Below are positions 1-64,000 of a DNA stretch of 64,000 nt, one piece after another. Origin of the DNA: Squalus acanthias. Its lineage: Eukaryota. The DNA lies in contig JASTWF010000033.1 of NCBI GenBank assembly GCA_030390025.1, positions 3,102,001 through 3,166,000 of the forward strand. Direction: 5' to 3'. Below the pieces are notes generated by a model that saw nothing but the letters and a program-made list of their open reading frames with translations, had not been told where the DNA came from and searched no databases. Positions within the stretch are counted from its first letter, which is position 1, and each line of letters starts with the position of its first letter. The translations under genes were made by a program, and so were the position numbers.

Positions 1-389
1 ACGGGGGAGACAGAGTGAAAGAGAGTGAGCCTAGGCCGTGGCGGACGGTATGCGACATAGAGAGGGTGACAGACAGAGGAGGCAGATGGGCGTGAAAGAG
101 AAACAGACATTCGGTGGTAGATAGAGACAGATCGACAGACACGGAATTGTGGAGACAGATAAATGGGGAGAGAGACGGATGGAGACTGACTGGGGGAGAC
201 AGATGGTTGATAGCAAAGAGAGTGGCAGATGGTGGAGTCAAACGGGGGTGACAGATGGGAGGTAGCAGACCGAAGAGGAAGATGGAATGGAGGCAGATGG
301 AGACAGAGAGGGGAGACAGACAGGGCAGAGAAGAATGGGGGGAGAGTGACTGATGAAGACAAATGAGGGAGACAGAGAGAGAGGGAGAG

Positions 390-770
390 ACAGACAAGCG
401 AAAGAGAGGGAGAGACAGACAAGGGAAACAGAGGGAGTGCCAGACAAGGGGAACAGAGAGAGAGACAGACAAGGGAAACAGAGGGAGAGACAGACAAGGG
501 AAACAGAGGGAGAGACAGACAAGGGAAACAGAGGGAGAGACAGACAAAGGAAACAGAGAGAGAGACAGACAAGAGAAAGAGAGGGAGAGACAGACAAGGG
601 AAACAGAGAGAGAGAGAGACAAGGGAAAGAGAGGGAGAGACAGACAAGAGAAAGAGAGGGAGAGACAGACAAGGGAAACAGAGGGAGAGACAGACAAGGG
701 AAACAGAGGGTATGCCAGACAAGGCAAAAAGAGGGAGAGACAGACAAAGGAAACAGAGGGAGAGACAGAC
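390..770. repeat. 25-bp purine-rich minisatellite (AGACAGACAAGGGAAACAGAGGGAG)n within GA-rich low-complexity DNA (1-1170)
   Basis: Direct 25-nt periodicity; overlapping ORFs are repeat translations. Confidence 0.9.
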
Positions 771-1172
771 ATGTGAAGGCAGACGGGTGGACCCCCGGGG
801 GCGTGAAAATAAAGCGAGCGACTGAAGGGTGTCGACAGTGAGAGCGAGACAGATGGAGAAATATGCGGGGAGTCAGATGGGGAAGATAGAGAGAGATAAC
901 GTTGCGGGGCGCAGGGGTAGACAGGAAGAGGCAGAAGCGAGTGACATGCAGGGTAGACAGAAGGGGAAACTGAAAGAGATTAGACGTCATTGAGACTGAA
1001 AGCGATAGGCAGACGTGGGCGGTAAGACTGCGAGCGAGAAAGACGCTGTGAGACAGACGTGGGAGAGACAGAGAGAAAAAAACAAATAGAGTGAAGACAG
1101 ATGGGAGGGAGTCAGAGGGGAGACAGCGAGAGAGACAGATTGTTAGACAGACGGGCGGAGACAGACAAGGGT

Positions 1173-3117
1173 GAACATAAGAACTTAAGAAATAGTAGCA
1201 GGAGTAGGCCATTAGGCCCTTCGAGCCTGCTCCAGCATTCAATGAGATCATGGCTGATCTTCTGCTTAAACTCCATTCACCGTCCCTATCGCCATATCCC
1301 CTGATGCCCTTACGAGTCAGAAATATATCGACTTCTGTTTTGAATATACCCAATGACTGAGCCTCTTCAGCCCTCTGGGGTAGAGAATTCAAAAGATTCA
1401 TGACCCTCTGTGTGAAGAAATTTCTTCTCATCTCAGTCCTGAATGGCCTACCCTTTATCCTGAGGCTGTGGTCCCTGGTTATAGACTCCACAACCAAGGG
1501 AAACATTCTCCTAGCATCCACCCTATCAAGCGCTGTAATAATTTTGTACGCTTCAATGAGATCCCCTCTCATACTTCTGAATTCAAGAGAATACAGGACT
1601 AGTTTATTCAATCTCTTCTCATACAACAGTCCCGCCATCCCAGGAATCAACCTCGTGAACCTTCGGTGCACTCCCTCTATGGCAAGTTTATCCTTCATTA
1701 GGTAAGGAGACCAAAATTGTGCACAGTACTCCAGGTGTGGTCTCACCAAGGCTCGATATAATTGGAGTAAGACTCTTTACTCCTGTACTCAAATCCTCTT
1801 CTAATGAGGGTCAGCATACCATTTGCCTTCCTAATAGCTTGCTGTACCTGCACATTCACTTTCAGTGACTCAGGTACAAGGAAACGCAGGATCCTTTGAG
1901 CATCTGCATTCCCCAATCTTTCACCATTTAGGAAATACTCTTCCTTTTTTTTCTACCAAAGTGGATAACTTCACATTATCCACATTATATTCCATCTGCC
2001 ATGTTCTCGCTCACTCACTGAGCCTGTCGAGATCCCCTTGAAGCCTCTTCACATCCTCTTCACAACTGACACGGACACCTCGCTTTGTATCATCAGCAAA
2101 TTTGGAAATGTTACATTTAGTTCCCTCATCCAAATCATTGATACAGATTGTGAATAGCTGGGGCCCAATCAGCGACCCTTGCGTTACCCCACTAGTCACA
2201 ACCTGCCATCCTGAAAAAGACCCGTTAGTCCCTACTCTTTGTTATCTGTCTGTTAACCAATTCTCAATCCATGCTAGTATATTACCCCAATTCCATGTGC
2301 CTTAATTTTGTTCACCAACCTCTTGTGTGGGACCTTATCGAAGGCCTTCTGAAAATCCAAAAACACCACATCTACCGGTTCACCTTTGTCGACTTCACTA
2401 GTTACATCCTCAAAGAACTCTAATAGGTTTGGTAAACAGTATTTCTCTTTCATAATTCCATGTTGACTCTACCCAATCTTACTATTAGTTTCTAAGTGCC
2501 CAGTTATCCTTTATAATAGATTCCAACATATTCCCAACTACTGATATGAGGCTAGCAGGTCTGTAGTTCTCCATTTTCTCTCTCCCTCCTTTCTTAAATA
2601 GCGGGGTTACATTTGCTATCCTCCAATCTGCAGGAACCGTTGCAGAATCGATAGAATTTTGGAAGATGATAACCAATGCGTCCAATATCCCAATGACCAC
2701 CTCTTTCAAAAACCCTAGGATGTAGGTCATCCGGTCCTTGGGATTTATGGGCTTTTAGTTCCATTAATTTTGCTAGTACTGTTTTTGTTACTAATAATAA
2801 TTTCTTTAAGTTCGTCATTCTCGTCACACCCTTGGTTTTCTTGTATTTCTGGGAGGTTTTTTGTTTATTCCTCCGTGAAGACATTAACAAAGTATTTATT
2901 TAATTTCTCTGCTATTTCCTCATTCCCCATTATAAATTCTCCCGTCTCTGACTGTAAAGGACCTACATTTACCTTCGCCAGTCTTTGCCTTTTCACATAC
3001 CTGTAGAAGCTTTTACAATCCGTTTTTATATTTTTCACTAGTTTGTGCTAATATTCCATTTTCCCTTTCTTTATCAATTTCTTATCCGATTTCTAAAAAG
3101 ATCCCAATCCTCAGGCT
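1173..3117 (-). mobile_element. 5'-truncated, decayed CR1 LINE (RT and 3' end)
   Basis: Minus ORFs with [47 protein letters not shown]; short microsatellite tail at ~1173. Confidence 0.92.
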
Positions 3118-4019
3118 GACCGGGAGAGAGAGACACAGACAGAGATACAGACAGACCAGAGGTGGAGATGATGGGGAGGAATCAGACGGGCTGAGACAGA
3201 CAGACAGATAGACAGAAGTGGAAAATTGAGCGAGAAAGACAGATAGGGTTACTGAGAGAAACATCGAGGTGAGACATAATTAGCAGACAAAAAATAACAG
3301 ACCGAATTGAGACAGCGACAGAGACATTGGGGGAGAAAAGCGGCAGGAGACAGACAGGGAACCCAGACTGGGGAGACAGACAGGGAACACAGACTGGGGA
3401 GACAGACTGGGGAAACAATCTGGGGTGACAGTGTGAGAGAGACATCGGGGGAGAAAGTGCGAGACACAGATCATGGGGAGAAGGATGGGGATAGAGAGAG
3501 AGAAGGAGAGAGATGCGGGCAGATAAACGGTGAGGAGACATACAGGGGAGACATAGGGGTAAGACAGCGAGATAAGGACAGACGCGGAGACGAGAGAGAG
3601 ATTGAGATGGGCAGAGAAGACATATGGGACAGAAGGGGGAGAGAGAATCGGGAGGCAGGATGGGGGATGACAGAGAGAGACAGACTGTGGAAACAGAGAG
3701 AGAGAGGGGGTGAGGAGTGAGAGACGGGGAGCCAGCCGTGGTGTGACAGACAGGGCATATGAGCAGTGAGGCAGACGGGAAGACAAAGCATCAGTATTAG
3801 TCGGGGGAGACAGAGGTGATTACACAGAGCGAGAGAAAAAGAAGCGGGTTCAGACAAATGGGGAGAGACAGACTGGGGCAGACAGAGAGAGTGAGATCTA
3901 TTATGGGAGATAGGACTAGGGGGGCAAACAGACTGAAGAGAAGTTAGACTGATGGAGACAGACTGGATGAGATAGATGGTCGGTGACAAAGAAAGAGACA
4001 GAAAGAGAATAGATGGAGT

Positions 4020-4699
4020 TGAGACAGAGGGAGAGAGACAGACAGAGTGTGAGACAGAGAGAGGGACAGGCCGGGTGAAATCAATGCGGGAGAGACAGAG
4101 AGAGGGACAGACAGAGAGTGAGACAGAGAGAGGGACAGACTGGGTGAATTCAATGCGGGAGAGACAGAGAGAGAGAGACAGACAGAGTGTGAGACAGAGA
4201 GAGAGAGAGACAGAGAGAGGGACAGGCTGGGTGAGATCAATGCGGGAGAGACAGAGAGAGAGAGACAGACAGAGTGTGAGACAGAGAGAGAGAGAGAGAC
4301 AGACAGAGTGTGAGACAGAGAGAGGGACAGACTGGGTGAAATCAATGTTGGAGCGACATAGAGAGAGAGACAGCCAGAGTGTGAGACAGAGAGAGGGTCA
4401 GGCTGGGTGAAATCAATGCGGGAGAGACAGAGAGAGATGCAGACAGAGTGTGGGTCAGAGAGAGGGATAGGCTGGGTGAAATCAATACGGGAGAGACAGA
4501 GAGAGAGATACGGGGAGAGAGTGAGATAGAGAGATAGACAGACAGAGTGTGAGACAGAGAGAGAGAGACAGACAGAGTGTGAGAAAGAGAGAGAGAGACA
4601 GACAGAGTGTGAGACAGAGAGAGGGACAGGCTGGGTGAAATCAATACGGGAGAGGCAGAGAGAGAGAGACGGGGAGAGAGTGAGACAGAGAGCGAGACA
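4020..4699. repeat. GA-rich satellite with core GGACAGGCTGGGTGAAATCAATGCGGGAGAGACAG (left block)
   Basis: Repeated core separated by variable (GA)n; the same array resumes at 13828. Confidence 0.9.
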
Positions 4700-7039
4700 T
4701 GCAATTCGTGTACGGAATACCTGGTCATTTGGTCCCGCCGTGGATACACCTCCGCGGACGGGCGACCTTTAACGGTGAAGCCCTTGCTGGAAAAGATCCT
4801 AGCAGCAGTAGGGGAGGAAGGGGAGATTTTCATCCATAAGGTGAAGGCTCACTCCTCCACAGAGCCCCGTGGGTAGGGCAACCAGCAGGCAGATGCGCTA
4901 GCCAGGGAGGGTGACCGTAACGGTATTTTCTGGGACCCCTATGGGCCCGGACCCGTGGCAGCGATCCAAGGTACGGCCGTGAACCCCGGGAACACCAGGG
5001 TAGCACTGCCACTAGACCTTAAGGCCGTCCAGAACCAGGATCTCGCCCTAAAAGCAGTTTGCAGAACCATTGCTGAGGGCAAGCAGGTGGAGGGTCCGTA
5101 CAGTACGGCAACCCTCTCCGTCAAAGAAGGCATGCTGTTCCGCGAGGAGCAGTGGGTTGTGCCGCAGCAGCACAGGAGGGAATTCCTCCAGTTGGCTCAT
5201 GAGGTGCCGGGGGCAGGGCACCCCGGGCCCGAGGTTACCTGGCAACTGGTAGAGCAGGCGGGATGGTGGCCGGGACTCAGGGAGCAGGTCCGCGAGTTCT
5301 GTGCAAGCTGTCTCGTGTGCGCTGCAAACAACCCAGAACCCCAGAAAAGGAAAGTGCCCATGGGGCACATCAGGAGGGTGGAGGGACCATGGCAGTCGAT
5401 ACAGATCGATTACATAGGGCCCCTGCCCACCACCCAGGGAGGCTACAAATACTGCCTCGTATTGGTGGATGTGTTTTCCAAATGGGTGGAAGCTTTCCCC
5501 TGTAAAACAGCTACGGCACTGGGTACTGCAAAGATCTTGGTCCGGGAAGTGTTCTCGCGGTGGGGACTCCCCCGTTTCGTGCAGTCAGACCAAGGGAGTC
5601 ATTTCACCGGCCAGGTGATGCAGAACACCCTCATGCTTTTGGGCATTGAAGAGAAGTGGCACGTAGCGCACAATCCCCAGTCATCCCGGATTGTTGAACG
5701 CATGAACCGGACCCTGAAGGAGAAATTGAAGAAAGAGACTATGAACTCGCCCCAAAATTGGGCCGAGGTTCTGCCTCTAGTCCTCATGGGGATCCGGGCC
5801 AGTCAGTCGAAAAGTACGGGGTATTCCCCGCACGAGGTGATGACTGGGAGGATCATGCGAAACCCCACCCATGTGCTAGCGCCGGTGCTCACTGAAGTGC
5901 AGCTCCAAGAGGTGAAAAGGGACAAGTTCGTCCAGACCCTCTTGGATCGCCTGAAGCAGGTTTATGAGCAGGCGGCTGGGAACATGGGAAGGCTGCACCA
6001 GGGCAATCGCCTGTTGCTGGAGCACCGCAAGAAGCAGGAGTGGGAAGTGGGAGACCAGGTCATGGTCAGAAACTATGCCAGAGTAGGGAGTCTGGAACCA
6101 CTGTATATGGGGCCCTACAGTATTGTAGATAAGGCGAGTCCCATGGTATACGCCGTAAAGGTACCTCGGCGCACCAAGTGGTTCCACGTAAATCAGTGCA
6201 AACTGTATAAGCCAGGTGCACAAGGGCCAACCACAGGGGCAAAAACTGCGCGTGGGGACACGCAGCCCCGGGTAGGGCCGCAGGGCACGCAGGCTGGCAA
6301 AGCAGCTTGCATCAGGGGAGAGGACATCCTAGCAAAATGTAGGATCCTTTATTGGGGTTGGGAGTCAAATGAGGAAGAGTTAGAGGAACTCGACCAAGAT
6401 AGTGACCCGAGCGAAGAGGAGCTGGGATCGGAGGACGAAAGGGTCGCTCCCGATTCAAGTAAAGGAAAGTTAGGGACTGCAGATGGAGGCCCATACAGGG
6501 TGGAAGCAGAAGCTGCAGGTCCCGAACTCAGGGGGGCGGAGCTAGGGGAGGCGGAGCCAGCGGCTGTGGTGGGACCACAGGACGTGGCGATGGAAGTCTC
6601 AGAACCCAGTCCGTCCGCCTTGGAAGTCTTGCCCTCGGGGGAGGTAGGGACTGCGAGTGAAGGGCCGCCTACTGGGCCAAGTAGGGCGGTGCCAGAGACT
6701 GCAGATCCCGAGTTCAGGGAGGCGGAGCCAGGGGAGGCGGAGCCAGCGGCTGTGGTGTGACCACAGGTCGCAACGGCGGAAGTCTCGAAACCCGGTCCGT
6801 CGGTCCTGGAGTTCTTGCCCCCGGTAGGCCCCCGTAGGTCAAGTCGGACACCCCAGCCCAGGAAGGTATGGTCAAGTCCCCAGAGTTTCCCAAGGCGTAG
6901 ATTCAAGGCTAAGGCAGCCCAGGGAGAGCCCAATCACAGCGCAGCAGCAACAGGCTGCGGCAGATCAAAGGGGGGAGGGGGGTCAGCGCCCTCCCACCGT
7001 TGCGAAAATCTTGTGGCCACCTTCACAGAATTTGAATAG
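4700..7039 (+). pseudogene. pol: pol 3' part: RNase H C-terminal half plus integrase with long C-terminal extension
   Basis: One frame from 4700: EYLVIWSRRGYTSADGRP..HKVKAHS..GNQQADALA (RNase H); HHCC; IDY/SDQG/IVER with D-35-E spacing; LYMGPYSIV..FHVNQCK (GPY/F); in-frame stops at 4874 and 6758. Confidence 0.93.
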
Positions 7040-7269
7040 GCCGCCCTGGGAACGGGCGGCGCTGTACAGTTGTATAAGATAAGTTAGAAGTTTTATAGTT
7101 TGTAAGTTTGTAAGTTTTATAGTTTTATTTTGATAACTAAAAGATAAATGATGGGAGTTTAGATAAGGTTTAGTTCAAGATCTATCCAGTGCACATGTCT
7201 TTTTACGTGAGGCGAGTTCAGGGGACCCGCTCACACTTCACCAAAAGCCAGAGACTCTTGGGAGGCTGG

Positions 7270-7293
7270 CTACATCATTTTATCTGATCACAG
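7270..7293 (+). promoter_or_regulatory. Putative env splice acceptor of provirus 1
   Basis: Pyrimidine-rich tract then CAG (7291-7293), 13 nt before the env ATG; same spacing in provirus 2. Confidence 0.6.
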
Positions 7294-7306
7294 GAACCAA
7301 GGAAGG

Positions 7307-10300
7307 ATGGAACGAATTCTGGTAGTGCTCGCGTCAATCAGATGAGGATTGGCCTATCGAGGCCGCACCAAGGATGCCGTGGTGTTTGGATGCTCCGGGG
7401 ACACTGCCCCCATCGCGGTGGATGGGACCGGGAGGCGAGAGGCTTAGGAGACCGCCATTTATTTCCACAAGGGAAGGTGCCCAGGATGGCTGGGAACGAA
7501 TTCAACTGAATATTCCAGTACATCGGGATTTGCCTACAAGGAGACTTCTTTAATGTGCCCCAAAGTGAGGATCATCGCACCCAGAGTCAGCGTCACCGTC
7601 GGCAAACGGATTTGTTTGACTTGTAATGGGAATGTCCCATTGAGCCGATGGTGGTAGCTACGAAAGCTGAGCAGAAATATGAGGAATTCTTCGGTCGAGT
7701 GGGAGCGACTGGATAATAATACCCATTGGACAATTACGGGGACTAACGGACAATTGAAAGTCTGTTGGGACAAATGGTGGGAACCGGATGAGGGAATTTA
7801 TTTATGTATGTGGGGGTCAAAGCACGTTTGCCCCAAAGGCATCTCCATATTTTTCGTGAATAAGTGGCAGGATTATGGGAAAGGGATGAGGTGCGATGCT
7901 AGCACCAGGGGGTGCGGAGCCCCATACTCTCCGATCCCGGTAAACGCCACTGAACTCATTACGTGCCCACGCAAGGCCCCACCCACGATTCCGCTGGTTT
8001 TGGCTCAGGAAGAAGGGTGCCCTAAAACCAGTAAGGGACCCGGGAATGGTTTGGTACTGGTCCCTACAGACCAGATACTATTTCAGGGGGTACATTACGC
8101 GGTGGCCTCGGTGATTTTAAACCTCACCGAGGTGCGGTTGCCAAAGTGGTGCCCCAAAGAGACGTAACAATTGTGCCAGGTCCTGTTGACCAATATGTTT
8201 AGACAATTTTATGAATTCGATTTTCGGAGATTGATTAAACACGTTTGTACACAGCACCACATGAAGTTTGGGGCCAGGTGGGGAGACAAAGAAGGGGTGT
8301 TGTGAACGATATGTTCACTGCGTTAAATACAGGGACGTCTGTGGTCAACACTCCAGGTAACGTGGAGTTGCAGACCCAGATTAATGGTTTAAAAACCCAA
8401 TTAAAGAATATCCTCACAGACGAAAATAAGGTGGTAGGGTCTGGGTTACATGAGGACCAGGCCATGATGCTCCACTTAAAAGAAATTATAGCTGAGCTGG
8501 AGAAACATGCGCGTACGGTAAATGCCCTGATCAGGGAAGATTGGAATGCGTCCGATCAGGCTGCGCGGAATGAGATGTGCGTGCTTTATGGGGCGTGGTT
8601 ACTGGGCGAGGGCCGCAGTAATTTGGAGGATTTAAAACAAGGTTTGGTCCCGTCCTGGATAAGTAACAAACACCTGCAGGCGCTCCACCCTTTTCAGAAC
8701 GCATTAAGCCCGTGCCAGCTCAGGCTAGCTTCAGAAGCATACCCAGTCTCCGTGGACTGCGGACGATCAAACCATAACATTATGGGTATACATAGAAACA
8801 TAGAAACATAGAAGATAGGAGCAGGAGTAGGCCATTCGGCACCTAGAGCCTGCTCCGCCATTCGATGAGATCATGGCTGATCATCTAAACTCAGTACCCT
8901 GTACCTGCCTTCTCCCCATATACCTTGATACCTTTAGTTTTAAGAAATATATCTAACTCATCCTTGAATATATTTAATGACTTCGCCTCAACTACCTTCT
9001 GTGGTAGAGAATTCCACAGGTTCACCACTCTCTGGGTGAAGAAATTCTTCCTCATTTAAGTCCGAAATGGTTTACCCGTTATCCGTAGATTATGACCCCT
9101 GGTTCTGGACTCTCCGACCATCGGGAACATTCTTCCTGCATCTAGTTTGTCCAGACCTGTCAGAATGTTATATGTTTCGATGAGATCCCCTCTCATTCTT
9201 CTATACTCCAGTAAGTATAAGCCCAATCGAACCAATCTCTCCTCATATGTCATTCCTGCCATCCCAGGTATCAGCCTTGTGAATCTTCGCTGAACTCCTT
9301 CCATGGCAAGAACATCCTTCCTCAGATAAGGCGACCAAAACTGCACACAGTACTCAAGGTGTGGTCTCACCAAGTCCCTGTACAACTGCAGCAGGACATC
9401 CCTGTTCCTATACTCAAAACCTTTCGCTATGAAGGCCAACATACCATTTGCCTTCTTCACCGCCAGCTGCACCTGCATGCTTACTTTCAGCGACTGGTGC
9501 ACAAGGACACCCAGGTCTCGTTGCACTTCCCCTTCTCCCAATCTATTGCCATTCAGATAATAGTCTGCCTTTCTGTTTTTGACACCAAAGTGGATAACCT
9601 CGCACTTATCCACGTTATATTGCATCTGTCACGCTTCTGCCCACTCACCCAACCTGTCCAGATCATCCTGGAGTTTCTCGCTATCCTCCTCGCTGCACAC
9701 ACTCCCACCCAGCTTTGTGTCATCTGCAAACTTGGAGATATTACATTTAATTACCTTATCTAGATCATTAATGTATATTGTGAATAGCTGGGGTCCAAGG
9801 ACCGATCCCTGCGGTACCCCACTAGTCACTGCTTGCCACTCGGAAAAAGACCCATTAATTCCTACTCTCTGCTTTCTGTCCGCCAACCAGTTCTCTATCC
9901 AAGTCAATACCTTGCCCCCAATCCCATGTGCCTTAACTTTACCCGCTAATCTCTTATGCGGGACCTTATCGAAAGCCTTTTGAAAGTCCAAATACACCAC
10001 ATCTACTGGTTCTCCCTTATCTATTTTCCCAGTTACATCCTCAAAAAATTCCAGTAGATTAGTCAAGCACGATTTACCTTTTGTAAATCCATGTTGACTT
10101 TGTCCGATCCTGTCACTGTTTTTCAAATGCTCAGCTATTACATCCTTTATAATGGACTCTTGCATTTTCCCCACTACCGATGTCAGTCTTACCGGTCTAT
10201 AATTCCCCGCTTTCTCTCTACCACCCTTTTTGAATAGTGGGGTAACATTAGCTACCCTCCAATCCATGGGTACAGTTCCAGATTCCATCGAATGTTGGAA

Positions 10301-11760
10301 GATAATCAGCAATGCATCTACTATTTCTAGGGCCACTTCCTTAATTACCCTAGGATGTAGATTATCAGGCGCTGGAGATTTATCGGCCTTCAATACCGTC
10401 AATTTCCCTAACACCATTTCCCTGCAAATACTGATTTATTTCAGTTCCTCCCTTTCATCAGACCGTATGTTCTCCAACATCTCTGGGAGGTTATTTGTGT
10501 CCTCCTTTGTGAAGACAGAACCAAAATATGCATTTAATTGGGCTGCCATTTCTTTGTTCCCCATTATAACTTCCCCCGCTTCTGACTGCAAGGGACCTAC
10601 ACTTGATTTCACTAATCTTTTTCTCTTCACATATCTATAAAAGCTCTTACAGTAAGTTTTTATGTTCCCAGCAAGCTTACTTTCATATTCTATTTTCCCC
10701 TTCTTAATTAATCCCTTTGTCCTCCTTTGTTGAATCCTAAACTGCTCCCAATCCTCAGGGCTACCGCTTTTTCTGTCCAATTTATATGCCCTCTGCTTGG
10801 ATCTTATGCTGTCCCTAATTTCCCTTGTTAGCCACGGTTGAGTCACCCTTTTTGTTTTATTCTTATGCCACACTGGGATGTACACATTCTGTAGTTTTAG
10901 GTATGCCGGTTTTGGGCGACACAGCAAAGCCCACCCCGGTGTATCGGGTAGAGAACATTGGTCTCATTCAGGGGGGAGCCCACATTCGCTACGCAGCGGT
11001 CCCACCTTACGTCATCCGCTGGGAGCAAACGATGACAGGTACAGATCTCTCTGGTTGTCGTGGCAGGGTAGCACACGTAATCCTGTGTCACCAGCACTTG
11101 AATGCCTTTTTATCACCACAGTGCAGGTTCAGAACGGCTGGCGCCAAGCCCATGAATTGCACCATGGAGGCATTGGCACAAGATCATGTGCCTCCGCAGG
11201 TGGCATACATAGGGGGTGGAACATATTGTGTTACCACTGCAGCGCAACACTACCAGCATGGAAACCGTAGCTGGTGTCCGGTGAGTGTCAGCAGTTTCAG
11301 TTTTAAACCCAGGGCTGAAGTTCAAGTGGCACAGCAGCGAATTGTCCAGATCCCTGAACCATCCACTGTTCATCTAACTGTGAAGGAGAATTTTACCGAC
11401 TTGCAGCGATTCGTCGCTCATTTCGGATACCTCATTCCCCCTCTCCCTGAACACCTCACCAAACTTTTGAAAGCCGTTGCGGTTTCGCAGAAACATTTTT
11501 ATACCCTTGAGCAAAAGACTGTCTGGATTGGGTCAGAGATCCTAGACATAGTGATTCCACCGTGGTGGGATGTGTTCCCCAACATTGAAGTGCCTTCCTG
11601 GATTAGAATAGCCTCCCACATTTTAGTTGTATGCCAGGTCATAATTGTTGTATACCTGTTGGTCGTGCACTGCAAGAGGGGCAAGCGCCTCACCAAACAG
11701 GAAAACACAGGAGAGTGGCGAGAGCATTACGTGCGCGTGCACGAAGAAAGCGCTGCGTAA
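7307..11760 (+). pseudogene. env: env of provirus 1 (signal peptide, Ig-like domain, RQRR furin site, F-like fusogen, TM), split by a CR1 insertion
   Basis: ATG 7307 MERILVVLAS; DEGIYLC; RQRR at 8284-8295 then GVVNDMFTALNTG and a heptad repeat; resumes in frame at 10894; TM ILVVCQVIIVVYLLVV; several stops and a frameshift near 8225. Confidence 0.9.
8791..10893 (-). mobile_element. 5'-truncated CR1 LINE inserted in env
   Basis: (CATAGAAA)n tail at 8791; RT ORFs with [26 protein letters not shown]. Confidence 0.96.
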
Positions 11761-12195
11761 ACGGCCAGAGTGGCGCCACTCCGCTTTTTTCCATGTGTGT
11801 CTCATAATTCTGTATTGATTGTTATTTTTCTTAGAACCTGTAACTAAGTTTGGAACTCTGTATTTTAAGAGTTGTTTTGATTATATTTAATTTTTTGTTG
11901 TTGAAAATGGTTGTTTGATTGCTTTGTTGTTCTTTTCCTTGAATAATAAAAAAACATGCATATACAGGTGGTGCAAGAGGCATCGGCCTGTTACACCTGG
12001 AAGACAGACACGCGGTGTAAGTTAAAGGCAAATGCTGCCTACGGTTTTATAAAAAATGTAATTTTTCCCTGGGAAATAAGGACGGCACGGAGACCCTAGA
12101 TAGTTTAAGTTAAGGGAGTATTTGGATATGGAGAATCGAGATAATGTTGCTCACCACCACTTTTAATTGATACGATAAACGGAGTTATTCGCATC

Positions 12196-12207
12196 AACAG
12201 GAGGGAC
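12196..12207 (+). promoter_or_regulatory. Polypurine tract of provirus 1
   Basis: AACAGGAGGGAC immediately before the LTR start TGTAG. Confidence 0.7.
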
Positions 12208-13827
12208 TGTAGAATTCGCAAAATATCGCGAGTTCGAAATAACGAGATAGAGACATACAGTTTTGTATAAACAGCTTTATTTCAGCAAAATGCTGTCATG
12301 TTTCAAAACGGAGACAAGCAGCCTGTAAAATGGCCGCCACGCCTCGTGGCAGAAGGTTATAGACTTTCAGTGGGCAGACAAGATGGCGTTTCAATAAACA
12401 TTTCAGCAAGATCGGACAGTACTCAGCATATTGATATAAGACAAGACGCGATCGTTTTGCATTTTTAACACCGAAGCAAGAAATATATGTGCTGGAATCG
12501 GTTTTCCATGCACAAACGAGGGCTATTGTACTGGGTAATCAAGGGCCCATCCAAAGACATTGATACGCAAATTCCCCGCGGCTCTACGATGAGAGAGCCA
12601 TTCGCGGGTACTAACAGCAAGAATTCGGAGGCCCCCAAAACTCCTCCAGGGAGACTCCCTAGCCGGTTCCACAATGGGAGAAATATTAACGGGTACTCAG
12701 ACAGTTACAAGTATCACCGATACCCATTAACGACAAGAACCAACCCGTACAAGAAGTTTGAGCGCCAAAAACATGACAAAAGATGAACATTAAGATTAGG
12801 CGGGAGATAAGGAATTACAGTACTATAACTGTAGTGTCCAAATGTCCATCTTTCTCTTATCCCTGACGACTCTTGACTCTTATTCTCTGATCCGCTGATC
12901 CTTCTGGGGTCGACCTCGTGGCTTGCCACGACGATCTGTGGAGAGCTGGTCTGCGAAGGCCTGCAAACGGGCACACCATCCCCAGAGGTCGGTAAACGGA
13001 GTTGCATCCGAAGGCCCGAGAGGAGATGAGATGAGATGAGATGAGAAGAGAAGAAGAAGACTACACGTGCCGCCGCGGTCAGTAAGCCCCGACCGCGCCC
13101 GAAAATCGATTAATCACTTCTTTGAATTTTATCGGCTACTCCACAACTGGCACCAGAAGACTCTTCTTCGAGTTTTACCGAACCGGTGTCGGCACAGGAA
13201 GACTCTTCTTTGAATTTTATCAGGAGTCCGTGGTCATCACAGATGTTCATGACAGCAGACGGTCCAGCCTGCTAGCCGGAGCAGAGCAAGTAAACAAGTG
13301 GGGTCCAGAGACCCCTGATCAACACGTGAATAGTCAGGTGTTGTGGCGAAAACATCCGAGCATCGTTTTAGAATTCTCCGAGTTATCACGAGTGGTGAGC
13401 ATGACGCTCGATCCTACAGATCTAGATTAGGACAGGAATTAATAGGGGAGGGTTTTCGTTTTAAGGATAATTATAATGTGTGTCCCCTTTTAAGATGTGT
13501 CGTGCGCTGCTCGTTTCCCTAAACCTAGTTTCATAAATGTATGTATGCTTTTACTGTCATTAATCTGTGCTGATGACATGTATTTCGTAATCTTGAACAA
13601 CATGCAATAAAGATTTTCCATTTCGTACTATTCAAACGGGTCTACCTGAGTTTTCTCTGCATTATTGCTCTCGCACCTAAGTCCAGTGTCAGAACCGTAA
13701 GGGCGAGTGCGTCGAACCACTCAAAGGTGTCTCGTGTTACCAGGCCGGCTGGAAACCAGAACAGGCAACGAGGCCTAACCCCGCACTAGCACCCAGGCTA
13801 AGCACAGAGCCATCCGAACCCCTTACA
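12208..13827 (+). repeat. 3' LTR of provirus 1 (1620 bp)
   Basis: Starts TGTAGAATTCGCAAAAT, ends CCCCTTACA; AATAAA at 13606-13611; termini match the provirus 2 LTR. Confidence 0.85.
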
Positions 13828-15050
13828 AGAAAGAGAGAGGGACAGGCTGGGTGAAATCAATGCGGGAGAGACAGAGAGAGAGAGACAGACAGAGTGTGAG
13901 ACAGAGAGAGGGACAGGCTGGGTGAAATCAATGCGGGAGAGATAGAGAGAGAGAGACAGACAGAGTGTGAGACAGAGAGAGAGACAGACAGAGTGTGAGA
14001 CAGAGAGAGGGACAGACTGGGTGAAATCAATGCTGGAGCGAAAGAGAGAGAGAGACAGACAGAGTGTGAGACAGAGAGAGGGACAGGCTGGGTGAAATCA
14101 ATGCGGGAGAGACAGAGAGAGAGACAGACAGAGTGTGGGTCAGAGAGAGGGATAGGCTGGGTGAAATCAATACTGGAGAGACAGAGAGAGAGAGACGGGG
14201 AGAGAATGAGACAGAGAGAGAGACAGACAGAGTGTGAGACAGAGAGAGAGACAGACAGAGTGTGAGACAGAGAGAGAGAGACAGATAGAGTGTGAGACAG
14301 AGAGAGGGACAGGCTGGTTGAAATCAATACGGGAGAGACAGAGAGAGAGAGACGGGGAGAGAGTGAGACAGAGAGAGAGACAGACAGAGTGTGAGACGGC
14401 GAGAGAGACAGACAGAGTGTGAGACAGAGAGAGAGAGAGAGACAGACAGAGTGTGGGTCAGAGAGAGAGACAGACAGAGTGTTGGTCAGAGAGAGGGACA
14501 GGCTGGGTGTGAGACAGAGAGAGGGACAGACAGAGTGTGAGACAGAGAGAGGGACAGGCTGGGTGAAATCAATGCGGGAGAGACAGAGATAGAGAGACAG
14601 ACATAGTGTGGGTCAGAGAGAGGAACAGGCTGGGTGAAATCAATGCGGGAGAGACAGAGAGAGAGAGACAGACAGAGTGTGAGACAGAGAGAGAGAGACA
14701 GACAGAGTGTGAGACAGAGAGAGGGACAGGCTGGGTGAAATCAATGCGGGAGAGAAAGAGAGAGAGACAGACAGAATGTGAGACAGAGAGAGGGACAGGC
14801 TGGGTGAAATCAATGCGGGAGAGACAGAGAGAGATACCGACACAGTGTGAGACAGAGAGAGGGAAAGGCTGGGTGAAATCAATGCCGGAGAGACAGAGAG
14901 AGAGAGACAGACAGAGTGTGAGACAGAGAGAGGGACAGGCTGGGTGAAATCAATGCGGGAGAGACAGAGAGAGAGAGACAGACAGAGTGTGAGACAGAGA
15001 GAGGGACAGGCTGAGAAAAATCAATGCGGGAGAGACAGAGAGAGAGAGAG
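13828..15050. repeat. GA-rich satellite (right block); low-complexity GA-rich DNA continues to ~16070
   Basis: Same core as 4020-4699. Confidence 0.9.
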
Positions 15051-16072
15051 AAGGGGAGACAGTGAGAGATACAGATGGGGGAGACAGACAGGGAGGCAGA
15101 GAGCGTGAGACTCTTGGGAGCGACAGACTGGGGAGATAGAGCGAGAGAAAGATCGGTGGAAAAAGGATGGGGGGAGAGACTGATGGAGACAGACGGGGCA
15201 GAAAGAAAGAAAGAAAGACAGACGGGAGTGCAAGACAGTGGTGGGAAGGGTGGGCGAGAGAGAGAGAGAGATAGATGGGGGAGAGAGCAAGAGTGAGAGA
15301 TGCGGAGACTAACGTTGGGAGACAGAGAGAGAGACACTTGGATTGAGACAGAGAGAGACACAGACGACGGGGGGTCACAGAGACAGACAGAATGGGAGAC
15401 CGAGAGGGAGTTAGTTGGGTGGGACATGATGTTGAGACTGGCGGGGGAGGAGAAGGACGAGAGGGAGCGACGCAGGAGATTGACGCGGGAGAGACAGAGG
15501 GAGACAGAGAGCAGCAGGGGACATTGATGTGGAGCAGTTTAGACAGGATGGGACAAGAGAGAAACAGGCGGGATTGGTGGGGAGAAAGAGCGAGATCGAC
15601 AGACAGGCAGTCAGAGAGAGAGAAAGCCAGGGGAGAAAGAGGGGTTGAGGAAGAGAGAGACAGACAGACAGAAAGACAGACAGGGTGAGATAGACACGGG
15701 AGAGACAGAGACAGAATGAGACAGATTGGGAGACAGACGGCAGGAGGCAGACGGAGGAAATATATGGTGGAGAAAGCGCGAGAGACAGAAATTGGTAGAA
15801 GGGCGGCGGGGATGGGTTCGGTGCGAGAGCCATGCAGACAGACGCAGGGAGATAGCTGGTGAGGAGAAAGACAGCGGAGACTGATGGGGTGAGAAACAGA
15901 GAGAGGTACAGACGCAGGGAGATAGATGGGTAGGAGAAAGACAGGCGAGATGGATGGGCTGAGACACAGAGAGAGGGACAGACGCGGTGAGAAAGAAACA
16001 GTGAGATGGACGGGGGAATTAGACAGCTCGTGACAGACCGGAGAGTTAGCAAGGGGAGGCAAGATGGAGGAA

Positions 16073-17455
16073 GTTTTATTTAATTTATTCATTCACGGTG
16101 TGTGAGCTTCGCTGGAAAATGCCCATCCCTAATTGCCCTTGAGAAGGTGTTGGTGAGCCGCTTTCTTGAACCGCTGCAGTCCGTGTGTTGAAGGTGCTCC
16201 CACATGCTGTAAGGCAGTAATTTCCAGGATTTTGAAACAGCGACGATGAAGGCACGGCGATACATTTCCAGTCGGAAAGGTGTGTTGACATGGAGGGGAA
16301 CTTGGAGGAGGTGGTACTTCCACTCACCCGCTAACCCTTGTCCTTCTAGGTAGTAGAGGTCGCGGGTTTGGGAGGTGCTGCCGAAGAAGCCTTGGCGAGT
16401 TGCTGCAGTGTATCTTGGAGATGGTACACACTGCAGCCACGGTACGTCGGTGATTGAGGTTGTAAATACTTAAGGTGATGGGTGGGTTGCCAATCAAGCG
16501 GGCTGCTTTGTACTGGATGCTGTCGAGCTTCTTGAGTGTTGTTGGAGCTGCACTCATCCAGGCAAGTGAAGAATATTCCATCACACTCCTTACTTGTGCC
16601 TTGTAGATGATAGAAAGACTTTGGGGAGTCAGGAGATGAGACACTCGCCGCAGAATACCTAGCCTCTGACCTGCTCTTGTTGCCACAATATTTATGTGTC
16701 TGGTCCAGTTAAGTTTCTGGTTAATGGTGACCCCCAGGATGTTGATGGTGTGGGAATCGGCGATGGAAATGCCGTTGAATATCAAGGGGCGGTGGTTAGA
16801 CTCTCGCGTGTTGAAGATAGTCATTGCCTGGCACTTGTGTGTTACCTACCACTTATCATCCCAAGCCTGAATGTCGTCTTGTTAGATGCGGGCATGGACT
16901 GCTTCATTATCTGAGGAGTTGCGAATGCAACTGAACACTGTGCAGTCATCAGTGAACATCCCCATTACTGTCTTTATGTTGGAGGGAAGGTCATTGATGA
17001 AGCAGCTGAAGATGGTTTGGCCTAGGGCACTGCCCTAAGGAACTCCTGCAGCGATTTCCTGGGGTTGTGATGATTGAGCTCCAACCACGACAACCACTTT
17101 CTTTGTGCGATGTGTGATACCAGCCAGTGGAGCGTTTTACCCCGGATTCCCATTGACTTCAGTTTTACGAGGGCTCCTTGATGCCACACTCGGTCAAATA
17201 CTGCCTTGACGTCAAGGGCTGTCACTCTCAGCTCAATCTGGAATTCAGCTCCTTTGTCCATGTTTGGACCAAGGCTGTAATGAGATCGGGAACCGAGTGA
17301 TCCTGACGGAACCCAAACTGGGTATCAGTTAGCAGGTTATTGGTGAGTAAGTGCCGCCTGATAGCACTATCGCCGACGTCTTCCATCACTTTGCTGATGA
17401 TTGAGAGTAGACTGATGGGGCGCTAATTTGCCGGATTGCAATTGTCCTGCTTTAG
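16073..17455 (-). mobile_element. Non-LTR retrotransposon 3' part (second CR1/L2-group family)
   Basis: ALDVKAVFDRVWH and YKAQVRSVMEYSSLAW RT/thumb motifs; A-rich tail at ~16073. Confidence 0.8.
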
Positions 17456-19350
17456 GTGGATTGGAGGCTGTATTAGTTTGAGGGGCTGTGTTAGTGTGAG
17501 GGGCTGTATTATTTTGAGGGGTAAAATCAGCTTGAGGAGCATTATGAGTTTGAGGAGCTGTATTAATTTATGATGGTGTAGTAGTTTGAGGTGCTGTATT
17601 AGATTGAGGGGCTTTATTAGATTTAGGGTCTGTATTAGTTTGAGGGGCTGTATTAGTTTGAGGTACTGTATTAGGTTGAGGGTGTGTATTAGTTTGAGGT
17701 GCTGGATTAGATTGAGAGGATGCATTAGTTTGAGCTACTTCATTAGTGTCAGGGAGTGTATTAGTTTGAGGAGCTGTATTAGTTTGATGGACTGTATTAG
17801 TTTGAGGTACTGTATTAATTTGAGGAGCCTTGTTAGTTTTAGGTACTGTATTACTTTAAGGGGATGTATTAATTTGAGGTACTGTATTAGTTTGAGGTAC
17901 TGTATTACTTTGAGTGGTGGTATTAGTTTGAGGTACCGTATTACTTTGAGGGGATGTATTAATTTGATGTACTCTATTAGTTTGAGGGGCTGTATTAGTT
18001 TGAGGTACTGTATTAGTTTGAGGGGGTGCATTAGTTTGAGGAGCTGTATTAGTTTGAGTGGCTGTATTAGTTTGAGGTACTGTATTAGTTTGAGGTGCTG
18101 TATTAGTTTTGAGGTACTGTATTAGTTTGACATACAGTATTAGTTTCAGGGGCTGTATTATTTTGAGGTGCTGTATTAGTTTGAGGTGCTGTATTAGTTT
18201 GAGGTACTGTATTAGTTTGAGGTGTTGTATTAATTTGAGGGGCTGTATTAGTTTGAGGTGCTGTATTAGTTTGAGGTACAGTATTAGTTTGAGGGGCTGT
18301 ATTATTTTGAGGTGCTGTATTAGTTTGAGGTGCTGTATTATTTTGAGGTGCTGTATTAGTTTGAGGGGCTGTATTATTTTGAGGTGCTGTATTAGTTTGA
18401 GGTGCTGTATTAGTTTGAGGTGCTTTATTAGTTTGAGGTACTGTATTAGTTTGAGGTGTTGTATTAGTTTGAGGGGCTGTATTAGTTTGAGGGGCTGTAT
18501 TAGTTTGAGGTGTTGTATTAATTTGAGGGGCTGTATTAGTTTGAGGTGCTGTATTAGTTTGAGGTGCTGTATTAGTTTGAGGTGCTGTATTAGTTTGAGG
18601 GGCTGTATTAGTTTGAGGTGCTGTATTAGTTTGAGGTACAGTATTAGTTTGAGGGGCTGTATTATTTTGAGGTGCTGTATTAGTTTGAGGTGCTGTATTA
18701 TTTTGAGGTGCTGTATTAGTTTGAGGGGCTGTATTATTTTGAGGTGCTGTATTAGTTTGAGGTGCTGTATTAGTTTGAGGTGCTTTATTAGTTTGAGGTA
18801 CTGTATTAGTTTGAGGTGTTGTATTAGTTTGAGGGGCTGTATTAGTTTGAGGGGCTGTATTAGTTTGAGGTGCTGTATTAGTTTGAGGTACTGTATTAGT
18901 TTGAGGTGTTGTATTAGTTTGAGGGGCTGTATTAGTTTGAGGGGCTGTATTAGTTTGAGGTGCTGTATTAGTTTGAGGGGCTGTATTAGTTTGAGGGGCT
19001 GTATTAGTTTGAGGGGCTGTATTATTTTGAGGTGCTGTATTAGTTTGAGGTGTTGTATTAGTTTGAGGGGCTGTATTAGTTTGAGGGGCTGTATTAGTTT
19101 GAGGTGCTGTGTTAGTTTGAGGTGCTGTATTAGTTTGAGGTGCTGTATTAGCTTGAGGTACTGTATTAGTTTGAGGTGCTGTATTAGTTTGAGGGGCTGT
19201 ATTAGTTTGAGGGGGTGTATTATTTTGAGGTGCTGTATTGTTTTGAGTGGCTGCTTCAGTTTGGTTATTTTTATTAGAGGTAGTTTATTAATTGGAGAAT
19301 GTATGTAGAGTTGATGGGCTGTATTAGTGAGGGGCTGTATTAGTTTGAGG
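17456..19350. repeat. 18-bp minisatellite (TGTATTAGTTTGAGGKGC)n
   Basis: Direct periodicity, about 100 units. Confidence 0.97.
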
Positions 19351-19446
19351 ATCGATCGATATTAATTCCCCACTTTAATTTGTTAACTGAATGGACACAT
19401 TTAAATAGGGCAACCACATCACAGAGTACAACAGACCAGCCCTGAG

Positions 19447-21100
19447 TGTGAAGGGATAATCACAAATCCTAGCCCTTTCGGACTACCCCAGATCAGACGT
19501 ATTCCCCAGATGTTCACTTTCAACTAAAGTTAGCGGTAGCCGGATCCCATAAGATGCTTAATTGGGTCTAAAGGTCAGACTACCTCTCCCTAAAGGAAAG
19601 AAACAGTCCGAACATGTGACCATCCTCCGGATAGTACTTTTAAGAAGTTTAACTAGACTGCAACCTTCCGGACATTATGAGGGTCCGGAATACCCCCCGG
19701 AATTCTGCAACTCCTTTGAGTGTAGATAAAATGAGTTTGCGAGATTGATACAAAATACTCTGTGACACTTTTCTAAAATTATATAGATTTACTAAACAAC
19801 TCACATTTATTGAACAGCTGCTTTGGCAATCACAACTTTAATCGTTCAAAATACAAATTCCTCCGGATCGCAACTTTAATCGTTCAAAATACAAATAGCT
19901 TACATTTCTTATCAGTGATCCTTATTCTCAAATCTTAACTTCGTTACATTTCCATACTTCTACTTATTTCTTAATCCAGAATATCCAGCAAAATCAAATA
20001 CCTTGATTACCCCAGACTCAATGTTAAAAACTTACAGAGAGTGTCTGTGAAGTTGAGAAACGCTTGTCTTCCCAGAGACTTCGGACTTTCCATTTGAAAA
20101 GCTCTTATTTTTATATCTTTTTTTGGGTCGTTTATCCTTTGAAGTTTTCCTGATAATGTAAGCTAATTATTTCAAGTCATTCTTTGGTGACTTTGTTCTA
20201 TTCTTACTTGTCATATCAGCTGTCAGCTTTTATACTTGTGTCTCTACCTTTAGGTGTTTCAAAAACCTATCATAAAATGGTTATAATCGATTTATCTATG
20301 TGATGCCATTCTTAGGAAGTCTTTCTATTGAATTTCGAATACTACTTTAACTGGTTATTATCAGAAGGTTGTGACTCCGTGGTATTCCACGCTCAACACA
20401 AGAACAATGTAATTGCTTGATGCATCTATTGAAGTAACATTTTCAAAGTCGTCTTGCTTGTGTACCTTTCACAACTTGTAAATGAAAACCACTTTAACTA
20501 GTATCTTCATGCATTTCAATTTACTTCAATTGGTTTTTATCAGACCTCGGGACTCCATATTTCAACTTAACATTATAAACTATTTGTTCAGCAGGCGTTT
20601 CCTTTCTTGATGTCATTTCATCAAAGCCTTCTGTAGGTATCATATTTACAATATGTAAATTGAAAACACTTTAACTCAGTGTTTACTTGTTTTCTAGCTA
20701 TCTCAATTGGTTGCATATTTAATCGTGTTTCCTGTCTTCTTTGATGTTATATTATGATTGGTTAATATTCTAAGTTTCTATTTGCATCAGCGTTAGCTTT
20801 TGACACTTTAAACTGGGTGATTCCATTGTGTTGGTTCGAATGTTCAGACCTAGAGGAACCTTCAATGGTTTGCTTCAATATGGCATTGTTTTAGCATTTT
20901 TAACTGATTCCCATTTCAGAGCTTCTGGTGTTTTACAACTTTGTTTAACAACTGATCTTTATCTCAGAAGCCTGTATTTCTGCCTGCAGCCTTGTCTGCT
21001 AAGGCTTATGTGTTTTAAACCCAGTATGTCATTTATTAATAATTTCAGAAATCTGTTCTTAGTATCTTGTATTTTTCTGAATCCTGGCTATTCCTTCACA
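19447..21100 (-). mobile_element. Solo LTR (1654 bp) of a different family
   Basis: Inverted termini TGTGAAGG...CCTTCACA; on the minus strand TATA-like TATAAAA (~20110) precedes AATAAA (19806-19811); internal repeats; flanks TGAG/AGAG (imperfect 4-bp TSD). Confidence 0.7.
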
Positions 21101-21431
21101 AGAGGACACTCTAAAATTTGTAATATAATTAATGAATGGCCACAGCAGAGGGAAGGACATCAGCGAGACAACATGAGATCGATGGATGGACCTGATGGTG
21201 TGTGAAACAACATCCCCATTGCTGGGAGAATACAGCTGACAAATTGCATTACGTCATTAATGTGATCAGAATTCTCCAGTCTTTGGGGTTTTCAATTTCA
21301 ATATCAGCACTAAATATATTTCATCACAACAGGGACTTAATTCAGCTGTCGTAATCTGTTTGTACAAATTTAAAAAATAACTATTTTGAACGATGTTGCA
21401 ACCTCAATGTCCCCGTGGAGATCCCGCTGTG

Positions 21432-21438
21432 TATAAAT
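21432..21438 (+). promoter_or_regulatory. Putative TATA box of the GPCR gene
   Basis: TATAAAT about 85 nt upstream of ATG 21523. Confidence 0.5.
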
Positions 21439-21522
21439 TAAAGGCTCTGGGAATGTATCGCCTTACAATTCAATTCAGAGAGATTTCCTGCAGCACGAAG
21501 GGCAAATCGCTTCACGTAGAAA

Positions 21523-21589
21523 ATGCATCGACCAATTTACAAAATGTCAAAAATATTCTTCATGACCGTTGCTGTCGTTGGTGTTCTTG
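21523..21589 (+). CDS. GPR139/142-like class A GPCR, coding exon 1
   Basis: MHRPIYKMSKIFFMTVAVVGVL then phase-1 donor G|GTAAGT; joins exon 2 in frame to give TM1 GVLVN. Confidence 0.82.
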
Positions 21590-21895
21590 GTAAGTGACTA
21601 TAACCATTGAAGTTGTGTAAATCTGTGTGTGAGCTGGTCTCTGGTTTTGCTATGTGACTGACAATGTTACATGCAGGTCTAGTGATCCCCATTATAGAGA
21701 CACCCGATCAGTTATATCATTTCGTTCATGTCCTGAGTTACCTCGGCGGGTTTATTCCATTGCCTCAACATAAAATAAACTTATGTTTCTAACTCCTTTC
21801 TCGCTGAATTGTGAAGTTATTGCCTTGAATGCAAAATCATTTAATTTTGAATATGAACACAGTGCGGGCAATTCCCTGAGAGAAGGTATTTGTAG

Positions 21896-22170
21896 GAATA
21901 TCTGTCACTGTAGAACTTTACTAAGTGTTGGTCAATTACGGGAGTGGAACACTTAAACTCAGTGGCTTTGTACTACTGGGAGTATCTGTCACTGTAGAAC
22001 TGTACTGAGTGTGGATCACTAACCGGAGTGGAACACCTGACCCCAGTGTCCATGTATTACTTGGAGTATCTGTCACTGTAGAATTGTACTGAGTTTGGGT
22101 CACTAACTGGAGTGGAACACCTGACCCCAGTGGCCATGTATTACTGAGTGTGGGTCACTAACTGATGTGG
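21896..22170. repeat. 84-bp tandem repeat, about 3 copies (intronic)
   Basis: TATCTGTCACTGTAGAA recurs with 84-nt spacing. Confidence 0.8.
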
Positions 22171-22339
22171 AAGAAGACGGATCTACTTTGCTATCATTTT
22201 TTCAGGTGACTGATCTCTCCCTTCCATGGAGCTGCCTTCGTGTTTTACGAATATAAAGGGGAAGATTTTTGCTGTTGGTTGAAAATGTTTGGATCTCAGC
22301 GTAGAAAGAGAAATGCATTGATGTTGTTCTGTTTCCTAG

Positions 22340-23600
22340 GACACTATTAGTTCACCCCTTAGCCTTCTCTAATCTAGAGAAAAGAGGCCCAGCCTGTTCA
22401 ATGTTTCCTGACAGTTATAATCTCTCAGTTCTGGAATCATCCTTGTAAAATACTTATAGCTTCCGCACTGCCTGGAAATCCTTTTAGTAATATGGAGTCC
22501 TGAATTCTACACAGTATGCTAAGTACGGTATTACCAGGGTTCTACAATTTTAACATAACCTCTTTGCTTTTCGATTTCATTGCTCTAGATTTGAGCACCA
22601 GTGCTGTGTCTGCATTTCATGGCCTTGTTAACCTGCCTTGCTAATTTAAATGATTTGTGAGTCTGTAGCCAGAAAACCCATTGCCCTCTCCCCCATTCAG
22701 ACTCTTATTTTCCGATGGATATTTGAGAACCTCATTCTTCATAACAAAGTGCAGCTCCTCACACTTAGCTACATTGACATTAATGAACCATTTAAATGCC
22801 CATTTGGAAATGTATTAATGGCTTCAGGTATTTGGTTGCATTCTTTCTCTGTATTAACTGCACTCCCAAAGTGGATTCGCCTGCAAATGTTGAATTTGTG
22901 CTTCAGCTTCCCGAGTCCATATCGTTTATGTAAATGATGAACAACTGTGGTCCCAGCGCCAGTCCTTGTCAAAGACCAGTTCTCACCTTCCGCTCATCTG
23001 GGTAAATACCTTCATCACCTACTCCATGTTCTCTGTTTGTATAGCGAGCCTGCTATCCGTTCTGCTGCTTGTCCCTTTGCTGCACATGCTCTGAGATTAG
23101 TCATGAGTCTGCAATGGGACTTATCGAAGTCTGCAACTTATCGAATGGTTTTGGAAAATCAAGATATATTACATCTATCAAATTACCCTTATCTACATTT
23201 ACTGATACTTACTCAAAGAATTTAATCAGTTTGGTCAAGTATGACATTCCTTTTTGAATACGTTCTGACTACCCTTTATTATATTTTGTGTTTCTGGGTG
23301 TTTTTTTCTATTATATTGGAGTAAGGGTTCCATTATATTTCCTATCACCTCCGTTATGCTAACTGGCCTACAGGTCCTTGGACTTTTTCAATCTTCCGTT
23401 TCAAATACAGGAATAAAATCAGCTGTACGCCAGTCCTCTGGCACTATTCCCTTTTCTATGACTTTTTATCAATTTATAATAGTGCCTCTGTTATCTCTTC
23501 CATATCTTTATTAGTTTTCAATCCATCTGAATCAAATGTCTTATCCTCTCTTTGATTGCTTTATAAATTATCTCCTCCATTTCAAAATTGTATATCTTGA
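22340..23600 (-). mobile_element. Old, degenerate CR1 fragments in the GPCR intron
   Basis: Patchy similarity to the younger CR1 copies in this window. Confidence 0.65.
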
Positions 23601-24693
23601 AGTTGTTTGATGAAAATATTCAATTGTTATTTGACAGAGTTTAATTCCGCACCACACCAATCTCTCTATCTTATTCAGGCTCTGAATCCGCATCTAGAGT
23701 TTCATGCTTCACCTATTGTCCCACAACATGTGTGAGATCCTCCTTCTGAGGTCGGAACTGTGCTCCAGATGTCCATTAATGTTTCTGGACATGTCCGTAC
23801 GCCTCTCCTCGGCGAGATTTCAGTAAACCACGAGCTGGCCTCAAAATCACAGCGGGCGGGATATGGTTTGACATCCCGGGGATGGGGGTGGTTTGTGCGA
23901 TCCTGGGGTTGGTTCCAATCCCCGAATACGGGAGGGGATGCCCTAGCCCGGGAGAGTAGACCCCGGACCGGGGGAAGGTACGATCCCCGAACCCGGGGGG
24001 TGCAGATTCCGGGGGGAGGAATTTCCTGAACAGGAGGGGTTGTCCAATTGTGGGCGTTGTCAGTTGGATCTGAACCCCGACACCGGCGGGGAGATGTTCG
24101 ATCCCAAAATGTATTTAATCCCGTGTGTGGTGACCGATCCTGGATGGGTTTCTGATCCGGGGGGCGGGGTCCTATCCTCGACAGATGGATTCCAATCTCC
24201 GACTCTTGTATCTTTTTATGGGGGTGGGCTCCACGGGGAGGGGAGATTGGGAGGCCGGGAGGAAACACTCCTGCTCCTCCTGGTCTACACGCAGTGTGTG
24301 AATGCATTGAAACTCTCCCTGACGCTGTCCTCGCCTCTCCTCAGCTGCTGGGATTCCCGAGGACTGGAAAACCAGGCCGGCCACTGTTAATCCAGTAAAA
24401 CAAGTTAAATCAGAGGCTGCTAGCCTCATTAAAATAATTAAATTTCCAACTCGTAGCACTGTAGCCCCCCTCCTCCCTCCAACCTCCCCCGCCACCGTCT
24501 CGTCTCCGTTACACTCGGCAGTGGGCAGGTTGGAGACAAGTTGGGTTTATGATGAGATTTTTAAAATATTAATCTCTGACCCGACCCTAACACAACAGAT
24601 TTGGGGAGCTAAAATCCAGCTCTTACTGTATGGGCTCAGACACGGAGAATGTTTGATCAGTAATTTCCAGTCTCATTTCCCTTTTTTTTACAG

Positions 24694-25598
24694 TTAATTT
24701 AGTGGCGATTGTGATCCTGTCCCGGGGAAAGTGCGGACTTTCCACTTGCACCACTCGCTACCTGGTTGCCATGGCAGCGGCGGATCTACTGGTCCTTATC
24801 TTTGAGGTCATACTGAGGCGGGTCAGCTGGTATTATTTCCCGTACACTATCCTGGAAATCACCCCTGTGTGTAGTGTTACCCTTGTCCTGACTGCGGCAG
24901 CCGTACATTGTTCTGTCTGGTTCACCGTTACTTTCACCTTTGATCGATTTGTGGCCATTTGCTGCCAAAAGCTGAAAAAAAAATATTGCACCGGGAAAAC
25001 AGCAGCTGTGGTTCTAGCAACAAGTTGCATTCTGCTCTGTTTAAAAAACGTCCCTTTCTACTTTACACGCGCCCCTGGCATGATACTTGACAATGTGCCG
25101 TGGTTCTGTGATATCAAGCCAAGCTACTACACTGAGCCAGGATGGGTGGTATATGACTGGTTTGATACGGTTTTAACCCCATTGCTCCCATTCGCTTTAA
25201 TTTTGTTGCTCAACGCTCTGACAGTCAGACACATTTTAGTGGCCAGTCGCGTCCGTAAGGGACTGAGGGGTGAGAGCAAGGGTGAGAATGACAGTGACCC
25301 AGAGATGGAGAGCAGAAGGAAGTCTGTGATTTTACTCTTCACCATAACCGGCAGCTTCATACTTCTGTGGTTGGTAAATGTTATAAATTTCTTTTATTAT
25401 AGCATTGTAGGAATAGATAATTACACTGATTCTTTAAATTTATTTCAGCAAGTCGCAATTATGCTGCGGAGTTTAAGTTGCTGCACAAACACATTTATTT
25501 ATGGGGTGACCCAGTCCAAGTTCAGAGAGCAGTTGAAGAGCGCGGTGAAATATCCGGTCACCTCAATTATTCAATTAATTCAGAATCAGAACAACTGA
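24694..25598 (+). CDS. GPR139/142-like class A GPCR, coding exon 2 (full protein 323 aa)
   Basis: Polypyrimidine tract then CAG at 24691-24693; open frame with AAADLL (TM2), TFDRFVAICC (DRY-like), LLPF (TM5), CCTNTFIY (NPxxY variant); 67+905=972 nt. Confidence 0.9.
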
Positions 25599-25929
25599 GC
25601 GCAGCCCAAAGGCGGCTCCAAGTGTTTCCAGTCCATGTAATTAATACTTAGCCCCAGACTGCCAGCAACTGAATTACATCAGGAACCGCTGTTGATCTGA
25701 AAATACAACCGGCGGCGGGGCAAGAACTGTGTTTAGCACACGGTACTATTTCTGACTGACAGTTCCCACATTGTCTTTCGGGACTGGAACACTAATTTGT
25801 GCTACCTGTCTGAGCTCTTCTGTAAAGAGTCACTTCAGCTATTGAGTGCAGCAATTCATTTGCAGCTTCCAGAGTAAGAGCCTCTTCAATAGGCAGACAG
25901 ACAGAGCTGAGCTGCCGTTCAGAGGATTA

Positions 25930-26400
25930 CATTACATAGATTGTACAGCTAAAAAACTTCATTCGACTCAACTAGACTTTGCTGATGTTTATGGTCCGCA
26001 CGTGTCTCCTCCCACTGCAACTATCTCATCTCAGCCTCTCAGCATTTCTTTCTATTCCCTTTTCTCTCAAGCTCTCGTCTAATTTCCCTTTGATAGCTTC
26101 TAAACTATTTGCCTCAACCACTCCCTATGGTAAGGCATTCCACATTCGAAACACTCTGTGAGAAATGAAATTGCTCCCTATTTCTCTGTTGCATTTTTTA
26201 GTAATTTTCTTACATTTATGGCCCTCGAGTTTTGGATTCTACCACAAGTGTAAACATTCTATCCACATCAATTCTTCAAAATATTTATAATTTTCAAGAC
26301 CTCTATCAGGCCTTCTCTATGTCGACTTTCTTCTGAAGCCGAAAGACCAGGCTGTTCAATCTTTCTGGTGTATGTAAACTCTCAGTTCTGGTGCCGTCCA
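25930..26400 (-). mobile_element. Degenerate CR1 3' end
   Basis: Similarity to other CR1 3' ends in this window. Confidence 0.55.
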
Positions 26401-26409
26401 ACGAAGTAT

Positions 26410-27245
26410 TTGTAAGACCAAAGCCATTGGCTCCCACCACAAACTCCGTTGTCTAGCCACCGACTCCATCCCTGTCCCTGGCAACTGTCTAAGGCTGAAC
26501 CAGACCATTCACAACCTTGGCGTGGTATTTGACCGCAGGGTGATTTTCCGACCACATATCCACTTCATCACCAGGACAGCCAACTTCCACCTCCGTAACA
26601 TCGCTTAACTCCACACCTGCCCCAGTTCATCTGTTCATCAAACATTCATCCATCAGTTTTGCTCGCTCTAGACTTGACTACTCCAAGGCTCTTCTGGCCG
26701 GTATCCCATCTCCAACCGTCCATAAACTTCAGCTTATCCAAAACTCTGCTGCCCGTGTCCTAACTCACACCTCGAGCCGTTCACACACCACCCCTGTGCT
26801 TGCTGACCAACATTGGCTTCCATTCCGGCAAAGCCTCAATTTTAAAATTATCTTGCTTGTTTTCAAATCTCTACATGGCCTCCCTATTTCTATAACCTCT
26901 ACCAGCTCTAAGACACCCCCCGCCCCCCTCCCCCACGACATCTCTGGCCTCCTCCAAATCCGGCATCGTGCACAGGCCCGATTTTAACCGCTCCACCATT
27001 GGTGGCCGTGCCTTCAGCTGCCTGGGCCCTAAGCTCTGGGATCCCCTCCCTAAACCTCTCTGCCTCTCAAACTCTCGCTCCTCCTTTTATCATGCTCCTT
27101 AAAACTTACCTATTTGAACAATATTTTGTTCAACTTTCCTAATATCTCCTTACGTGGCTTGTTGTCAAGTTCTGTTTGATAACGTCCTATGAAGCGCCTT
27201 GGGATGTTTCACTACTTTGAAGACGCGATATAAATGCAAATTATT
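26410..27245 (+). mobile_element. L2-like LINE 3' fragment
   Basis: Decayed NLGVVFD, SRLDYS, LQLIQNSAARVL, HWLP..FKI motifs; ends TATAAATGCAA. Confidence 0.8.
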
Positions 27246-27259
27246 TTTGTAAATATTTT

Positions 27260-29345
27260 TTGCACTTTTTCCAGTAATTCTCTAGCGTTTTCATAGTATG
27301 GAGACCATAACTATGCACAGTTCTCTAAGTGAGACAAGTCCTATACAACTTTAACACAACTTACAATGTATTTCCAGTACAGAGACAGGCCATTCGGCTC
27401 ACAATGTCAATGTCGGTGTTCGTGCTCCACATGAGCCTCCTCCCACCCTCCTTCATCTAACCCAATCACAATATTCTTCTATTCCTTTCTCCCTCATGTG
27501 CTTATCTCGCTTCCCCTTAAATGTATCTATTCTATTTACACCAACTACTCCTTGTGGGAGCGATTTCCACATTCTGACCACTCCCTGAGTTAAGAAGTTT
27601 CTGCTGAATTCCCTATTGGATTTATTTATGACAATTTTGAATCTATGGCCCAGAGTTCTGGTCTCTTCCGCAAGTGGAAACGCCTTCTCTACAGGTACCC
27701 GATCAAACCCTTTCATATTCTTAAAGAACTCTAGCTGATCATCCCTCAGTCTTCTCTTTGCTAAAGAAATGAGCCCCAGCCTGTTCAATCTTGCCTGATA
27801 CGTATAACCTCTCAGTTCTGGTATCATTCTAGTAAATCCTTTTTGCATCTTCTCCATTGCCTCTGTGCCCATTGTATAAGATGGCGACCAGAAATGTTCG
27901 CAATACTCTAAGTGCGTTCTAACCAAGGTCCGATACAAGTTTAACATAACTTCCTGCTTTACAATTCTATCCCTCTAGAAATGAACCGTAGTGCTTTCTT
28001 TGTTTTTATGGCCTTATTAACATGTGTCACTACATTTAGTGACTTGTATATCTGTACCCTCGCGTCTCTCTTCTCCACAACCCCATTTAGACACTTATTT
28101 CCCATGTATTATCTGACCTCCTCATTCTGCCTATTAAAATGCACTCTCTCACAATTCTCTAATGAAATTCCTTTGCCAATTAGAAGCCCATTCTGCAACT
28201 TTATTAACGTCTTCCTGTATTCTGTCGCTGTCTTTCTCTGTATTAACTATAAAACCCATTTCGCTGGCATCCACAACATTTTAAATTGCCTTTCCGATTC
28301 TGGAGTCCAAATTGTTTCTGTAAATGGTGAACAAGAGTGGTCCCAGCACCGATCCTTGTGGAACACCACTTCCCACTTTTTGCCAAGTTCACTACTTTTT
28401 AATTCTATAGCCTTAGAAATAAACCCCAGTTCATTGGTAGCATTTTAATTGCTTTGCTGTCCTGTGATACTGATATTAATTATTTTTTCACCTGTATCCC
28501 TAGATCCCTTGTCCTTCTGCCCCATTCAGTTTCTTATTGTCTAAATTGCAGGTGATTATAGAAACATAGAATGATACAGCGCTGAAGGTGTCCATTCGGC
28601 CCATCGTGCCTGTGACTCCTCTTTGGTAGAGGGACCCAATTAATCCCACCCCGGTATTTTTTTACATCAAGTACATTTTCCAAATCCCTTTTGAATGTTA
28701 CTATTGTATCTGCTTGCACCACCCTTTCAGGCAGTGCATTCCAGGTCACAACAACTCGCTTTGTCAATAAAAAAGCCTCCTCATGTCGTCTCTGGTTCTT
28801 TTGCCACTCACATTGAATCTGTGTCCTCTGGTTAACGACCTATATGCCACTGGAAACAGTTGCTTCTTATTTACGCTGTCAAATCAATTTAAGATTTTGA
28901 AAACCGCTATCAAATCTCCTCTAAAAGTTCACTGGTAGAAGGAGAACAACCGCAGCTTCTCTAGTCTCTCCACATAACTGAAGTTCCTCATCCCTGGTAC
29001 CATTCTGGTCAATCTCTTCTGCTGACGCTCAAGGCCTTGATATCTTTCCTAAAGTTTGGTTGCCAGAATTGAACACAATACTCCCGCTGAAGCCTATAAA
29101 GTTTTAGCATGAATTCCTTGCTTTTGTTCTCTATTGATCTATTAATAAAGACAATGATCCCATATGCTTTTTTAACAGCTTTCTCAACTTGTCAAAGATG
29201 TGTGTACATACACCTCAGGTCTCTCTGACCAACACTCACTTTTAAATTGTACCATTTATTTCATATTGCATCTCCCCATTCATCCTAGCAAAATGCATCA
29301 CTTCACAATTCTCTGTGTTAAATTTAATCTGCCATATGTCTGCAC
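27260..29345 (-). mobile_element. Nested degenerate CR1 fragments
   Basis: LYRTLVRTHLEYC ORF; tails at ~27360 and ~28558. Confidence 0.8.
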
Positions 29346-29562
29346 ATTTGAATCAGAGTTCGGTTTATGTTGTAAGCGAAGGGATTGGATTTGGAAAGAA
29401 ACTCCATCGGGGAAGCGCAGCATCAGGTCACGGACATCACAAATCTCTCGGACCCTCAGCCAGAGGAACATTTTATGAGGGTCAAGACCCAGACAAATTT
29501 GCTTCATAGGATCTGTTTTACGTGGGATTTAGCGTCTGTTTAAGTTACACTGATATTTTATT
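29345..29562 (-). pseudogene. Possible decayed Ig C1-set (MHC class II beta2-like) exon
   Basis: Pyrimidine tract plus CAG acceptor at 29565-29563; frameshifted ISV..T..GLDPHKMFLWLR..DGVSFQIQSLRLQHKPNSD; cut by CR1. Confidence 0.35.
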
Positions 29563-29771
29563 CTGTGAATGCAAAATATACCAGAAAAATGAGTAATGAG
29601 ATAACTGTACATGCCGGAATGAGGGTCTGTTAGAAAATGTTACATCAATGTGTTTTTAAAGAAAGTTCAGCCATGAACGTATTGAATGGCGGAGTAGGCT
29701 CGAAGTCCCGAATCGCCTACTCCTGCTCCTATTTCTATTGTTCCTATTTTGCCCAGTCAGTCCATGTCCTC

Positions 29772-29859
29772 CCTGAGGAAGGTGCGACAGCTCCGAAAGC
29801 TTGTAATTTTAAATAAATCTGTTAGAATATAAACTGGTGTTGTGCGACTTCTCATTTTT
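29772..29859 (+). mobile_element. Short Penelope-like terminal fragment with hammerhead-like core
   Basis: CTGAGGAAGGTGCGACAGCTCCGAAAGC; same family as 62891-63092; absent from duplication copy B. Confidence 0.7.
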
Positions 29860-30059
29860 CTCCTGAACTCTGTTACTGCCCTTCTCATTGTGTACTGGAT
29901 TTCAGAATTTCGTTTAATTCGAAAACTATAAAATGATGTTGTGTTTACCCAACTCTAGGTCATTAATATGTATCAAAAATAGCAGTACTCTAATAGCGAC
30001 TCCTACGGTACACTTCTGTATACCTCCCTCCAGTCTGAAAAACAACTTGTCACCACGAC

Positions 30060-31565
30060 TCTTCCCCAACCCACCTTTTATCCTCAGCTCCTCCTTAACC
30101 CACCAATTATCCTCAGCTCATCCCCACCCCACCTAATATCCTCAGCTCCTCCCCACCCCACCTAATATCCTCAGGTCCTCCCCAACCCACCAATTATGCT
30201 CAGCTCCTCCTCACCCCACCTAATATCCTCAGCTCCTCACCACCAAACCTAATATCCTCAGCTCCTCCCCACCCCACCTAATATATTCAGCTCCTCCCCA
30301 CCACACCTAATATCCTCAGCTACTCCCCACCCCACCTAATATCCTCAGCTCCCCCCACCACATCCAATATCCTCAGCTCCTCCCCACCCCACCTAATATC
30401 CTCAGCTCCTCCCCGCCCCACCTAATATCCTCAGCTCATCCCCACCCCACCTAATATCCTCAGCTCCTCCCCACACCACCTTATATCCTCAGCTCCTCCC
30501 CACCACACCTAATATCCTCAGCTCCTCCACACCCCACCTAATATCCTCAGCTCCTCCCCACCCTACCTAATATCCTTAGCTCCTCCCCACCCCACCTAAT
30601 ACCGTCAGCTCCTTCCCACCACATCTAATATCCTCAGCTCCTCCCTTCCACACCTAATATCCTCAGCTCCTCCCCACCCCACCGAATATCATCAGCTCCT
30701 CCCCACCCCGCCTAACATCCTCAACTCCTCCCCAACCCACCTAATATCCTCAGCTCCTCCACAGCCCACCTAATATCGTCAGCTCTTCCCCACCTCAACT
30801 AAGATCCTCAACTCCTCCCCACCCCAACTAATATCCTCAGCTCCTCCCCACCCCACCTAATATCCTCAGCTCCTTCCCACTCCACCTAATATCCTCAGCT
30901 CCTCCCCACCCCACCTAATATCATCAGCTCCTTCCCACCCCACCTAACATCCTCAGCTCCTCCCCAACCCACCTAATATCCTCAGCTCCTCCACAGCCCA
31001 CCTAATATCGTCAGCTCTTCCCCACCTCAACTAAGATCCTCAACTCCTCCCCACCCCAACTAATATCCTCAGCTCCTCCCCACCCCACCTAATATCCTCA
31101 GCTCCTTCCCACTCCACCTAATATCCTCAGCTCCTCCCCACCCCACCTAATATCCTCAGCTCCTCCCCACCCACCTGATATCCTCAACTCCTCCCCAACC
31201 ATCGAATATCCTCAGCTCCTCCCCACCCCACCTAATATCCCCAGCTACACCCCACCCCACCTAATATCCTCAGCTCCTCCCCAACCCACCAATTATCCTC
31301 AGCTCCTCACCACCCCACCTAATAACTTCAGCTGCTCCCCAAACCCACCTAATATCCTCAGTTCATCAACACCCAACAAAATATACTCAAAGTCCCACCA
31401 CCAAAATAATTTCCTCAGATCCTTCCCACCCCTCCTAATGTCCATAGTTCCTCCATTGCTCACCTGATATCTTCAGCTCCTCCCCAGCTAAATCTAACAT
31501 TCTCAGATCCTCCACATCCATCTAATATACTGAGCAGCACCCCACCTCCACCTAACACCCTCAAC
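30060..31565. repeat. 29-bp minisatellite (CTCCTCCCCACCCCACCTAATATCCTCAG)n
   Basis: Direct periodicity, about 50 units. Confidence 0.96.
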
Positions 31566-31992
31566 ATTTCTCCACTTATCTCTTCATATAGTCTGCACCT
31601 GTCAATCACAGACTCTCTGCCCGCGAACTGTCAGGGAATTGCGGCACGTATTTATAGCTTCAGTCTGAAGCTATCCATCTTGTGGGTGCGATGTGCTATC
31701 ACAGGTTATCAATCAGAAAGCACAAGAATAACGTCCTGTCAATGCTTTGCAATTTGATGTACGAGCAGGAATCACCTGATGTTCCCTGGAGGAGAGAGAT
31801 TGGCAACTGCAGACTGTGTGCAGAGAGATCAGTGCAGGAAGTTCTCTGACTGTTCCCGGGAGGAGAGTGTATTATAAAATATTTACAGCACTGAAATAAA
31901 CCTTTCAGCCCAAAAGGTCCATGCCGGTGTTTATGCTCCACTCGAGCCTCCTCCCACCCTTCCTCTTCTATATCCATCAACGTATCCTTCTA

Positions 31993-32486
31993 CGATAGCA
32001 AAATACTGCGGATGCTGGAAATCCGAAATAACAACAGAAAACGCTGGAAAAACTCAGCAGGCCAGGCAGCATCCGTGGAGAGAGAAAGAGAGTTAACGTT
32101 TCAGGTCGATGACCTTTCATCAGAACTGGGAAGAGCCGGAAATCAAATAGATTTAAGGCCAGGGTAAAGCTGGGAAAAGGGGGCGGGGTTAAAGGAACAA
32201 GGGGGAGATGTAGAGACATTAAGAGACATTAAGAGATATGCAAGGCTAGAGGTGGTGTTAATGTGACAGATTAAGGCTGAATGAAGTGTGAAATCCACTG
32301 GCAGAATGAAGGACAGCTGCCAGCTTCTAGGAGGAAAAAAAAAGGTGGGGGGGGACAAATAAAAGGGTGGATAAAATAAAATATAAATGTGATTGGAGCT
32401 GAGGATATGATCTAAAATTGTTGAACTCGATATTGAGTCCAGAGGGCTGTAGCGTGCCTAAACGAAAGATGAGGTGCTGTTCCTCG
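31993..32486 (-). mobile_element. Penelope-like element 3' end with 14-bp TSD
   Basis: EEQHLIFRLGTLQPSGLNIEFNNF (GIY-YIG C-terminus); TSD AACGTATCCTTCTA at 31979-31992 and 32487-32500; empty site at 52790-52803. Confidence 0.9.
32091..32127 (-). ncRNA. Minimal type I hammerhead ribozyme motif
   Basis: AGUU-CUGAUGA-A-AGGUC-AUC-GACCU-GAAA-CGUU-AACU: intact core boxes, 5-bp stem II, palindromic AACGUU, 4-bp stem I. Confidence 0.7.
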
Positions 32487-32611
32487 AACGTATCCTTCTA
32501 TTCGTTTCTCCACCATGTGTTTATCTAACATCCCCTTAAATGTGTCTCTATTATTTGCTTCAACTACTCCTGGTGAACGCGTCATCCACCGAAGGGGAAA
32601 GGACAACTTCG

Positions 32612-33199
32612 GGCGGTCATGTTTGTGTCACCTACAGACGGCCATGTTTGTGTCACCTACAGACGGCCATGTTTGTGTCACCTACAGACGGCCATGTTTG
32701 TGTCAGCTACAGACGGCCATGTTTGTGTGACCTACAGACGGCCATGTTTGTGTCACCTACAGACGGCCATGTTTGTGTCACCTACAGACGGCCATGTTTG
32801 TGTCACCTACAGACGGCCATGTTTGTGTCACCTACAGACGGCCATGATTGTGACACCTCCAGACGGCCATTTTTTGTCAACTACAGTCGGCCATGTCTGT
32901 GACACCTACAGACGGCCATGTTTGTGTCACCTACAGACGGCCATGATTGTGACACCTCCAGACGGCCATTTTTTTGTCAACTACAGTCGGCCATGTCTGT
33001 GACACCTACAGACGGCCATGTTTGTGTCAACTACAGACGGCCATGTCTGTGTCACCTACAGACGGCCATGTTTGTGACACCTACAGACGGCCATGTCTGT
33101 GTCGCCTGTTGACGGCCATGTTTGTGTGGCCTACAGACGGCGATGTTTTGTGTCACCTACAGACGGCCATGTTTGTGTAACCTACAGACGGCCATGTTT
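32612..33199. repeat. 25-bp minisatellite (TCACCTACAGACGGCCATGTTTGTG)n, short copy
   Basis: About 23 units. Confidence 0.96.
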
Positions 33200-33234
33200 T
33201 TGGGGGATGTACAAGAGACCGGAGTCACATAATT

Positions 33235-33650
33235 ATAGAATATTAGGATCATAGAATCTTACAGCACAGAATGAGGCCATTCGGACCATCCTGCCTGTGC
33301 CGGCTTTTTGAAAGAACTGCCCAATTCAGTCCCACACCCCAGATTTTCCCCATAACCCGACTGATAAGTCCTCTTCAAAGACATGTCCAATTGCCTTTTG
33401 AAAGTTCCTATTGAATCTGATTCCACCATCCTTTCAGGTAATCCGTTCCAGATCATAACAACCCTCTGTGTGAAAAGAATTCCCCTAATGTCCCTCTAGT
33501 TCTTTTGGCAATTATTTTAAATTTATGACCTCTGATTGTCGATCCACCCGCCAGAGGAAACACTTTCTCCCTTCTCTATCATAACCCCTCATTATTTTGA
33601 ATACCTTTTTTAGGTCTCCCCTTAACCTTCTCTGCTCTAACAAAACAATC
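33235..33650 (-). mobile_element. CR1 3' end fragment
   Basis: WNGLPERMVESDSIGTFKRQLD; tail at ~33240. Confidence 0.8.
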
Positions 33651-33680
33651 CGTGGGTTAAATGGGTTGATGGGAAAAAAT

Positions 33681-33778
33681 CAACTGGCCGGAGAAGCTGT
33701 TGCAGCTAATTCCATAAAATACAACTGGCCGGAGAAGCAGTTGCAGCTAATTCCATAAAATACAACTGGCCGGATAAG
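33681..33778. repeat. 41-bp tandem repeat, about 2.4 copies
   Basis: CAACTGGCCGGA recurs three times at 41-nt spacing. Confidence 0.85.
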
Positions 33779-33792
33779 TGGAAAGATCTGCA

Positions 33793-33877
33793 TGTTAGAA
33801 GGGGGATTCGAATCCACGCCTTGCAATAGACGATTGAAACCTGAACGCAGCACCTAACACCGCCCGGTCATCCAAAC
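33793..33877 (-). tRNA. tRNA-Leu(CAG) pseudogene
   Basis: Collinear with vertebrate tRNA-Leu(CAG): GCTGCGTTCAGGT, long variable arm, TTCGAATCC; stems disrupted. Confidence 0.8.
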
Positions 33878-33900
33878 TCGGCGAAAACGACAAAAATATT

Positions 33901-33973
33901 CGCCTAACGCGGGGCTCGAATACACGACCCTGAGAATAAGTATCTAACGTTCCACCGACTGATCGAGCCGGGC
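33901..33973 (-). tRNA. tRNA-Lys(CTT) pseudogene
   Basis: GCCCGGCT..TCAGTCGGT..CTT..TCTCAGGGTCGTG..TTCGAGCCCC; 73 nt. Confidence 0.82.
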
Positions 33974-34339
33974 CTGTTTTAACTTTTTCACTTATTGCAG
34001 AGTGGCGGCTGTTTGCTCCGCCCCACGGGTTCAACTTGTTCTACAAACCACGAAACAAGTCCTCCTGAATTCCAAGGTGTATCAGGAAGTCAACCATCAA
34101 ACCATTCATTGACCACAGCAGTTCAGGCATGTTTCTGACAGCAAAGCGCTTTGTCCTTGTCAATATCTCCTGTCTATTTCACGGTGATTCCCGACACTGT
34201 CTGTATCTCTTGCTGTGTTTATAGCTCTTTGTGTCTGTTACATTAAATAAATTATGGGATGCGGCGCTTCTCTGCATGACACTGGACAACTAATGAGACA
34301 GACTTTAGAATAAGTTTCTCGTTAAGATGAAAAAGCAAA

Positions 34340-34650
34340 GAAAACATGTGTAATTCTGATCAATCTCGAGTATCCCCAAGTTATCTTTTCCCTCAGTCCC
34401 CACAAATGACGATCCATTGTCACAATCAACTGTTCGAGGGATCTCCCGCCGATTAAAGACGTCATAAACAAGTATAGTCGCGGTAGTTTCAGCCGTTTGA
34501 TGCGGGCAGGAAAAGCCTCTGCCCACCGTGAGAATACATCGACAGCAACCGAAAGATATTCCCCACCCCGAGCGGTAGCAGACAAGTGCCCGTATAATCA
34601 ATCCTGTATAATCAAACTTTGTTCCTGTGGGCCTTCTTTTTCACAAGCGA
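34340..34650 (-). pseudogene. Old retroviral-type integrase core fragment
   Basis: Frameshifted IDYTG..YLSVAVDVFSRWAEAFP..TAETTATILVYDVF..DCDNGSSF. Confidence 0.85.
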
Positions 34651-34757
34651 CACCCGCGATGGGCCAGCAATTCGGCTGTTGTCGGGTGAGTACGCACCCG
34701 TTACAAGGATAATTATTTTTTTCAAAAATTTAAATTTTGTTTTAAAGTAGTTAAAAT

Positions 34758-35124
34758 GGGCCAAAACTTAAGCTTTCAGGCTTCCTGCGGGTGCGAGCAT
34801 CACGCGCGCACTTGCCTACCGCGCCTGCCGTTGTGCTTTGGGCCCACGAGGACTTTGGGTGCTGGGTCTCCTCCAGCTAACGGCGCGCAGTGCTTGTGTA
34901 TCGCAGGGGCGCAGTTAGTTCAAAGCGTTCCCTGGGATCATGTGGGCCATTGGGAACCTATCCTAGCAGGGCATTTTCATTCATAGATTTGACAGGAAGA
35001 CCTGTCAAATCTATGAATAGAGATCGGCCCCAAAATCACACTTCAACTTCAAATAATTTTTTAAAAAAACATCACATTTTTAAAATAACAAAAAAAGTTG
35101 AATAAATTGAGCTGGAATTCGGCC
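34758..35124. mobile_element. MITE-like element related to 61277-62005 (shorter)
   Basis: Starts GGGCCAAAA; shared internal blocks and 18-bp hairpin; right end uncertain. Confidence 0.6.
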
Positions 35125-35144
35125 ATGGAACCGAAATAAAACTC

Positions 35145-35217
35145 AGCGCAACATGGGGCTGGAATCCAGCACCCTGAGATTGAGAATCTAACGCTGCACC
35201 GACTGAGCGAGCCGGGC
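35145..35217 (-). tRNA. tRNA-Lys-derived pseudogene (anticodon now CTC)
   Basis: Paralog of 33901-33973 including upstream flank; T-loop mutated to TTCCA. Confidence 0.78.
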
Positions 35218-35464
35218 CTGTTGCCCCGCTCCGTCATTGTCACTTATTGAAGAGAGGCGGCTGTTGGCTCCGCCCCGGCGCCGCACTGTCGGCGGCGGCG
35301 TTTCTTCGAATGAAGCGTTAAATATCAAGTCATCTGGAGGTCGGACTATCGGTCAGAACCCCGGGTCCACGTGGGAAAAGGTCAATTCCGAAATTAACAT
35401 TGGACATTATTTGAAATCTGGAGTGTGACATCTGGAGTGTCACGTCCGCGGTACGCGTGTAGTC

Positions 35465-35538
35465 GGTGCGCTGGCCCAGCGGTAAGAAGTTGGTCTTATA
35501 AACTTCGAAAATCGCGGGTTCACTCCCCGTCCGTGCCT
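35465..35538 (+). tRNA. tRNA-Thr(CGT)-derived pseudogene
   Basis: GGTGCGCTGGCC..GGTAAG..ATCGCGGGTTC..CCCCGTCCGTGCCT follows vertebrate Thr(CGT); anticodon decayed to TAT. Confidence 0.78.
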
Positions 35539-35589
35539 GTGTTAGTTTTGAATATTTCAGGTGATGTTTTCCGAATGACTCGATCCTTA

Positions 35590-38500
35590 TGAATCATAGA
35601 AAAACTGCAACACAGAAGAAAGCCATTCGGTCCATCGTGTCCGTCAGAAAAGAGCTCCCCAGCCTAATCCCACTTTCCAGCGCTAGGTCCGTAGCCCTGT
35701 AGGTTACGGCTCTTCATGTGCATATCCAAGTACTTTTTCAATGTGATGAGGGTCTCTGCCTCTACAACACTTAAGGCAGTGAGTTCCAGACACCCACCAC
35801 CCTCTGGTTGACATTTTTCACCTCAGCTCACTTCTAACCCAACTACCAACTGCTTTAAATCTATGCCGCCTGCTTCGTCACCTCTCCGCTAAGGGAAATA
35901 GGTCCTTTCTATCCACTCTATCTCGGCCCCTCATAATTTTATACATCTTAATTAAATCTCCCCTCAGCATCCTCTGTTCCAAGGAACACAACCCCAGCCT
36001 ATCCAATCTTTCCTCATAGCTAAAATTTTCCAGTTCTGGCAACATCCTCGTAAATCTCCTGTGCACCCTCTCCTGTGCAATCACATCCTTCCAGTAATGT
36101 GGTGACCAGAACGGCACGCAGTGCTCTAGCTGTGGCCTAACCAGTGTTGTATACAGTTCTAGCATCACCTCCTTGCTGTTATATTCTAGGCCTCGGCTAA
36201 TAAAGCAAAGCATTCCGTATGCCTTTTTAATTACTTTGTCGACCTGTCCTGCTACCTTTAAGCATCTGTGGACATGCACTCCAAGGTCCCTCTGTTCCTC
36301 TACACCTCTCAGTATCCTCCCATTAATTGTGTATTCCCTTGCCTTGTTGCTCCTCCCCAAATGCATTACCTCACACTTTTCCGGATTGAATTCCATTTGC
36401 CACTTTTCTGCCCAATTGACTAGTTCATCGATATCTTCCTGCAGTCTAAAGCTTTCCTTCTCACTGTCAATCACACGGCCAATTTTTGTATCATCTGCAA
36501 ATTTCTTATCATGCCCCCCCATTTAATTCTAAATCATTAATATATGCAACAAAAAGTAAGGGACCGAGTAGTGAGCCCTGTAGAACCCCACTGGAAACAG
36601 CCTTCCAGTCGCAAAAAAACCCTAAAACATTACCATTTGCTTCCTGCCACTGAGGCAACTTTGGATCCAATTTGCCACTCTCCCTTGGATCCCATGGGCT
36701 TTAACTTTATTGATCAGCCTGCTATGTGGGACCTTGTCAAAGGCCTTGCTAAAATCCATGTAGACTACACAACCGCACTGCCCTCATCTACCCTTCTTCG
36801 TACCTCCTCAAATAATTCAATCAACTTAGTCAGACATGACTATCGCTTCACAAAACCATACTGACTGTCCTTGATTAATCTGTGTCTTTCTAAATGAAGG
36901 TTTATACTGTCCCTCAGAATTGATTCCAGTAATTTTACAAAGATTAAACTAACTGGCCTGTAATTGCTCGGTTTATCCCTTCCTCTCTTTTAAAAACAAT
37001 GGTACACGTTCGCAGTTCTCCAAACCTCTGACACCACTCCTGTAGCCAGGGAGGACTGGCGAATGATGGTCAGAGCATCCGCAATTCACTCCCTTGCTTA
37101 TTTTAAGAGCCTTGGATATATTTCAACCGGCCCTGGCGATTAATCTACTTCCAATGATGCTAAACCCCTTAATAATTCTTCTCTTACTGTGTTTATCCCG
37201 TCCAATAATTCACTATCTTCCTCTTTAACTTCAGTATCGGCAGCGTCCTCCTCTTGAATACAGCTGCAAAGTTTTCATTAAGTAGCTTCCCCACATCCTC
37301 CGCCTCCATACATAGATCGCCATTTTGGTCCCTGATAGGCCCGACTCTTTCGTTAGCTATCCTCTTGCTCTTTATGTAATTATAAAAGATCTTTGGATTT
37401 TCTTTGATTCTACTAGCCAGTATTTTCTCATGCCCTCTTTTTACTTCCCTAATTTCCTTCTTAAATTTCAACCCTACACTTTCTACACTCTTCTAGGCTT
37501 TCTGTATTATTGAGCTCACGATATCTGATATAGACTTCCTTTCTTTGCATTATCTTACACTGTATACACCTTGTGATCCAGGCGGCTCTAAAATTGCCAA
37601 TTCTGCCCTTTTTCTGTGTGGGAACATTTTTACCCTGAACTCCATGTATCTCCCTCTTGAATGCCTCCCACTGCTCTGATACTTATTTACATTCAATTAA
37701 CTGTTTCCCCTGCATTTTTGCTAAATCACTTCTCAACCATTGGCCTTCCCCAATTTAGAAACATTACTCCTGATTTTTCTTTGTCCTTTTCCATTATTAG
37801 GCGAAACATATCTGAATAATGATCACGACCAAAAATGAATTCCGTGCCCTCTATACCTTTTACACTGGTAGTATCCCAGTTAATATTGGGATAATTGAAA
37901 TCTGAAACTACTACTGCCCTATTTTTTTTGCACTTGTCAGAAATTTGCCTACAAATTACTCCTCTCTCTCCATCGGACTGTTTGGGGCTCTATAATCCAC
38001 TCCCAGCCGTGTGATTGCCCGTTTTTTGTTCTTTAGTTCAGCCCATATGGCGTCATTTGATGATCCTTCGAACAATTCATCAGTGTTCACAACTGAAATT
38101 GTCTCTTTAATCAATACTGCGACCCCTTCCTTTTTAACCCCTCTTTATCTCGCCTGAAGACCCTGTAAACAGGAATGTTGAGCTGCCAGTCCTTCTTTCA
38201 GCCATGTCTCAGTAATAGCCAAAATATCATACTCCCACGTGTTTATCTGTGCCCTGAGCTCATTTCCCTTATTTCCCAGACTCCTTGCATTCAAGTATAT
38301 AGCATTTAGCATTGCCAAACTGCATTGTTGTCTATTTCCTAGCCCTTGTTTCCTCTGCCTTCCAAACTCGTTAACTAATTTTCTGCCCTCCATTTTCAGC
38401 TTTGATCCCCGCCAATCTGAAAAAACTCTCAGGTTGCCACCCCCATGCCAAGCTAGTTTAAACCTTCCCCAACAGCACTAGCAACCCCCCACCCCCACGC

Positions 38501-38630
38501 AGCGAGGATATTGGTCCCGCCTCTGTTAATGTGTTAACAGTCCGGCTTGTAGAGGTCCCCCCCCGCCAGCAACGGGCCCAATGCCTCAGGAATCTAAAGC
38601 CCTCCCTACTGCATCATCTCTCCAGCCAAT
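35590..38630 (-). mobile_element. Long decayed CR1: ORF1 C-terminus, APE endonuclease, RT, tail
   Basis: YLNARSL..AITETWL (APE); KFADDTK; ORF1-like GFRFLRHW..SAVGEGLN near 38460-38620. Confidence 0.9.
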
Positions 38631-38838
38631 ATAATAGCGTTAAAAAAGGACCAGCCAACTGTGCAACTGCCACCAGATTCACCAACTCAGCTTCTGACCA
38701 GTGAGGGAGAGCGTCAGTGGGACAAGAGACCGACTCCCCATCCGCTATTCAACGGTTTGTACACGAACAATTAACACAAACAATTCCATATAGTTTAAGG
38801 AATTAATATTAATCATTTTTATATTTTCGTGGTTTCAG

Positions 38839-39112
38839 CACTATCTCAGGAAGGTGGACAGAGAGAGAAGTCGAATCAACACCACATTAACTGGGACCGG
38901 AGAAATTTAATTGGGTTCACAGAAAAGATCTGGTGGTAAAATGACCCCCGTGTCAAAGACGGGATAAAACAGGAAGCTTCAGCAATGATTGGAAGGATGA
39001 GGAACTTTCCCTGAGAATCCAATCAGTCCAGGATTTTGCCGAGGTGACAGTCGAACCCGCTATCGGCAGTTGGTCAACATTTGCCGTAAGGCTCGGTCTT
39101 TGATGCGGCAAT
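38839..39112 (+). pseudogene. Decayed ~270-nt exon-like segment, possibly MHC class II beta1-like (copy 1)
   Basis: TTTCAG acceptor; ends LMRQ+T|GTGAC; homologous to 40115-40382. Confidence 0.3.
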
Positions 39113-39194
39113 GTGACTGTGGATTCACTCACAAGCGAATCTTGCCCATACCCCACCTGGGAGAGCTTGAAAATTACAAGCACGTGGAATTTTA

Positions 39195-39625
39195 TCCTGT
39201 ATCCATACCGTGCTGTACCTGAGTTAGTTTGCTTCATTGGATAGTGTCAGAGGAGGTTTACGCTGCATTGACCACATGCTGTATCTGAGTTGAAAGTTCT
39301 TGCTGTACCAAAATATAGCGAGATTTACACTGTATTTACCCCCTGCTGGACCTGCCCTGGTAGTATTTGACAGAGCAGTAGAAAGGAAGCTTAATACCGT
39401 ATCTAACCCGTGCTGTACCTGTCCTGGGAGTATATGATAGGACAGTGTAGAGGGAGCTTTACTCTGTAGCTAGCCCGTCATGTACCTTCCCTAGGAGTGT
39501 TTGATGGGACGGTGTATATGGAGCTTTACTCTGTATCTAACCCATGCCGTACCTGCCCTGTGAGTGTTTGATAGTACAGCGTTGAGTGAAATTTACCCTA
39601 TATCTTACGGGTACTGTTTCTAACC
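39195..39625. repeat. Degenerate ~65-bp satellite (CCGTGCTGTACCTG..GGAGCTTTACTCTGTATCTAAC)
   Basis: About 6-7 diverged units. Confidence 0.8.
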
Positions 39626-40114
39626 ACTGATGATCCCTCCACTTATTGTCTCTGATGCTTTGAGCGTGGTCGGAGTCAGGACTGATTGTACAACCTGTGT
39701 TCATGCCCAGTGAGACTGTGCACCAGGAGCAGAGACTGGCCTTGTGACCCTGTGACACCTCGACTGGGCGAAGCTCCGGCTGCTTTGTGACATTACTACT
39801 GGCAGCTGTATGATTGTCTCCTCTCTCCTTTGTGATATCATATGGAGGCAGGTTTCCGCCCCTGGTTAATCACCATCAGTGGAATGTTACTGTGGCGGAG
39901 CTGGATTTAGCAGCAGGTATTGTGAGTGAGTATAGTCCCTATAAATAGGGGGAAACAAAAGAACCATTTAACATTAAAATAATTAATTCAAACATCTTGT
40001 AAATATTTCAAAATAAAACCTATTAATATTCACAAAAATAGTCCAATTGTTTTCCCGTAACAGATTCTATAATTAAGATGAATCATGTTTATCTTTAAAG
40101 TTTCTTTGATTCAT

Positions 40115-40382
40115 CAGTATCCCAGGAAGGTGGATAGACAGAAGTCGAATCATCACTACACTAACTGGGACTGGAGAGAGGTCGCTCGGTTCTTAGAGAA
40201 GATCTGGTGGGACCAAGACCCACAGTGTCGAAGTACGGAAACGGGAAGTTTCATCAATGATTGGAAATGTGAGGAGCTTTACTAAGAAACCCTTCTACGA
40301 TGATTTTGCGGAGGTGAAAGTCTAGCAAGCTATTGGGAGAAGTTTAGCATCTGGCATAAAACTCGACCTTTGATGCGGCAAA
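40115..40382 (+). pseudogene. Decayed exon-like segment, possibly MHC class II beta1-like (copy 2)
   Basis: QKSN.HYTN/GTGER/VARFLEKIWWDQD../KYGNGKF../LMRQ across frames; splice sites mutated. Confidence 0.33.
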
Positions 40383-40651
40383 TTGACTGGTGATTAACTG
40401 GTCTGTAAAGTTAGTCAATATCTCTAGTTCGTGACCCACTCCCCAGAGGGAATGTTTTTTCTCTTTCTACTCTATCAAACCTCACATCATCTGAAAACCT
40501 CCATTAGACCTCCTCTTAGCTTCTCTGTTCCACGGATAATATTCCTAACCTTGCCAAATTATCCTCATATCTGAAGTCCCGCATCCCTGGTAACATCCTG
40601 GTAAACCTGCTCTGTTCCCTTTCTAAGACCTTTACATCCTTCCTGAAGTGT

Positions 40652-41062
40652 TGTAGCTTTTAAAAGCTCTTTATAATAATTTGTCCATGACTCCACAAAC
40701 CACTCTGGGTCCAACTATATTGTGTATAAATAAAACAGGGTTATTAAGCATTAAACATCCAGTACAAAGAAGTAATACTTAACAAGAATATATTTGCAAT
40801 CTGTTCATTGAACCACGGCGTTCTTTCCGAGTGACTGTGGTGCGATGTCTTTATTCTCTTGCTGTGTTCTGTTGACTGAAGCTTCTCATCCTTTGATTTC
40901 ACACGCTGCTTTCGGTGTTCAATATCTACATTTTTATACCCAATTTCCTCCCGTTTTGCCCAAGTGGCAGTAATTAGCTCTCTGACACCTGGTAAATGTC
41001 CCTCCTTTACTTGTCAGTCATCTTATGACCTTGTTAATCCCACTAGGTCTCTTTCTGTGTAT
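40652..41062 (-). mobile_element. Possible LTR fragment (TATA/R/U5 side) of another family
   Basis: Abrupt TGTAG boundary interrupting a CR1 remnant; minus-strand TATAAAA near 40935 and AATAAA near 40852. Confidence 0.4.
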
Positions 41063-42842
41063 AAACATAGAAACAGAAACATAGAAACTAGGTGCAGGAG
41101 TAGACCATTCGGTCCTTCGAGCCTGCATCGCCATTCAATGCGTTCATGGCTGAACATGCTACCTCAGTACCCCATTCCTGCTTTCTCGCCATACCCCTTG
41201 ATCGCCCTAGTTGTGAGTGTTATATCTAACTCCCTTTTGAATATATTTAGCGAACTGGTTTCAACAACCTTCTGTGGTAGAGAATTTCACAGATTCAGCA
41301 CTCTCTGGGTGAAGAAGTTCCTCCTCATCTCAGTCTTAAATGGCTTCCCCTTTACCCTTAGATTGTGACCCCTGGTTTTTGTTTTCCCTAACATTGGAAA
41401 CATTCTGCCCGCATCTAATTTGTCTAAACCAGTCAGGATTTTAAACGTCTCTATAAGATCCCCCCTCATTCTTCTGAACTCCAGAGGATAAAAGTTCAGC
41501 TGATCCAGTCTTTCTTGATATGTCAGTCTGGCCATCCCAGGAATCAATCTAGTGAACCTTCGTTGCACTCCCTCAATAGCAAGAATGTCCTTCCTCAAGT
41601 TAGGAGACCAAAATTGAACACAATACTCCTGGTGTGGCCTCACCAAGGCCCTGTACAACTGTAGCATCACCTCCCTACTCCTGTACTAAAATCACCTTGC
41701 TATGAAGGCCATCACGCCATTTGCTTTCTTGACTGCCTGCTGCACTTGCATTCCCACCTTCAGTGACTGATGTACCATGACGCCTAGGTCTCGTTGCACC
41801 TCCCCTTTCCCTAATCTGCCACCATTCAGGTAATAGTCTGCCTCCCTATTTTTACCACGAAAGTGGATAACCTCACATTTATCCACATTGTACTTCATCT
41901 GCCATACATTTGCCCATTCACCCAACCTGTCCAAGTCACTCTGTAGCCTCCTAGCATCCTCCTCATTGTTCACACTGCCTCCCAATTTAGTGTCAACCGC
42001 AAATTTGGAGATATTACAATTAATCCCTTCGTCCAATCATTAATATATAATGTAAACTGCTGGGGCCCCAGCACCGAACCCTGCGGTAACCCGCTGGTCA
42101 CTGCCTGCCATTCTGAAAAGTACCCATTTACTCCTACTCTTTGCTTACTGTGTGTCAACCAGTTCTCAATCCACGTCAACACATTACCCCCAAACCCATG
42201 TGCTTCAACTTTGCACACCAATCTCTTGTGTGGGACCTTGTCGAAGGCCTTCTGAAAGTCCAAATACACCACATCTACTGGTTCCCCCGCCCCCCCCCCC
42301 CCGTCCACCCTGTTGGAAACATCCTCAAAAAATTCCAGAAGATTTGTCAAGCATGATTTCCCTTTCACAAATACATGCTGACTTGGACCTATCATGTCAC
42401 CACTCTCCAAATGGTCTGTTATGAAATCTTTAACAATTGATTCCATCATTTTACCCACCACCGATGTCAGGCTGACCGGTCTATAATTCCCTGCTTTCTC
42501 CCTCCCTCCTTTTTTAAAAAGAGGGGTTACATTAGCAACCCTCCACTCCTTCGGAATTGATCCAGAGTCTAAGGAATGTTGGAAAATGATCGTCAATGCA
42601 TCCACTATTACCAAGGCCACCTCCTTCAGTACTCTGGGATGCAGACCATCAGGCCCTGGGGATTTATCAGCCTTCAGTCCCATCAATTTCCCCAACACCT
42701 TTTCCCGACTGATAAGGATTTCCCTCAGCTCCTCCCTCTTACCAGATCCTTTGATCTCTTTTATTTCCGGAAGGTTGTTTGTGTCCTCCACAGTAAACAC
42801 CGAACCAAAGTACTTGTTCAATTGATCTGCCATTTCTTTGTT
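41063..42842 (-). mobile_element. 5'-truncated CR1 LINE
   Basis: CATAGAAA tail; RT motifs; C-run expansion at ~42283-42302. Confidence 0.95.
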
Positions 42843-43075
42843 CAGACAGCTTGATTGGGCCCCAATACCAAAAGCTGTCCACTGCCTGGCCACGCCCCTC
42901 CGCAGCCTGTCTGCGTCTGTGAAAGTTGTCTTTCCCCACAATAAGATTCAAAAAGTCATTTTCCTCGGGGTTTTTCTTCCTTGATCTTTAAAAATGTCCA
43001 AAACTGAGGTTTTTACTTCAAATCACTTCACTTAGGGTTCTGTTCGAGTTTCTGGGGGATTTTGCGAAGCCTACA
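42843..43075 (-). repeat. Partial LTR (U3 start) of the provirus 2 family
   Basis: Homologous to ~44193-44437; terminus TGTAGGCTTCGCAAAAT at 43075; no adjacent PPT. Confidence 0.88.
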
Positions 43076-43243
43076 ATTTCAGTATCTCATTCTTTTACTT
43101 TGCGGCCTAAAGCAACAGGCTTTCTATTCTGCATCTTGCCTTTTGATTTCAAGTCTCTCTCTCTCACTGACTGTCTGTCTGCCCCTCTCTCACTCACACA
43201 CACTTCCTCCCACCCACATTGAACTAAAATTTACAGTGACATG

Positions 43244-44437
43244 TGTAAGGGGTATCGTAATCGCTCCCACACCCCTCCGGTTCCTGGACTTTGGAATTAT
43301 TTAGGGGTTATGAACACAATTGCAGTAAACGACAGGTTCTGATGAAAGAATTTTACTTCATTAAAAGAAAAAGGTAACAAACTTGAAACACACGTATTAC
43401 TTAAAACACAGATGGGGAGCACACGGTACAAGCGAGGGAAATGACAATATATCAAACAAAACCTTATCCTTCCTAAAGATCCCACTATCTAGCTCGGTTT
43501 TTGTTTTCAGGAGATCGGGGATAATGCTCACCAACGAATCCTTGACGGATTTTTTACAGTCTTTTGTTTAAAAGACTCCGCAAGGCCCTTGTTGCTGCGA
43601 AGTGTCCGAAAGTCACTGAGGCAGTCGCTCTGGTTTCTTCTTGCGTGCTGGTCTGTTTTCTGGCCTTCTTCCTCGTGGCTTGTGGTAGGTTTTGCTGGAG
43701 CAGGGAGAGAGCTGTGTACGCCTGGTCAGCCAGTCCGAAAGAGAGAGAGATTATGGCCCAGGCTTTCAAGTTATACTGTTTCTTTTCCACGCCCAAAAAA
43801 CACTTCCTGAAACGGATTCCTTTTGGTTGCAAATGAACCTTGCTTAGTCCAATTGTCTAGTTTTGGCGGGCTTGCCAGTTCCGATGGCTTTTGCTCAGTG
43901 TTAAACATGGCTTGATCGTATTCCTATTTAAACACAGCCTTATCTACGCGCCAAATCTCCACCCTATTGTCCTAGGTCTGTTGGCGGGCTTTTAAAACTG
44001 TTCAGTGGATACCTGGTGATTGGTTTTTTTGATGGGATAATGGCTATGAAACTGTGTGATCGAAATTTTATTGTCAGGAATCGTTTTTAGATTTCCAGCC
44101 TCTTTTTTGCCCCTGGGAATTCATATTTGAATGTGTTTGTGAGTTTTTGCTTTGTCTCTTGCACCTTGGTAGGATTCGCAGTGTAAACAATTCCCAGACA
44201 GCTTGATCTGTTCACTGCCCGGCCACGACCCTCGAAGCTTGTGTCTGTGAAAGGTGTCTCTCCCAACAGTAAGATTCAAAAAGTCAGTTTCCTCAGGTTG
44301 TTTTCTTCCCTGATCTTTAGGTTTTTACATCAAATAACTTCACTTAGGCCCCATCATCCCAAGATTGTATGAAAAGTCCAAAAATCACTCCCTTTAGGGC
44401 TCTGTTCGAGTTTCTGGGGGATTTTGCGAAGCCTACA
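43244..44437 (-). repeat. 3' LTR of provirus 2 (1194 bp)
   Basis: Minus strand TGTAGGCTTCGCAAAAT...CCCCTTACA; preceded by PPT AAAGTGGGGGA (44448-44438). Confidence 0.88.
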
Positions 44438-44751
44438 TCCCCCACTTTGATACTATAACTGAATTAGTATCATTAACAGGTGAGCAAAATTTCCGGTCCC
44501 CGAAAACCAACCTTCCCCTGTATTACCTAAACTAAAAACCCAAACATTCATTCCTCTTTTGAAAGTGGTGTTTCAGGTACATACAGGTAAGAATCAATCT
44601 TTATTTCACATCCAAGCACGGAGAGGGTCCGACACCCCTGCACAGCTTTTAAAAAACACATCATACACATCATAAAAGTGACACAACACATATACAACAT
44701 TTTTTATTAAACGACAAAATTCAAGGTTCGTTCCATTCCTGGCCATAGCCT

Positions 44752-47062
44752 TTATTTTGAAGCACTTCCCAAGTCCCTTCGTGTCTGGAGCAGTGCTCCC
44801 CGTCCCTTCCCCTGCACTTTGTACACAGCAGGTAGAGAACTATCCCGAGCTGGCAGACCACCAAAAGAGCGTGAAGCCATCCTGATCCAGGAAGGCACCT
44901 CTATATTCTCGAAAATATACCACCAGGGTGGAACTACTATATCCAAAATTTCTGCCCCTATTTCAACTGTTTTCTGTTCCAGGGTGTAGAAATGTTTTTG
45001 TGAAATCTCTACAGATTTAAGCAGGATGGTAAGATGTTCGTTTAGAGGGGGAATTTTATATCCAAAGTAAGTCACATACTTTTGCAGGTTGGTGATGTTT
45101 TCTGTTACAGTGAGGTGAACAGTGGAGGGGTCAGGAATGGGGACAATCCGTTCCTGGGCCACTTGAAATTCTTCCTCGGGTTTAAAGCAGAAACTGCTGT
45201 CACTTACCGGACACCAGAAGTGTCCATGCTGGTAGTGGGACGCACCTGTGGTGACACAATATGCCCAACCCCCTATATATGCAACCTGTGGGGAAACATG
45301 GCCGTGTGCCATCACCTCCGTGGTACAGTTGATCGGTCGTGCGTCAGCAGCTTTAAACCCGCACTGTGGTTTCGAATAGGCGTTCAAGTGCTGGGGACAC
45401 AGTATTATGCGTAAACCCCGGCTCCGCAACCCGGAGAGGTCAGTCCCTGTCATGGCGTGCACCTACTTTATGACATAAGGTGGGACCGCTGTAAAACGGA
45501 TGTGTGCACCCCCTTGAATGACTCCAATGTTCTCCACCCTGTATACCGGTACGGGTCGGGCTGTCCCACTCATGACCGGCATTCTCACTACTATCCCCAT
45601 GATAGTGTGATTTGAACGCCCACAATCTATTGGGACAAGGTAAGCTTCAGAGGCTAGAAGAAATTGGCATGGGCTTAGCGAATTACTAAACGGGTGGAGG
45701 GCTTCGAGGTGCTTGTTGCTGATCCAGGAGGGGACAAAACCTTGCTTTAAATCCTCCAGGTTGCTACTGCCCTCGCCCAGCAACCATGCCCCGTACAGCA
45801 CACACACCTCATTCTGTGCAGCCTGATCCGGTGCATTCATATCCTCCCGCATGTGTGCATTTACTGTTTTGGCATGCCTTTCCAATTCTGCAATAATTTC
45901 CTTTAAATGAACCGTCAAAGCTTGGTCCTCATGTAGCTCTGAGCCAACCACTGTGTTCCCATCGTTCAGGATCTTTCTTAACTGGGTTTTTAAACCATTT
46001 ATCTGTGTCTGTAATTCCATGTCATCCAGGCTATTTATTACAGAGGACCCTGTACTATAGGCAGTGAAGACATCATTCCAGGCTCCCCTTCTTTGTCTAC
46101 CCGTGCCCATAGGGTTCTCAGGGTGTATTCTGTATAGCTCTACCTTGTCAATATTGGCAAAATCAAATGCATAAAATGTCCTAAATATTTCCTTTAGCAG
46201 GGCCTTGTACAGCTGCTTCGTCTCCTTGGAACACCACTCAGGTAAGTATACCTCGGTAAGGTTTAATATTACTGAAGCTACTGCATAGTGTACCCACTGG
46301 TATAGTACCTTTTCGGTTGGTACTAGGACTAACCCATTCCCTGGCCCCTTAGTGTTGGTAGGGCACTTTTCTTCCTGGGTCGTGGGTAGGGGCTTTCGGG
46401 TGTGTGCCACGAGTTCAGTGGCATTAACTGGGACCGGAATGTGTGGGACCACGCACCCATGCAGGCTAGAATCCCACCCTATCACCTCCCCGGCATCTTG
46501 CCATTGGCTGGAGAAGATGATGGATACCCCTGTGGGGCAGGCTTCCTCAGATCCCCACATATAAAACATAGACTCCCTCTTCCGACTCCCACAACTTATT
46601 CCAACAAACACTAACTCCTCATTGGGTTCCTGTGATTTTCCGGTGGGTGTCGTTCCCTTATCTTTCCCACTCGGCTGTATGGTCCCCTGCTTCCCTGCTG
46701 AGCCTCCTGAGCCACCACCACCTATTCAGGGGATTTCGTCCCTTACAGGTAAGGCACAAACGCTTCCCCTCGGTGACACTGACCCTTGTGGCAACGACCT
46801 GCATTCTGGGGCATGGGAGGGAGGCCTCCCCGTACGTGAACCCGGGCTGGTTGAGGTATTTAGTAGAGTGGGACCCCAGCCACCCTGGCCATCTTCCTTC
46901 GTGGAAGTAGATGTCGAGCTCCTCCACTCCCCGCTCGCCACCCCCTGCGGTAACGACTGGTGCTCTCACTGCTGAGCACCCATAGATGTGGGAGTCCTCC
47001 ACGTCACCTCGGTCACCGAAGCTCACCCCTACCAGGGCGAGCAGGAGCAGAAACCTTGTCAT
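44752..47062 (-). pseudogene. env: env of provirus 2
   Basis: ATG 47062 MTRFLLLLALVGVSFG; VSVTEGKRLCLTC..WWWLR; RQRR at 46098-46087; F-like Cys-rich region; stops and frameshifts; acceptor CAG at 47078-47076. Confidence 0.9.
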
Positions 47063-47174
47063 TCCGAAGTCCTTTCTGTCGGGGCACACACAAAACATAT
47101 ATCCATGTCCCAGAAAGGTTCTCTGGTTGGATAATTAATCAAGCCCTTAAACTTAAAAAAAACTCTACAAACAA

Positions 47175-49199
47175 CTAAACTAATGATAACCCATAACCAC
47201 CAAAACTGCAATTACTTAAAACCGAAAACAATCTGCACATTTGCCGCACGTCTCCGGACGGGCAGATTAAATCCTGTTTAGTCTCTGCCTTATGTGGCCT
47301 CTGGATGGCTTGTACATCTGGGGAGCAGTGCGGCCTGTACCGCCGGACCCAGAAGGCCTTCCTCAAAACCGCTGGGGGTATCTTAACATCCCAGCTGCGT
47401 CCTGTGCTGCAGCACACTACCCCCTTTGGTGTGGCTGCAGCGCCCTCGTTCATATCTGTGGGCTCCTCCCAGCCTGAGGCTGCAGGCTGGGGACACTTAT
47501 CTCTCTCTTCTCCCAGTACTACCTCTCCTGTGAAACCCTCACGGTCGGAGGCTGTAGGATGGGAATCCCCAACTTTATAACGTTCCCTGCTCTTGGGCGC
47601 TCTTCTTCGGGTTGCAACCCTCTTTGGTTGGGACCCTCTAAAAAGATACACCTGTGGCCACAGTAACCTTTGATGTGGTGTGCGGGGAGACCTTCTTAGG
47701 GCTCTGGCCACTGGGGGTGTGTTTGAGTCCCACATAATCGGTGGAGTGACATCTCCTGTGGAACAACACACTGTCCCTCCCGCTGCATGTGTGCGTCTGC
47801 CACAGCTGCGGCTCGCTGAGGATTTCTAACTTGGGTGCAGTCCACCTTTGCCGGCTGTTCCCGTTTAGGATTAAACAGTTTGCATTGGTTGATGTGAAAC
47901 CACTTTGTACGGCGGGGCATCTTTATGGCATAGACCATGGGGCTTGCCTTGTCTACAATGTTGTAGGGCCCCATGCACAATGGTTCGAAACTCCCTACCC
48001 GGGCAAAATTTCTCACCATGACCTGATCTCCAACCTCACACTCGTGGTGCTTGTTTGGTTCCAGCAGCAATCGGTTACCCCGATGCTGTTTTCCCATGTT
48101 ACTCGCAGCCTGCCAGTAGCCCTATTTAAGGTGGTCCAACAGATTCCTGACGAATCCGTCCCGGTTCACCTTCCTGAGCTGCCCTTCCGTGAGCACCGGG
48201 GCTAGCACATGGGTGGGGTCCGCATAATCCTGCCAGTCATGAGCTGGTATGGGGAATACCCCGTGCTTTTTGAGTGGCTGGCCCGGATCCCCATTAGGAC
48301 CAACGGTAACGCTTCTACCCACTTTTTGGGTGAGTCTCCCATCTCCTTTCACAGCCTTTCTTTCATGGCACGGTTTAAACGCTCCACAATCCCTGACGAC
48401 TGTGGGTTGTGGGCGACGTGCCATTTCCCTTCTATGCCGAGTACCCTGAGGGTCTCTTGCAAAACCTGCCCAGTAAGGTGACTCCCCTGGTCTGACTCCA
48501 CATACTGTGGGAGCCCCCATCGTGAGAACACTTCCCAGACCAGGATCCTGGCTGTACCCAAAGCGGTAGCTGTTCGACATGGAAAAGCTTCCACCCACTT
48601 TGAGAAGACATCCACCAAGACTAGGCAGTATTTGTAGCCTCCCTGAGCGGTGGGTAGGGGACCGATGTAGTCCACCTGCATCGACTGCCATGGTCCCTCT
48701 ACCCTCCTGATGTGTCCCATAGATACCTTCCTTTTTTGGGGTCAGGGTTGTTAGCAGCACACACCAGACAGCCTGCACAGAACGCGCAGAAATCCTCGCT
48801 CACTCCTGGCCACCATCCTGCCTGTTCCACCCGCCGCCAGGTGCTCTCTGGCCCGGGATGCCCCCCTCCTGGACCCTCAAGGGCCAGTTGGAGGAAATCC
48901 CTTCGGTGCTGCTGCGGCACTACCCATTGTTCCCTCCTGAACAGCATGCCTTCTTTGTGGTTGATGGCTGCTGCACCGTATGGGCCCTCTACCTTCTCCA
49001 CACTAGCCAGCGTTTCCAGGACAGTTTTTAGGATGGGATCCTGTGCCTGGACCGTCTTTAGGTCCGGGGTCAATGCTACCCCTGCTCTCCCTTGGGTCCC
49101 TCCTCTGCCTCAGATTGCTGCTACCGGGTTTGATCCATATGGATCCCAAAACGTGCCTGTACTGGCGCCCTCTTTGGCCAACATGTCGGCTTGGTGATT
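47175..49199 (-). pseudogene. pol: pol remnant of provirus 2 (last RNase H helix, integrase, C-terminal extension)
   Basis: NHQADMLAKEG; GHPG..CAGCLVC; VDY/SDQG/IVER; CMGPYNIV; frameshifted. Confidence 0.92.
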
Positions 49200-49702
49200 G
49201 GAACGCCAGTGGCTGTAGCTACCTTCCCTGTGCAATCAAACAGGACTCTGATGGCCGCTACTATTTTGTCCTGTGTGGGGGAAGAGGTCGGTGCCTCTAC
49301 TTTTGGGGCAGGAGTTGGGGACTTCTTTGCTAGGCTATCCTTCCAGGGATTCCTGCACTCCTTTCTCCAGTGCCCAGTCTTCCCGCACCCGAAGCAGCTA
49401 CGCTTCGTGTTGGAGGGTTTACCACCTTACTGGTGCCGCTCATTCTTTTCCTGACTGGGCTTTATCGCATGCACCTTCCCTTTCGGTGGGGTGTCTTCAG
49501 CTCCCCTACCGTTCCGGTAGGCTAGGGTCAGTTGCATGGTCACTGCCTCCACGGTGACCCGGGGTTCTTTCGGGTCAAACAAAAGCTCAGCCTTGGTTTT
49601 TATTCGTGTCAAGCTGTTTGCCACTAGGCTATAGCCAGTGGGCCAGCTCGTCCCTGTTCAGGTTAGCCCTTTCGAGAGCCCCATTACAAGTACCCTTGTA
49701 CA
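49200..49702 (-). pseudogene. gag: gag 3' part with a CCHC zinc knuckle
   Basis: CFGCGKTGHWRKEC (CX2CX4HX4C) at ~49355-49396, not called in the ORF track; in-frame stop at 49427-49429. Confidence 0.88.
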
Positions 49703-50732
49703 CCAGCACCGATCCTTCTGGAACACCACTTCCCACCTTCTGCCAAGGTCACTACTTTTGATTCAATAGCCTTAGAAATAAACCCCAGTTCATTGTTAGC
49801 ACTTGAATTGCTTTGCTGACCTGTGATACTGATTTTAATTATTTGTTCACCTTTATCCCTAGATCCCTTTGTTCTTCTGCCCCATTCAGTTTCTTATTGT
49901 CTAAATTGCAGGTGATTATAGAAACATAGAATGATACAGCGCTGAAGGTGCCCATTCGGCCCATTGTGCCTGTGCCAGCTCTTTGGTAGAGGGACCCAAT
50001 TAATCCCACTCCTCTGCTCTTTCCCCGGTATTTTTTTACATCAAGTACATTTTCCAAATCCCTTTTGAATGTTACTATTGTATCTGCTTGCACCCCCCGT
50101 TCAGGCAGTGCATTCCAGGTCACAACAACTCGCTTTGTCAATAAAAAAGCCTCCTCATGTCGTCTCTGGTTCTTTTGCCACTCACATTGAATCTGTGTCC
50201 TCTGGTTAACGACCTATATGCCACTGGAAACAGTTGCTTCTTATTTACGCTGTCAAATTAATTTAAGATTTTGAAAACCGCTATCAAATCTCCTCTTAAA
50301 GTTCACTGGTAGAAGGAGAAAAACCGCAGCTTCTCTAGTCTCTCCACATAACTGAAGTTCCTCATCCCTGGTACCATTCTGGTCAATCTCTTCTGCTGAC
50401 GCTCAATGGCCTTGATATCTTTCCTAAAGTTTGGTTACCAGAATTGAACACAATACTCCCGCTGAAGCCTATAAAGTTTTAGCATGAATTCCTTGCTTTT
50501 GTTCTCTATTGATCTATTAATAAAGACAATGATCCCATATGCTTTTTTAACAGCTTTCTCAACTTGTCCTGCCACCATCAAAGATGTGTGTACATACACC
50601 TCAGGTCTATCTTACCAACACTCACTTTTAAATTGTACCATTTATTTCATATTGCATCTCCCCATTCATCCTACCAAAATGCATCACTTCACAATTCTCT
50701 GTGTTAAATTTAATCTGCCATATGTCTGCACA

Positions 50733-50950
50733 TTTGAATCAGAGTTCGGTTTATGTTGTAAGCGAAGGGATTGGATTTGGAAAGAAACTCCATCGGGGAA
50801 GCGCAGCATCAGGTCACGGACATCACAAATCTCTCGGACCCTCCAGCCAGAGGAACATTTTATGAGGGTCAAGACCCAGATAAATTTACTTCATAGGATC
50901 TGTTTTATGGGGGATTTAGTGTCTGTTTTAGGTTACACTGATATTTTATT
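50733..50950 (-). pseudogene. Second copy of the possible Ig C1-set pseudo-exon
   Basis: KISV*PKTD..DGVSFQIQSLRLQHKPNSD; CAG at 50953-50951. Confidence 0.35.
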
Positions 50951-51899
50951 CTGTTAATGCAAAATATACCAGAAAACGGAGTAAGGAGATAACTGTACAT
51001 GCAGGAATGAGGGTCTGTTAGAAAATGTTACATGAATGTGTTTTTAAAGAAAGTTCAGCCATGAACGTATTGAATGGCGGAGCAGGCTCGAAGTCCCGAA
51101 TGGCCTGCTCCTGCTCCTATTTCTTATCTTCTTATTTTGCCCAATCAGTCTATGCCCTCCTGAAGTCTGTTACTGCCCTCCTCATTGTGTACTGGATTTC
51201 CGAATTTCGTTTCATTTGCAAGCTACAAAATGACGATTTGCTTACTCAACTCTAGGTCAGTAATATGTATCAAAAAGAGCAATACTCTAATAGCGACCCA
51301 AGGGGTACACCACTGTATACCTGCCTCCAGTCTGAAAAACAACTTGTCACCAATACTCTCTGCTTTCTGTACCTTAGCAAATTTGGTATCCATGCTGCCC
51401 TGTCCCTTTAATCCAAAGGGCTATAATATTATGAACAAGTCCATTACGTGGTATTTTATCAAACGCCTTATGAAAGTTCATATACACAACGTCAAACACA
51501 CTACCCTCATGATATTCTATTTTCCTACAAAACTGCATCAACGCGCATTCATCTATGTTAAACTCCACTTGCCATTTAACAGCACAGTCTGCAAGTTTTC
51601 TAATGTGTATTATAACATGTCCTTTAGAGAAATCTGTCTTCCATATTTGAAGAGAAGCATCAGTTCTATTGAATAAACCCAAATAATAATTAATAAAGGT
51701 AGACATCTACAACTGTGTGAGGTTTTGGAATTTTATCAGAAAATCTGAAGATTTATTGCAGAATAAACTCCTTGCTTGTCACTTTGTACTACTGCTTTTC
51801 GAAGAAGTGTCTGAAGTTATTATTTATTTCAACTAACAGATCCGCTATCCTATTTTTTCCAGCCTCTCTTTACGACTTTCGGTATCTAATTATGCATCT

Positions 51900-52375
51900 A
51901 ACATCCTAAGCAACTCCTCAACCCGACCTTTAATCCTCAGCTCCTGCCAACCCCACATAAAATCCTCAGCCCCTCGCCACCCCACCAATTATCCTCAGCT
52001 CCTCATCACCGCACCTAGTATCCTTTGCTCCTCAGCATCCTACCTATTATCCTCAGCTCCTCCACACGCCAATTAACATCCTCAGCTCCTCCCCACTCCT
52101 AACATACTCAACTCCTCCCCACCCCACCTAATAACTTCAGCTCCTCTCCAAACCCACCTAATATCCGCAGTTCAAAACCTCCCAACAAATTATACTGAAA
52201 TCCCCACCACCGAACTAATATCCTCAGATCCTTCCCACCCCACCGAATATCCATCGTTCCTCCATTGCTCACCTGATATCTTCAACTCCTCCCCAGACAA
52301 ACCTAACATTCTCAGATCCTCCACATTCATCTAATATTCTCAGCAGCACCCCACCTCCACTAACACCCTCAACAT
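51900..52375. repeat. 29-bp minisatellite, short degenerate copy
   Basis: Same unit as 30060-31565. Confidence 0.9.
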
Positions 52376-52915
52376 TTCTCCACTTATCTCTGCATAGAGT
52401 CTGCACCTGTCAATCGCAGACTCTCTGCCCGCGAACTGTCAGGGAATTGCGGCACGTATTTATAGCTTCAGTCTGAAGCTATCCATCTTGTGGGTGCGAT
52501 GTGCTATCACAGGTTATCAATCAGAAGGAACAAGAATGACGTCCTGTCAATTCTTTGCAATTTGATGTACGAGCAGGAATCACCTGATGTTCCCTGGAGG
52601 AGAGAGATTGGCAACTGCAGACTGTGTGCAGAGAGATCAGTGCAGGAAGTTATCTGACTGTTCCCGGGTGGAGAGTGTATTATAAAATATTTACAGTACT
52701 GAAATAAACCTTTCAGCCCAAAAGGTCCATGCCGGTGTTTATGCGCCAATCGAGCCTCCTCCTACCCTTTTTCTTCTTCTATATCCATCAACATATCCTT
52801 CTATTCATTTCTCCACCATGTGTTTGTCTAACATCCCCTTAAATGTGTCTATGTCATTTGCTTCAACTACTCCTTGTGAATGCGTCATCCACCGCAGGGA
52901 AAAGGACAAATGAGG

Positions 52916-54460
52916 GCGGCCATGTTTGCATCAGCTACAGACGGCCATGTTTGTGTCACCTAAAGACGGCCATGTTTGTGTCACCTACAGACGGCCATGT
53001 TTGTGTCACCTACAGACGGCCACGTTTGTGTCTCCTACAGACGTCCATGTTTGTGTCTCCTACAGACGGCCATGTTTGTGTCACCTACAGACGGCCATGT
53101 TTGTGTCACCTTCAGACGGCCATGTTTGTGTCTCCTACAGACGTCCATGTTTGTGTCTCCTACAGACGGCCATGTTTGTGTCACCTACTGACGGCCATGT
53201 TTGTGTCTCCTACAGACGTCCATGTTTGTGTCACCTACAGACGGCCATGTTTGTGTCACCTACAGACGGCCATGTCTGCGTCACCTACTGACGGCCATGT
53301 TTGTGTCTCCTACAGACGTCCATGTTTGTGTGACCTACAGACGGCCATGTTTATGACACCTACAGACGGCCATGTCTGTGTCACCTACTGACGGCCATGT
53401 TTGTGTCTCCTACAGACGTCCATGTTTGTGTCACCTACAGACGGCCATGTTTGTGTCACCTACAGACGGCCATGTTTGTGTCACCTACAGACGGCCATGT
53501 TTGTGTCAACTACAGACGGCCATGTTTGTGTCACCTACAGACGGCCATGTTTGTGTCACCTACAGACGGCCATGTTTGTGTCACCTACAGACGGCCATGT
53601 TTGTGTCACCTACAGACGGCCGTGTTTGTGTCACCTACTGACGGCCATGTTTGTGTCACCTACAGACGGCCGTGTTTGTGTCACCTACAGACGGCCATGT
53701 TTGTGTCACCTACAGACGGCCATGTTTGTGTCACCTACAGACGGCCATGTTTGTGTCACCTACAGACGGCCATGTTTGTGTCACCTACAGAGGGCCATGT
53801 TTGTGTCACCTACAGACGGCCATGTTTGTGTCATCTACAGACGGCCATGTTTGTGTCAGCTACAGGCGGCCATGTCTGTGTCACCTACAGACGGCCATGT
53901 CTGTGTCACCTACAGACGGCCATGTTTGTGTCACCTACAGGCGGCCATGTCTGTGTCACCTACAGACGGCCATGTTTGTGTGGCCTACAGACGGCCATGT
54001 TTCTGTCACCTACAGACGGCCATGTTTGTGTGACCTACAGACGGCCATGTTTGTGTGACCTACAGACGGCCATGTTTGTGTCACCTACAGACGGCCATGT
54101 TTGTGTGGCCTACAGACGGCCATGTTTGTGTCACCTACAGACGGCCATGTTTGTGTGGCCTACAGACGGCCATGTTTGTGTCACCTACAGACGGCCATGT
54201 TTGTGTCGCCTAAGGACGACCATGATTGTGTGGCCTACAGACGGCCATGTTTGTGTCATCTACAGTCGGCCATGTTTGTGTCACCTACAGACGGCCATGT
54301 TTGTGTCACCTACAGACGGCCATGTTTGTGTCACCTACAGACGGCCATGTTTGTGTCACCTACAGACGGCCATGATTGTGTGGCCTACAGACGGCCATGT
54401 TTGTGTGGGCTACAGACGGCCATGTTTGTATCACCCACAGACGGACATGTTTGTGTGGCG
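52916..54460. repeat. 25-bp minisatellite, long copy
   Basis: About 60 units of TCACCTACAGACGGCCATGTTTGTG. Confidence 0.97.
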
Positions 54461-54691
54461 TGCTGCCGACCACCTTTATGCGTCAAAACTTTACCTATTT
54501 TATTTGAAGATATCATCATTTTTATATACCTTTCCTTGTAATTACTATAGTTTCAGTGTTTTATTGAAATGCTTTAATAAAAAAATAATAAAAAGCAAAT
54601 TTTCAGGCTCTTTTTGTATGTTCCTTTCCAAGCTTTCCAGTATTAAGTTGCGAATAAAAATAAGACATTTTCCGCACCCAGAGAAATTCAT

Positions 54692-54752
54692 TGCTCAGTG
54701 CTGTGATCGAGCCCTCGACCCTGGCGTTGTTACAAACTGAGCTGACAACTCC
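54692..54752 (-). tRNA. Possible tRNA-Ile(AAT) remnant with internal deletion
   Basis: AGCTCAGTT..AACGCCAGGGTCGAGGGCTCGATC resembles Ile(AAT). Confidence 0.4.
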
Positions 54753-54799
54753 TTTAATTTACGTTGCTTCCGCCTGATGCGGCATTGTATTTTCAATTT

Positions 54800-55060
54800 C
54801 TATACGTTGTCTGCAGCTGTCAATCACATACTCCCCTCCCGGGAACTGTCAATGAACTTCCTGCACTTATCTCTCCACACACAGTCTGCAGCTCTAAATC
54901 ACACACTCACTTCCAGGGAACTTTCAGAGACCTTCCTGCACTTAGCTCTCTGCATACAGTCTGCAGCTGGCAATCACGCACCCATTGCCCAGAAACAGTC
55001 AGTGTAATTCCTTACTTCCCTCTCTGCATACTGTTTTCAGCTGTCAATCACATTCTCTCC
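54800..55060. repeat. 75-bp tandem repeat, about 3.5 copies
   Basis: CTGCAGCT at 54811, 54886, 54961; related units at ~31590 and inverted at ~31800-31870. Confidence 0.75.
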
Positions 55061-55069
55061 TCCACAGGA

Positions 55070-55390
55070 GCCTCCTCCCAATCTCCTTCATCTAACTGAA
55101 TCAAAATATCCTGCTATTCCTTTCTCCCTCATGTGCTTATCTGGCTTTGCTTTAAATGCATCTATGATATTCACATAAACTACTCCTTGTCGTAGATTGT
55201 TTCACATTTCACCACTCTTTTGGTAAAGAAATGTCTCCTGAATTCCCTACTGGATTTATTAAAGACTATCTTCCATTTATGGTCCGTTGTTCTGGTCTCT
55301 CCCGCAAAAGGATACATCTTTCCTCCGTCTACCCTATCAAGCACTTTCATAATCTTAAAGACCTCTATCAGGTCACCACTCAGCCTTCTC
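55070..55390 (-). mobile_element. CR1 3' fragment
   Basis: LSGDLIEVFKIMK. Confidence 0.8.
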
Positions 55391-55429
55391 AATAGATTAG
55401 GCGGTTCTGGACTTAGTTTTCGGGAATGA

Positions 55430-56660
55430 AGCTGGGCAGGTGGAATGTGTATCAGTGGGACAGCATTTTGAATGTAGAGATCATAATTCAGTAAGATTTA
55501 GAGTAGTTATGGAAACGGACACAGATTAAACAGTGAAAACAATTCTCGATTGGGGAAAGGCCAATTTTACTAAGCTGAGATGAGATATAGCAGAAGTGGA
55601 CTGAAAACAGCTATTCCAATGTAAAGCAGTGTCATGACTGTGGGTGACATTCATAGAGGAGACAGTGAGTGTCCAGAGCAAATATGTACCCACAACAAAT
55701 AGGGCAGGGCTGCCAAATCTAAAGCCCCCTGGATATCCCCTTGGATATCAAGTGGCATACCGGGTAGGAGAAGGTAAAGAAGTGAAGCGTATGTCAGATA
55801 GCTAAATATTGCAGGAAGCCTAGAGGAGTATAGAAAGTGCAGGGGTGGAAATAAAATAGGAAATTAGGAAAGCAAAGAGATGGCATGCAAAATATATGTA
55901 ACTAAAATGAAGGAAAACACAGAGATGTGTTTTAAATAAATAAATAGCAAGAGCATAACCAAAGAAAGTGTAGGTCTTGTTAGAGATCAGAAGTTAACCT
56001 GTGTCTCTTTAGGCAAAAGACGTGGGTATGGTTCTTAATGAATACTTTGCGGCTGTCTTCAAAGACTGGAGATACGATGCAGACATTATAGTTAAGGAGG
56101 AGGACTGTGAAATGTTAGATAAGATAAACATATTAAGAGTGGAATATTAATCTGTTTAGCATCTTTGAAAGTGCATAAATCGCCAAGCCCTGATGAAATG
56201 TATCCCTGGCATTTATCAGAAGCAAGGGAGGAAATAGCGGAGGCTCTAAGCATCATTTTCCAAACCTCTCTGGCTACAGGCGTGGTGCCAGTGGACTGGA
56301 GGACTCCTAACGTTGTACCGTTGTTAAAAAGCTGAGAAAGGGATAGACCTAGTAATTACAGGCCAGTCAGGGTAACCTCTGTGGTGATCAAATTATTGGA
56401 AAATAAATCTGAGGGACAGTATAAATCGTCTTTTAGAAAGGCACGGATTAATCAAGGACAGTCAGCATGTTAACTTAAGTTTGCGGCTGACTAACTTGAT
56501 TGAATTTTTGAGGAATTAACAAGGAGGGTTGTTGAGGGTAACGCGGTGATGTAGTCTACATGGAATTTAGCAAGGTATTTGACAATGTTCCATATGGCAA
56601 AGTGTTAAGAAAAGTAAAAGCCCATAGGATCCAATGGAAAGTGGCCAGTTAGATCCAACA
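55430..56660 (+). mobile_element. Decayed CR1 ORF2 internal fragment
   Basis: KSPSPDEMYP, VPVDWRTPNVVPL, NYRPV remnants. Confidence 0.8.
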
Positions 56661-56664
56661 TTGA

Positions 56665-57461
56665 CTGAGATAACCCATGGTATCTCTCACTGACCATCGA
56701 GTGTCCCTCACCATCTACACTCAGTGTTCACCTGGGGAATGAGATACCCCATGATATCTCTCACTGACCATCAAGTGTTCCTCACCATCTACACTCAGTG
56801 TTCACCTGGGGACTGAGATAACCCATGGTATCGCTCACTGAACATCGAGTGTTCCTCACCATCTACACTCAGTGTTCACCTGGGGACTGAGATACCCCAT
56901 GATATCTCTCACTGACCATCGAGTGTTCCTCACCATCTACACTCAGTGTTCACCTGGGGACTGAGATACACCATGGTATCTCTGACAGACCATCGAGTGC
57001 TCCTTACCATCTAAACTCAGTGTTCACCTGGGGATTGAGATACCCCAAGGTAACTCTCACTGTCCATCGAGGGCTTCTCACAATCAACACTCACTGTTCA
57101 CCTGGGGACTGAGATACCCCATGGTATCTCTCACTGACCATCGAGTGTCCCTCAACATCTACACTCTGTGTTCACCTGGCGATTGAAATACCCCATGGTA
57201 ACTCTCACTGTCCATCGAGGGCTCCTCACAATCAACACTCACTGTTAAACTGGGGCCTGAGATAGCCCATGGTATATTTCACTGACCATCCAGTGTTCCT
57301 CACCATCTACACTCAGTGTTCAACTGGGGACTGAGATACCCCATGATACCTCTCACTGACCATCGAGTGTTCCTCTCCATCTACACTCAGTGTTCACCTG
57401 GAGATTGAGATACCCCATGGTATCTCTGACTGACCATCGAGTACTCCTCACCATCTACACC
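56665..57461. repeat. 74-bp satellite with internal palindromes, about 11 copies
   Basis: Unit CTGAGATACCCCATGGTATCTCTCACTGACCATCGAGTGTTCCTCACCATCTACACTCAGTGTTCACCTGGGGA. Confidence 0.95.
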
Positions 57462-57999
57462 TTTAACCAGCCCTGTTTGCATGACAAGGGTCACCTATCT
57501 TGGAGGTGCAAGGGAGAGGGTGAGTGTGAGCCCGACATTCCGAGTCGCTGTGTTGATAAAAGTAAATTGCGCCCAGCAATGAGGGACAGAGAATGAATCC
57601 TGGATTTCAGAAACGCTAGGTGCCAGTTTTAAATGTACAGATTCTTCACTGGGATGAACTGAATCTGAGGTTATTGCTGCTTTTTGTAAACTGAGAGCTA
57701 ATTTTAATCAAGGGACAGAGACGACTGTCTGTGAGCAGTGAGTTAGAGGGGAGGCTGAGCTAGGAGTAAAAAGAAAACCTGGTTTAGAGAAGGTGGAAAG
57801 TTTCCAACTTTAATTTGGGGGATTTTCTACTAGGATAGAAAATGAATGGGGCGGGTGGATTCAGGAAAGAGTAAATTTGAAAGCAGCGAGAGAAATGCCA
57901 AGGCTCTAGAGAGTATAATTTTTGGGAAAAATAAGCATATTGGGGCAGAAAGGGACAGAGAAAGTAACAAAGGTAATAAGGCATCAGTGACTAAGGTGA

Positions 58000-60301
58000 C
58001 ATCAGGGGAAAAATGGAAATAATTCAACGCTAACGTCATTATACCTGAATGCGTGAAGCCTTTGCAACAAAATTGCTGAATTAATAGCGCAGATAGAAAT
58101 TAACAGGTTTGATCTAATAGCCATAATGGAGACGTGGTTGCACATTGATGAACGTTCCAATCGAAATATTCCAGGATACATAACCTTTAGAAGGGATAGG
58201 CAAAATGGAAAACGAGAAGGGGTAGCCCTGATAATAAAAGATGGGATAAACACAGTCGAGAGAAATGAACTTAGTAGCTAAAATCTGGAAGGAGAATCAG
58301 TTTGGGTGGAGCTAAGACGCAGCAAGGGCAGAAAACATTGTTGGGATTTGTTTATAGGCCACTGAACAGTAGTTGTAATGTAGGGCAGAGTATAAATCAT
58401 AAAGGTGAATGTAACAAGGGTAATAGAGTACTCATGGGAGACTTCAAACTACATATAGACTGGGCAAACCAAATTTGCAGTAATAGTGTGGAGGACGATT
58501 TCATGGAATGTATGCAAGATAGTTTTCTAGATCAGTATGTTGAGGAACTAACTAGGGAACAGGCTATTTTAGATCTAGTATTGGGCAACAAGAAAGAGTT
58601 AATTAATAACCTTGTAGTAAAGCGGCCTTTAAGGAAGAGTGACTAAAATATGATAGAATTTTATATTGAGTTTGAAATTGTCTTTGATAATCCGAAACCA
58701 GGGTCTTAAATCTAAACAATGCAAACTACGTAGGTATGAGGGGCGAGTTGGCTAATGCAGATTTGGAAAACTACATTAAAAGTTAGGACAGTGGACGAGC
58801 AATCGCTACCATTAAGAATTAATACATAATTTACAACAAATATGCATTCCTTTAAGGCACAAAAATCCCACAGGAATATTGGTCCAACCTTGGCTAACAA
58901 GAGAAGTTAAAGAAAGTATTAGATCAAAGGAAGAGGCTTATAATGCTGCCAGAAAGAGAAGTCAGCCTAAGGATTGGGAGGATTTTAGAATTCAGCAAAG
59001 GAGGATCAAGAAATTGATAAAGAAAGTTAAAAAAGAATATGAGAGTAACATAGCGAGAGACATAAAAACAGACCGTAAAAGCTTCTATAGGTATGTAAAA
59101 ATGCAAAGATTAGCGAAAATTAATGTGGGTCCTTTACAGGCTGAGACAGGAGCAATTATAATGGGGAAATGGCTGAAACTGAGAAATTAAACAAATACTT
59201 TGTGTCTGTCTTCACAGAAGAAGACGCAAAACAGTTCCTGGTAATAGTGGACAATCAAGGGACTAGCGAGAATGAAGAACTGAAAGTTAATCTTAGAAGT
59301 GAAAAAGAAGTCCGCGAGGAATTTAGGGGATGGAAAGCCCAAAAATGCCCTGGACCTGATGGTTTTGAAAGAGTTGGCTATAGAGATAGTGGATGTATTG
59401 GTTGACATTTTCCAAAATTCCATAGATTCTAGAATGGTTCCCGCGGATTGGAAGGTTGCAAATGTAACCCCATTTTTTAACAAATGAGGGAGACAGAAAA
59501 CGGGAAACTACAGATCAGTTAGCCTGACATCAGTAGTAGGGAAAATGCAAGAATATATTATTAAGGACGTGGTAACAGGGCACCTAGCAAATAATAATGG
59601 GATTGGGCAGAGTCAACACGGGTTTTTGAAAGGAAAATCGTGTTTGTCATAACTTTTAGAGTTATTTAAATTTGTAACTTGCTGAATAGACAAGGGGGAA
59701 CCAGTGGATGTGATGCATTTGGATTTTCAAAAGGCATTCGATAAGGTGTCGCACAAGAGTTTATTAAACAAATTAGGGCTCATGGGATTGGGGGTATTAT
59801 ACTACCATGGTTTGAGGTTTGGTTAAGGGATACAAACAGAGAGTAGGAATAAACTGATCAGTTTTGGGTTGGCAGGCTGTATCTACTGGGGTACTACAAG
59901 GATCAGTGTTTGGGCCTCAGCTATTCACAATCTACATCAATAATTTGGATGAGGGGACCAAAGATAATATATCCAAGTTTACTGATGATACAAAGCTGGG
60001 TGGAAATGGAACTTGTGAGGATGATTCAACGAGGCTTCAAGGGGATATAGACAGGCTAAGTGAATGGGCAAGAACATGGCAATTGGAATATAATGTGGAG
60101 AAATATGAAGTTGTCAACTTTGGTAGGAAAAATAGAAGAGCAGAGTATTTTTTAAATAGTGAGAGATTGGGAAATGTTGTTGTTCAGAGGGACCTGGGTG
60201 TTCTTGTACACGAATCACTGAAAGTTAACATGCAGGTACAGCACGCAATTAAGAAAGCGGGTGGTATGTTGGACATTATTACAAGAGGTCTTGTGTATAG
60301 T
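58000..60301 (+). mobile_element. Decayed CR1 ORF2 (APE plus RT), cut at the 3' side by the next CR1
   Basis: YLNA.SL, AIMETWL, MGDF, GVLQGSVFGP, KFTDDTK. Confidence 0.9.
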
Positions 60302-61276
60302 AACATAGAAAAATAGGGGCAGGAATAGGCCATTCGACCCTTCGAGCCTGCTCCGCCATTCAATATGATCATGGCTGATCCTCTAACTCAATACCGTATT
60401 CCCGCTCTCTCCCCTTACCCCTTGATGCCGTTTGTGTCCAGACATCTATCTATCTCTTTCATAAATATATTCAGTGACTTGGCCTCCACAGCCTTCTGTG
60501 GTAGAGAAACCAGAGGTTCACCACGCTCTGAGTGAAAATATTTCTCCTCAATATCAGACCTAAATGTCCGACTCCGTTTCCTGAGACTGTGACCCTTGGT
60601 TCTAGACGCCCCAGCCAGGGGAAACATCCTCCCTGCATCCAGTTTGTCTAACCCTGTCAGAATTGTATACGTTTCAATGAGATGCCCTCTCATTCCTCTA
60701 AACCCCAATGATTACCTGCCTGGTCGACCCAATCTCTCCTCATACGACAGTCCTGCCATCCCAGGAAATAGTCTGGTGAACCTTCGCTGTACTCCCTCTA
60801 TGGCAAGTATATCCTTTCGTAGGTAAGGAAACCAAAACTGCACACAGCACTCCAAGTGTGGTCTCACCAAGGCCCTGTATAACTGTAGTAAGACATCCTT
60901 GCACTTGTACTCAAATCCTCCTGCAATGAAAGCCAACATACCATTTGTCTTCCTAACTGCTTGCTGTACCTGCATGTTTGCTTTCAGTGACTGGTGTACA
61001 AGGACAACCAGGTCCCTCTGTACCTCAACATTTCCCAATCTATCACCATTTAAGGAATATGCTGCCTTTCTGTTTTTCCTACCGAAGTCGATAACTTTAC
61101 ATTTATCCACGTTATACTGCATCTACCATGTATTTGCCCACTCATTCAACTTGTCTAAATCGCCTTGAAGCCTCCTTGCATCCTCCTCACAACTCACAAT
61201 CCCACCTAGTTTCGTGCTGTATGCAAACTTAGAAATATTGCATTTGGTTCCCTCATCCAAATCACTGATATATATT

Positions 61277-62005
61277 GGCCCAAAAATTAGTGAGGGAGCC
61301 TTCGTGCGGGGGTAAGGCTTCCCCGCGATTTCTCACTGCGCGCCGGCTTTTTCATTCCCAGCTCGCACGAACTTGATGTTCTAGACAGCAGCTGGGCAGT
61401 GCTTGCGTATCCCACAGGCGCAGTTAATTCGTGCGAGCTGTGGGATCACGTGATTCAGTTAGAGCCAATGGCAGCACACCATCTTTCATTCATAGTTTTC
61501 ACAGTAAGTGCTGTGAAAGCTATGAATCTATACCCCCCAAAAGAACAGCTAAACCTCAATTAATTTTTTTAAAAAACATCACCTTAATAAAATAAGTATA
61601 GTTAAATAAATTAACCACTTTAAACAAAAAATTAAATTTTTGAAAAAATTTAAAATCTTTTAAAAAGTTATAAAAATAAACTTACCTTTCTTTAAAGTCT
61701 CTAAAAAAGATATACCTGTTGAAAATACTTAATTAACTACTTACCTTGTTAAAAGAGGGTCTTACGCCTCCTTTCTTTATGTGCAAAATCTTCCATGCTT
61801 ACCTGCGCGTTCAAAGCACTAAGTGCACTGCGTGCGCGCAGCCTGTAGCGCGCACGTGGTTCACCTAGGAACCGCCCCCTTTTGAAATCACCAAGTGCTG
61901 GTTTTCAGCGCATGCGCAGTGCATGCAGAAAACCGGCAATTGGAGACAAAAGTACGCGAGAGTACACAGTGCGTACTAATGCGTAGAGGCACTAATTTTT
62001 GGGCC
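61277..62005. mobile_element. 729-bp MITE with perfect 16-bp TIRs and 3-bp TSD
   Basis: GGCCCAAAAATTAGTG / CACTAATTTTTGGGCC; ATT on both sides; removing it restores the CR1. Confidence 0.93.
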
Positions 62006-62890
62006 ATTGTGAATAGCTGCGTCCCAAGCACTGATCCCTGCAGTGCCCCACTAGTCACCGCCTGCAACCCTGATAGAGGCCCATTTATTGCTACTGTCTG
62101 TTTCCTGTCTGTTAACCAATTTTCCATCCATGCCAGTATATTACCCCAAATCCCATGTGCCTTAATTTTGCACACTATGCTCTTATGTGGGACTTTTTCA
62201 AAGCCTACTGAAAATCCAATGACACCATATCCACTGATTCTCGCTTATCTAGGCTACCAGTTACATCCTCAAAAAACTCCAGTAGGTTTGTCAAACACGA
62301 GTTCCCTTTCATAAATCCATGTTGACTTTGTCTAATCCCGTTGATATTTTCTAAGTGTCCTGTTATCACATCCTTTATAATAGATTCAAGCATTTTCCCT
62401 GCTACTGATGTTAGGCTAACCGGTCTGTAGTTCCCTTTTTTCTCTCTCCATCCTTTTTTTAAATAGTGGGGTTACATTTAACACCCTCCAACTGCAGGAA
62501 CTGTTCCATAATATATAGAATTTTGGAAGAGGACAACCAATGCATCCATTTCCTCTTTTAATACACTGGGGTGCAGGTTATTTGGCACTGGGGATTTATC
62601 GGCTTTCAGTACATTAATTTCTCCAGCACTATTTTTTTTACTAATACTAATTTCCTTTAATTCCTCCTTCTCACTAGACCCTTGGTTCAGTAACATTTCT
62701 GCGAAGTTATCTGTGGCCTCTTCTGTGAAGACAGAACCAAAGTATGTGTTTAATTGCCCTGCCATTTCCTTGTTCCCCAATAAAAATTCTCCCGTTTCTG
62801 ACTGTAAGGGACCTACATTTGTCTTCATTAATCTTTTTCTTTTTACATATTTCTTAAAGCTCTTACAATCCGCTTTTATGCTCCTTGCAA

Positions 62891-63092
62891 AAGTGAAAAG
62901 TCGCAAAACACCAGGTTATAGTCCAACAGTTTTATTTGAAATCACAAGCTTTCGGAATGGCTGCTCCTTCGTCAGGTGAATGGGCAGCGCTCCGAATGCT
63001 TGTGATTTCAAATAAAACTGTTGGACTATAACCTGGTGTTGTGCGACTTCTCACTTTTGTCCACCCCAGCCCAACACCGACATCTCCGCATC
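62891..63092. mobile_element. Penelope-like terminal fragment with inverted duplication
   Basis: ~68-bp inverted arms; 13-bp TSD ATG(C/T)TCCTTGCAA at 62878-62890 and 63093-63105; minus-strand CTGACGA..GAAA core. Confidence 0.85.
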
Positions 63093-64000
63093 ATGTTCCT
63101 TGCAAGATTACTCTCGTACTCTATTTTTCCCCCTTAATCAATCTTTGTTTTTTTTTGCTGAATTCTAAACTGTTCCCAATCCTCATGCTTGCTACTTTTT
63201 CTGGCAACTTTAATGACTCCTCTTTGGATCTAAATACTATCCTTAATTTTGTTTTGATAGCCATGGTTTGGCCGCTATTCCTTTTGTGTTTTTTGCGCCA
63301 GAATGGAATGTATAACTTTTGCAATTCATGCGTTCATTCCTTAAATGTTAGCCATTGCCTATCCACCGTCATGCCTTTTAATGAAGCTCCACAAACTATC
63401 ATAGCCAACTCACTCCTCATACCTTCGTAGTTCCCTTTGTTTAGATCTAGAACCCTAGTTTCGGATTCGACTTCCTCACTTTTCTTCTTAATGAATAATT
63501 CCAACATGTTAAGGTCACTCTTCCCTAAAGGAATCCGGACAACAAGATTATTAATTACCGCTTCTCATTGCACAATACACAATCTAGGATAGCCTGTTCC
63601 CTAGTTGGCTCCTCAACGTAATGGTCTATAAAACAATCTCGTACACAGTCCAGGAATTCATCCTCCACAGTATTATTGCTGATTTGGTTCGGCCAGTCTA
63701 TATGTAGATTAAAGTCACCCATGATTATTGTAGTGCCCTTGCTACATGCATCTCTAATTTCCTGTTTGATGCCATCCCCTACATTAGCACTACTGTTTGG
63801 AGGCCTCAATACAACTCCATCAATGTGTTCTGCCCCATGGTGCTTCTTAGCTCCACACAGACTGATTCTACATCTTGATTTTCTGAGCTAATATCCTTTC
63901 TCACTATTGCTCTGATTTCATCCTTTACTAACAACGCCTCCTTTTCCTTTTTGCCTGTCCATCCTAAATATCGAATATCCTTGGATATTCAGCTCCCAGT

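Follow-up and report, generated by a model that had tools for sequence, protein, structure and literature searches.

Lokiretroviruses, a sister lineage of Retroviridae described by Wang & Han (2020; PMC7947760), have LTR-gag-pol-env genomes, a tether followed by RNase H, an RxKR-type Env cleavage site and an Env likened to the F protein. Hosts are reported there from five vertebrate classes; Chondrichthyes are not in that host list, as the initial annotation of the DNA considered here had stated, and of the six chondrichthyan genomes that the supplement gives as screened none is starred as positive. Whether the F-like env of lokiretroviruses is ancestral or captured is left undecided in that account. 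Cryo-EM shows that the Env of foamy viruses, too, is F-like (PDB 8RM0/8RM1; Fernandez et al. 2024, PMC11468914). A further set of elements comes from sharks and frogs: according to the account of Aiewsakun & Katzourakis (2017; PMC5512871) the frog element XtrFLERV clusters with the shark CmiFLERVs, pol alone being findable in either, and the catshark element ERV-Spuma.0-Sca is described as having three ORFs but lacking a recognised Env domain (PMC10699275).

The stretch analysed here (the window) comprises 64,000 nucleotides of Squalus acanthias DNA, for which the initial annotation had proposed a retrovirus of loki-like lineage with an F-protein-type envelope. Our reading, which we consider probable, is that the window holds two broken members of an abundant retrovirus family with LTR-gag-pol-env organization. 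On this reading its reverse transcriptase (RT) and integrase (IN) place the family beside foamy viruses and orthoretroviruses and not among the published lokiretroviruses, and an F/foamy fold is predicted for its Env.

Results

Two broken proviruses

Copy 1, a member of subfamily B, was initially bounded at 4700-13827; its extent is refined here to 4697-13832 (+). The copy is 5'-truncated and retains the RNase H tail, integrase, a split env and the 3' LTR (Table 1). The truncation point lies inside RNase H, against a GA/CT-rich tandem repeat that is found on both flanks, preceding the truncation point and also following the 3' LTR. Residues 715-1259 of intact family Pol correspond to window positions 4697-6322 (tblastn). 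As annotated initially, retroviral RNase H (tail at 4697-4876; Pfam RNase_H match weak, E 0.017, in ORF 4613-4876) stands directly before integrase (from 4877), which consists of HHCC, a DDE core and an SH3-like C-terminal domain (ORF 4877-6760: Integrase_H2C2 6.7e-17, rve 4.1e-16, SH3_Tf2-1 1.7e-5).

The 5' part of copy 1 env encodes the signal peptide, N-terminal module, F2-like strand region, RQRR (codons 8284-8295) and heptad repeat 1 (HR1); LEDLKQGLVPSWIS is likewise present in env. Residues 1-333 are in frame 2 and 306-495 in frame 1 (tblastn), with ORFs at 7658-8167 and 8239-8811: a frame change near 8221-8302 plus stops break the reading frame. The 3' part encodes the beta-rich domains, heptad repeat 2 (HR2), membrane anchor and tail. 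Between the two lies a LINE insertion of ~2.1 kb: alignment with a full-length B copy (blastn) stops at 8790 and picks up again at 10892. Neither this interruption nor the frameshift and stops had been mentioned in the initial annotation.

Copy 2 (subfamily A; 49704-43245, minus strand) is internally deleted. Everything upstream of the gag 3' end is missing; the Gag tail that is kept includes the CCHC knuckle noted initially (CFGCGKTGHWRKEC, 49396-49355 by translation). A deletion of reference positions 2911-5269 (blastn) fuses gag directly to the pol remnant, itself in at least four frame segments, with loss of PR, RT, the tether and part of RNase H. The env has two frame changes and an in-frame stop (45463-45465), with adjacent ORFs at 45463-46725 and 44752-45462. 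RT is thus missing from both copies, as had been observed, copy 1 being truncated in RNase H and copy 2 internally deleted. Both copies are dead.

Table 1. Features of the two proviral copies, in window coordinates.
Feature	Copy	Position	Strand	Basis
C-terminal RNase H part, retroviral-type	1	4697..4876	+	tblastn with intact Pol; blastn starts 4697
Integrase and Pol tail	1	4877..6760	+	one 627-codon open frame; Pfam
env 5' part, Env residues 1-495	1	7307..8790	+	tblastn with intact Env B
Non-LTR (LINE) retrotransposon fragment inside env	1	8791..10887	-	RVT_1 7.2e-28, ORF 9629-10435
env 3' part, Env residues 494-783	1	10888..11757	+	tblastn 93% identity, intact Env B; ORF 10819-11760
3' LTR	1	12208..13832	+	blastn 88.5% over 1649 nt, 5' LTR region of full-length B copy
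gag 3' end with CCHC zinc knuckle	2	49201..49704	-	blastn 92.7%, positions 2405-2910 of full-length A copy
pol remnant (RNase H end, integrase, tail)	2	47268..49200	-	tblastn frames -3, -2, -1, -3
env residues 1-783	2	44727..47062	-	tblastn frames -1, -2, -3, 88-91% identity to intact Env A
3' LTR	2	43245..44437	-	blastn 84-88% to both LTRs of full-length A copy

Full-length relatives in the same genome

Full-length members of the family measure 11.2 kb and are organized as LTR-gag-pol-env-LTR with 1.1-kb LTRs; in one of them gag, a pol of 1419 aa and env are flanked by LTRs of 1120 nt with 98.4% identity to each other. The env ORFs were checked to be joined to family pol within full-length copies. 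There are two subfamilies, with Env ~70% identical. Gag has a single CCHC knuckle, and Pol (1419 aa) is ordered PR, RT, tether (a degenerate Ty3-type RNase H), RNase H, IN (Pfam on intact Pol: RVT_1 3.9e-34, RT_RNaseH_2 7.7e-20, RNase_H 4.1e-20, Integrase_H2C2 1.1e-17, rve 6.3e-16). In a sequence search of the PDB, Pol is colinear over RT, tether and RNase H with MLV (2.4e-61) and with foamy virus PR-RT (5e-56).

The genome contains at least 100 env matches at 83-100% identity (A-type query) and at least 111 RT matches at 91-100% identity: the family is therefore real, far beyond chance. With a B-type query at least 127 env matches were obtained; among the 127 listed, the matched stretch is without a stop in 120, and a stop-free frame of at least 783 codons is present in 53 (hand count). 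The genome thus holds hundreds of family copies, many with an open env, and because env is open in so many the family is likely to have spread through germ-line reinfection. Pol-deleted gag-env derivatives would have arisen from it.

Placement by RT and integrase

An RT+tether tree (59 rows, rooted on 14 Gypsy rows) and an IN tree (13 Gypsy rows; CGIN1/NYNRIN outside the sample) were built with 'quick' IQ-TREE, support being SH-aLRT only, from references that exclude published FLERVs, ERV-L/class III, alpha-, beta- and lentiviruses and amphibian loki consensus sequences. Reference records were labelled through Pfam (Spuma_A9PTase in all six foamy records, MLVIN_C, TLV_coat, and Cyclin_N in a 12,708-nt record), and the loki label was given where Pol and IN strings of Loki-Bsp and Loki-Lch matched (supplement of PMC7947760; 15 of 24 consensus sequences).

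In the RT+tether tree the eight loki-type proteins, bearing the Loki-Bsp and Loki-Lch motifs, form a clade of their own (support 100), which is sister to a clade of 37 rows (99) uniting foamy viruses, a group of shark, Xenopus, other frog and Latimeria sequences (93), and a class I/epsilon/gamma/delta group (92) from which the shark-frog group is excluded. The RT of an element organized as LTR-gag-pol-env is thus found inside the clade of spuma- and orthoretroviruses (SH-aLRT 99), as expected of a member of Retroviridae. Integrase gives a similar picture: the shark family lies outside the loki clade (99), for which an IN of the CGIN1-related type is characteristic, and within a clade of 35 rows (86) that also contains the IN of foamy viruses and class I elements; a 20-residue string of Loki-Lch IN has no counterpart in shark IN. 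Forcing the shark-frog group together with the loki clade costs 35.7 lnL (AU test, p-AU 7.2e-5; the choice of group followed inspection of the tree). Since both trees separate the family from lokiretroviruses and the AU test rejects joining them, it is not loki-like by pol, and the lineage proposed initially is not upheld. Grouping of RT within known spuma or epsilon ERVs had been named as evidence against that proposal; such grouping is found in part, because RT lies inside a clade containing spuma and epsilon viruses and is nested in neither.

An envelope with a predicted F-type fold

Intact members encode an Env of 783-784 aa, in agreement with the ~780 codons first estimated. Predicted features are a signal peptide (1-16), an F2-like strand region from ~240, the RQRR site (327-330), a weakly hydrophobic fusion-subunit N-terminus, a long HR1 helix (349-444), beta-rich domains (477-645), HR2 (680-712), a membrane helix and a short tail. 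With cleavage after residue 330 and the predicted membrane helix starting near 729, ~400 aa lie between them, and no CX6CC motif is visible in an alignment of eight Env sequences: both points accord with the initial description. Shark Env additionally has, in its N-terminal part, a module of ~225 aa that gives weak Ig-like signals, is absent from the frog relatives and probably serves in receptor binding.

An AlphaFold2 (AF2) model of the Env monomer, built on 56 sequences, is of moderate confidence: mean pLDDT is 61, with 77-95 in the core, and residues 1-235, 313-350 and 651-682 are mostly poor. With this model as query, the best 50 Foldseek rows are all paramyxo- or pneumovirus F (top 1ztm_C, E 1.4e-10). 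The predicted Env has the arrangement of an F-type class I protein, that is, a domain I-III core, then cleavage site, HR1, HR2 and anchor in order. The prediction is thus of a class I fusion protein that is cleaved by furin and shares its fold with paramyxovirus F and foamy Env. The trimer would be cut by furin; upon receptor binding HR1 would extend and HR2 pack back against it, forming a six-helix bundle as F and foamy Env do.

The F-protein-type envelope proposed initially is supported by the predicted fold; sequence comparison gives no corresponding match. PF00523 (Fusion_gly) gave no match above threshold in 12 Env sequences or fragments scanned at E <= 10, the sole match being the 3' env fragment of copy 1 (E 0.24; 10.1 bits vs a cut-off of 29.8), and PDB chains gave no sequence-level match to Env. 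Identity to paramyxovirus and pneumovirus F is 7-14%; unlike these proteins, shark Env has the additional N-terminal module, is borne by a retrovirus and is accompanied by no separate attachment protein. A full HMMER search recovered 56 relatives at E <= 1e-3, and the ten clusters for which names were looked up include sharks (Mustelus, Chiloscyllium, Scyliorhinus, Heterodontus) and frogs (Pelodytes, Mantella, Bombina, Xenopus). By profile comparison (hhalign) Env matches epsilon-type Env (97.8%, E 6.8e-13, 350 columns) and foamy Env (86.4%, E 4.7e-6, 205 columns), with 5% for the gamma-type Env used as control. Epsilon-type and foamy Env compared directly gave no signal (0.1%), with just two sequences on one side.

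Discussion

The family may be a foamy-like ERV (spuma-like, class III sensu lato), belonging to the CmiFLERV/XtrFLERV shark-frog lineage or to the endogenous foamy viruses of cartilaginous fish, its env being a divergent foamy Env; this is quite possible, though we stop short of calling it probable, and the likeness to published elements is one of description. The family shares with CmiFLERV/XtrFLERV and ERV-Spuma.0-Sca, as described (PMC5512871, PMC10699275), cartilaginous fish or frog hosts and a deep pol lineage near foamy viruses. Indeed, in both trees it joins proteins from frogs, one from Xenopus tropicalis among them, PFV IN is the best PDB match of its IN (2e-32), and the profile match to foamy Env covers the central beta-rich region up to HR2, within a long F-like fusion subunit such as foamy Env has. 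Neither tree, however, resolves a sister relation to foamy viruses, or the placement of the shark-frog group with respect to foamy viruses and class I. Spuma_A9PTase and SH3_11, strong in 6/6 foamy records, are not matched by the family in Pfam, nor is Foamy_virus_ENV (PF03408); foamy entries are absent from the best 50 rows of both fold comparisons; and the hhalign match is stronger to epsilon-type than to foamy Env. Foamy Gag is not known to carry a CCHC knuckle, whereas the Gag of the family has one. Only ~290 nt separate env from the 3' LTR in the full-length copy, and there is therefore no room for bel-like genes. As for the published shark and frog elements, their descriptions give pol alone or no recognisable Env domain, whereas the shark family has a defined env with a predicted fold and ties to other Env families.

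That strongest profile match could instead mark the family as an epsilon-like (class I) ERV with an Env homologous to that of walleye-type epsilonretroviruses. The homology, to Env in two IMG/VR records, one of 12,708 nt that encodes a cyclin and one of 10,688 nt, extends over pre-cleavage strands, cleavage site, HR1 and beta-rich domains, and both records likewise have a single CCHC knuckle in Gag. The 12,708-nt record is presumably walleye dermal sarcoma virus, judging by length and gene layout. This reading is nevertheless improbable: the class I group excludes the shark-frog group in the RT tree, the Env of these records is longer (1134-1229 aa), and their pol is class I with MLVIN_C, which in copy 1 IN reaches just E 0.0064 (16.6 bits vs a cut-off of 29.2) and is not listed for intact Pol. 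The PDB score to MLV RT is, moreover, 211 bits for shark Pol, whereas a genuine class I ERV of fish reaches 428 bits.

Membership of the lokiretroviruses, which would extend that lineage to cartilaginous fish, is less likely still, and we regard it as very improbable. The F-like Env fold is as reported for loki Env, and the closest Pol relatives are from frogs and coelacanth; Xenopus tropicalis, Rana catesbeiana and Latimeria are marked as loki-positive in PMC7947760. By eye, Env GPGNGLVLVP...VILNL resembles the loki Env start PGPxSGIVL...VFVRL. Yet the branches separating the family from loki-type proteins in the RT tree have supports of 99 and 100, the coelacanth Loki-Lch IN text matches the teleost loki clade rather than the Latimeria proteins near the shark family, and shark RT motifs have no match among 15 of the 24 loki consensus sequences of the supplement. 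Sequence similarity to PF00523, which would be expected of a loki Env, is limited in shark Env to the one sub-threshold match. Residues before the cleavage site number ~115 in loki Env vs 330 in shark Env, and no smc gene was seen in the shark family, unlike lokiretroviruses. The tether and second RNase H, which the initial annotation had proposed to look for, are both present, but a dual RNase H is common to all retroviruses (foamy, MLV and epsilon records also match RT_RNaseH_2) and does not discriminate. Capture of an F-type env by a Ty3/Gypsy retrotransposon, as in errantiviruses, deserves hardly any credence. A Ty3 Gag-Pol chain is nominally the top PDB match of Pol (6.2e-62), and one chimeric protein derived from shark env has a weak Baculo_F match (E 0.0011), but a second RNase H of retroviral type follows the tether, and RT and IN lie inside the retrovirus clade, on branches with supports of 98-99 and 97 from the 14 and 13 Gypsy rows: the RT and IN trees reject this candidate.

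For a retrovirus family grouping by pol with foamy viruses and orthoretroviruses, the link of its Env to epsilon and foamy Env by profile and to F by fold raises a wider reading. The F-like envelope could be the ancestral retroviral envelope, with lokiretroviruses, foamy viruses, epsilonretroviruses and the shark-frog lineage having inherited one env and the gamma- and beta-type envelopes being later replacements; shark Env would thereby supply the sequence bridge that has been missing, and would be an F-type fusogen with its own Ig-like receptor-binding head. This scenario we hold to be rather doubtful at present. That a lineage neither loki nor true foamy, and lying within the retrovirus crown, has an F-like Env does bear on the question of ancestry versus capture, and it corrects a tempting misfiling: such an Env alone does not make an element a lokiretrovirus. 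The family would also supply an env for the shark-frog pol lineage. Profile homology to the so far unclassified Env of epsilonretroviruses would widen the F-like class of envelopes among retroviruses, and the origin of retroviral envelopes would become testable with real sequences.

Two disrupted proviruses of one family

Stop-to-stop reading frames and Pfam matches confirm what the initial annotation describes at positions 4700-13827. Copy 1, of subfamily B, has its 5' end at a truncation inside RNase H; downstream of the RNase H tail lies an integrase with HHCC and DDE domains (Integrase_H2C2, 6.7e-17; rve, 4.1e-16) and an SH3-like C-terminal domain. The same GA/CT-rich tandem repeat adjoins copy 1 at both ends, which places the provirus within a satellite-like array. 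Elsewhere in the genome a full-length copy (L019/L020) is likewise inside a tandem array, self-matching at offsets that are multiples of 16 bases.

Copy 2, of subfamily A, retains the CCHC Gag described earlier, in the form of a knuckle in the gag tail. Its PR, RT, tether and part of RNase H have been removed by deletion, the integrase remnant is frameshifted, and env – with a 3' LTR downstream – changes frame twice and contains a single in-frame stop. RT is absent from both copies, as the initial annotation had it. The two belong to different subfamilies (72-77% DNA identity; Env identity about 70%). The sole ordinary host gene noticed in the window is a rhodopsin-family receptor frame.

Features of the two proviral copies and of the surrounding window. 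Gene order, motifs and broken parts are as observed; element boundaries are predicted.
Feature	Window position	Strand	Evidence or remark
GA/CT-rich tandem repeat around copy 1	about 3200-4700 and 13857-15500		translation SLSLS.../RERER...
Copy 1 RNase H tail, retroviral-type	4697-4876	+	ORFs, Pfam
Copy 1 env pieces	7307-8790 and 10888-11757	+	
Non-LTR retrotransposon fragment between copy 1 env pieces	8791-10887	-	RVT_1 7.2e-28
Copy 1 3' LTR	12208-13832	+	
Further fragments resembling RT and C-terminal part of the LINE in copy 1	16324-16845, 27453-27974, 35878-36522, 41970-42947, 59858-60316		by eye, from translations
Long tandem array, CISLR-type units	17574-19361		frames open in several phases
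Rhodopsin-family receptor	24657-25598	+	intronless, intact 313-codon frame; 7tm_1 1.2e-22
Weak integrase-like match, unrelated	34350-34576		
Copy 2, whole remnant	49704-43245	-	
Copy 2 CCHC knuckle	49396-49355	-	CFGCGKTGHWRKEC
Copy 2 env	47062-44727	-	
Long tandem array, 25-residue units	52843-54740		PTDGHVCVTYRRPCLCHLQTAMFVS; frames open in several phases

A high-copy family with open env genes

Searches covered the 3.7-Gb assembly containing the window, and all match counts are lower bounds. At least 100 matches were obtained with copy 2 env as query (83-100% identity), at least 111 with RT (91-100%) and at least 127 with the 3' part of copy 1 env (90-100%). The matched stretch is stop-free in 120 of the 127 listed matches to this last query, and by hand count 53 of the 127 lie within frames that run for at least 783 codons without a stop. 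One full-length copy spans 11,162 bp and comprises 1120-nt LTRs that are 98.4% identical, gag, an open pol of 1419 codons and env; LTR pairs of two other copies are 97.8% and 97.7% identical. The age of insertion depends on the substitution rate: mammalian rates would give a few million years, and the slow rate that Han assumed for sharks (PMC4422223) some tens of millions.

In two of the three copies first retrieved (L011/L012, G000:C8; L013/L014, G000:C29) pol is wholly lost, and gag is kept together with an env that is open over 808-832 codons; the family thus includes non-autonomous gag-env derivatives. A further copy (L015/L016, G000:C14) has integrase and the start of env in one shared 960-codon open frame, and a 4.2-kb insertion interrupts its env.

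Pol separates the family from lokiretroviruses

In the open Pol a weak protease match is followed by RVT_1 (3.9e-34), RT_RNaseH_2 (7.7e-20), RNase_H (4.1e-20), Integrase_H2C2 and rve; both a tether and a second RNase H are present. The tether match is not distinctive, since foamy, MLV-type and epsilon-type records also match RT_RNaseH_2. Searches of PDB sequences show Pol to be colinear with MLV RT (2.4e-61) and foamy virus PR-RT (5e-56) from RT across the tether to RNase H; Ty3 scores about equally (6e-62), and among integrases PFV IN matches best (2e-32). The closest named relatives, at 40-43% identity, are from frogs (Rhinophrynus, Pyxicephalus, Aquarana, Xenopus) and Latimeria, followed by a group of teleost proteins at about 33%.

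The initial annotation had suggested a loki-like lineage. The teleost Pol group represents published-type lokiretroviruses: the RT string IIRECNSTYNSPIWPVLKPTGKWRLTIDYRPLNK... and a 20-letter IN string of Loki-Bsp and Loki-Lch, whose Pol proteins are printed in the supplement of Wang & Han 2020 (PMC7947760), match teleost proteins, and neither string has a match in the shark, frog or Latimeria Pol proteins. Conversely, shark and frog RT strings gave no match in the 15 of 24 published loki consensus sequences used for comparison (the four amphibian ones not among these 15), in which a control string, ANGFWTM, gave five.

For phylogenetic placement, labelled retroviruses were taken from IMG/VR and named by Pfam: six foamy (Spuma_A9PTase, 1e-63 or better), two delta, two gamma and three with an MLVIN_C-type integrase. 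One of the last, a record of 12,708 nt with a cyclin-like ORF, presumably corresponds in length and layout to walleye dermal sarcoma virus. The tree of RT plus tether (59 rows, with 14 Gypsy rows as root; IQ-TREE in quick mode, SH-aLRT support values) recovers a 37-row clade (99) as sister to the loki-type clade (100). The larger clade is a trichotomy of foamy viruses, a group of shark, Xenopus, frog and Latimeria sequences (93), and class I/epsilon/gamma/delta (92). Joining the shark-frog group – defined after inspection of the tree – with the lokis changes the log-likelihood by -35.7 units (p-AU 7.2e-5). In the integrase tree the loki clade (99) again lacks the shark family, which falls among foamy and class I integrases. 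Both trees and the AU test keep the family apart from lokis; it is therefore not loki-like by pol, and lokiretrovirus identity is rejected. Judged by its pol sequence, the family is instead a deep lineage within the clade that unites foamy viruses with orthoretroviruses.

As the initial annotation had it, cartilaginous fishes were not among the loki hosts first listed: the text of Wang & Han (PMC7947760) lists five host classes, Chondrichthyes not among them, and its supplement stars none of the six chondrichthyan genomes screened. The host list has no bearing on an element that is not a loki.

A predicted F-type envelope

Intact env genes encode 783-784 aa, counted from the signal-peptide Met. 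Pfam gave no significant match (with 12 Env sequences or fragments searched at E <= 10, the sole PF00523 match had E 0.24), PDB sequences gave nothing meaningful with Env or its profiles, and with the Env profile no relative was recovered from IMG/VR or, by plain hmmsearch, from ORFs of the retrieved gamma and epsilon records. HMMER, run in full against 1.84 billion representatives, returned 56 relatives; ten clusters were looked up, and the named members include sharks (Mustelus, Chiloscyllium, Scyliorhinus, Heterodontus) and frogs (Pelodytes, Mantella (16 cluster members), Bombina, Xenopus tropicalis), which repeats the shark-frog pairing seen among Pol relatives. The closest proteins are from Pristiophorus, Rhinoraja and Scyliorhinus (58-79% identity), which makes an elasmobranch the likely host; word-indexed searches returned elasmobranch proteins only, and the ESM Atlas gave, as a lead only, one unnamed chordate cluster (score 0.84). 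Some gene models are chimeric: P0128 of Heterodontus francisci ('fbxo15 isoform X3') combines an F-box protein with the C-terminal region of an Env of this family, the Env region having a weak Baculo_F match (E 0.0011, over positions 463-585 of the 609 in the profile), and Pristiophorus P0002 (Niban 1-like) and P0003 (cadherin-related 5-like) are comparable models containing env.

An AlphaFold2 model of Env built with eight close sequences was unusable (pLDDT 31); on the 56-row alignment mean pLDDT rose to 61, and residues 236-310 and 420-650 reached 77-95. Foldseek comparison of this model with the PDB gave 229 matches at E <= 1e-3, the best 50 of which are all paramyxo- or pneumovirus F, headed by hPIV3 F (1ztm_C, E 1.4e-10); the foamy Env entries 8RM0 and 8RM1 are not among the matches listed by Foldseek (best 50 of 229) or VIA-align. 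The order of parts along the chain fits that of F: strands ahead of the cleavage site, the RQRR motif (327-330), a long helix (349-444), beta-rich domains (477-645) and a second helix (680-712), with the membrane helix starting at about 729. At the level of predicted fold, both the structural matches and the order of parts uphold the F-protein-type envelope originally proposed.

Alignment of the window-family Env with the long frog proteins, and with two long relatives from sharks (Mustelus, Chiloscyllium), starts only at about its residue 226: the first 225 or so residues therefore have no counterpart in those proteins. Ig-like signals of this N-terminal module are weak (Ig_3, E 0.007-0.13); the Chiloscyllium homologue is named 'Ig-like domain-containing protein' in UniRef. 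An Env of this design would form a trimer, be cleaved by furin at RQRR and bind a receptor through the extra N-terminal module, after which the heptad repeats HR1 and HR2 would refold into a six-helix bundle and drive fusion. Since env is open in many copies, the family probably spread through germ-line reinfection.

Relation to published lineages and to other envelopes

The shark-frog grouping in our trees is consistent with the CmiFLERV/XtrFLERV lineage of foamy-like ERVs, a likeness drawn from published descriptions. Aiewsakun & Katzourakis 2017 describe the frog XtrFLERV as clustering with shark CmiFLERVs, pol being the sole gene detectable in them (PMC5512871). The catshark 'ERV-Spuma.0-Sca' (2023) is described (PMC10699275) as having three ORFs, in which neither a Gag nor an Env domain is recognised. 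Endogenous foamy viruses of cartilaginous fish are the subject of a J Virol 2023 paper, cited in PMC11468914, that may already cover the shark family. Unlike that of a true spumavirus, the shark-family Gag has a CCHC knuckle; this, together with the lack of matches to foamy-specific Pfam families in Pol or Env and a spacing of only about 290 nt between env and the 3' LTR in the full-length copy, argues against a true spumavirus. The element is a retrovirus with a foamy/F-like envelope, the F-like fold being predicted.

Links between envelopes were measured by hhalign, using a shark-frog Env profile. Against epsilon-type Env (two fish-retrovirus records) the probability is 97.8% (E 6.8e-13), in an alignment of 350 columns that begins before the cleavage site and reaches the beta-rich domains, a link detected by hhalign only; against ten foamy virus Envs it is 86.4% (E 4.7e-6), the 205 aligned columns lying in the fusion subunit, and against seven gamma-type Envs, the control, 5%. 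Epsilon-type and foamy Env compared directly gave no signal (0.1%), with just two sequences on one side. These two epsilon-type Envs, from exogenous-type fish retroviruses in IMG/VR, are without a Pfam family (1229 aa, L041:5962-9648; 1134 aa, L039:6131-9532). Foamy Env is F-like by cryo-EM, according to the text of PMC11468914. The one paper on epsilonretrovirus envelopes and paramyxovirus fusion proteins that our literature search returned places epsilon Env outside the beta/gamma classification, its SU being not modellable, and the search found no statement calling epsilon Env F-like. Given its 97.8% profile homology to a shark-frog Env that is itself predicted to be F-like, epsilonretrovirus Env may be a member of the F-like class. 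The envelope of the shark family, as a by-product of interest, connects epsilonretrovirus Env with foamy Env.

Follow-up and report, generated by a model that had tools for sequence, protein, structure and literature searches.

A candidate immunoglobulin-like domain ahead of the F-like core in an endogenous retroviral Env of Squalus acanthias

The window analysed here, a stretch of 64,000 nucleotides of a Squalus acanthias contig, contains two dead copies of one endogenous retrovirus type, recognised by frame reading and tblastn (Table 1). The 5' part of env copy 1 is broken by in-frame stops (7343 TGA, 7445 TAG, 7655 TAG and 8165 TAA), the third of which falls within a run of Trp residues, and a frameshift follows near 8221-8302. 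The frame from the ATG at 7307 reads ...RVSVTVGKRICLTCNGNVPLSRWW(TAG)LRK...QLKVCWDKWWEPDEGIYLCMWGSKHVCPKGISIFFV. As the initial annotation had pointed out, the immunoglobulin (Ig)-like domain of this copy is missed in the open reading frame track because stops split the env frame. The middle part carries an RQRR-type cleavage motif followed by a hydrophobic peptide and the first long helix, as read from the natural open copy P0003 and, for the helix, from its model. The reverse transcriptase of the non-LTR retrotransposon fragment inserted in this env lies on the minus strand, and further copies of the repeat are found elsewhere in the window. Env copy 2 belongs to a second family. The motifs previously reported for it (VSVTEGKRLCLTC..WWWLR..VCW..EEGVY) are present, but they are on the minus strand, at 46987-46502, and are interrupted by three stops and then by a frameshift in the F-strand region.

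Upstream of env, the locus L032 of this family encodes a gag zinc knuckle, a protease, a reverse transcriptase, an RNase-H-like tether, a second RNase H and an integrase, with the Pfam domains RVP, RVT_1, RT_RNaseH/RT_RNaseH_2, RNase_H and rve. The order gag, pol, env was observed, and an LTR pair was not found for the one element examined in this respect (L032 versus L033).

Table 1. Retroviral and inserted features of the window.
Feature	Position	Strand	Evidence
pol 3' part of copy 1: integrase zinc-binding, core and SH3-like domains	4697..6760	+	Pfam; 95% nucleotide match to L032 8112-10000
env copy 1, 5' part (Env residues 1-333)	7307..8302	+	tblastn with natural open copy P0003, 86% identity; translations
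Signal-peptide-like hydrophobic N-terminus (MERILVVLA...), split by the first stop	7307..7363	+	Sequence reading alone
Pre-Ig segment, near-invariant motif GRWPGWLGxNSTxYS	7364..7552	+	Alignment conservation; pLDDT <50 in both models
Ig-like domain (Env residues 83-187)	7553..7867	+	Signature, Pfam, profile, models, structure searches
Cys/Pro-rich linker, ending at the conserved CPxxxxGPxxGLV motif	7868..8017	+	Alignments and motif positions
env copy 1, middle part, different frame (residues 306-495)	8221..8790	+	tblastn with P0003
Non-LTR retrotransposon fragment, ~2.1 kb, inserted in env copy 1	8791..10887	-	Gap between env matches; Pfam RVT_1 3.4e-31
env copy 1, 3' part with membrane anchor (residues 494-783)	10888..11757	+	tblastn with P0003, 92% identity
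env copy 2 (second family), three frames	44766..47062	-	tblastn with P0003; translations
Ig-like domain of env copy 2	46500..46813 (about)	-	Translations; Pfam Ig_3 E=0.026

The env family is very abundant in the genome. Intact copies, which the initial annotation had proposed to look for, were found in the form of many natural open copies, and the stop-to-stop env frame reaches at least 797 codons in 11 of 30 fetched family-1 loci. These natural copies from the same genome were used for the tests in place of a consensus env. In the Ig part, pN/pS is 0.10 across the 30 family-1 copies; as these resemble the window copy most closely at the protein level, pN is biased downward. Between families 1 and 2, dN in the same part is 0.245 and dS is saturated. 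The Ig-like module is under purifying selection, and we regard the env family as having been active in recent times, with selection maintaining a functional env.

The Ig motif claimed for the frame from 7307 was borne out by translation. Cys106 (TGT, 7622-7624) and Cys167 (TGT, 7805-7807) are 61 residues apart, Trp 115-116 come 9-10 residues after Cys106, and the sequence DEGIYLC is also there. This agrees with the V/I-type signature of a B-strand Cys, a C-strand Trp about 10-15 residues on and a DxGxYxC motif on the F strand, 55-75 residues after the first Cys. The domain is slightly wider than first proposed (7565..7862), comprising residues 83-187 (7553-7867). Predicted strands span residues 87-89, 94-97, 101-107 (with Cys106), 115-121 (the Trp run), 133-135, 141-146, 149-154, 163-169 (DEGIYxC, with Cys167) and 180-187. 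The signature exceeds chance, since Cys106 and Cys167 are both kept in 30/30 fetched family-1 loci, an undamaged motif occurs in 13 of the 14 family-2 frames examined, and PDB profile matches and Pfam Ig_3 (in 7 of 10 members) agree with it. In the alignment, Cys106 and Cys167 are lost jointly in P0037, and the two residues probably form a disulfide. A second disulfide had also been suggested for an extra Cys pair. The co-occurrence of C103 and C153, both present in families 1 and 2 and both absent in the P0015 lineage, fits this idea but does not prove the bond itself. C84 and C175 are a further putative pair. Several N-glycosylation sequons lie within and near the domain in the sequence of P0003.

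A family profile of the Ig segment matched Ig-superfamily (IgSF) chains among PDB sequences by hmmsearch, namely titin (5.8e-7, a sum over several Ig domains) and two scFvs (2.1e-4 and 3.6e-4), and also contactin-3, FCRL5, TCR, JAM, CRTAM and CD8a. Antibody or IgSF names account for 59 of the best 60 PDB rows, the exception being ArfGAP1. Pfam Ig_3 was the top family in seven of ten divergent members (best E 7.7e-4), and V-set (1.3e-3) and I-set (0.029) were each found in one of them. No Ig family reaches the Pfam curated cut-off of 30 bits in the window, in P0003, in the relatives or in the ten members, where the best score is about 16-17 bits. With ESM-Atlas features, the Ig clan makes up nine of the ten best named clusters (scores 0.88-0.90); the Atlas search with residues 20-237 scored 0.80 and was uninformative on the flanks of the domain.

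AlphaFold models of this part are of low confidence. The mean pLDDT was 37.7 for residues 20-250 with 20 sequences (50-68 in the Ig region) and 55.8 for the whole Env with 59 sequences, where the N-terminal 235 residues stay below 50 and the Ig region at 35-50. The same nine-strand pattern was obtained in the Ig region in both runs. Foldseek on the Ig model returned antibody-type V-domain chains in its first 50 rows (E 1.6e-3 to 4.7e-3, rmsd about 2.9 A across about 89 columns), and VIA-align returned Ig domains alone over model residues 64-157, among them CD79b, basigin, NCAM2, titin, obscurin, IgNAR and TCR V. The VIA-align Z values are 8.4-7.1. Values near 8 are also typical of unmatched models according to the tool, but rank 50 stands here at 7.1 versus the usual 4-5. 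It should be noted that these structure matches start from low-confidence models, which can yield meaningless matches.

The Ig fold of the initial annotation is thus backed by Ig_3, by the PDB profile and by the structure rows, but below the Pfam cut-off and with a pLDDT of 35-68 in the region. Residues 83-187 are best explained as an IgSF V/I-type beta-sandwich, as judged from sequence and models together. A fortuitous motif, or a small beta-sandwich of a different kind (fibronectin type III, for instance), would be compatible with Pfam matches that are all sub-threshold, with the low-confidence models and with a Z of about 8. However, the HMM profile, the per-member Pfam searches, the language-model features and two structural aligners all give the Ig clan and no other, and the Cys/Trp/Tyr-corner spacing is canonical, which makes a non-Ig domain quite improbable. 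The domain shares with V/I-set domains (antibody V, CD79b, basigin, titin I-set) the B-strand Cys, the C-strand Trp, DxGxYxC, the 61-residue Cys spacing and the predicted nine-strand sandwich. It differs from them in its low identity (9-22%), in the extra cysteines 84, 103, 153 and 175, in the WWW run, in a Trp-rich E-F loop (WDKWW) and in staying below the Pfam thresholds.

The remainder of the Env corresponds to a different type of protein. The core begins at residue 238, at the CPxxxxGPxxGLV motif, and has a pLDDT of 75-92 in the whole-Env model. Foldseek with this model gave human parainfluenza virus 3 F (hPIV3 F, 3.1e-11) and then PIV5, RSV, Nipah, Hendra, NDV and HMPV F; F proteins fill all of the top rows (3.1e-11 to 2.4e-7), and 234 matches have an E of 1e-3 or lower. 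Therefore, the core is predicted to have a paramyxovirus/pneumovirus F-like fold, that of a class I fusogen. This relation comes from predicted structure and not from Pfam: Fusion_gly (PF00523) gave no match on P0003 at E<=10 nor on 47 relatives at E<=1 or 0.5, hmmsearch of a whole-Env profile against PDB sequences returned nothing meaningful, and a weak Baculo_F match was obtained in one relative (P0040, E=0.0011). In P0003, GRQRR directly followed by GVVNDMFTAFNTGTSVVNAL reads as a putative basic cleavage site with a hydrophobic fusion peptide, and IASHILVVCQVIIVVYLLVV as the predicted C-terminal membrane anchor. The placement of the Ig domain between the signal peptide and the fusogen, as proposed in the initial annotation, was confirmed in natural open copies, where a single continuous env frame runs through them and the fusogen is F-like by Foldseek. 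The Ig-like domain is not a neighbouring host exon, since it lies within that one open env frame. It was also considered as the own Ig-like domain II of F, and this was rejected: the domain II strands are at 586-645, far downstream, and the N-terminal piece alone yields Ig matches.

Paramyxovirus F starts directly after the signal peptide and depends on a separate attachment protein. The Env described here resembles paramyxovirus and pneumovirus F in its predicted fold from residue ~238 on and, by sequence, in its predicted cleavage into a small N-terminal and a C-terminal fusion subunit. Unlike paramyxovirus F, it has an extra 215-residue N-terminal module and is encoded in a retroviral genome. 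F-like fusogens on retroelements are also known in errantivirus and invertebrate Ty3/gypsy Env, together with baculovirus F, and the available text of that work reports that the invertebrate F-type elements lack homologues in the genomes of vertebrates, and makes no reference to Ig domains (bioRxiv 10.1101/2023.10.26.564294).

A close published parallel is found in the lokiretroviruses, whose Env is related to the F of Mononegavirales (Wang & Han, Mol Biol Evol 2020/21, PMC7947760). According to the available text of that paper, they share with the present element the degraded RNase H tether, the second RNase H and the integrase, and an F-related Env with signal peptide, basic cleavage site, fusion peptide, coiled coil and membrane anchor. 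Canonical retroviruses also have this pol arrangement. Moreover, relatives of the present Env were found in eel, coelacanth and frogs, groups with lokiretroviruses reported there (PMC7947760). As to the differences, the cleavage motif is RQRR here versus RXKR, PF00523 was undetected here at E<=10, and the Env model given there has no N-terminal domain (PMC7947760). Membership of the present element in the lokiretroviruses would fit these sequence and model features. Whether their Env had already been annotated with an Ig domain was also checked, and neither 'immunoglobulin' nor 'Ig-like' occurs in the text available to us, which names five host classes without including cartilaginous fishes (PMC7947760). 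The present Env would extend F-type-Env retroviruses to cartilaginous-fish-like hosts, where they are unreported in the literature searched. The earlier statement that no retroviral Env of this architecture has been described stands for F-type Env, as an Ig-like module on such an Env was not described in the literature searched, but UniRef automatically names one relative, P0015, 'Ig-like domain-containing protein'.

Regarding its function, the module of ~215 residues in this F-like class I Env follows the signal peptide and precedes the F core, and the Ig centre of that module (83-187) is probably a receptor-binding head. The receptor-binding domain of gammaretrovirus SU and herpes simplex gD are N-terminal Ig-like beta-sandwiches that bind a receptor; their sequences are unrelated to the present one, their fusion machinery is different, and no result of the analysis links them to it. 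With a receptor-binding role of the Ig-like domain, a single F-type glycoprotein would both attach and fuse. Furin-type cleavage at RQRR would leave the domain on the N-terminal (F2-like) subunit, and binding could be linked to the triggering of fusion. No confident placement of the domain on the trimer came out of the models. Paramyxovirus-type F proteins are usually seen as fusion-only and partner-dependent, and here an abundant natural F-type Env has its own candidate attachment domain.

The module could be real and have a different function. As a shield, a decoy or an immune-modulating surface, it would mimic an IgSF ligand, for example, or cover the F head against antibodies. Decoys with Ig-like domains are known from viruses, the weak Atlas neighbours include a poxvirus soluble interferon receptor cluster, sequons occur in and around the domain, and entry cannot depend strictly on the module because lineages without it exist. 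Nevertheless, an F-type Env without a partner glycoprotein needs an attachment surface, and the pN/pS of 0.10 reflects conservation and not the diversifying pattern expected for an antibody target; this role is considered fairly unlikely. Alternatively, the module could be a regulatory clamp or pro-domain that keeps the F-like core prefusion until it is triggered, replacing the stalk of an attachment protein, with attachment residing elsewhere. Its location on the F2-like subunit, adjoining the conserved CP...GLV start of the core, and the near-invariant GRWPGWLGxNST of the pre-Ig segment, which would suit an intramolecular contact, agree with this. However, the whole-Env model has no confident contact between module and core and the eel and coelacanth relatives lack the module entirely, so that a clamp seems unlikely as well. 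Under the favoured receptor-binding reading, the sister lineages without the module provide a ready comparison for how a class I fusogen gains receptor specificity and couples binding to triggering.

The distribution of the module is uneven. Ig-like N-termini were found in divergent shark, skate and frog lineages, the signal peptide is joined directly to the CP...G(L/I)V core in eel, coelacanth and one further relative, and the Mustelus lineage has a Cys-rich N-terminus in place of the module. On the core tree, the N-terminal state changes at least three times. Given its presence in shark, skate and frog and its absence in eel, coelacanth and the further relative, the Ig-like module is old and prone to gain and loss rather than newly captured from a host. 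Families 1 and 2 have a W-x-x-[WF]-W...G-x-[IY]-x-C stretch in common with the Chiloscyllium and L057 lineages, and this suggests a single ancient origin, at least for the lineages of cartilaginous fishes. MAFFT aligns the frog Ig regions only partly, and homology between the frog and shark modules is not established by alignment.

The initial annotation had entertained that the domain was taken from a host gene, and a capture that is recent or confined to this virus was not supported. A host Ig exon taken up recently by this particular virus would agree with the vertebrate V/I type of the domain and with the differing N-terminal modules of the lineages. Against it, the examined matches of an exhaustive phmmer search with the whole Env (52 proteins from 1.84 billion representatives) included no host IgSF gene that corresponds to the Ig segment, identity to PDB Ig domains is 9-22%, the conserved stretch is common to the two families and the Chiloscyllium and L057 lineages, and dS between the families is saturated. 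Such a capture is highly improbable. In a more speculative scenario, which we consider less likely than not, a host-type IgSF V/I domain was acquired once by an ancient lineage of F-type-Env retroviruses, after the signal peptide and ahead of the F core, turning a fusion-only protein into one that attaches and fuses, and this slot has since served as a host-range cassette open to exchange (shark, skate and frog lineages being Ig-like there, the Mustelus lineage Cys-rich, and the eel and coelacanth lineages empty). If so, the huge constrained env families would record recent infectious spread in cartilaginous fishes.

Among the same phmmer matches, P0048 (5014 residues) matched Env 22-88 weakly at 16 places, and its score adds up from pieces of 6-10 bits; it is a bacterial-type beta-helix repeat protein and was taken as a chance match. 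The other examined matches are Env relatives or gene models that join an Env piece to a host gene, and such fused models are flagged here for the public shark annotations.

The N-terminal module of the endogenous retroviral envelope (Env), between the signal peptide and the core, was read in the initial annotation as an immunoglobulin (Ig)-like domain. This reading of Env residues 83-187 (window 7553-7867, forward strand) is well supported by the agreement among independent methods (Pfam, a PDB profile search, ESM-Atlas, AlphaFold, Foldseek and VIA-align), none of which is of high confidence alone, the domain lying below the Pfam cut-off. In the frame of ATG 7307, a hydrophobic leader is followed by a conserved segment and then by RVSVTVGKRICLTCNGNVPLSRWW-stop-LRK...QLKVCWDKWWEPDEGIYLCMWGSKHVCPKGISIFFV. 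The residue signature was confirmed, with the TGT codons at 7622 and 7805 corresponding to Env residues 106 and 167.

In the Pfam analysis, Ig_3 was the sole or best-scoring family for window copy 2 (E 0.026), for P0003, a natural open Env of family 1 (E 0.49), and for the metagenomic P0012 (E 0.0085); the exception was P0037, with V-set (E 0.045). The Ig segments were also cut out of ten divergent members (families 1 and 2, the L057 lineage, skate, sawshark, P0012, Chiloscyllium, two frogs and one further). Ig_3 matched seven of them (best E 7.7e-4), V-set, I-set and Ig_2 one each, and the curated Pfam cut-off was reached by none of the ten. A profile of the ten-member alignment gave 359 matches at E<=10 against all PDB sequences, led by titin (5.8e-7, summed over several Ig domains), two scFvs (2.1e-4 and 3.6e-4) and contactin-3 (4.2e-3), with FCRL5, light chains, TCR alpha, JAM, CRTAM and CD8 alpha lower down; 59 of the best 60 are Ig proteins, the exception being ArfGAP1. 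ESM-Atlas features of residues 83-192 placed the Ig clan in nine of the ten best named clusters (scores 0.88-0.90), a match that, by the tool's stated figures, counts only as a lead. The automatic UniRef name of the Chiloscyllium relative P0015 is 'Ig-like domain-containing protein', so the Ig signal in one relative has already been picked up by a database rule.

Concerning the structure, the AlphaFold model of residues 20-250 (20 sequences, mean pLDDT 37.7, Ig part 50-68) presents strands at 101-107, 115-120, 132-134, 141-146, 149-155 and 164-169, and the whole-Env model (59 sequences, Ig part 35-50) shows the same strands plus 87-89, 94-97 and 180-187. The best 50 Foldseek rows for the shorter model are chains of ~100-215 residues, nearly all from entries titled antibody, Fab, scFv or nanobody (E 1.6e-3 to 4.7e-3, rmsd ~2.9 A over ~89 columns). 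With VIA-align, run on 48,161 representative chains, the first 50 entries had Z from 8.4 down to 7.1, all covering model residues ~64-157 (Env 83-176) and including CD79b, basigin, NCAM2, titin, obscurin, IgNAR V, Dpr4 and TCR V. According to the tool, best Z values of 7-8 are common even for unmatched models; distinctive here are the Z of 7.1 still reached at rank 50 and the single fold common to the named rows. The Pfam and AlphaFold/Foldseek checks proposed initially returned Ig families and chains, at sub-cut-off scores and low pLDDT.

The remainder of the protein is predicted from its model to be an F-like fusogen. Core pLDDT is 75-92 at residues ~236-310, 420-650 and 730-760, and the leading Foldseek rows of the whole-Env model (234 matches at E<=1e-3) are paramyxovirus and pneumovirus F proteins, with hPIV3 F first (3.1e-11), followed by PIV5, RSV, Nipah, Hendra, Langya, NDV, HMPV and mumps. 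The sequence and model of P0003 also show a GRQRR motif with a hydrophobic stretch after it, long helices and, at the C-terminus, a membrane anchor. Pfam Fusion_gly was not detected in P0003, and Baculo_F matched one relative weakly. The main text on lokiretroviruses (PMC7947760) describes an Env with signal peptide, RXKR, fusion peptide, coiled coil, membrane anchor and PF00523 similarity, in hosts of five named classes, cartilaginous fishes not among them. The words 'immunoglobulin', 'Ig-like', 'shark' and 'cartilaginous' are absent from that text, whose supplements may bear on the presence of the module in fish or reptile Envs. An Ig-like Env module is likewise unmentioned in passages from the Odin and Troyka papers, the errantivirus F-type Env preprint (bioRxiv 10.1101/2023.10.26.564294), a 2026 ERV structure review, the DIGS paper and the BHIKHARI preprint, and full-text literature searching gave nothing relevant on it.

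The motif CPxxxxGPxxG(L/I)V opens the alignable core in all full-length relatives. It is preceded by 149-263 residues in families 1 and 2, L057, Chiloscyllium, two frogs, P0037 and Mustelus, and by 19-22 residues (signal peptide only) in eel P0073, coelacanth P0051 and P0036. A G..V.I.C / W / (D,E,S)G.I.C pattern runs through the long N-termini, and families 1 and 2, P0015 and L057 have in common, between strands E and F, an unusual W-x-x-[WF]-W...G-x-[IY]-x-C; the N-terminus of the Mustelus group is Cys-rich and was left without an assignment. In a maximum-likelihood core tree of 12 rows without outgroup, Ig-bearing lineages lie on either side of the midpoint, P0036, which lacks the module, pairs with Ig-bearing P0037 as its sister (91/97), and three or more changes of module state occur. 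A constraint that groups the three rows lacking the module was disfavoured (p-AU 0.023), for a grouping named post hoc and involving long branches. In the shark sub-lineage formed by P0014, P0025, P0028, P0033 and P0035, which is the sister group of families 1 and 2, the N-terminal module is different and Cys-rich, and may be a degenerate Ig domain (ICFTC...YVC) or something else. The pre-Ig segment (Env 20-82, window 7364-7552) contains GRWPGWLGxNSTxYS, nearly invariant in skate, shark and both families; its AlphaFold model and ESM-Atlas searches gave no fold or family assignment.

The initial annotation had also suggested capture of the domain from a host gene. When the whole Env was searched exhaustively with phmmer in a set of 1.84 billion representatives, only 52 matches were obtained. 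Of the 20 looked up, 17 are skate, shark, frog, coelacanth and eel proteins, mostly 'uncharacterized', and one further match, a bacterial repeat protein, was judged to be due to chance. Several matches are gene models in which a zinc-finger, Niban, cadherin or F-box gene is joined to part of Env. No host IgSF gene and no close host relative were seen among the matches looked up or read; the module is therefore old within this Env family, judging from these sequences, and recent capture is unsupported. As a side observation, the public gene models of other sharks in which Env pieces are joined to Niban-like, zinc-finger, cadherin and fbxo15 genes (P0009, P0010, P0013 and P0040) are likely annotation artefacts.

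Regarding its function, the module would belong to the F2-like subunit at the N-terminus of an F-type glycoprotein that is self-contained, and it appears to be constrained, Cys-rich, endowed with predicted glycosylation motifs and gained or lost between lineages. Since these features resemble those of the receptor-binding heads of other viral glycoproteins, a receptor-binding role is favoured by analogy, with about even confidence, inside an overall statement considered somewhat probable. The main rivals are that the module could act as a shield or decoy, or as a clamp.

The family-1 search of the window's own assembly (3.7 Gb), using the window segment with stops as X, flagged 7,260 candidate places at first look; 150 were scored and all matched (E<=7e-152, 90-100% identity). 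As to the intact copies called for in the initial annotation, 11 of the 30 fetched loci have a stop-to-stop env frame of at least 797 codons; the natural open copy P0003 (L021:1360-3708, 783 residues) was used as stand-in instead of a consensus. Family 2, likewise large and represented in the window by copy 2, gave 5,845 candidates, with listed open frames mostly up to ~808 codons and ~58% identity to family 1 over the N-terminal 230 residues. P0015 as query retrieved many lineages that are older and more diverged (34-80% identity), among them L057 with an open 784-codon frame. Among 30 family-1 copies, chosen as best protein matches to the query, which limits the selection reading, pN/pS was 0.18 for residues 1-84, 0.10 for the Ig part, 0.17 for the linker and 0.13 for the core start. 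These low values indicate that most inter-copy differences arose with env under selection, which fits a family-1 spread dependent on a working Env. Between families 1 and 2, dN of the Ig part is 0.245 and dS is saturated. In loci L008-L030 an in-frame ATG (MSFYVRRGQG...) is kept 111 bases (37 codons) 5' of MERILV, so this env start is only presumed.

Upstream of env, the family-1 locus L032 encodes, in this order, a zinc-knuckle gag, protease and RT, an RNase-H-like tether with a second RNase H after it, and integrase, which is an organisation of the retrovirus type. No LTR pair was found around this element, the one examined. Gag, protease-RT and RNase H-integrase share one frame with single stops between them, of which 5982-5984 may be a read-through site and 7386-7388 may be damage.

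Features of the window
Feature	Position	Strand	Detail
Integrase domains, 5' of env copy 1	4877-6760	+	Pfam
Env copy 1, residues 1-333	7307-8302	+	tblastn
Env copy 1, residues 306-495, past frameshift	8221-8790	+	tblastn
Insertion in env copy 1 (non-LTR fragment)	8791-10887	RT on minus	~2.1 kb; tblastn gap
Env copy 1, residues 494-783	10888-11757	+	tblastn
Env copy 2	47062-44766	-	three frames
Non-LTR fragment	1174-3115		
Non-LTR fragment	41062-42843		
Non-LTR fragment	58885-62890		
Tandem repeat beside copy 1	4021-4623		~69-71 bp
Tandem repeat beside copy 1	13828-15051		~69-71 bp
Minisatellite array	17467-19247		period 18 bp
Minisatellite array	30059-31563		period 29 bp
Minisatellite array	52917-54456		period 25 bp
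Minisatellite array	56663-57460		period 74 bp

Comparison of a natural open copy with the window by tblastn showed that env copy 1 is present in its full extent and badly broken, with stops at 7343, 7445, 7655 and 8165 in the ATG 7307 frame and an inserted non-LTR retrotransposon fragment encoding a reverse transcriptase (Pfam RVT_1 3.4e-31). The window contains four or more occurrences of this ~2 kb fragment (70-78% identity), and the pair 1174-3115 / 8797-10759, LTR-like at first glance, was rejected as part of this repeat. The second provirus of the initial annotation does carry an env copy, which is found on the minus strand.

Family homology of copy 1 spans 4697 to 13827 and the same tandem repeat flanks both sides, so the 5'-truncated copy either lies within a satellite array or bears the array at its ends. 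Copy 2 (46502-46987, minus strand) has a twin ~246 kb distant on the same contig (G000:C2561:3395279-3395764); the two are 99% identical and share the same three stops, a pattern suggesting that a segmental duplication followed the death of this copy. The window is very repeat-rich overall, with large minisatellite arrays.
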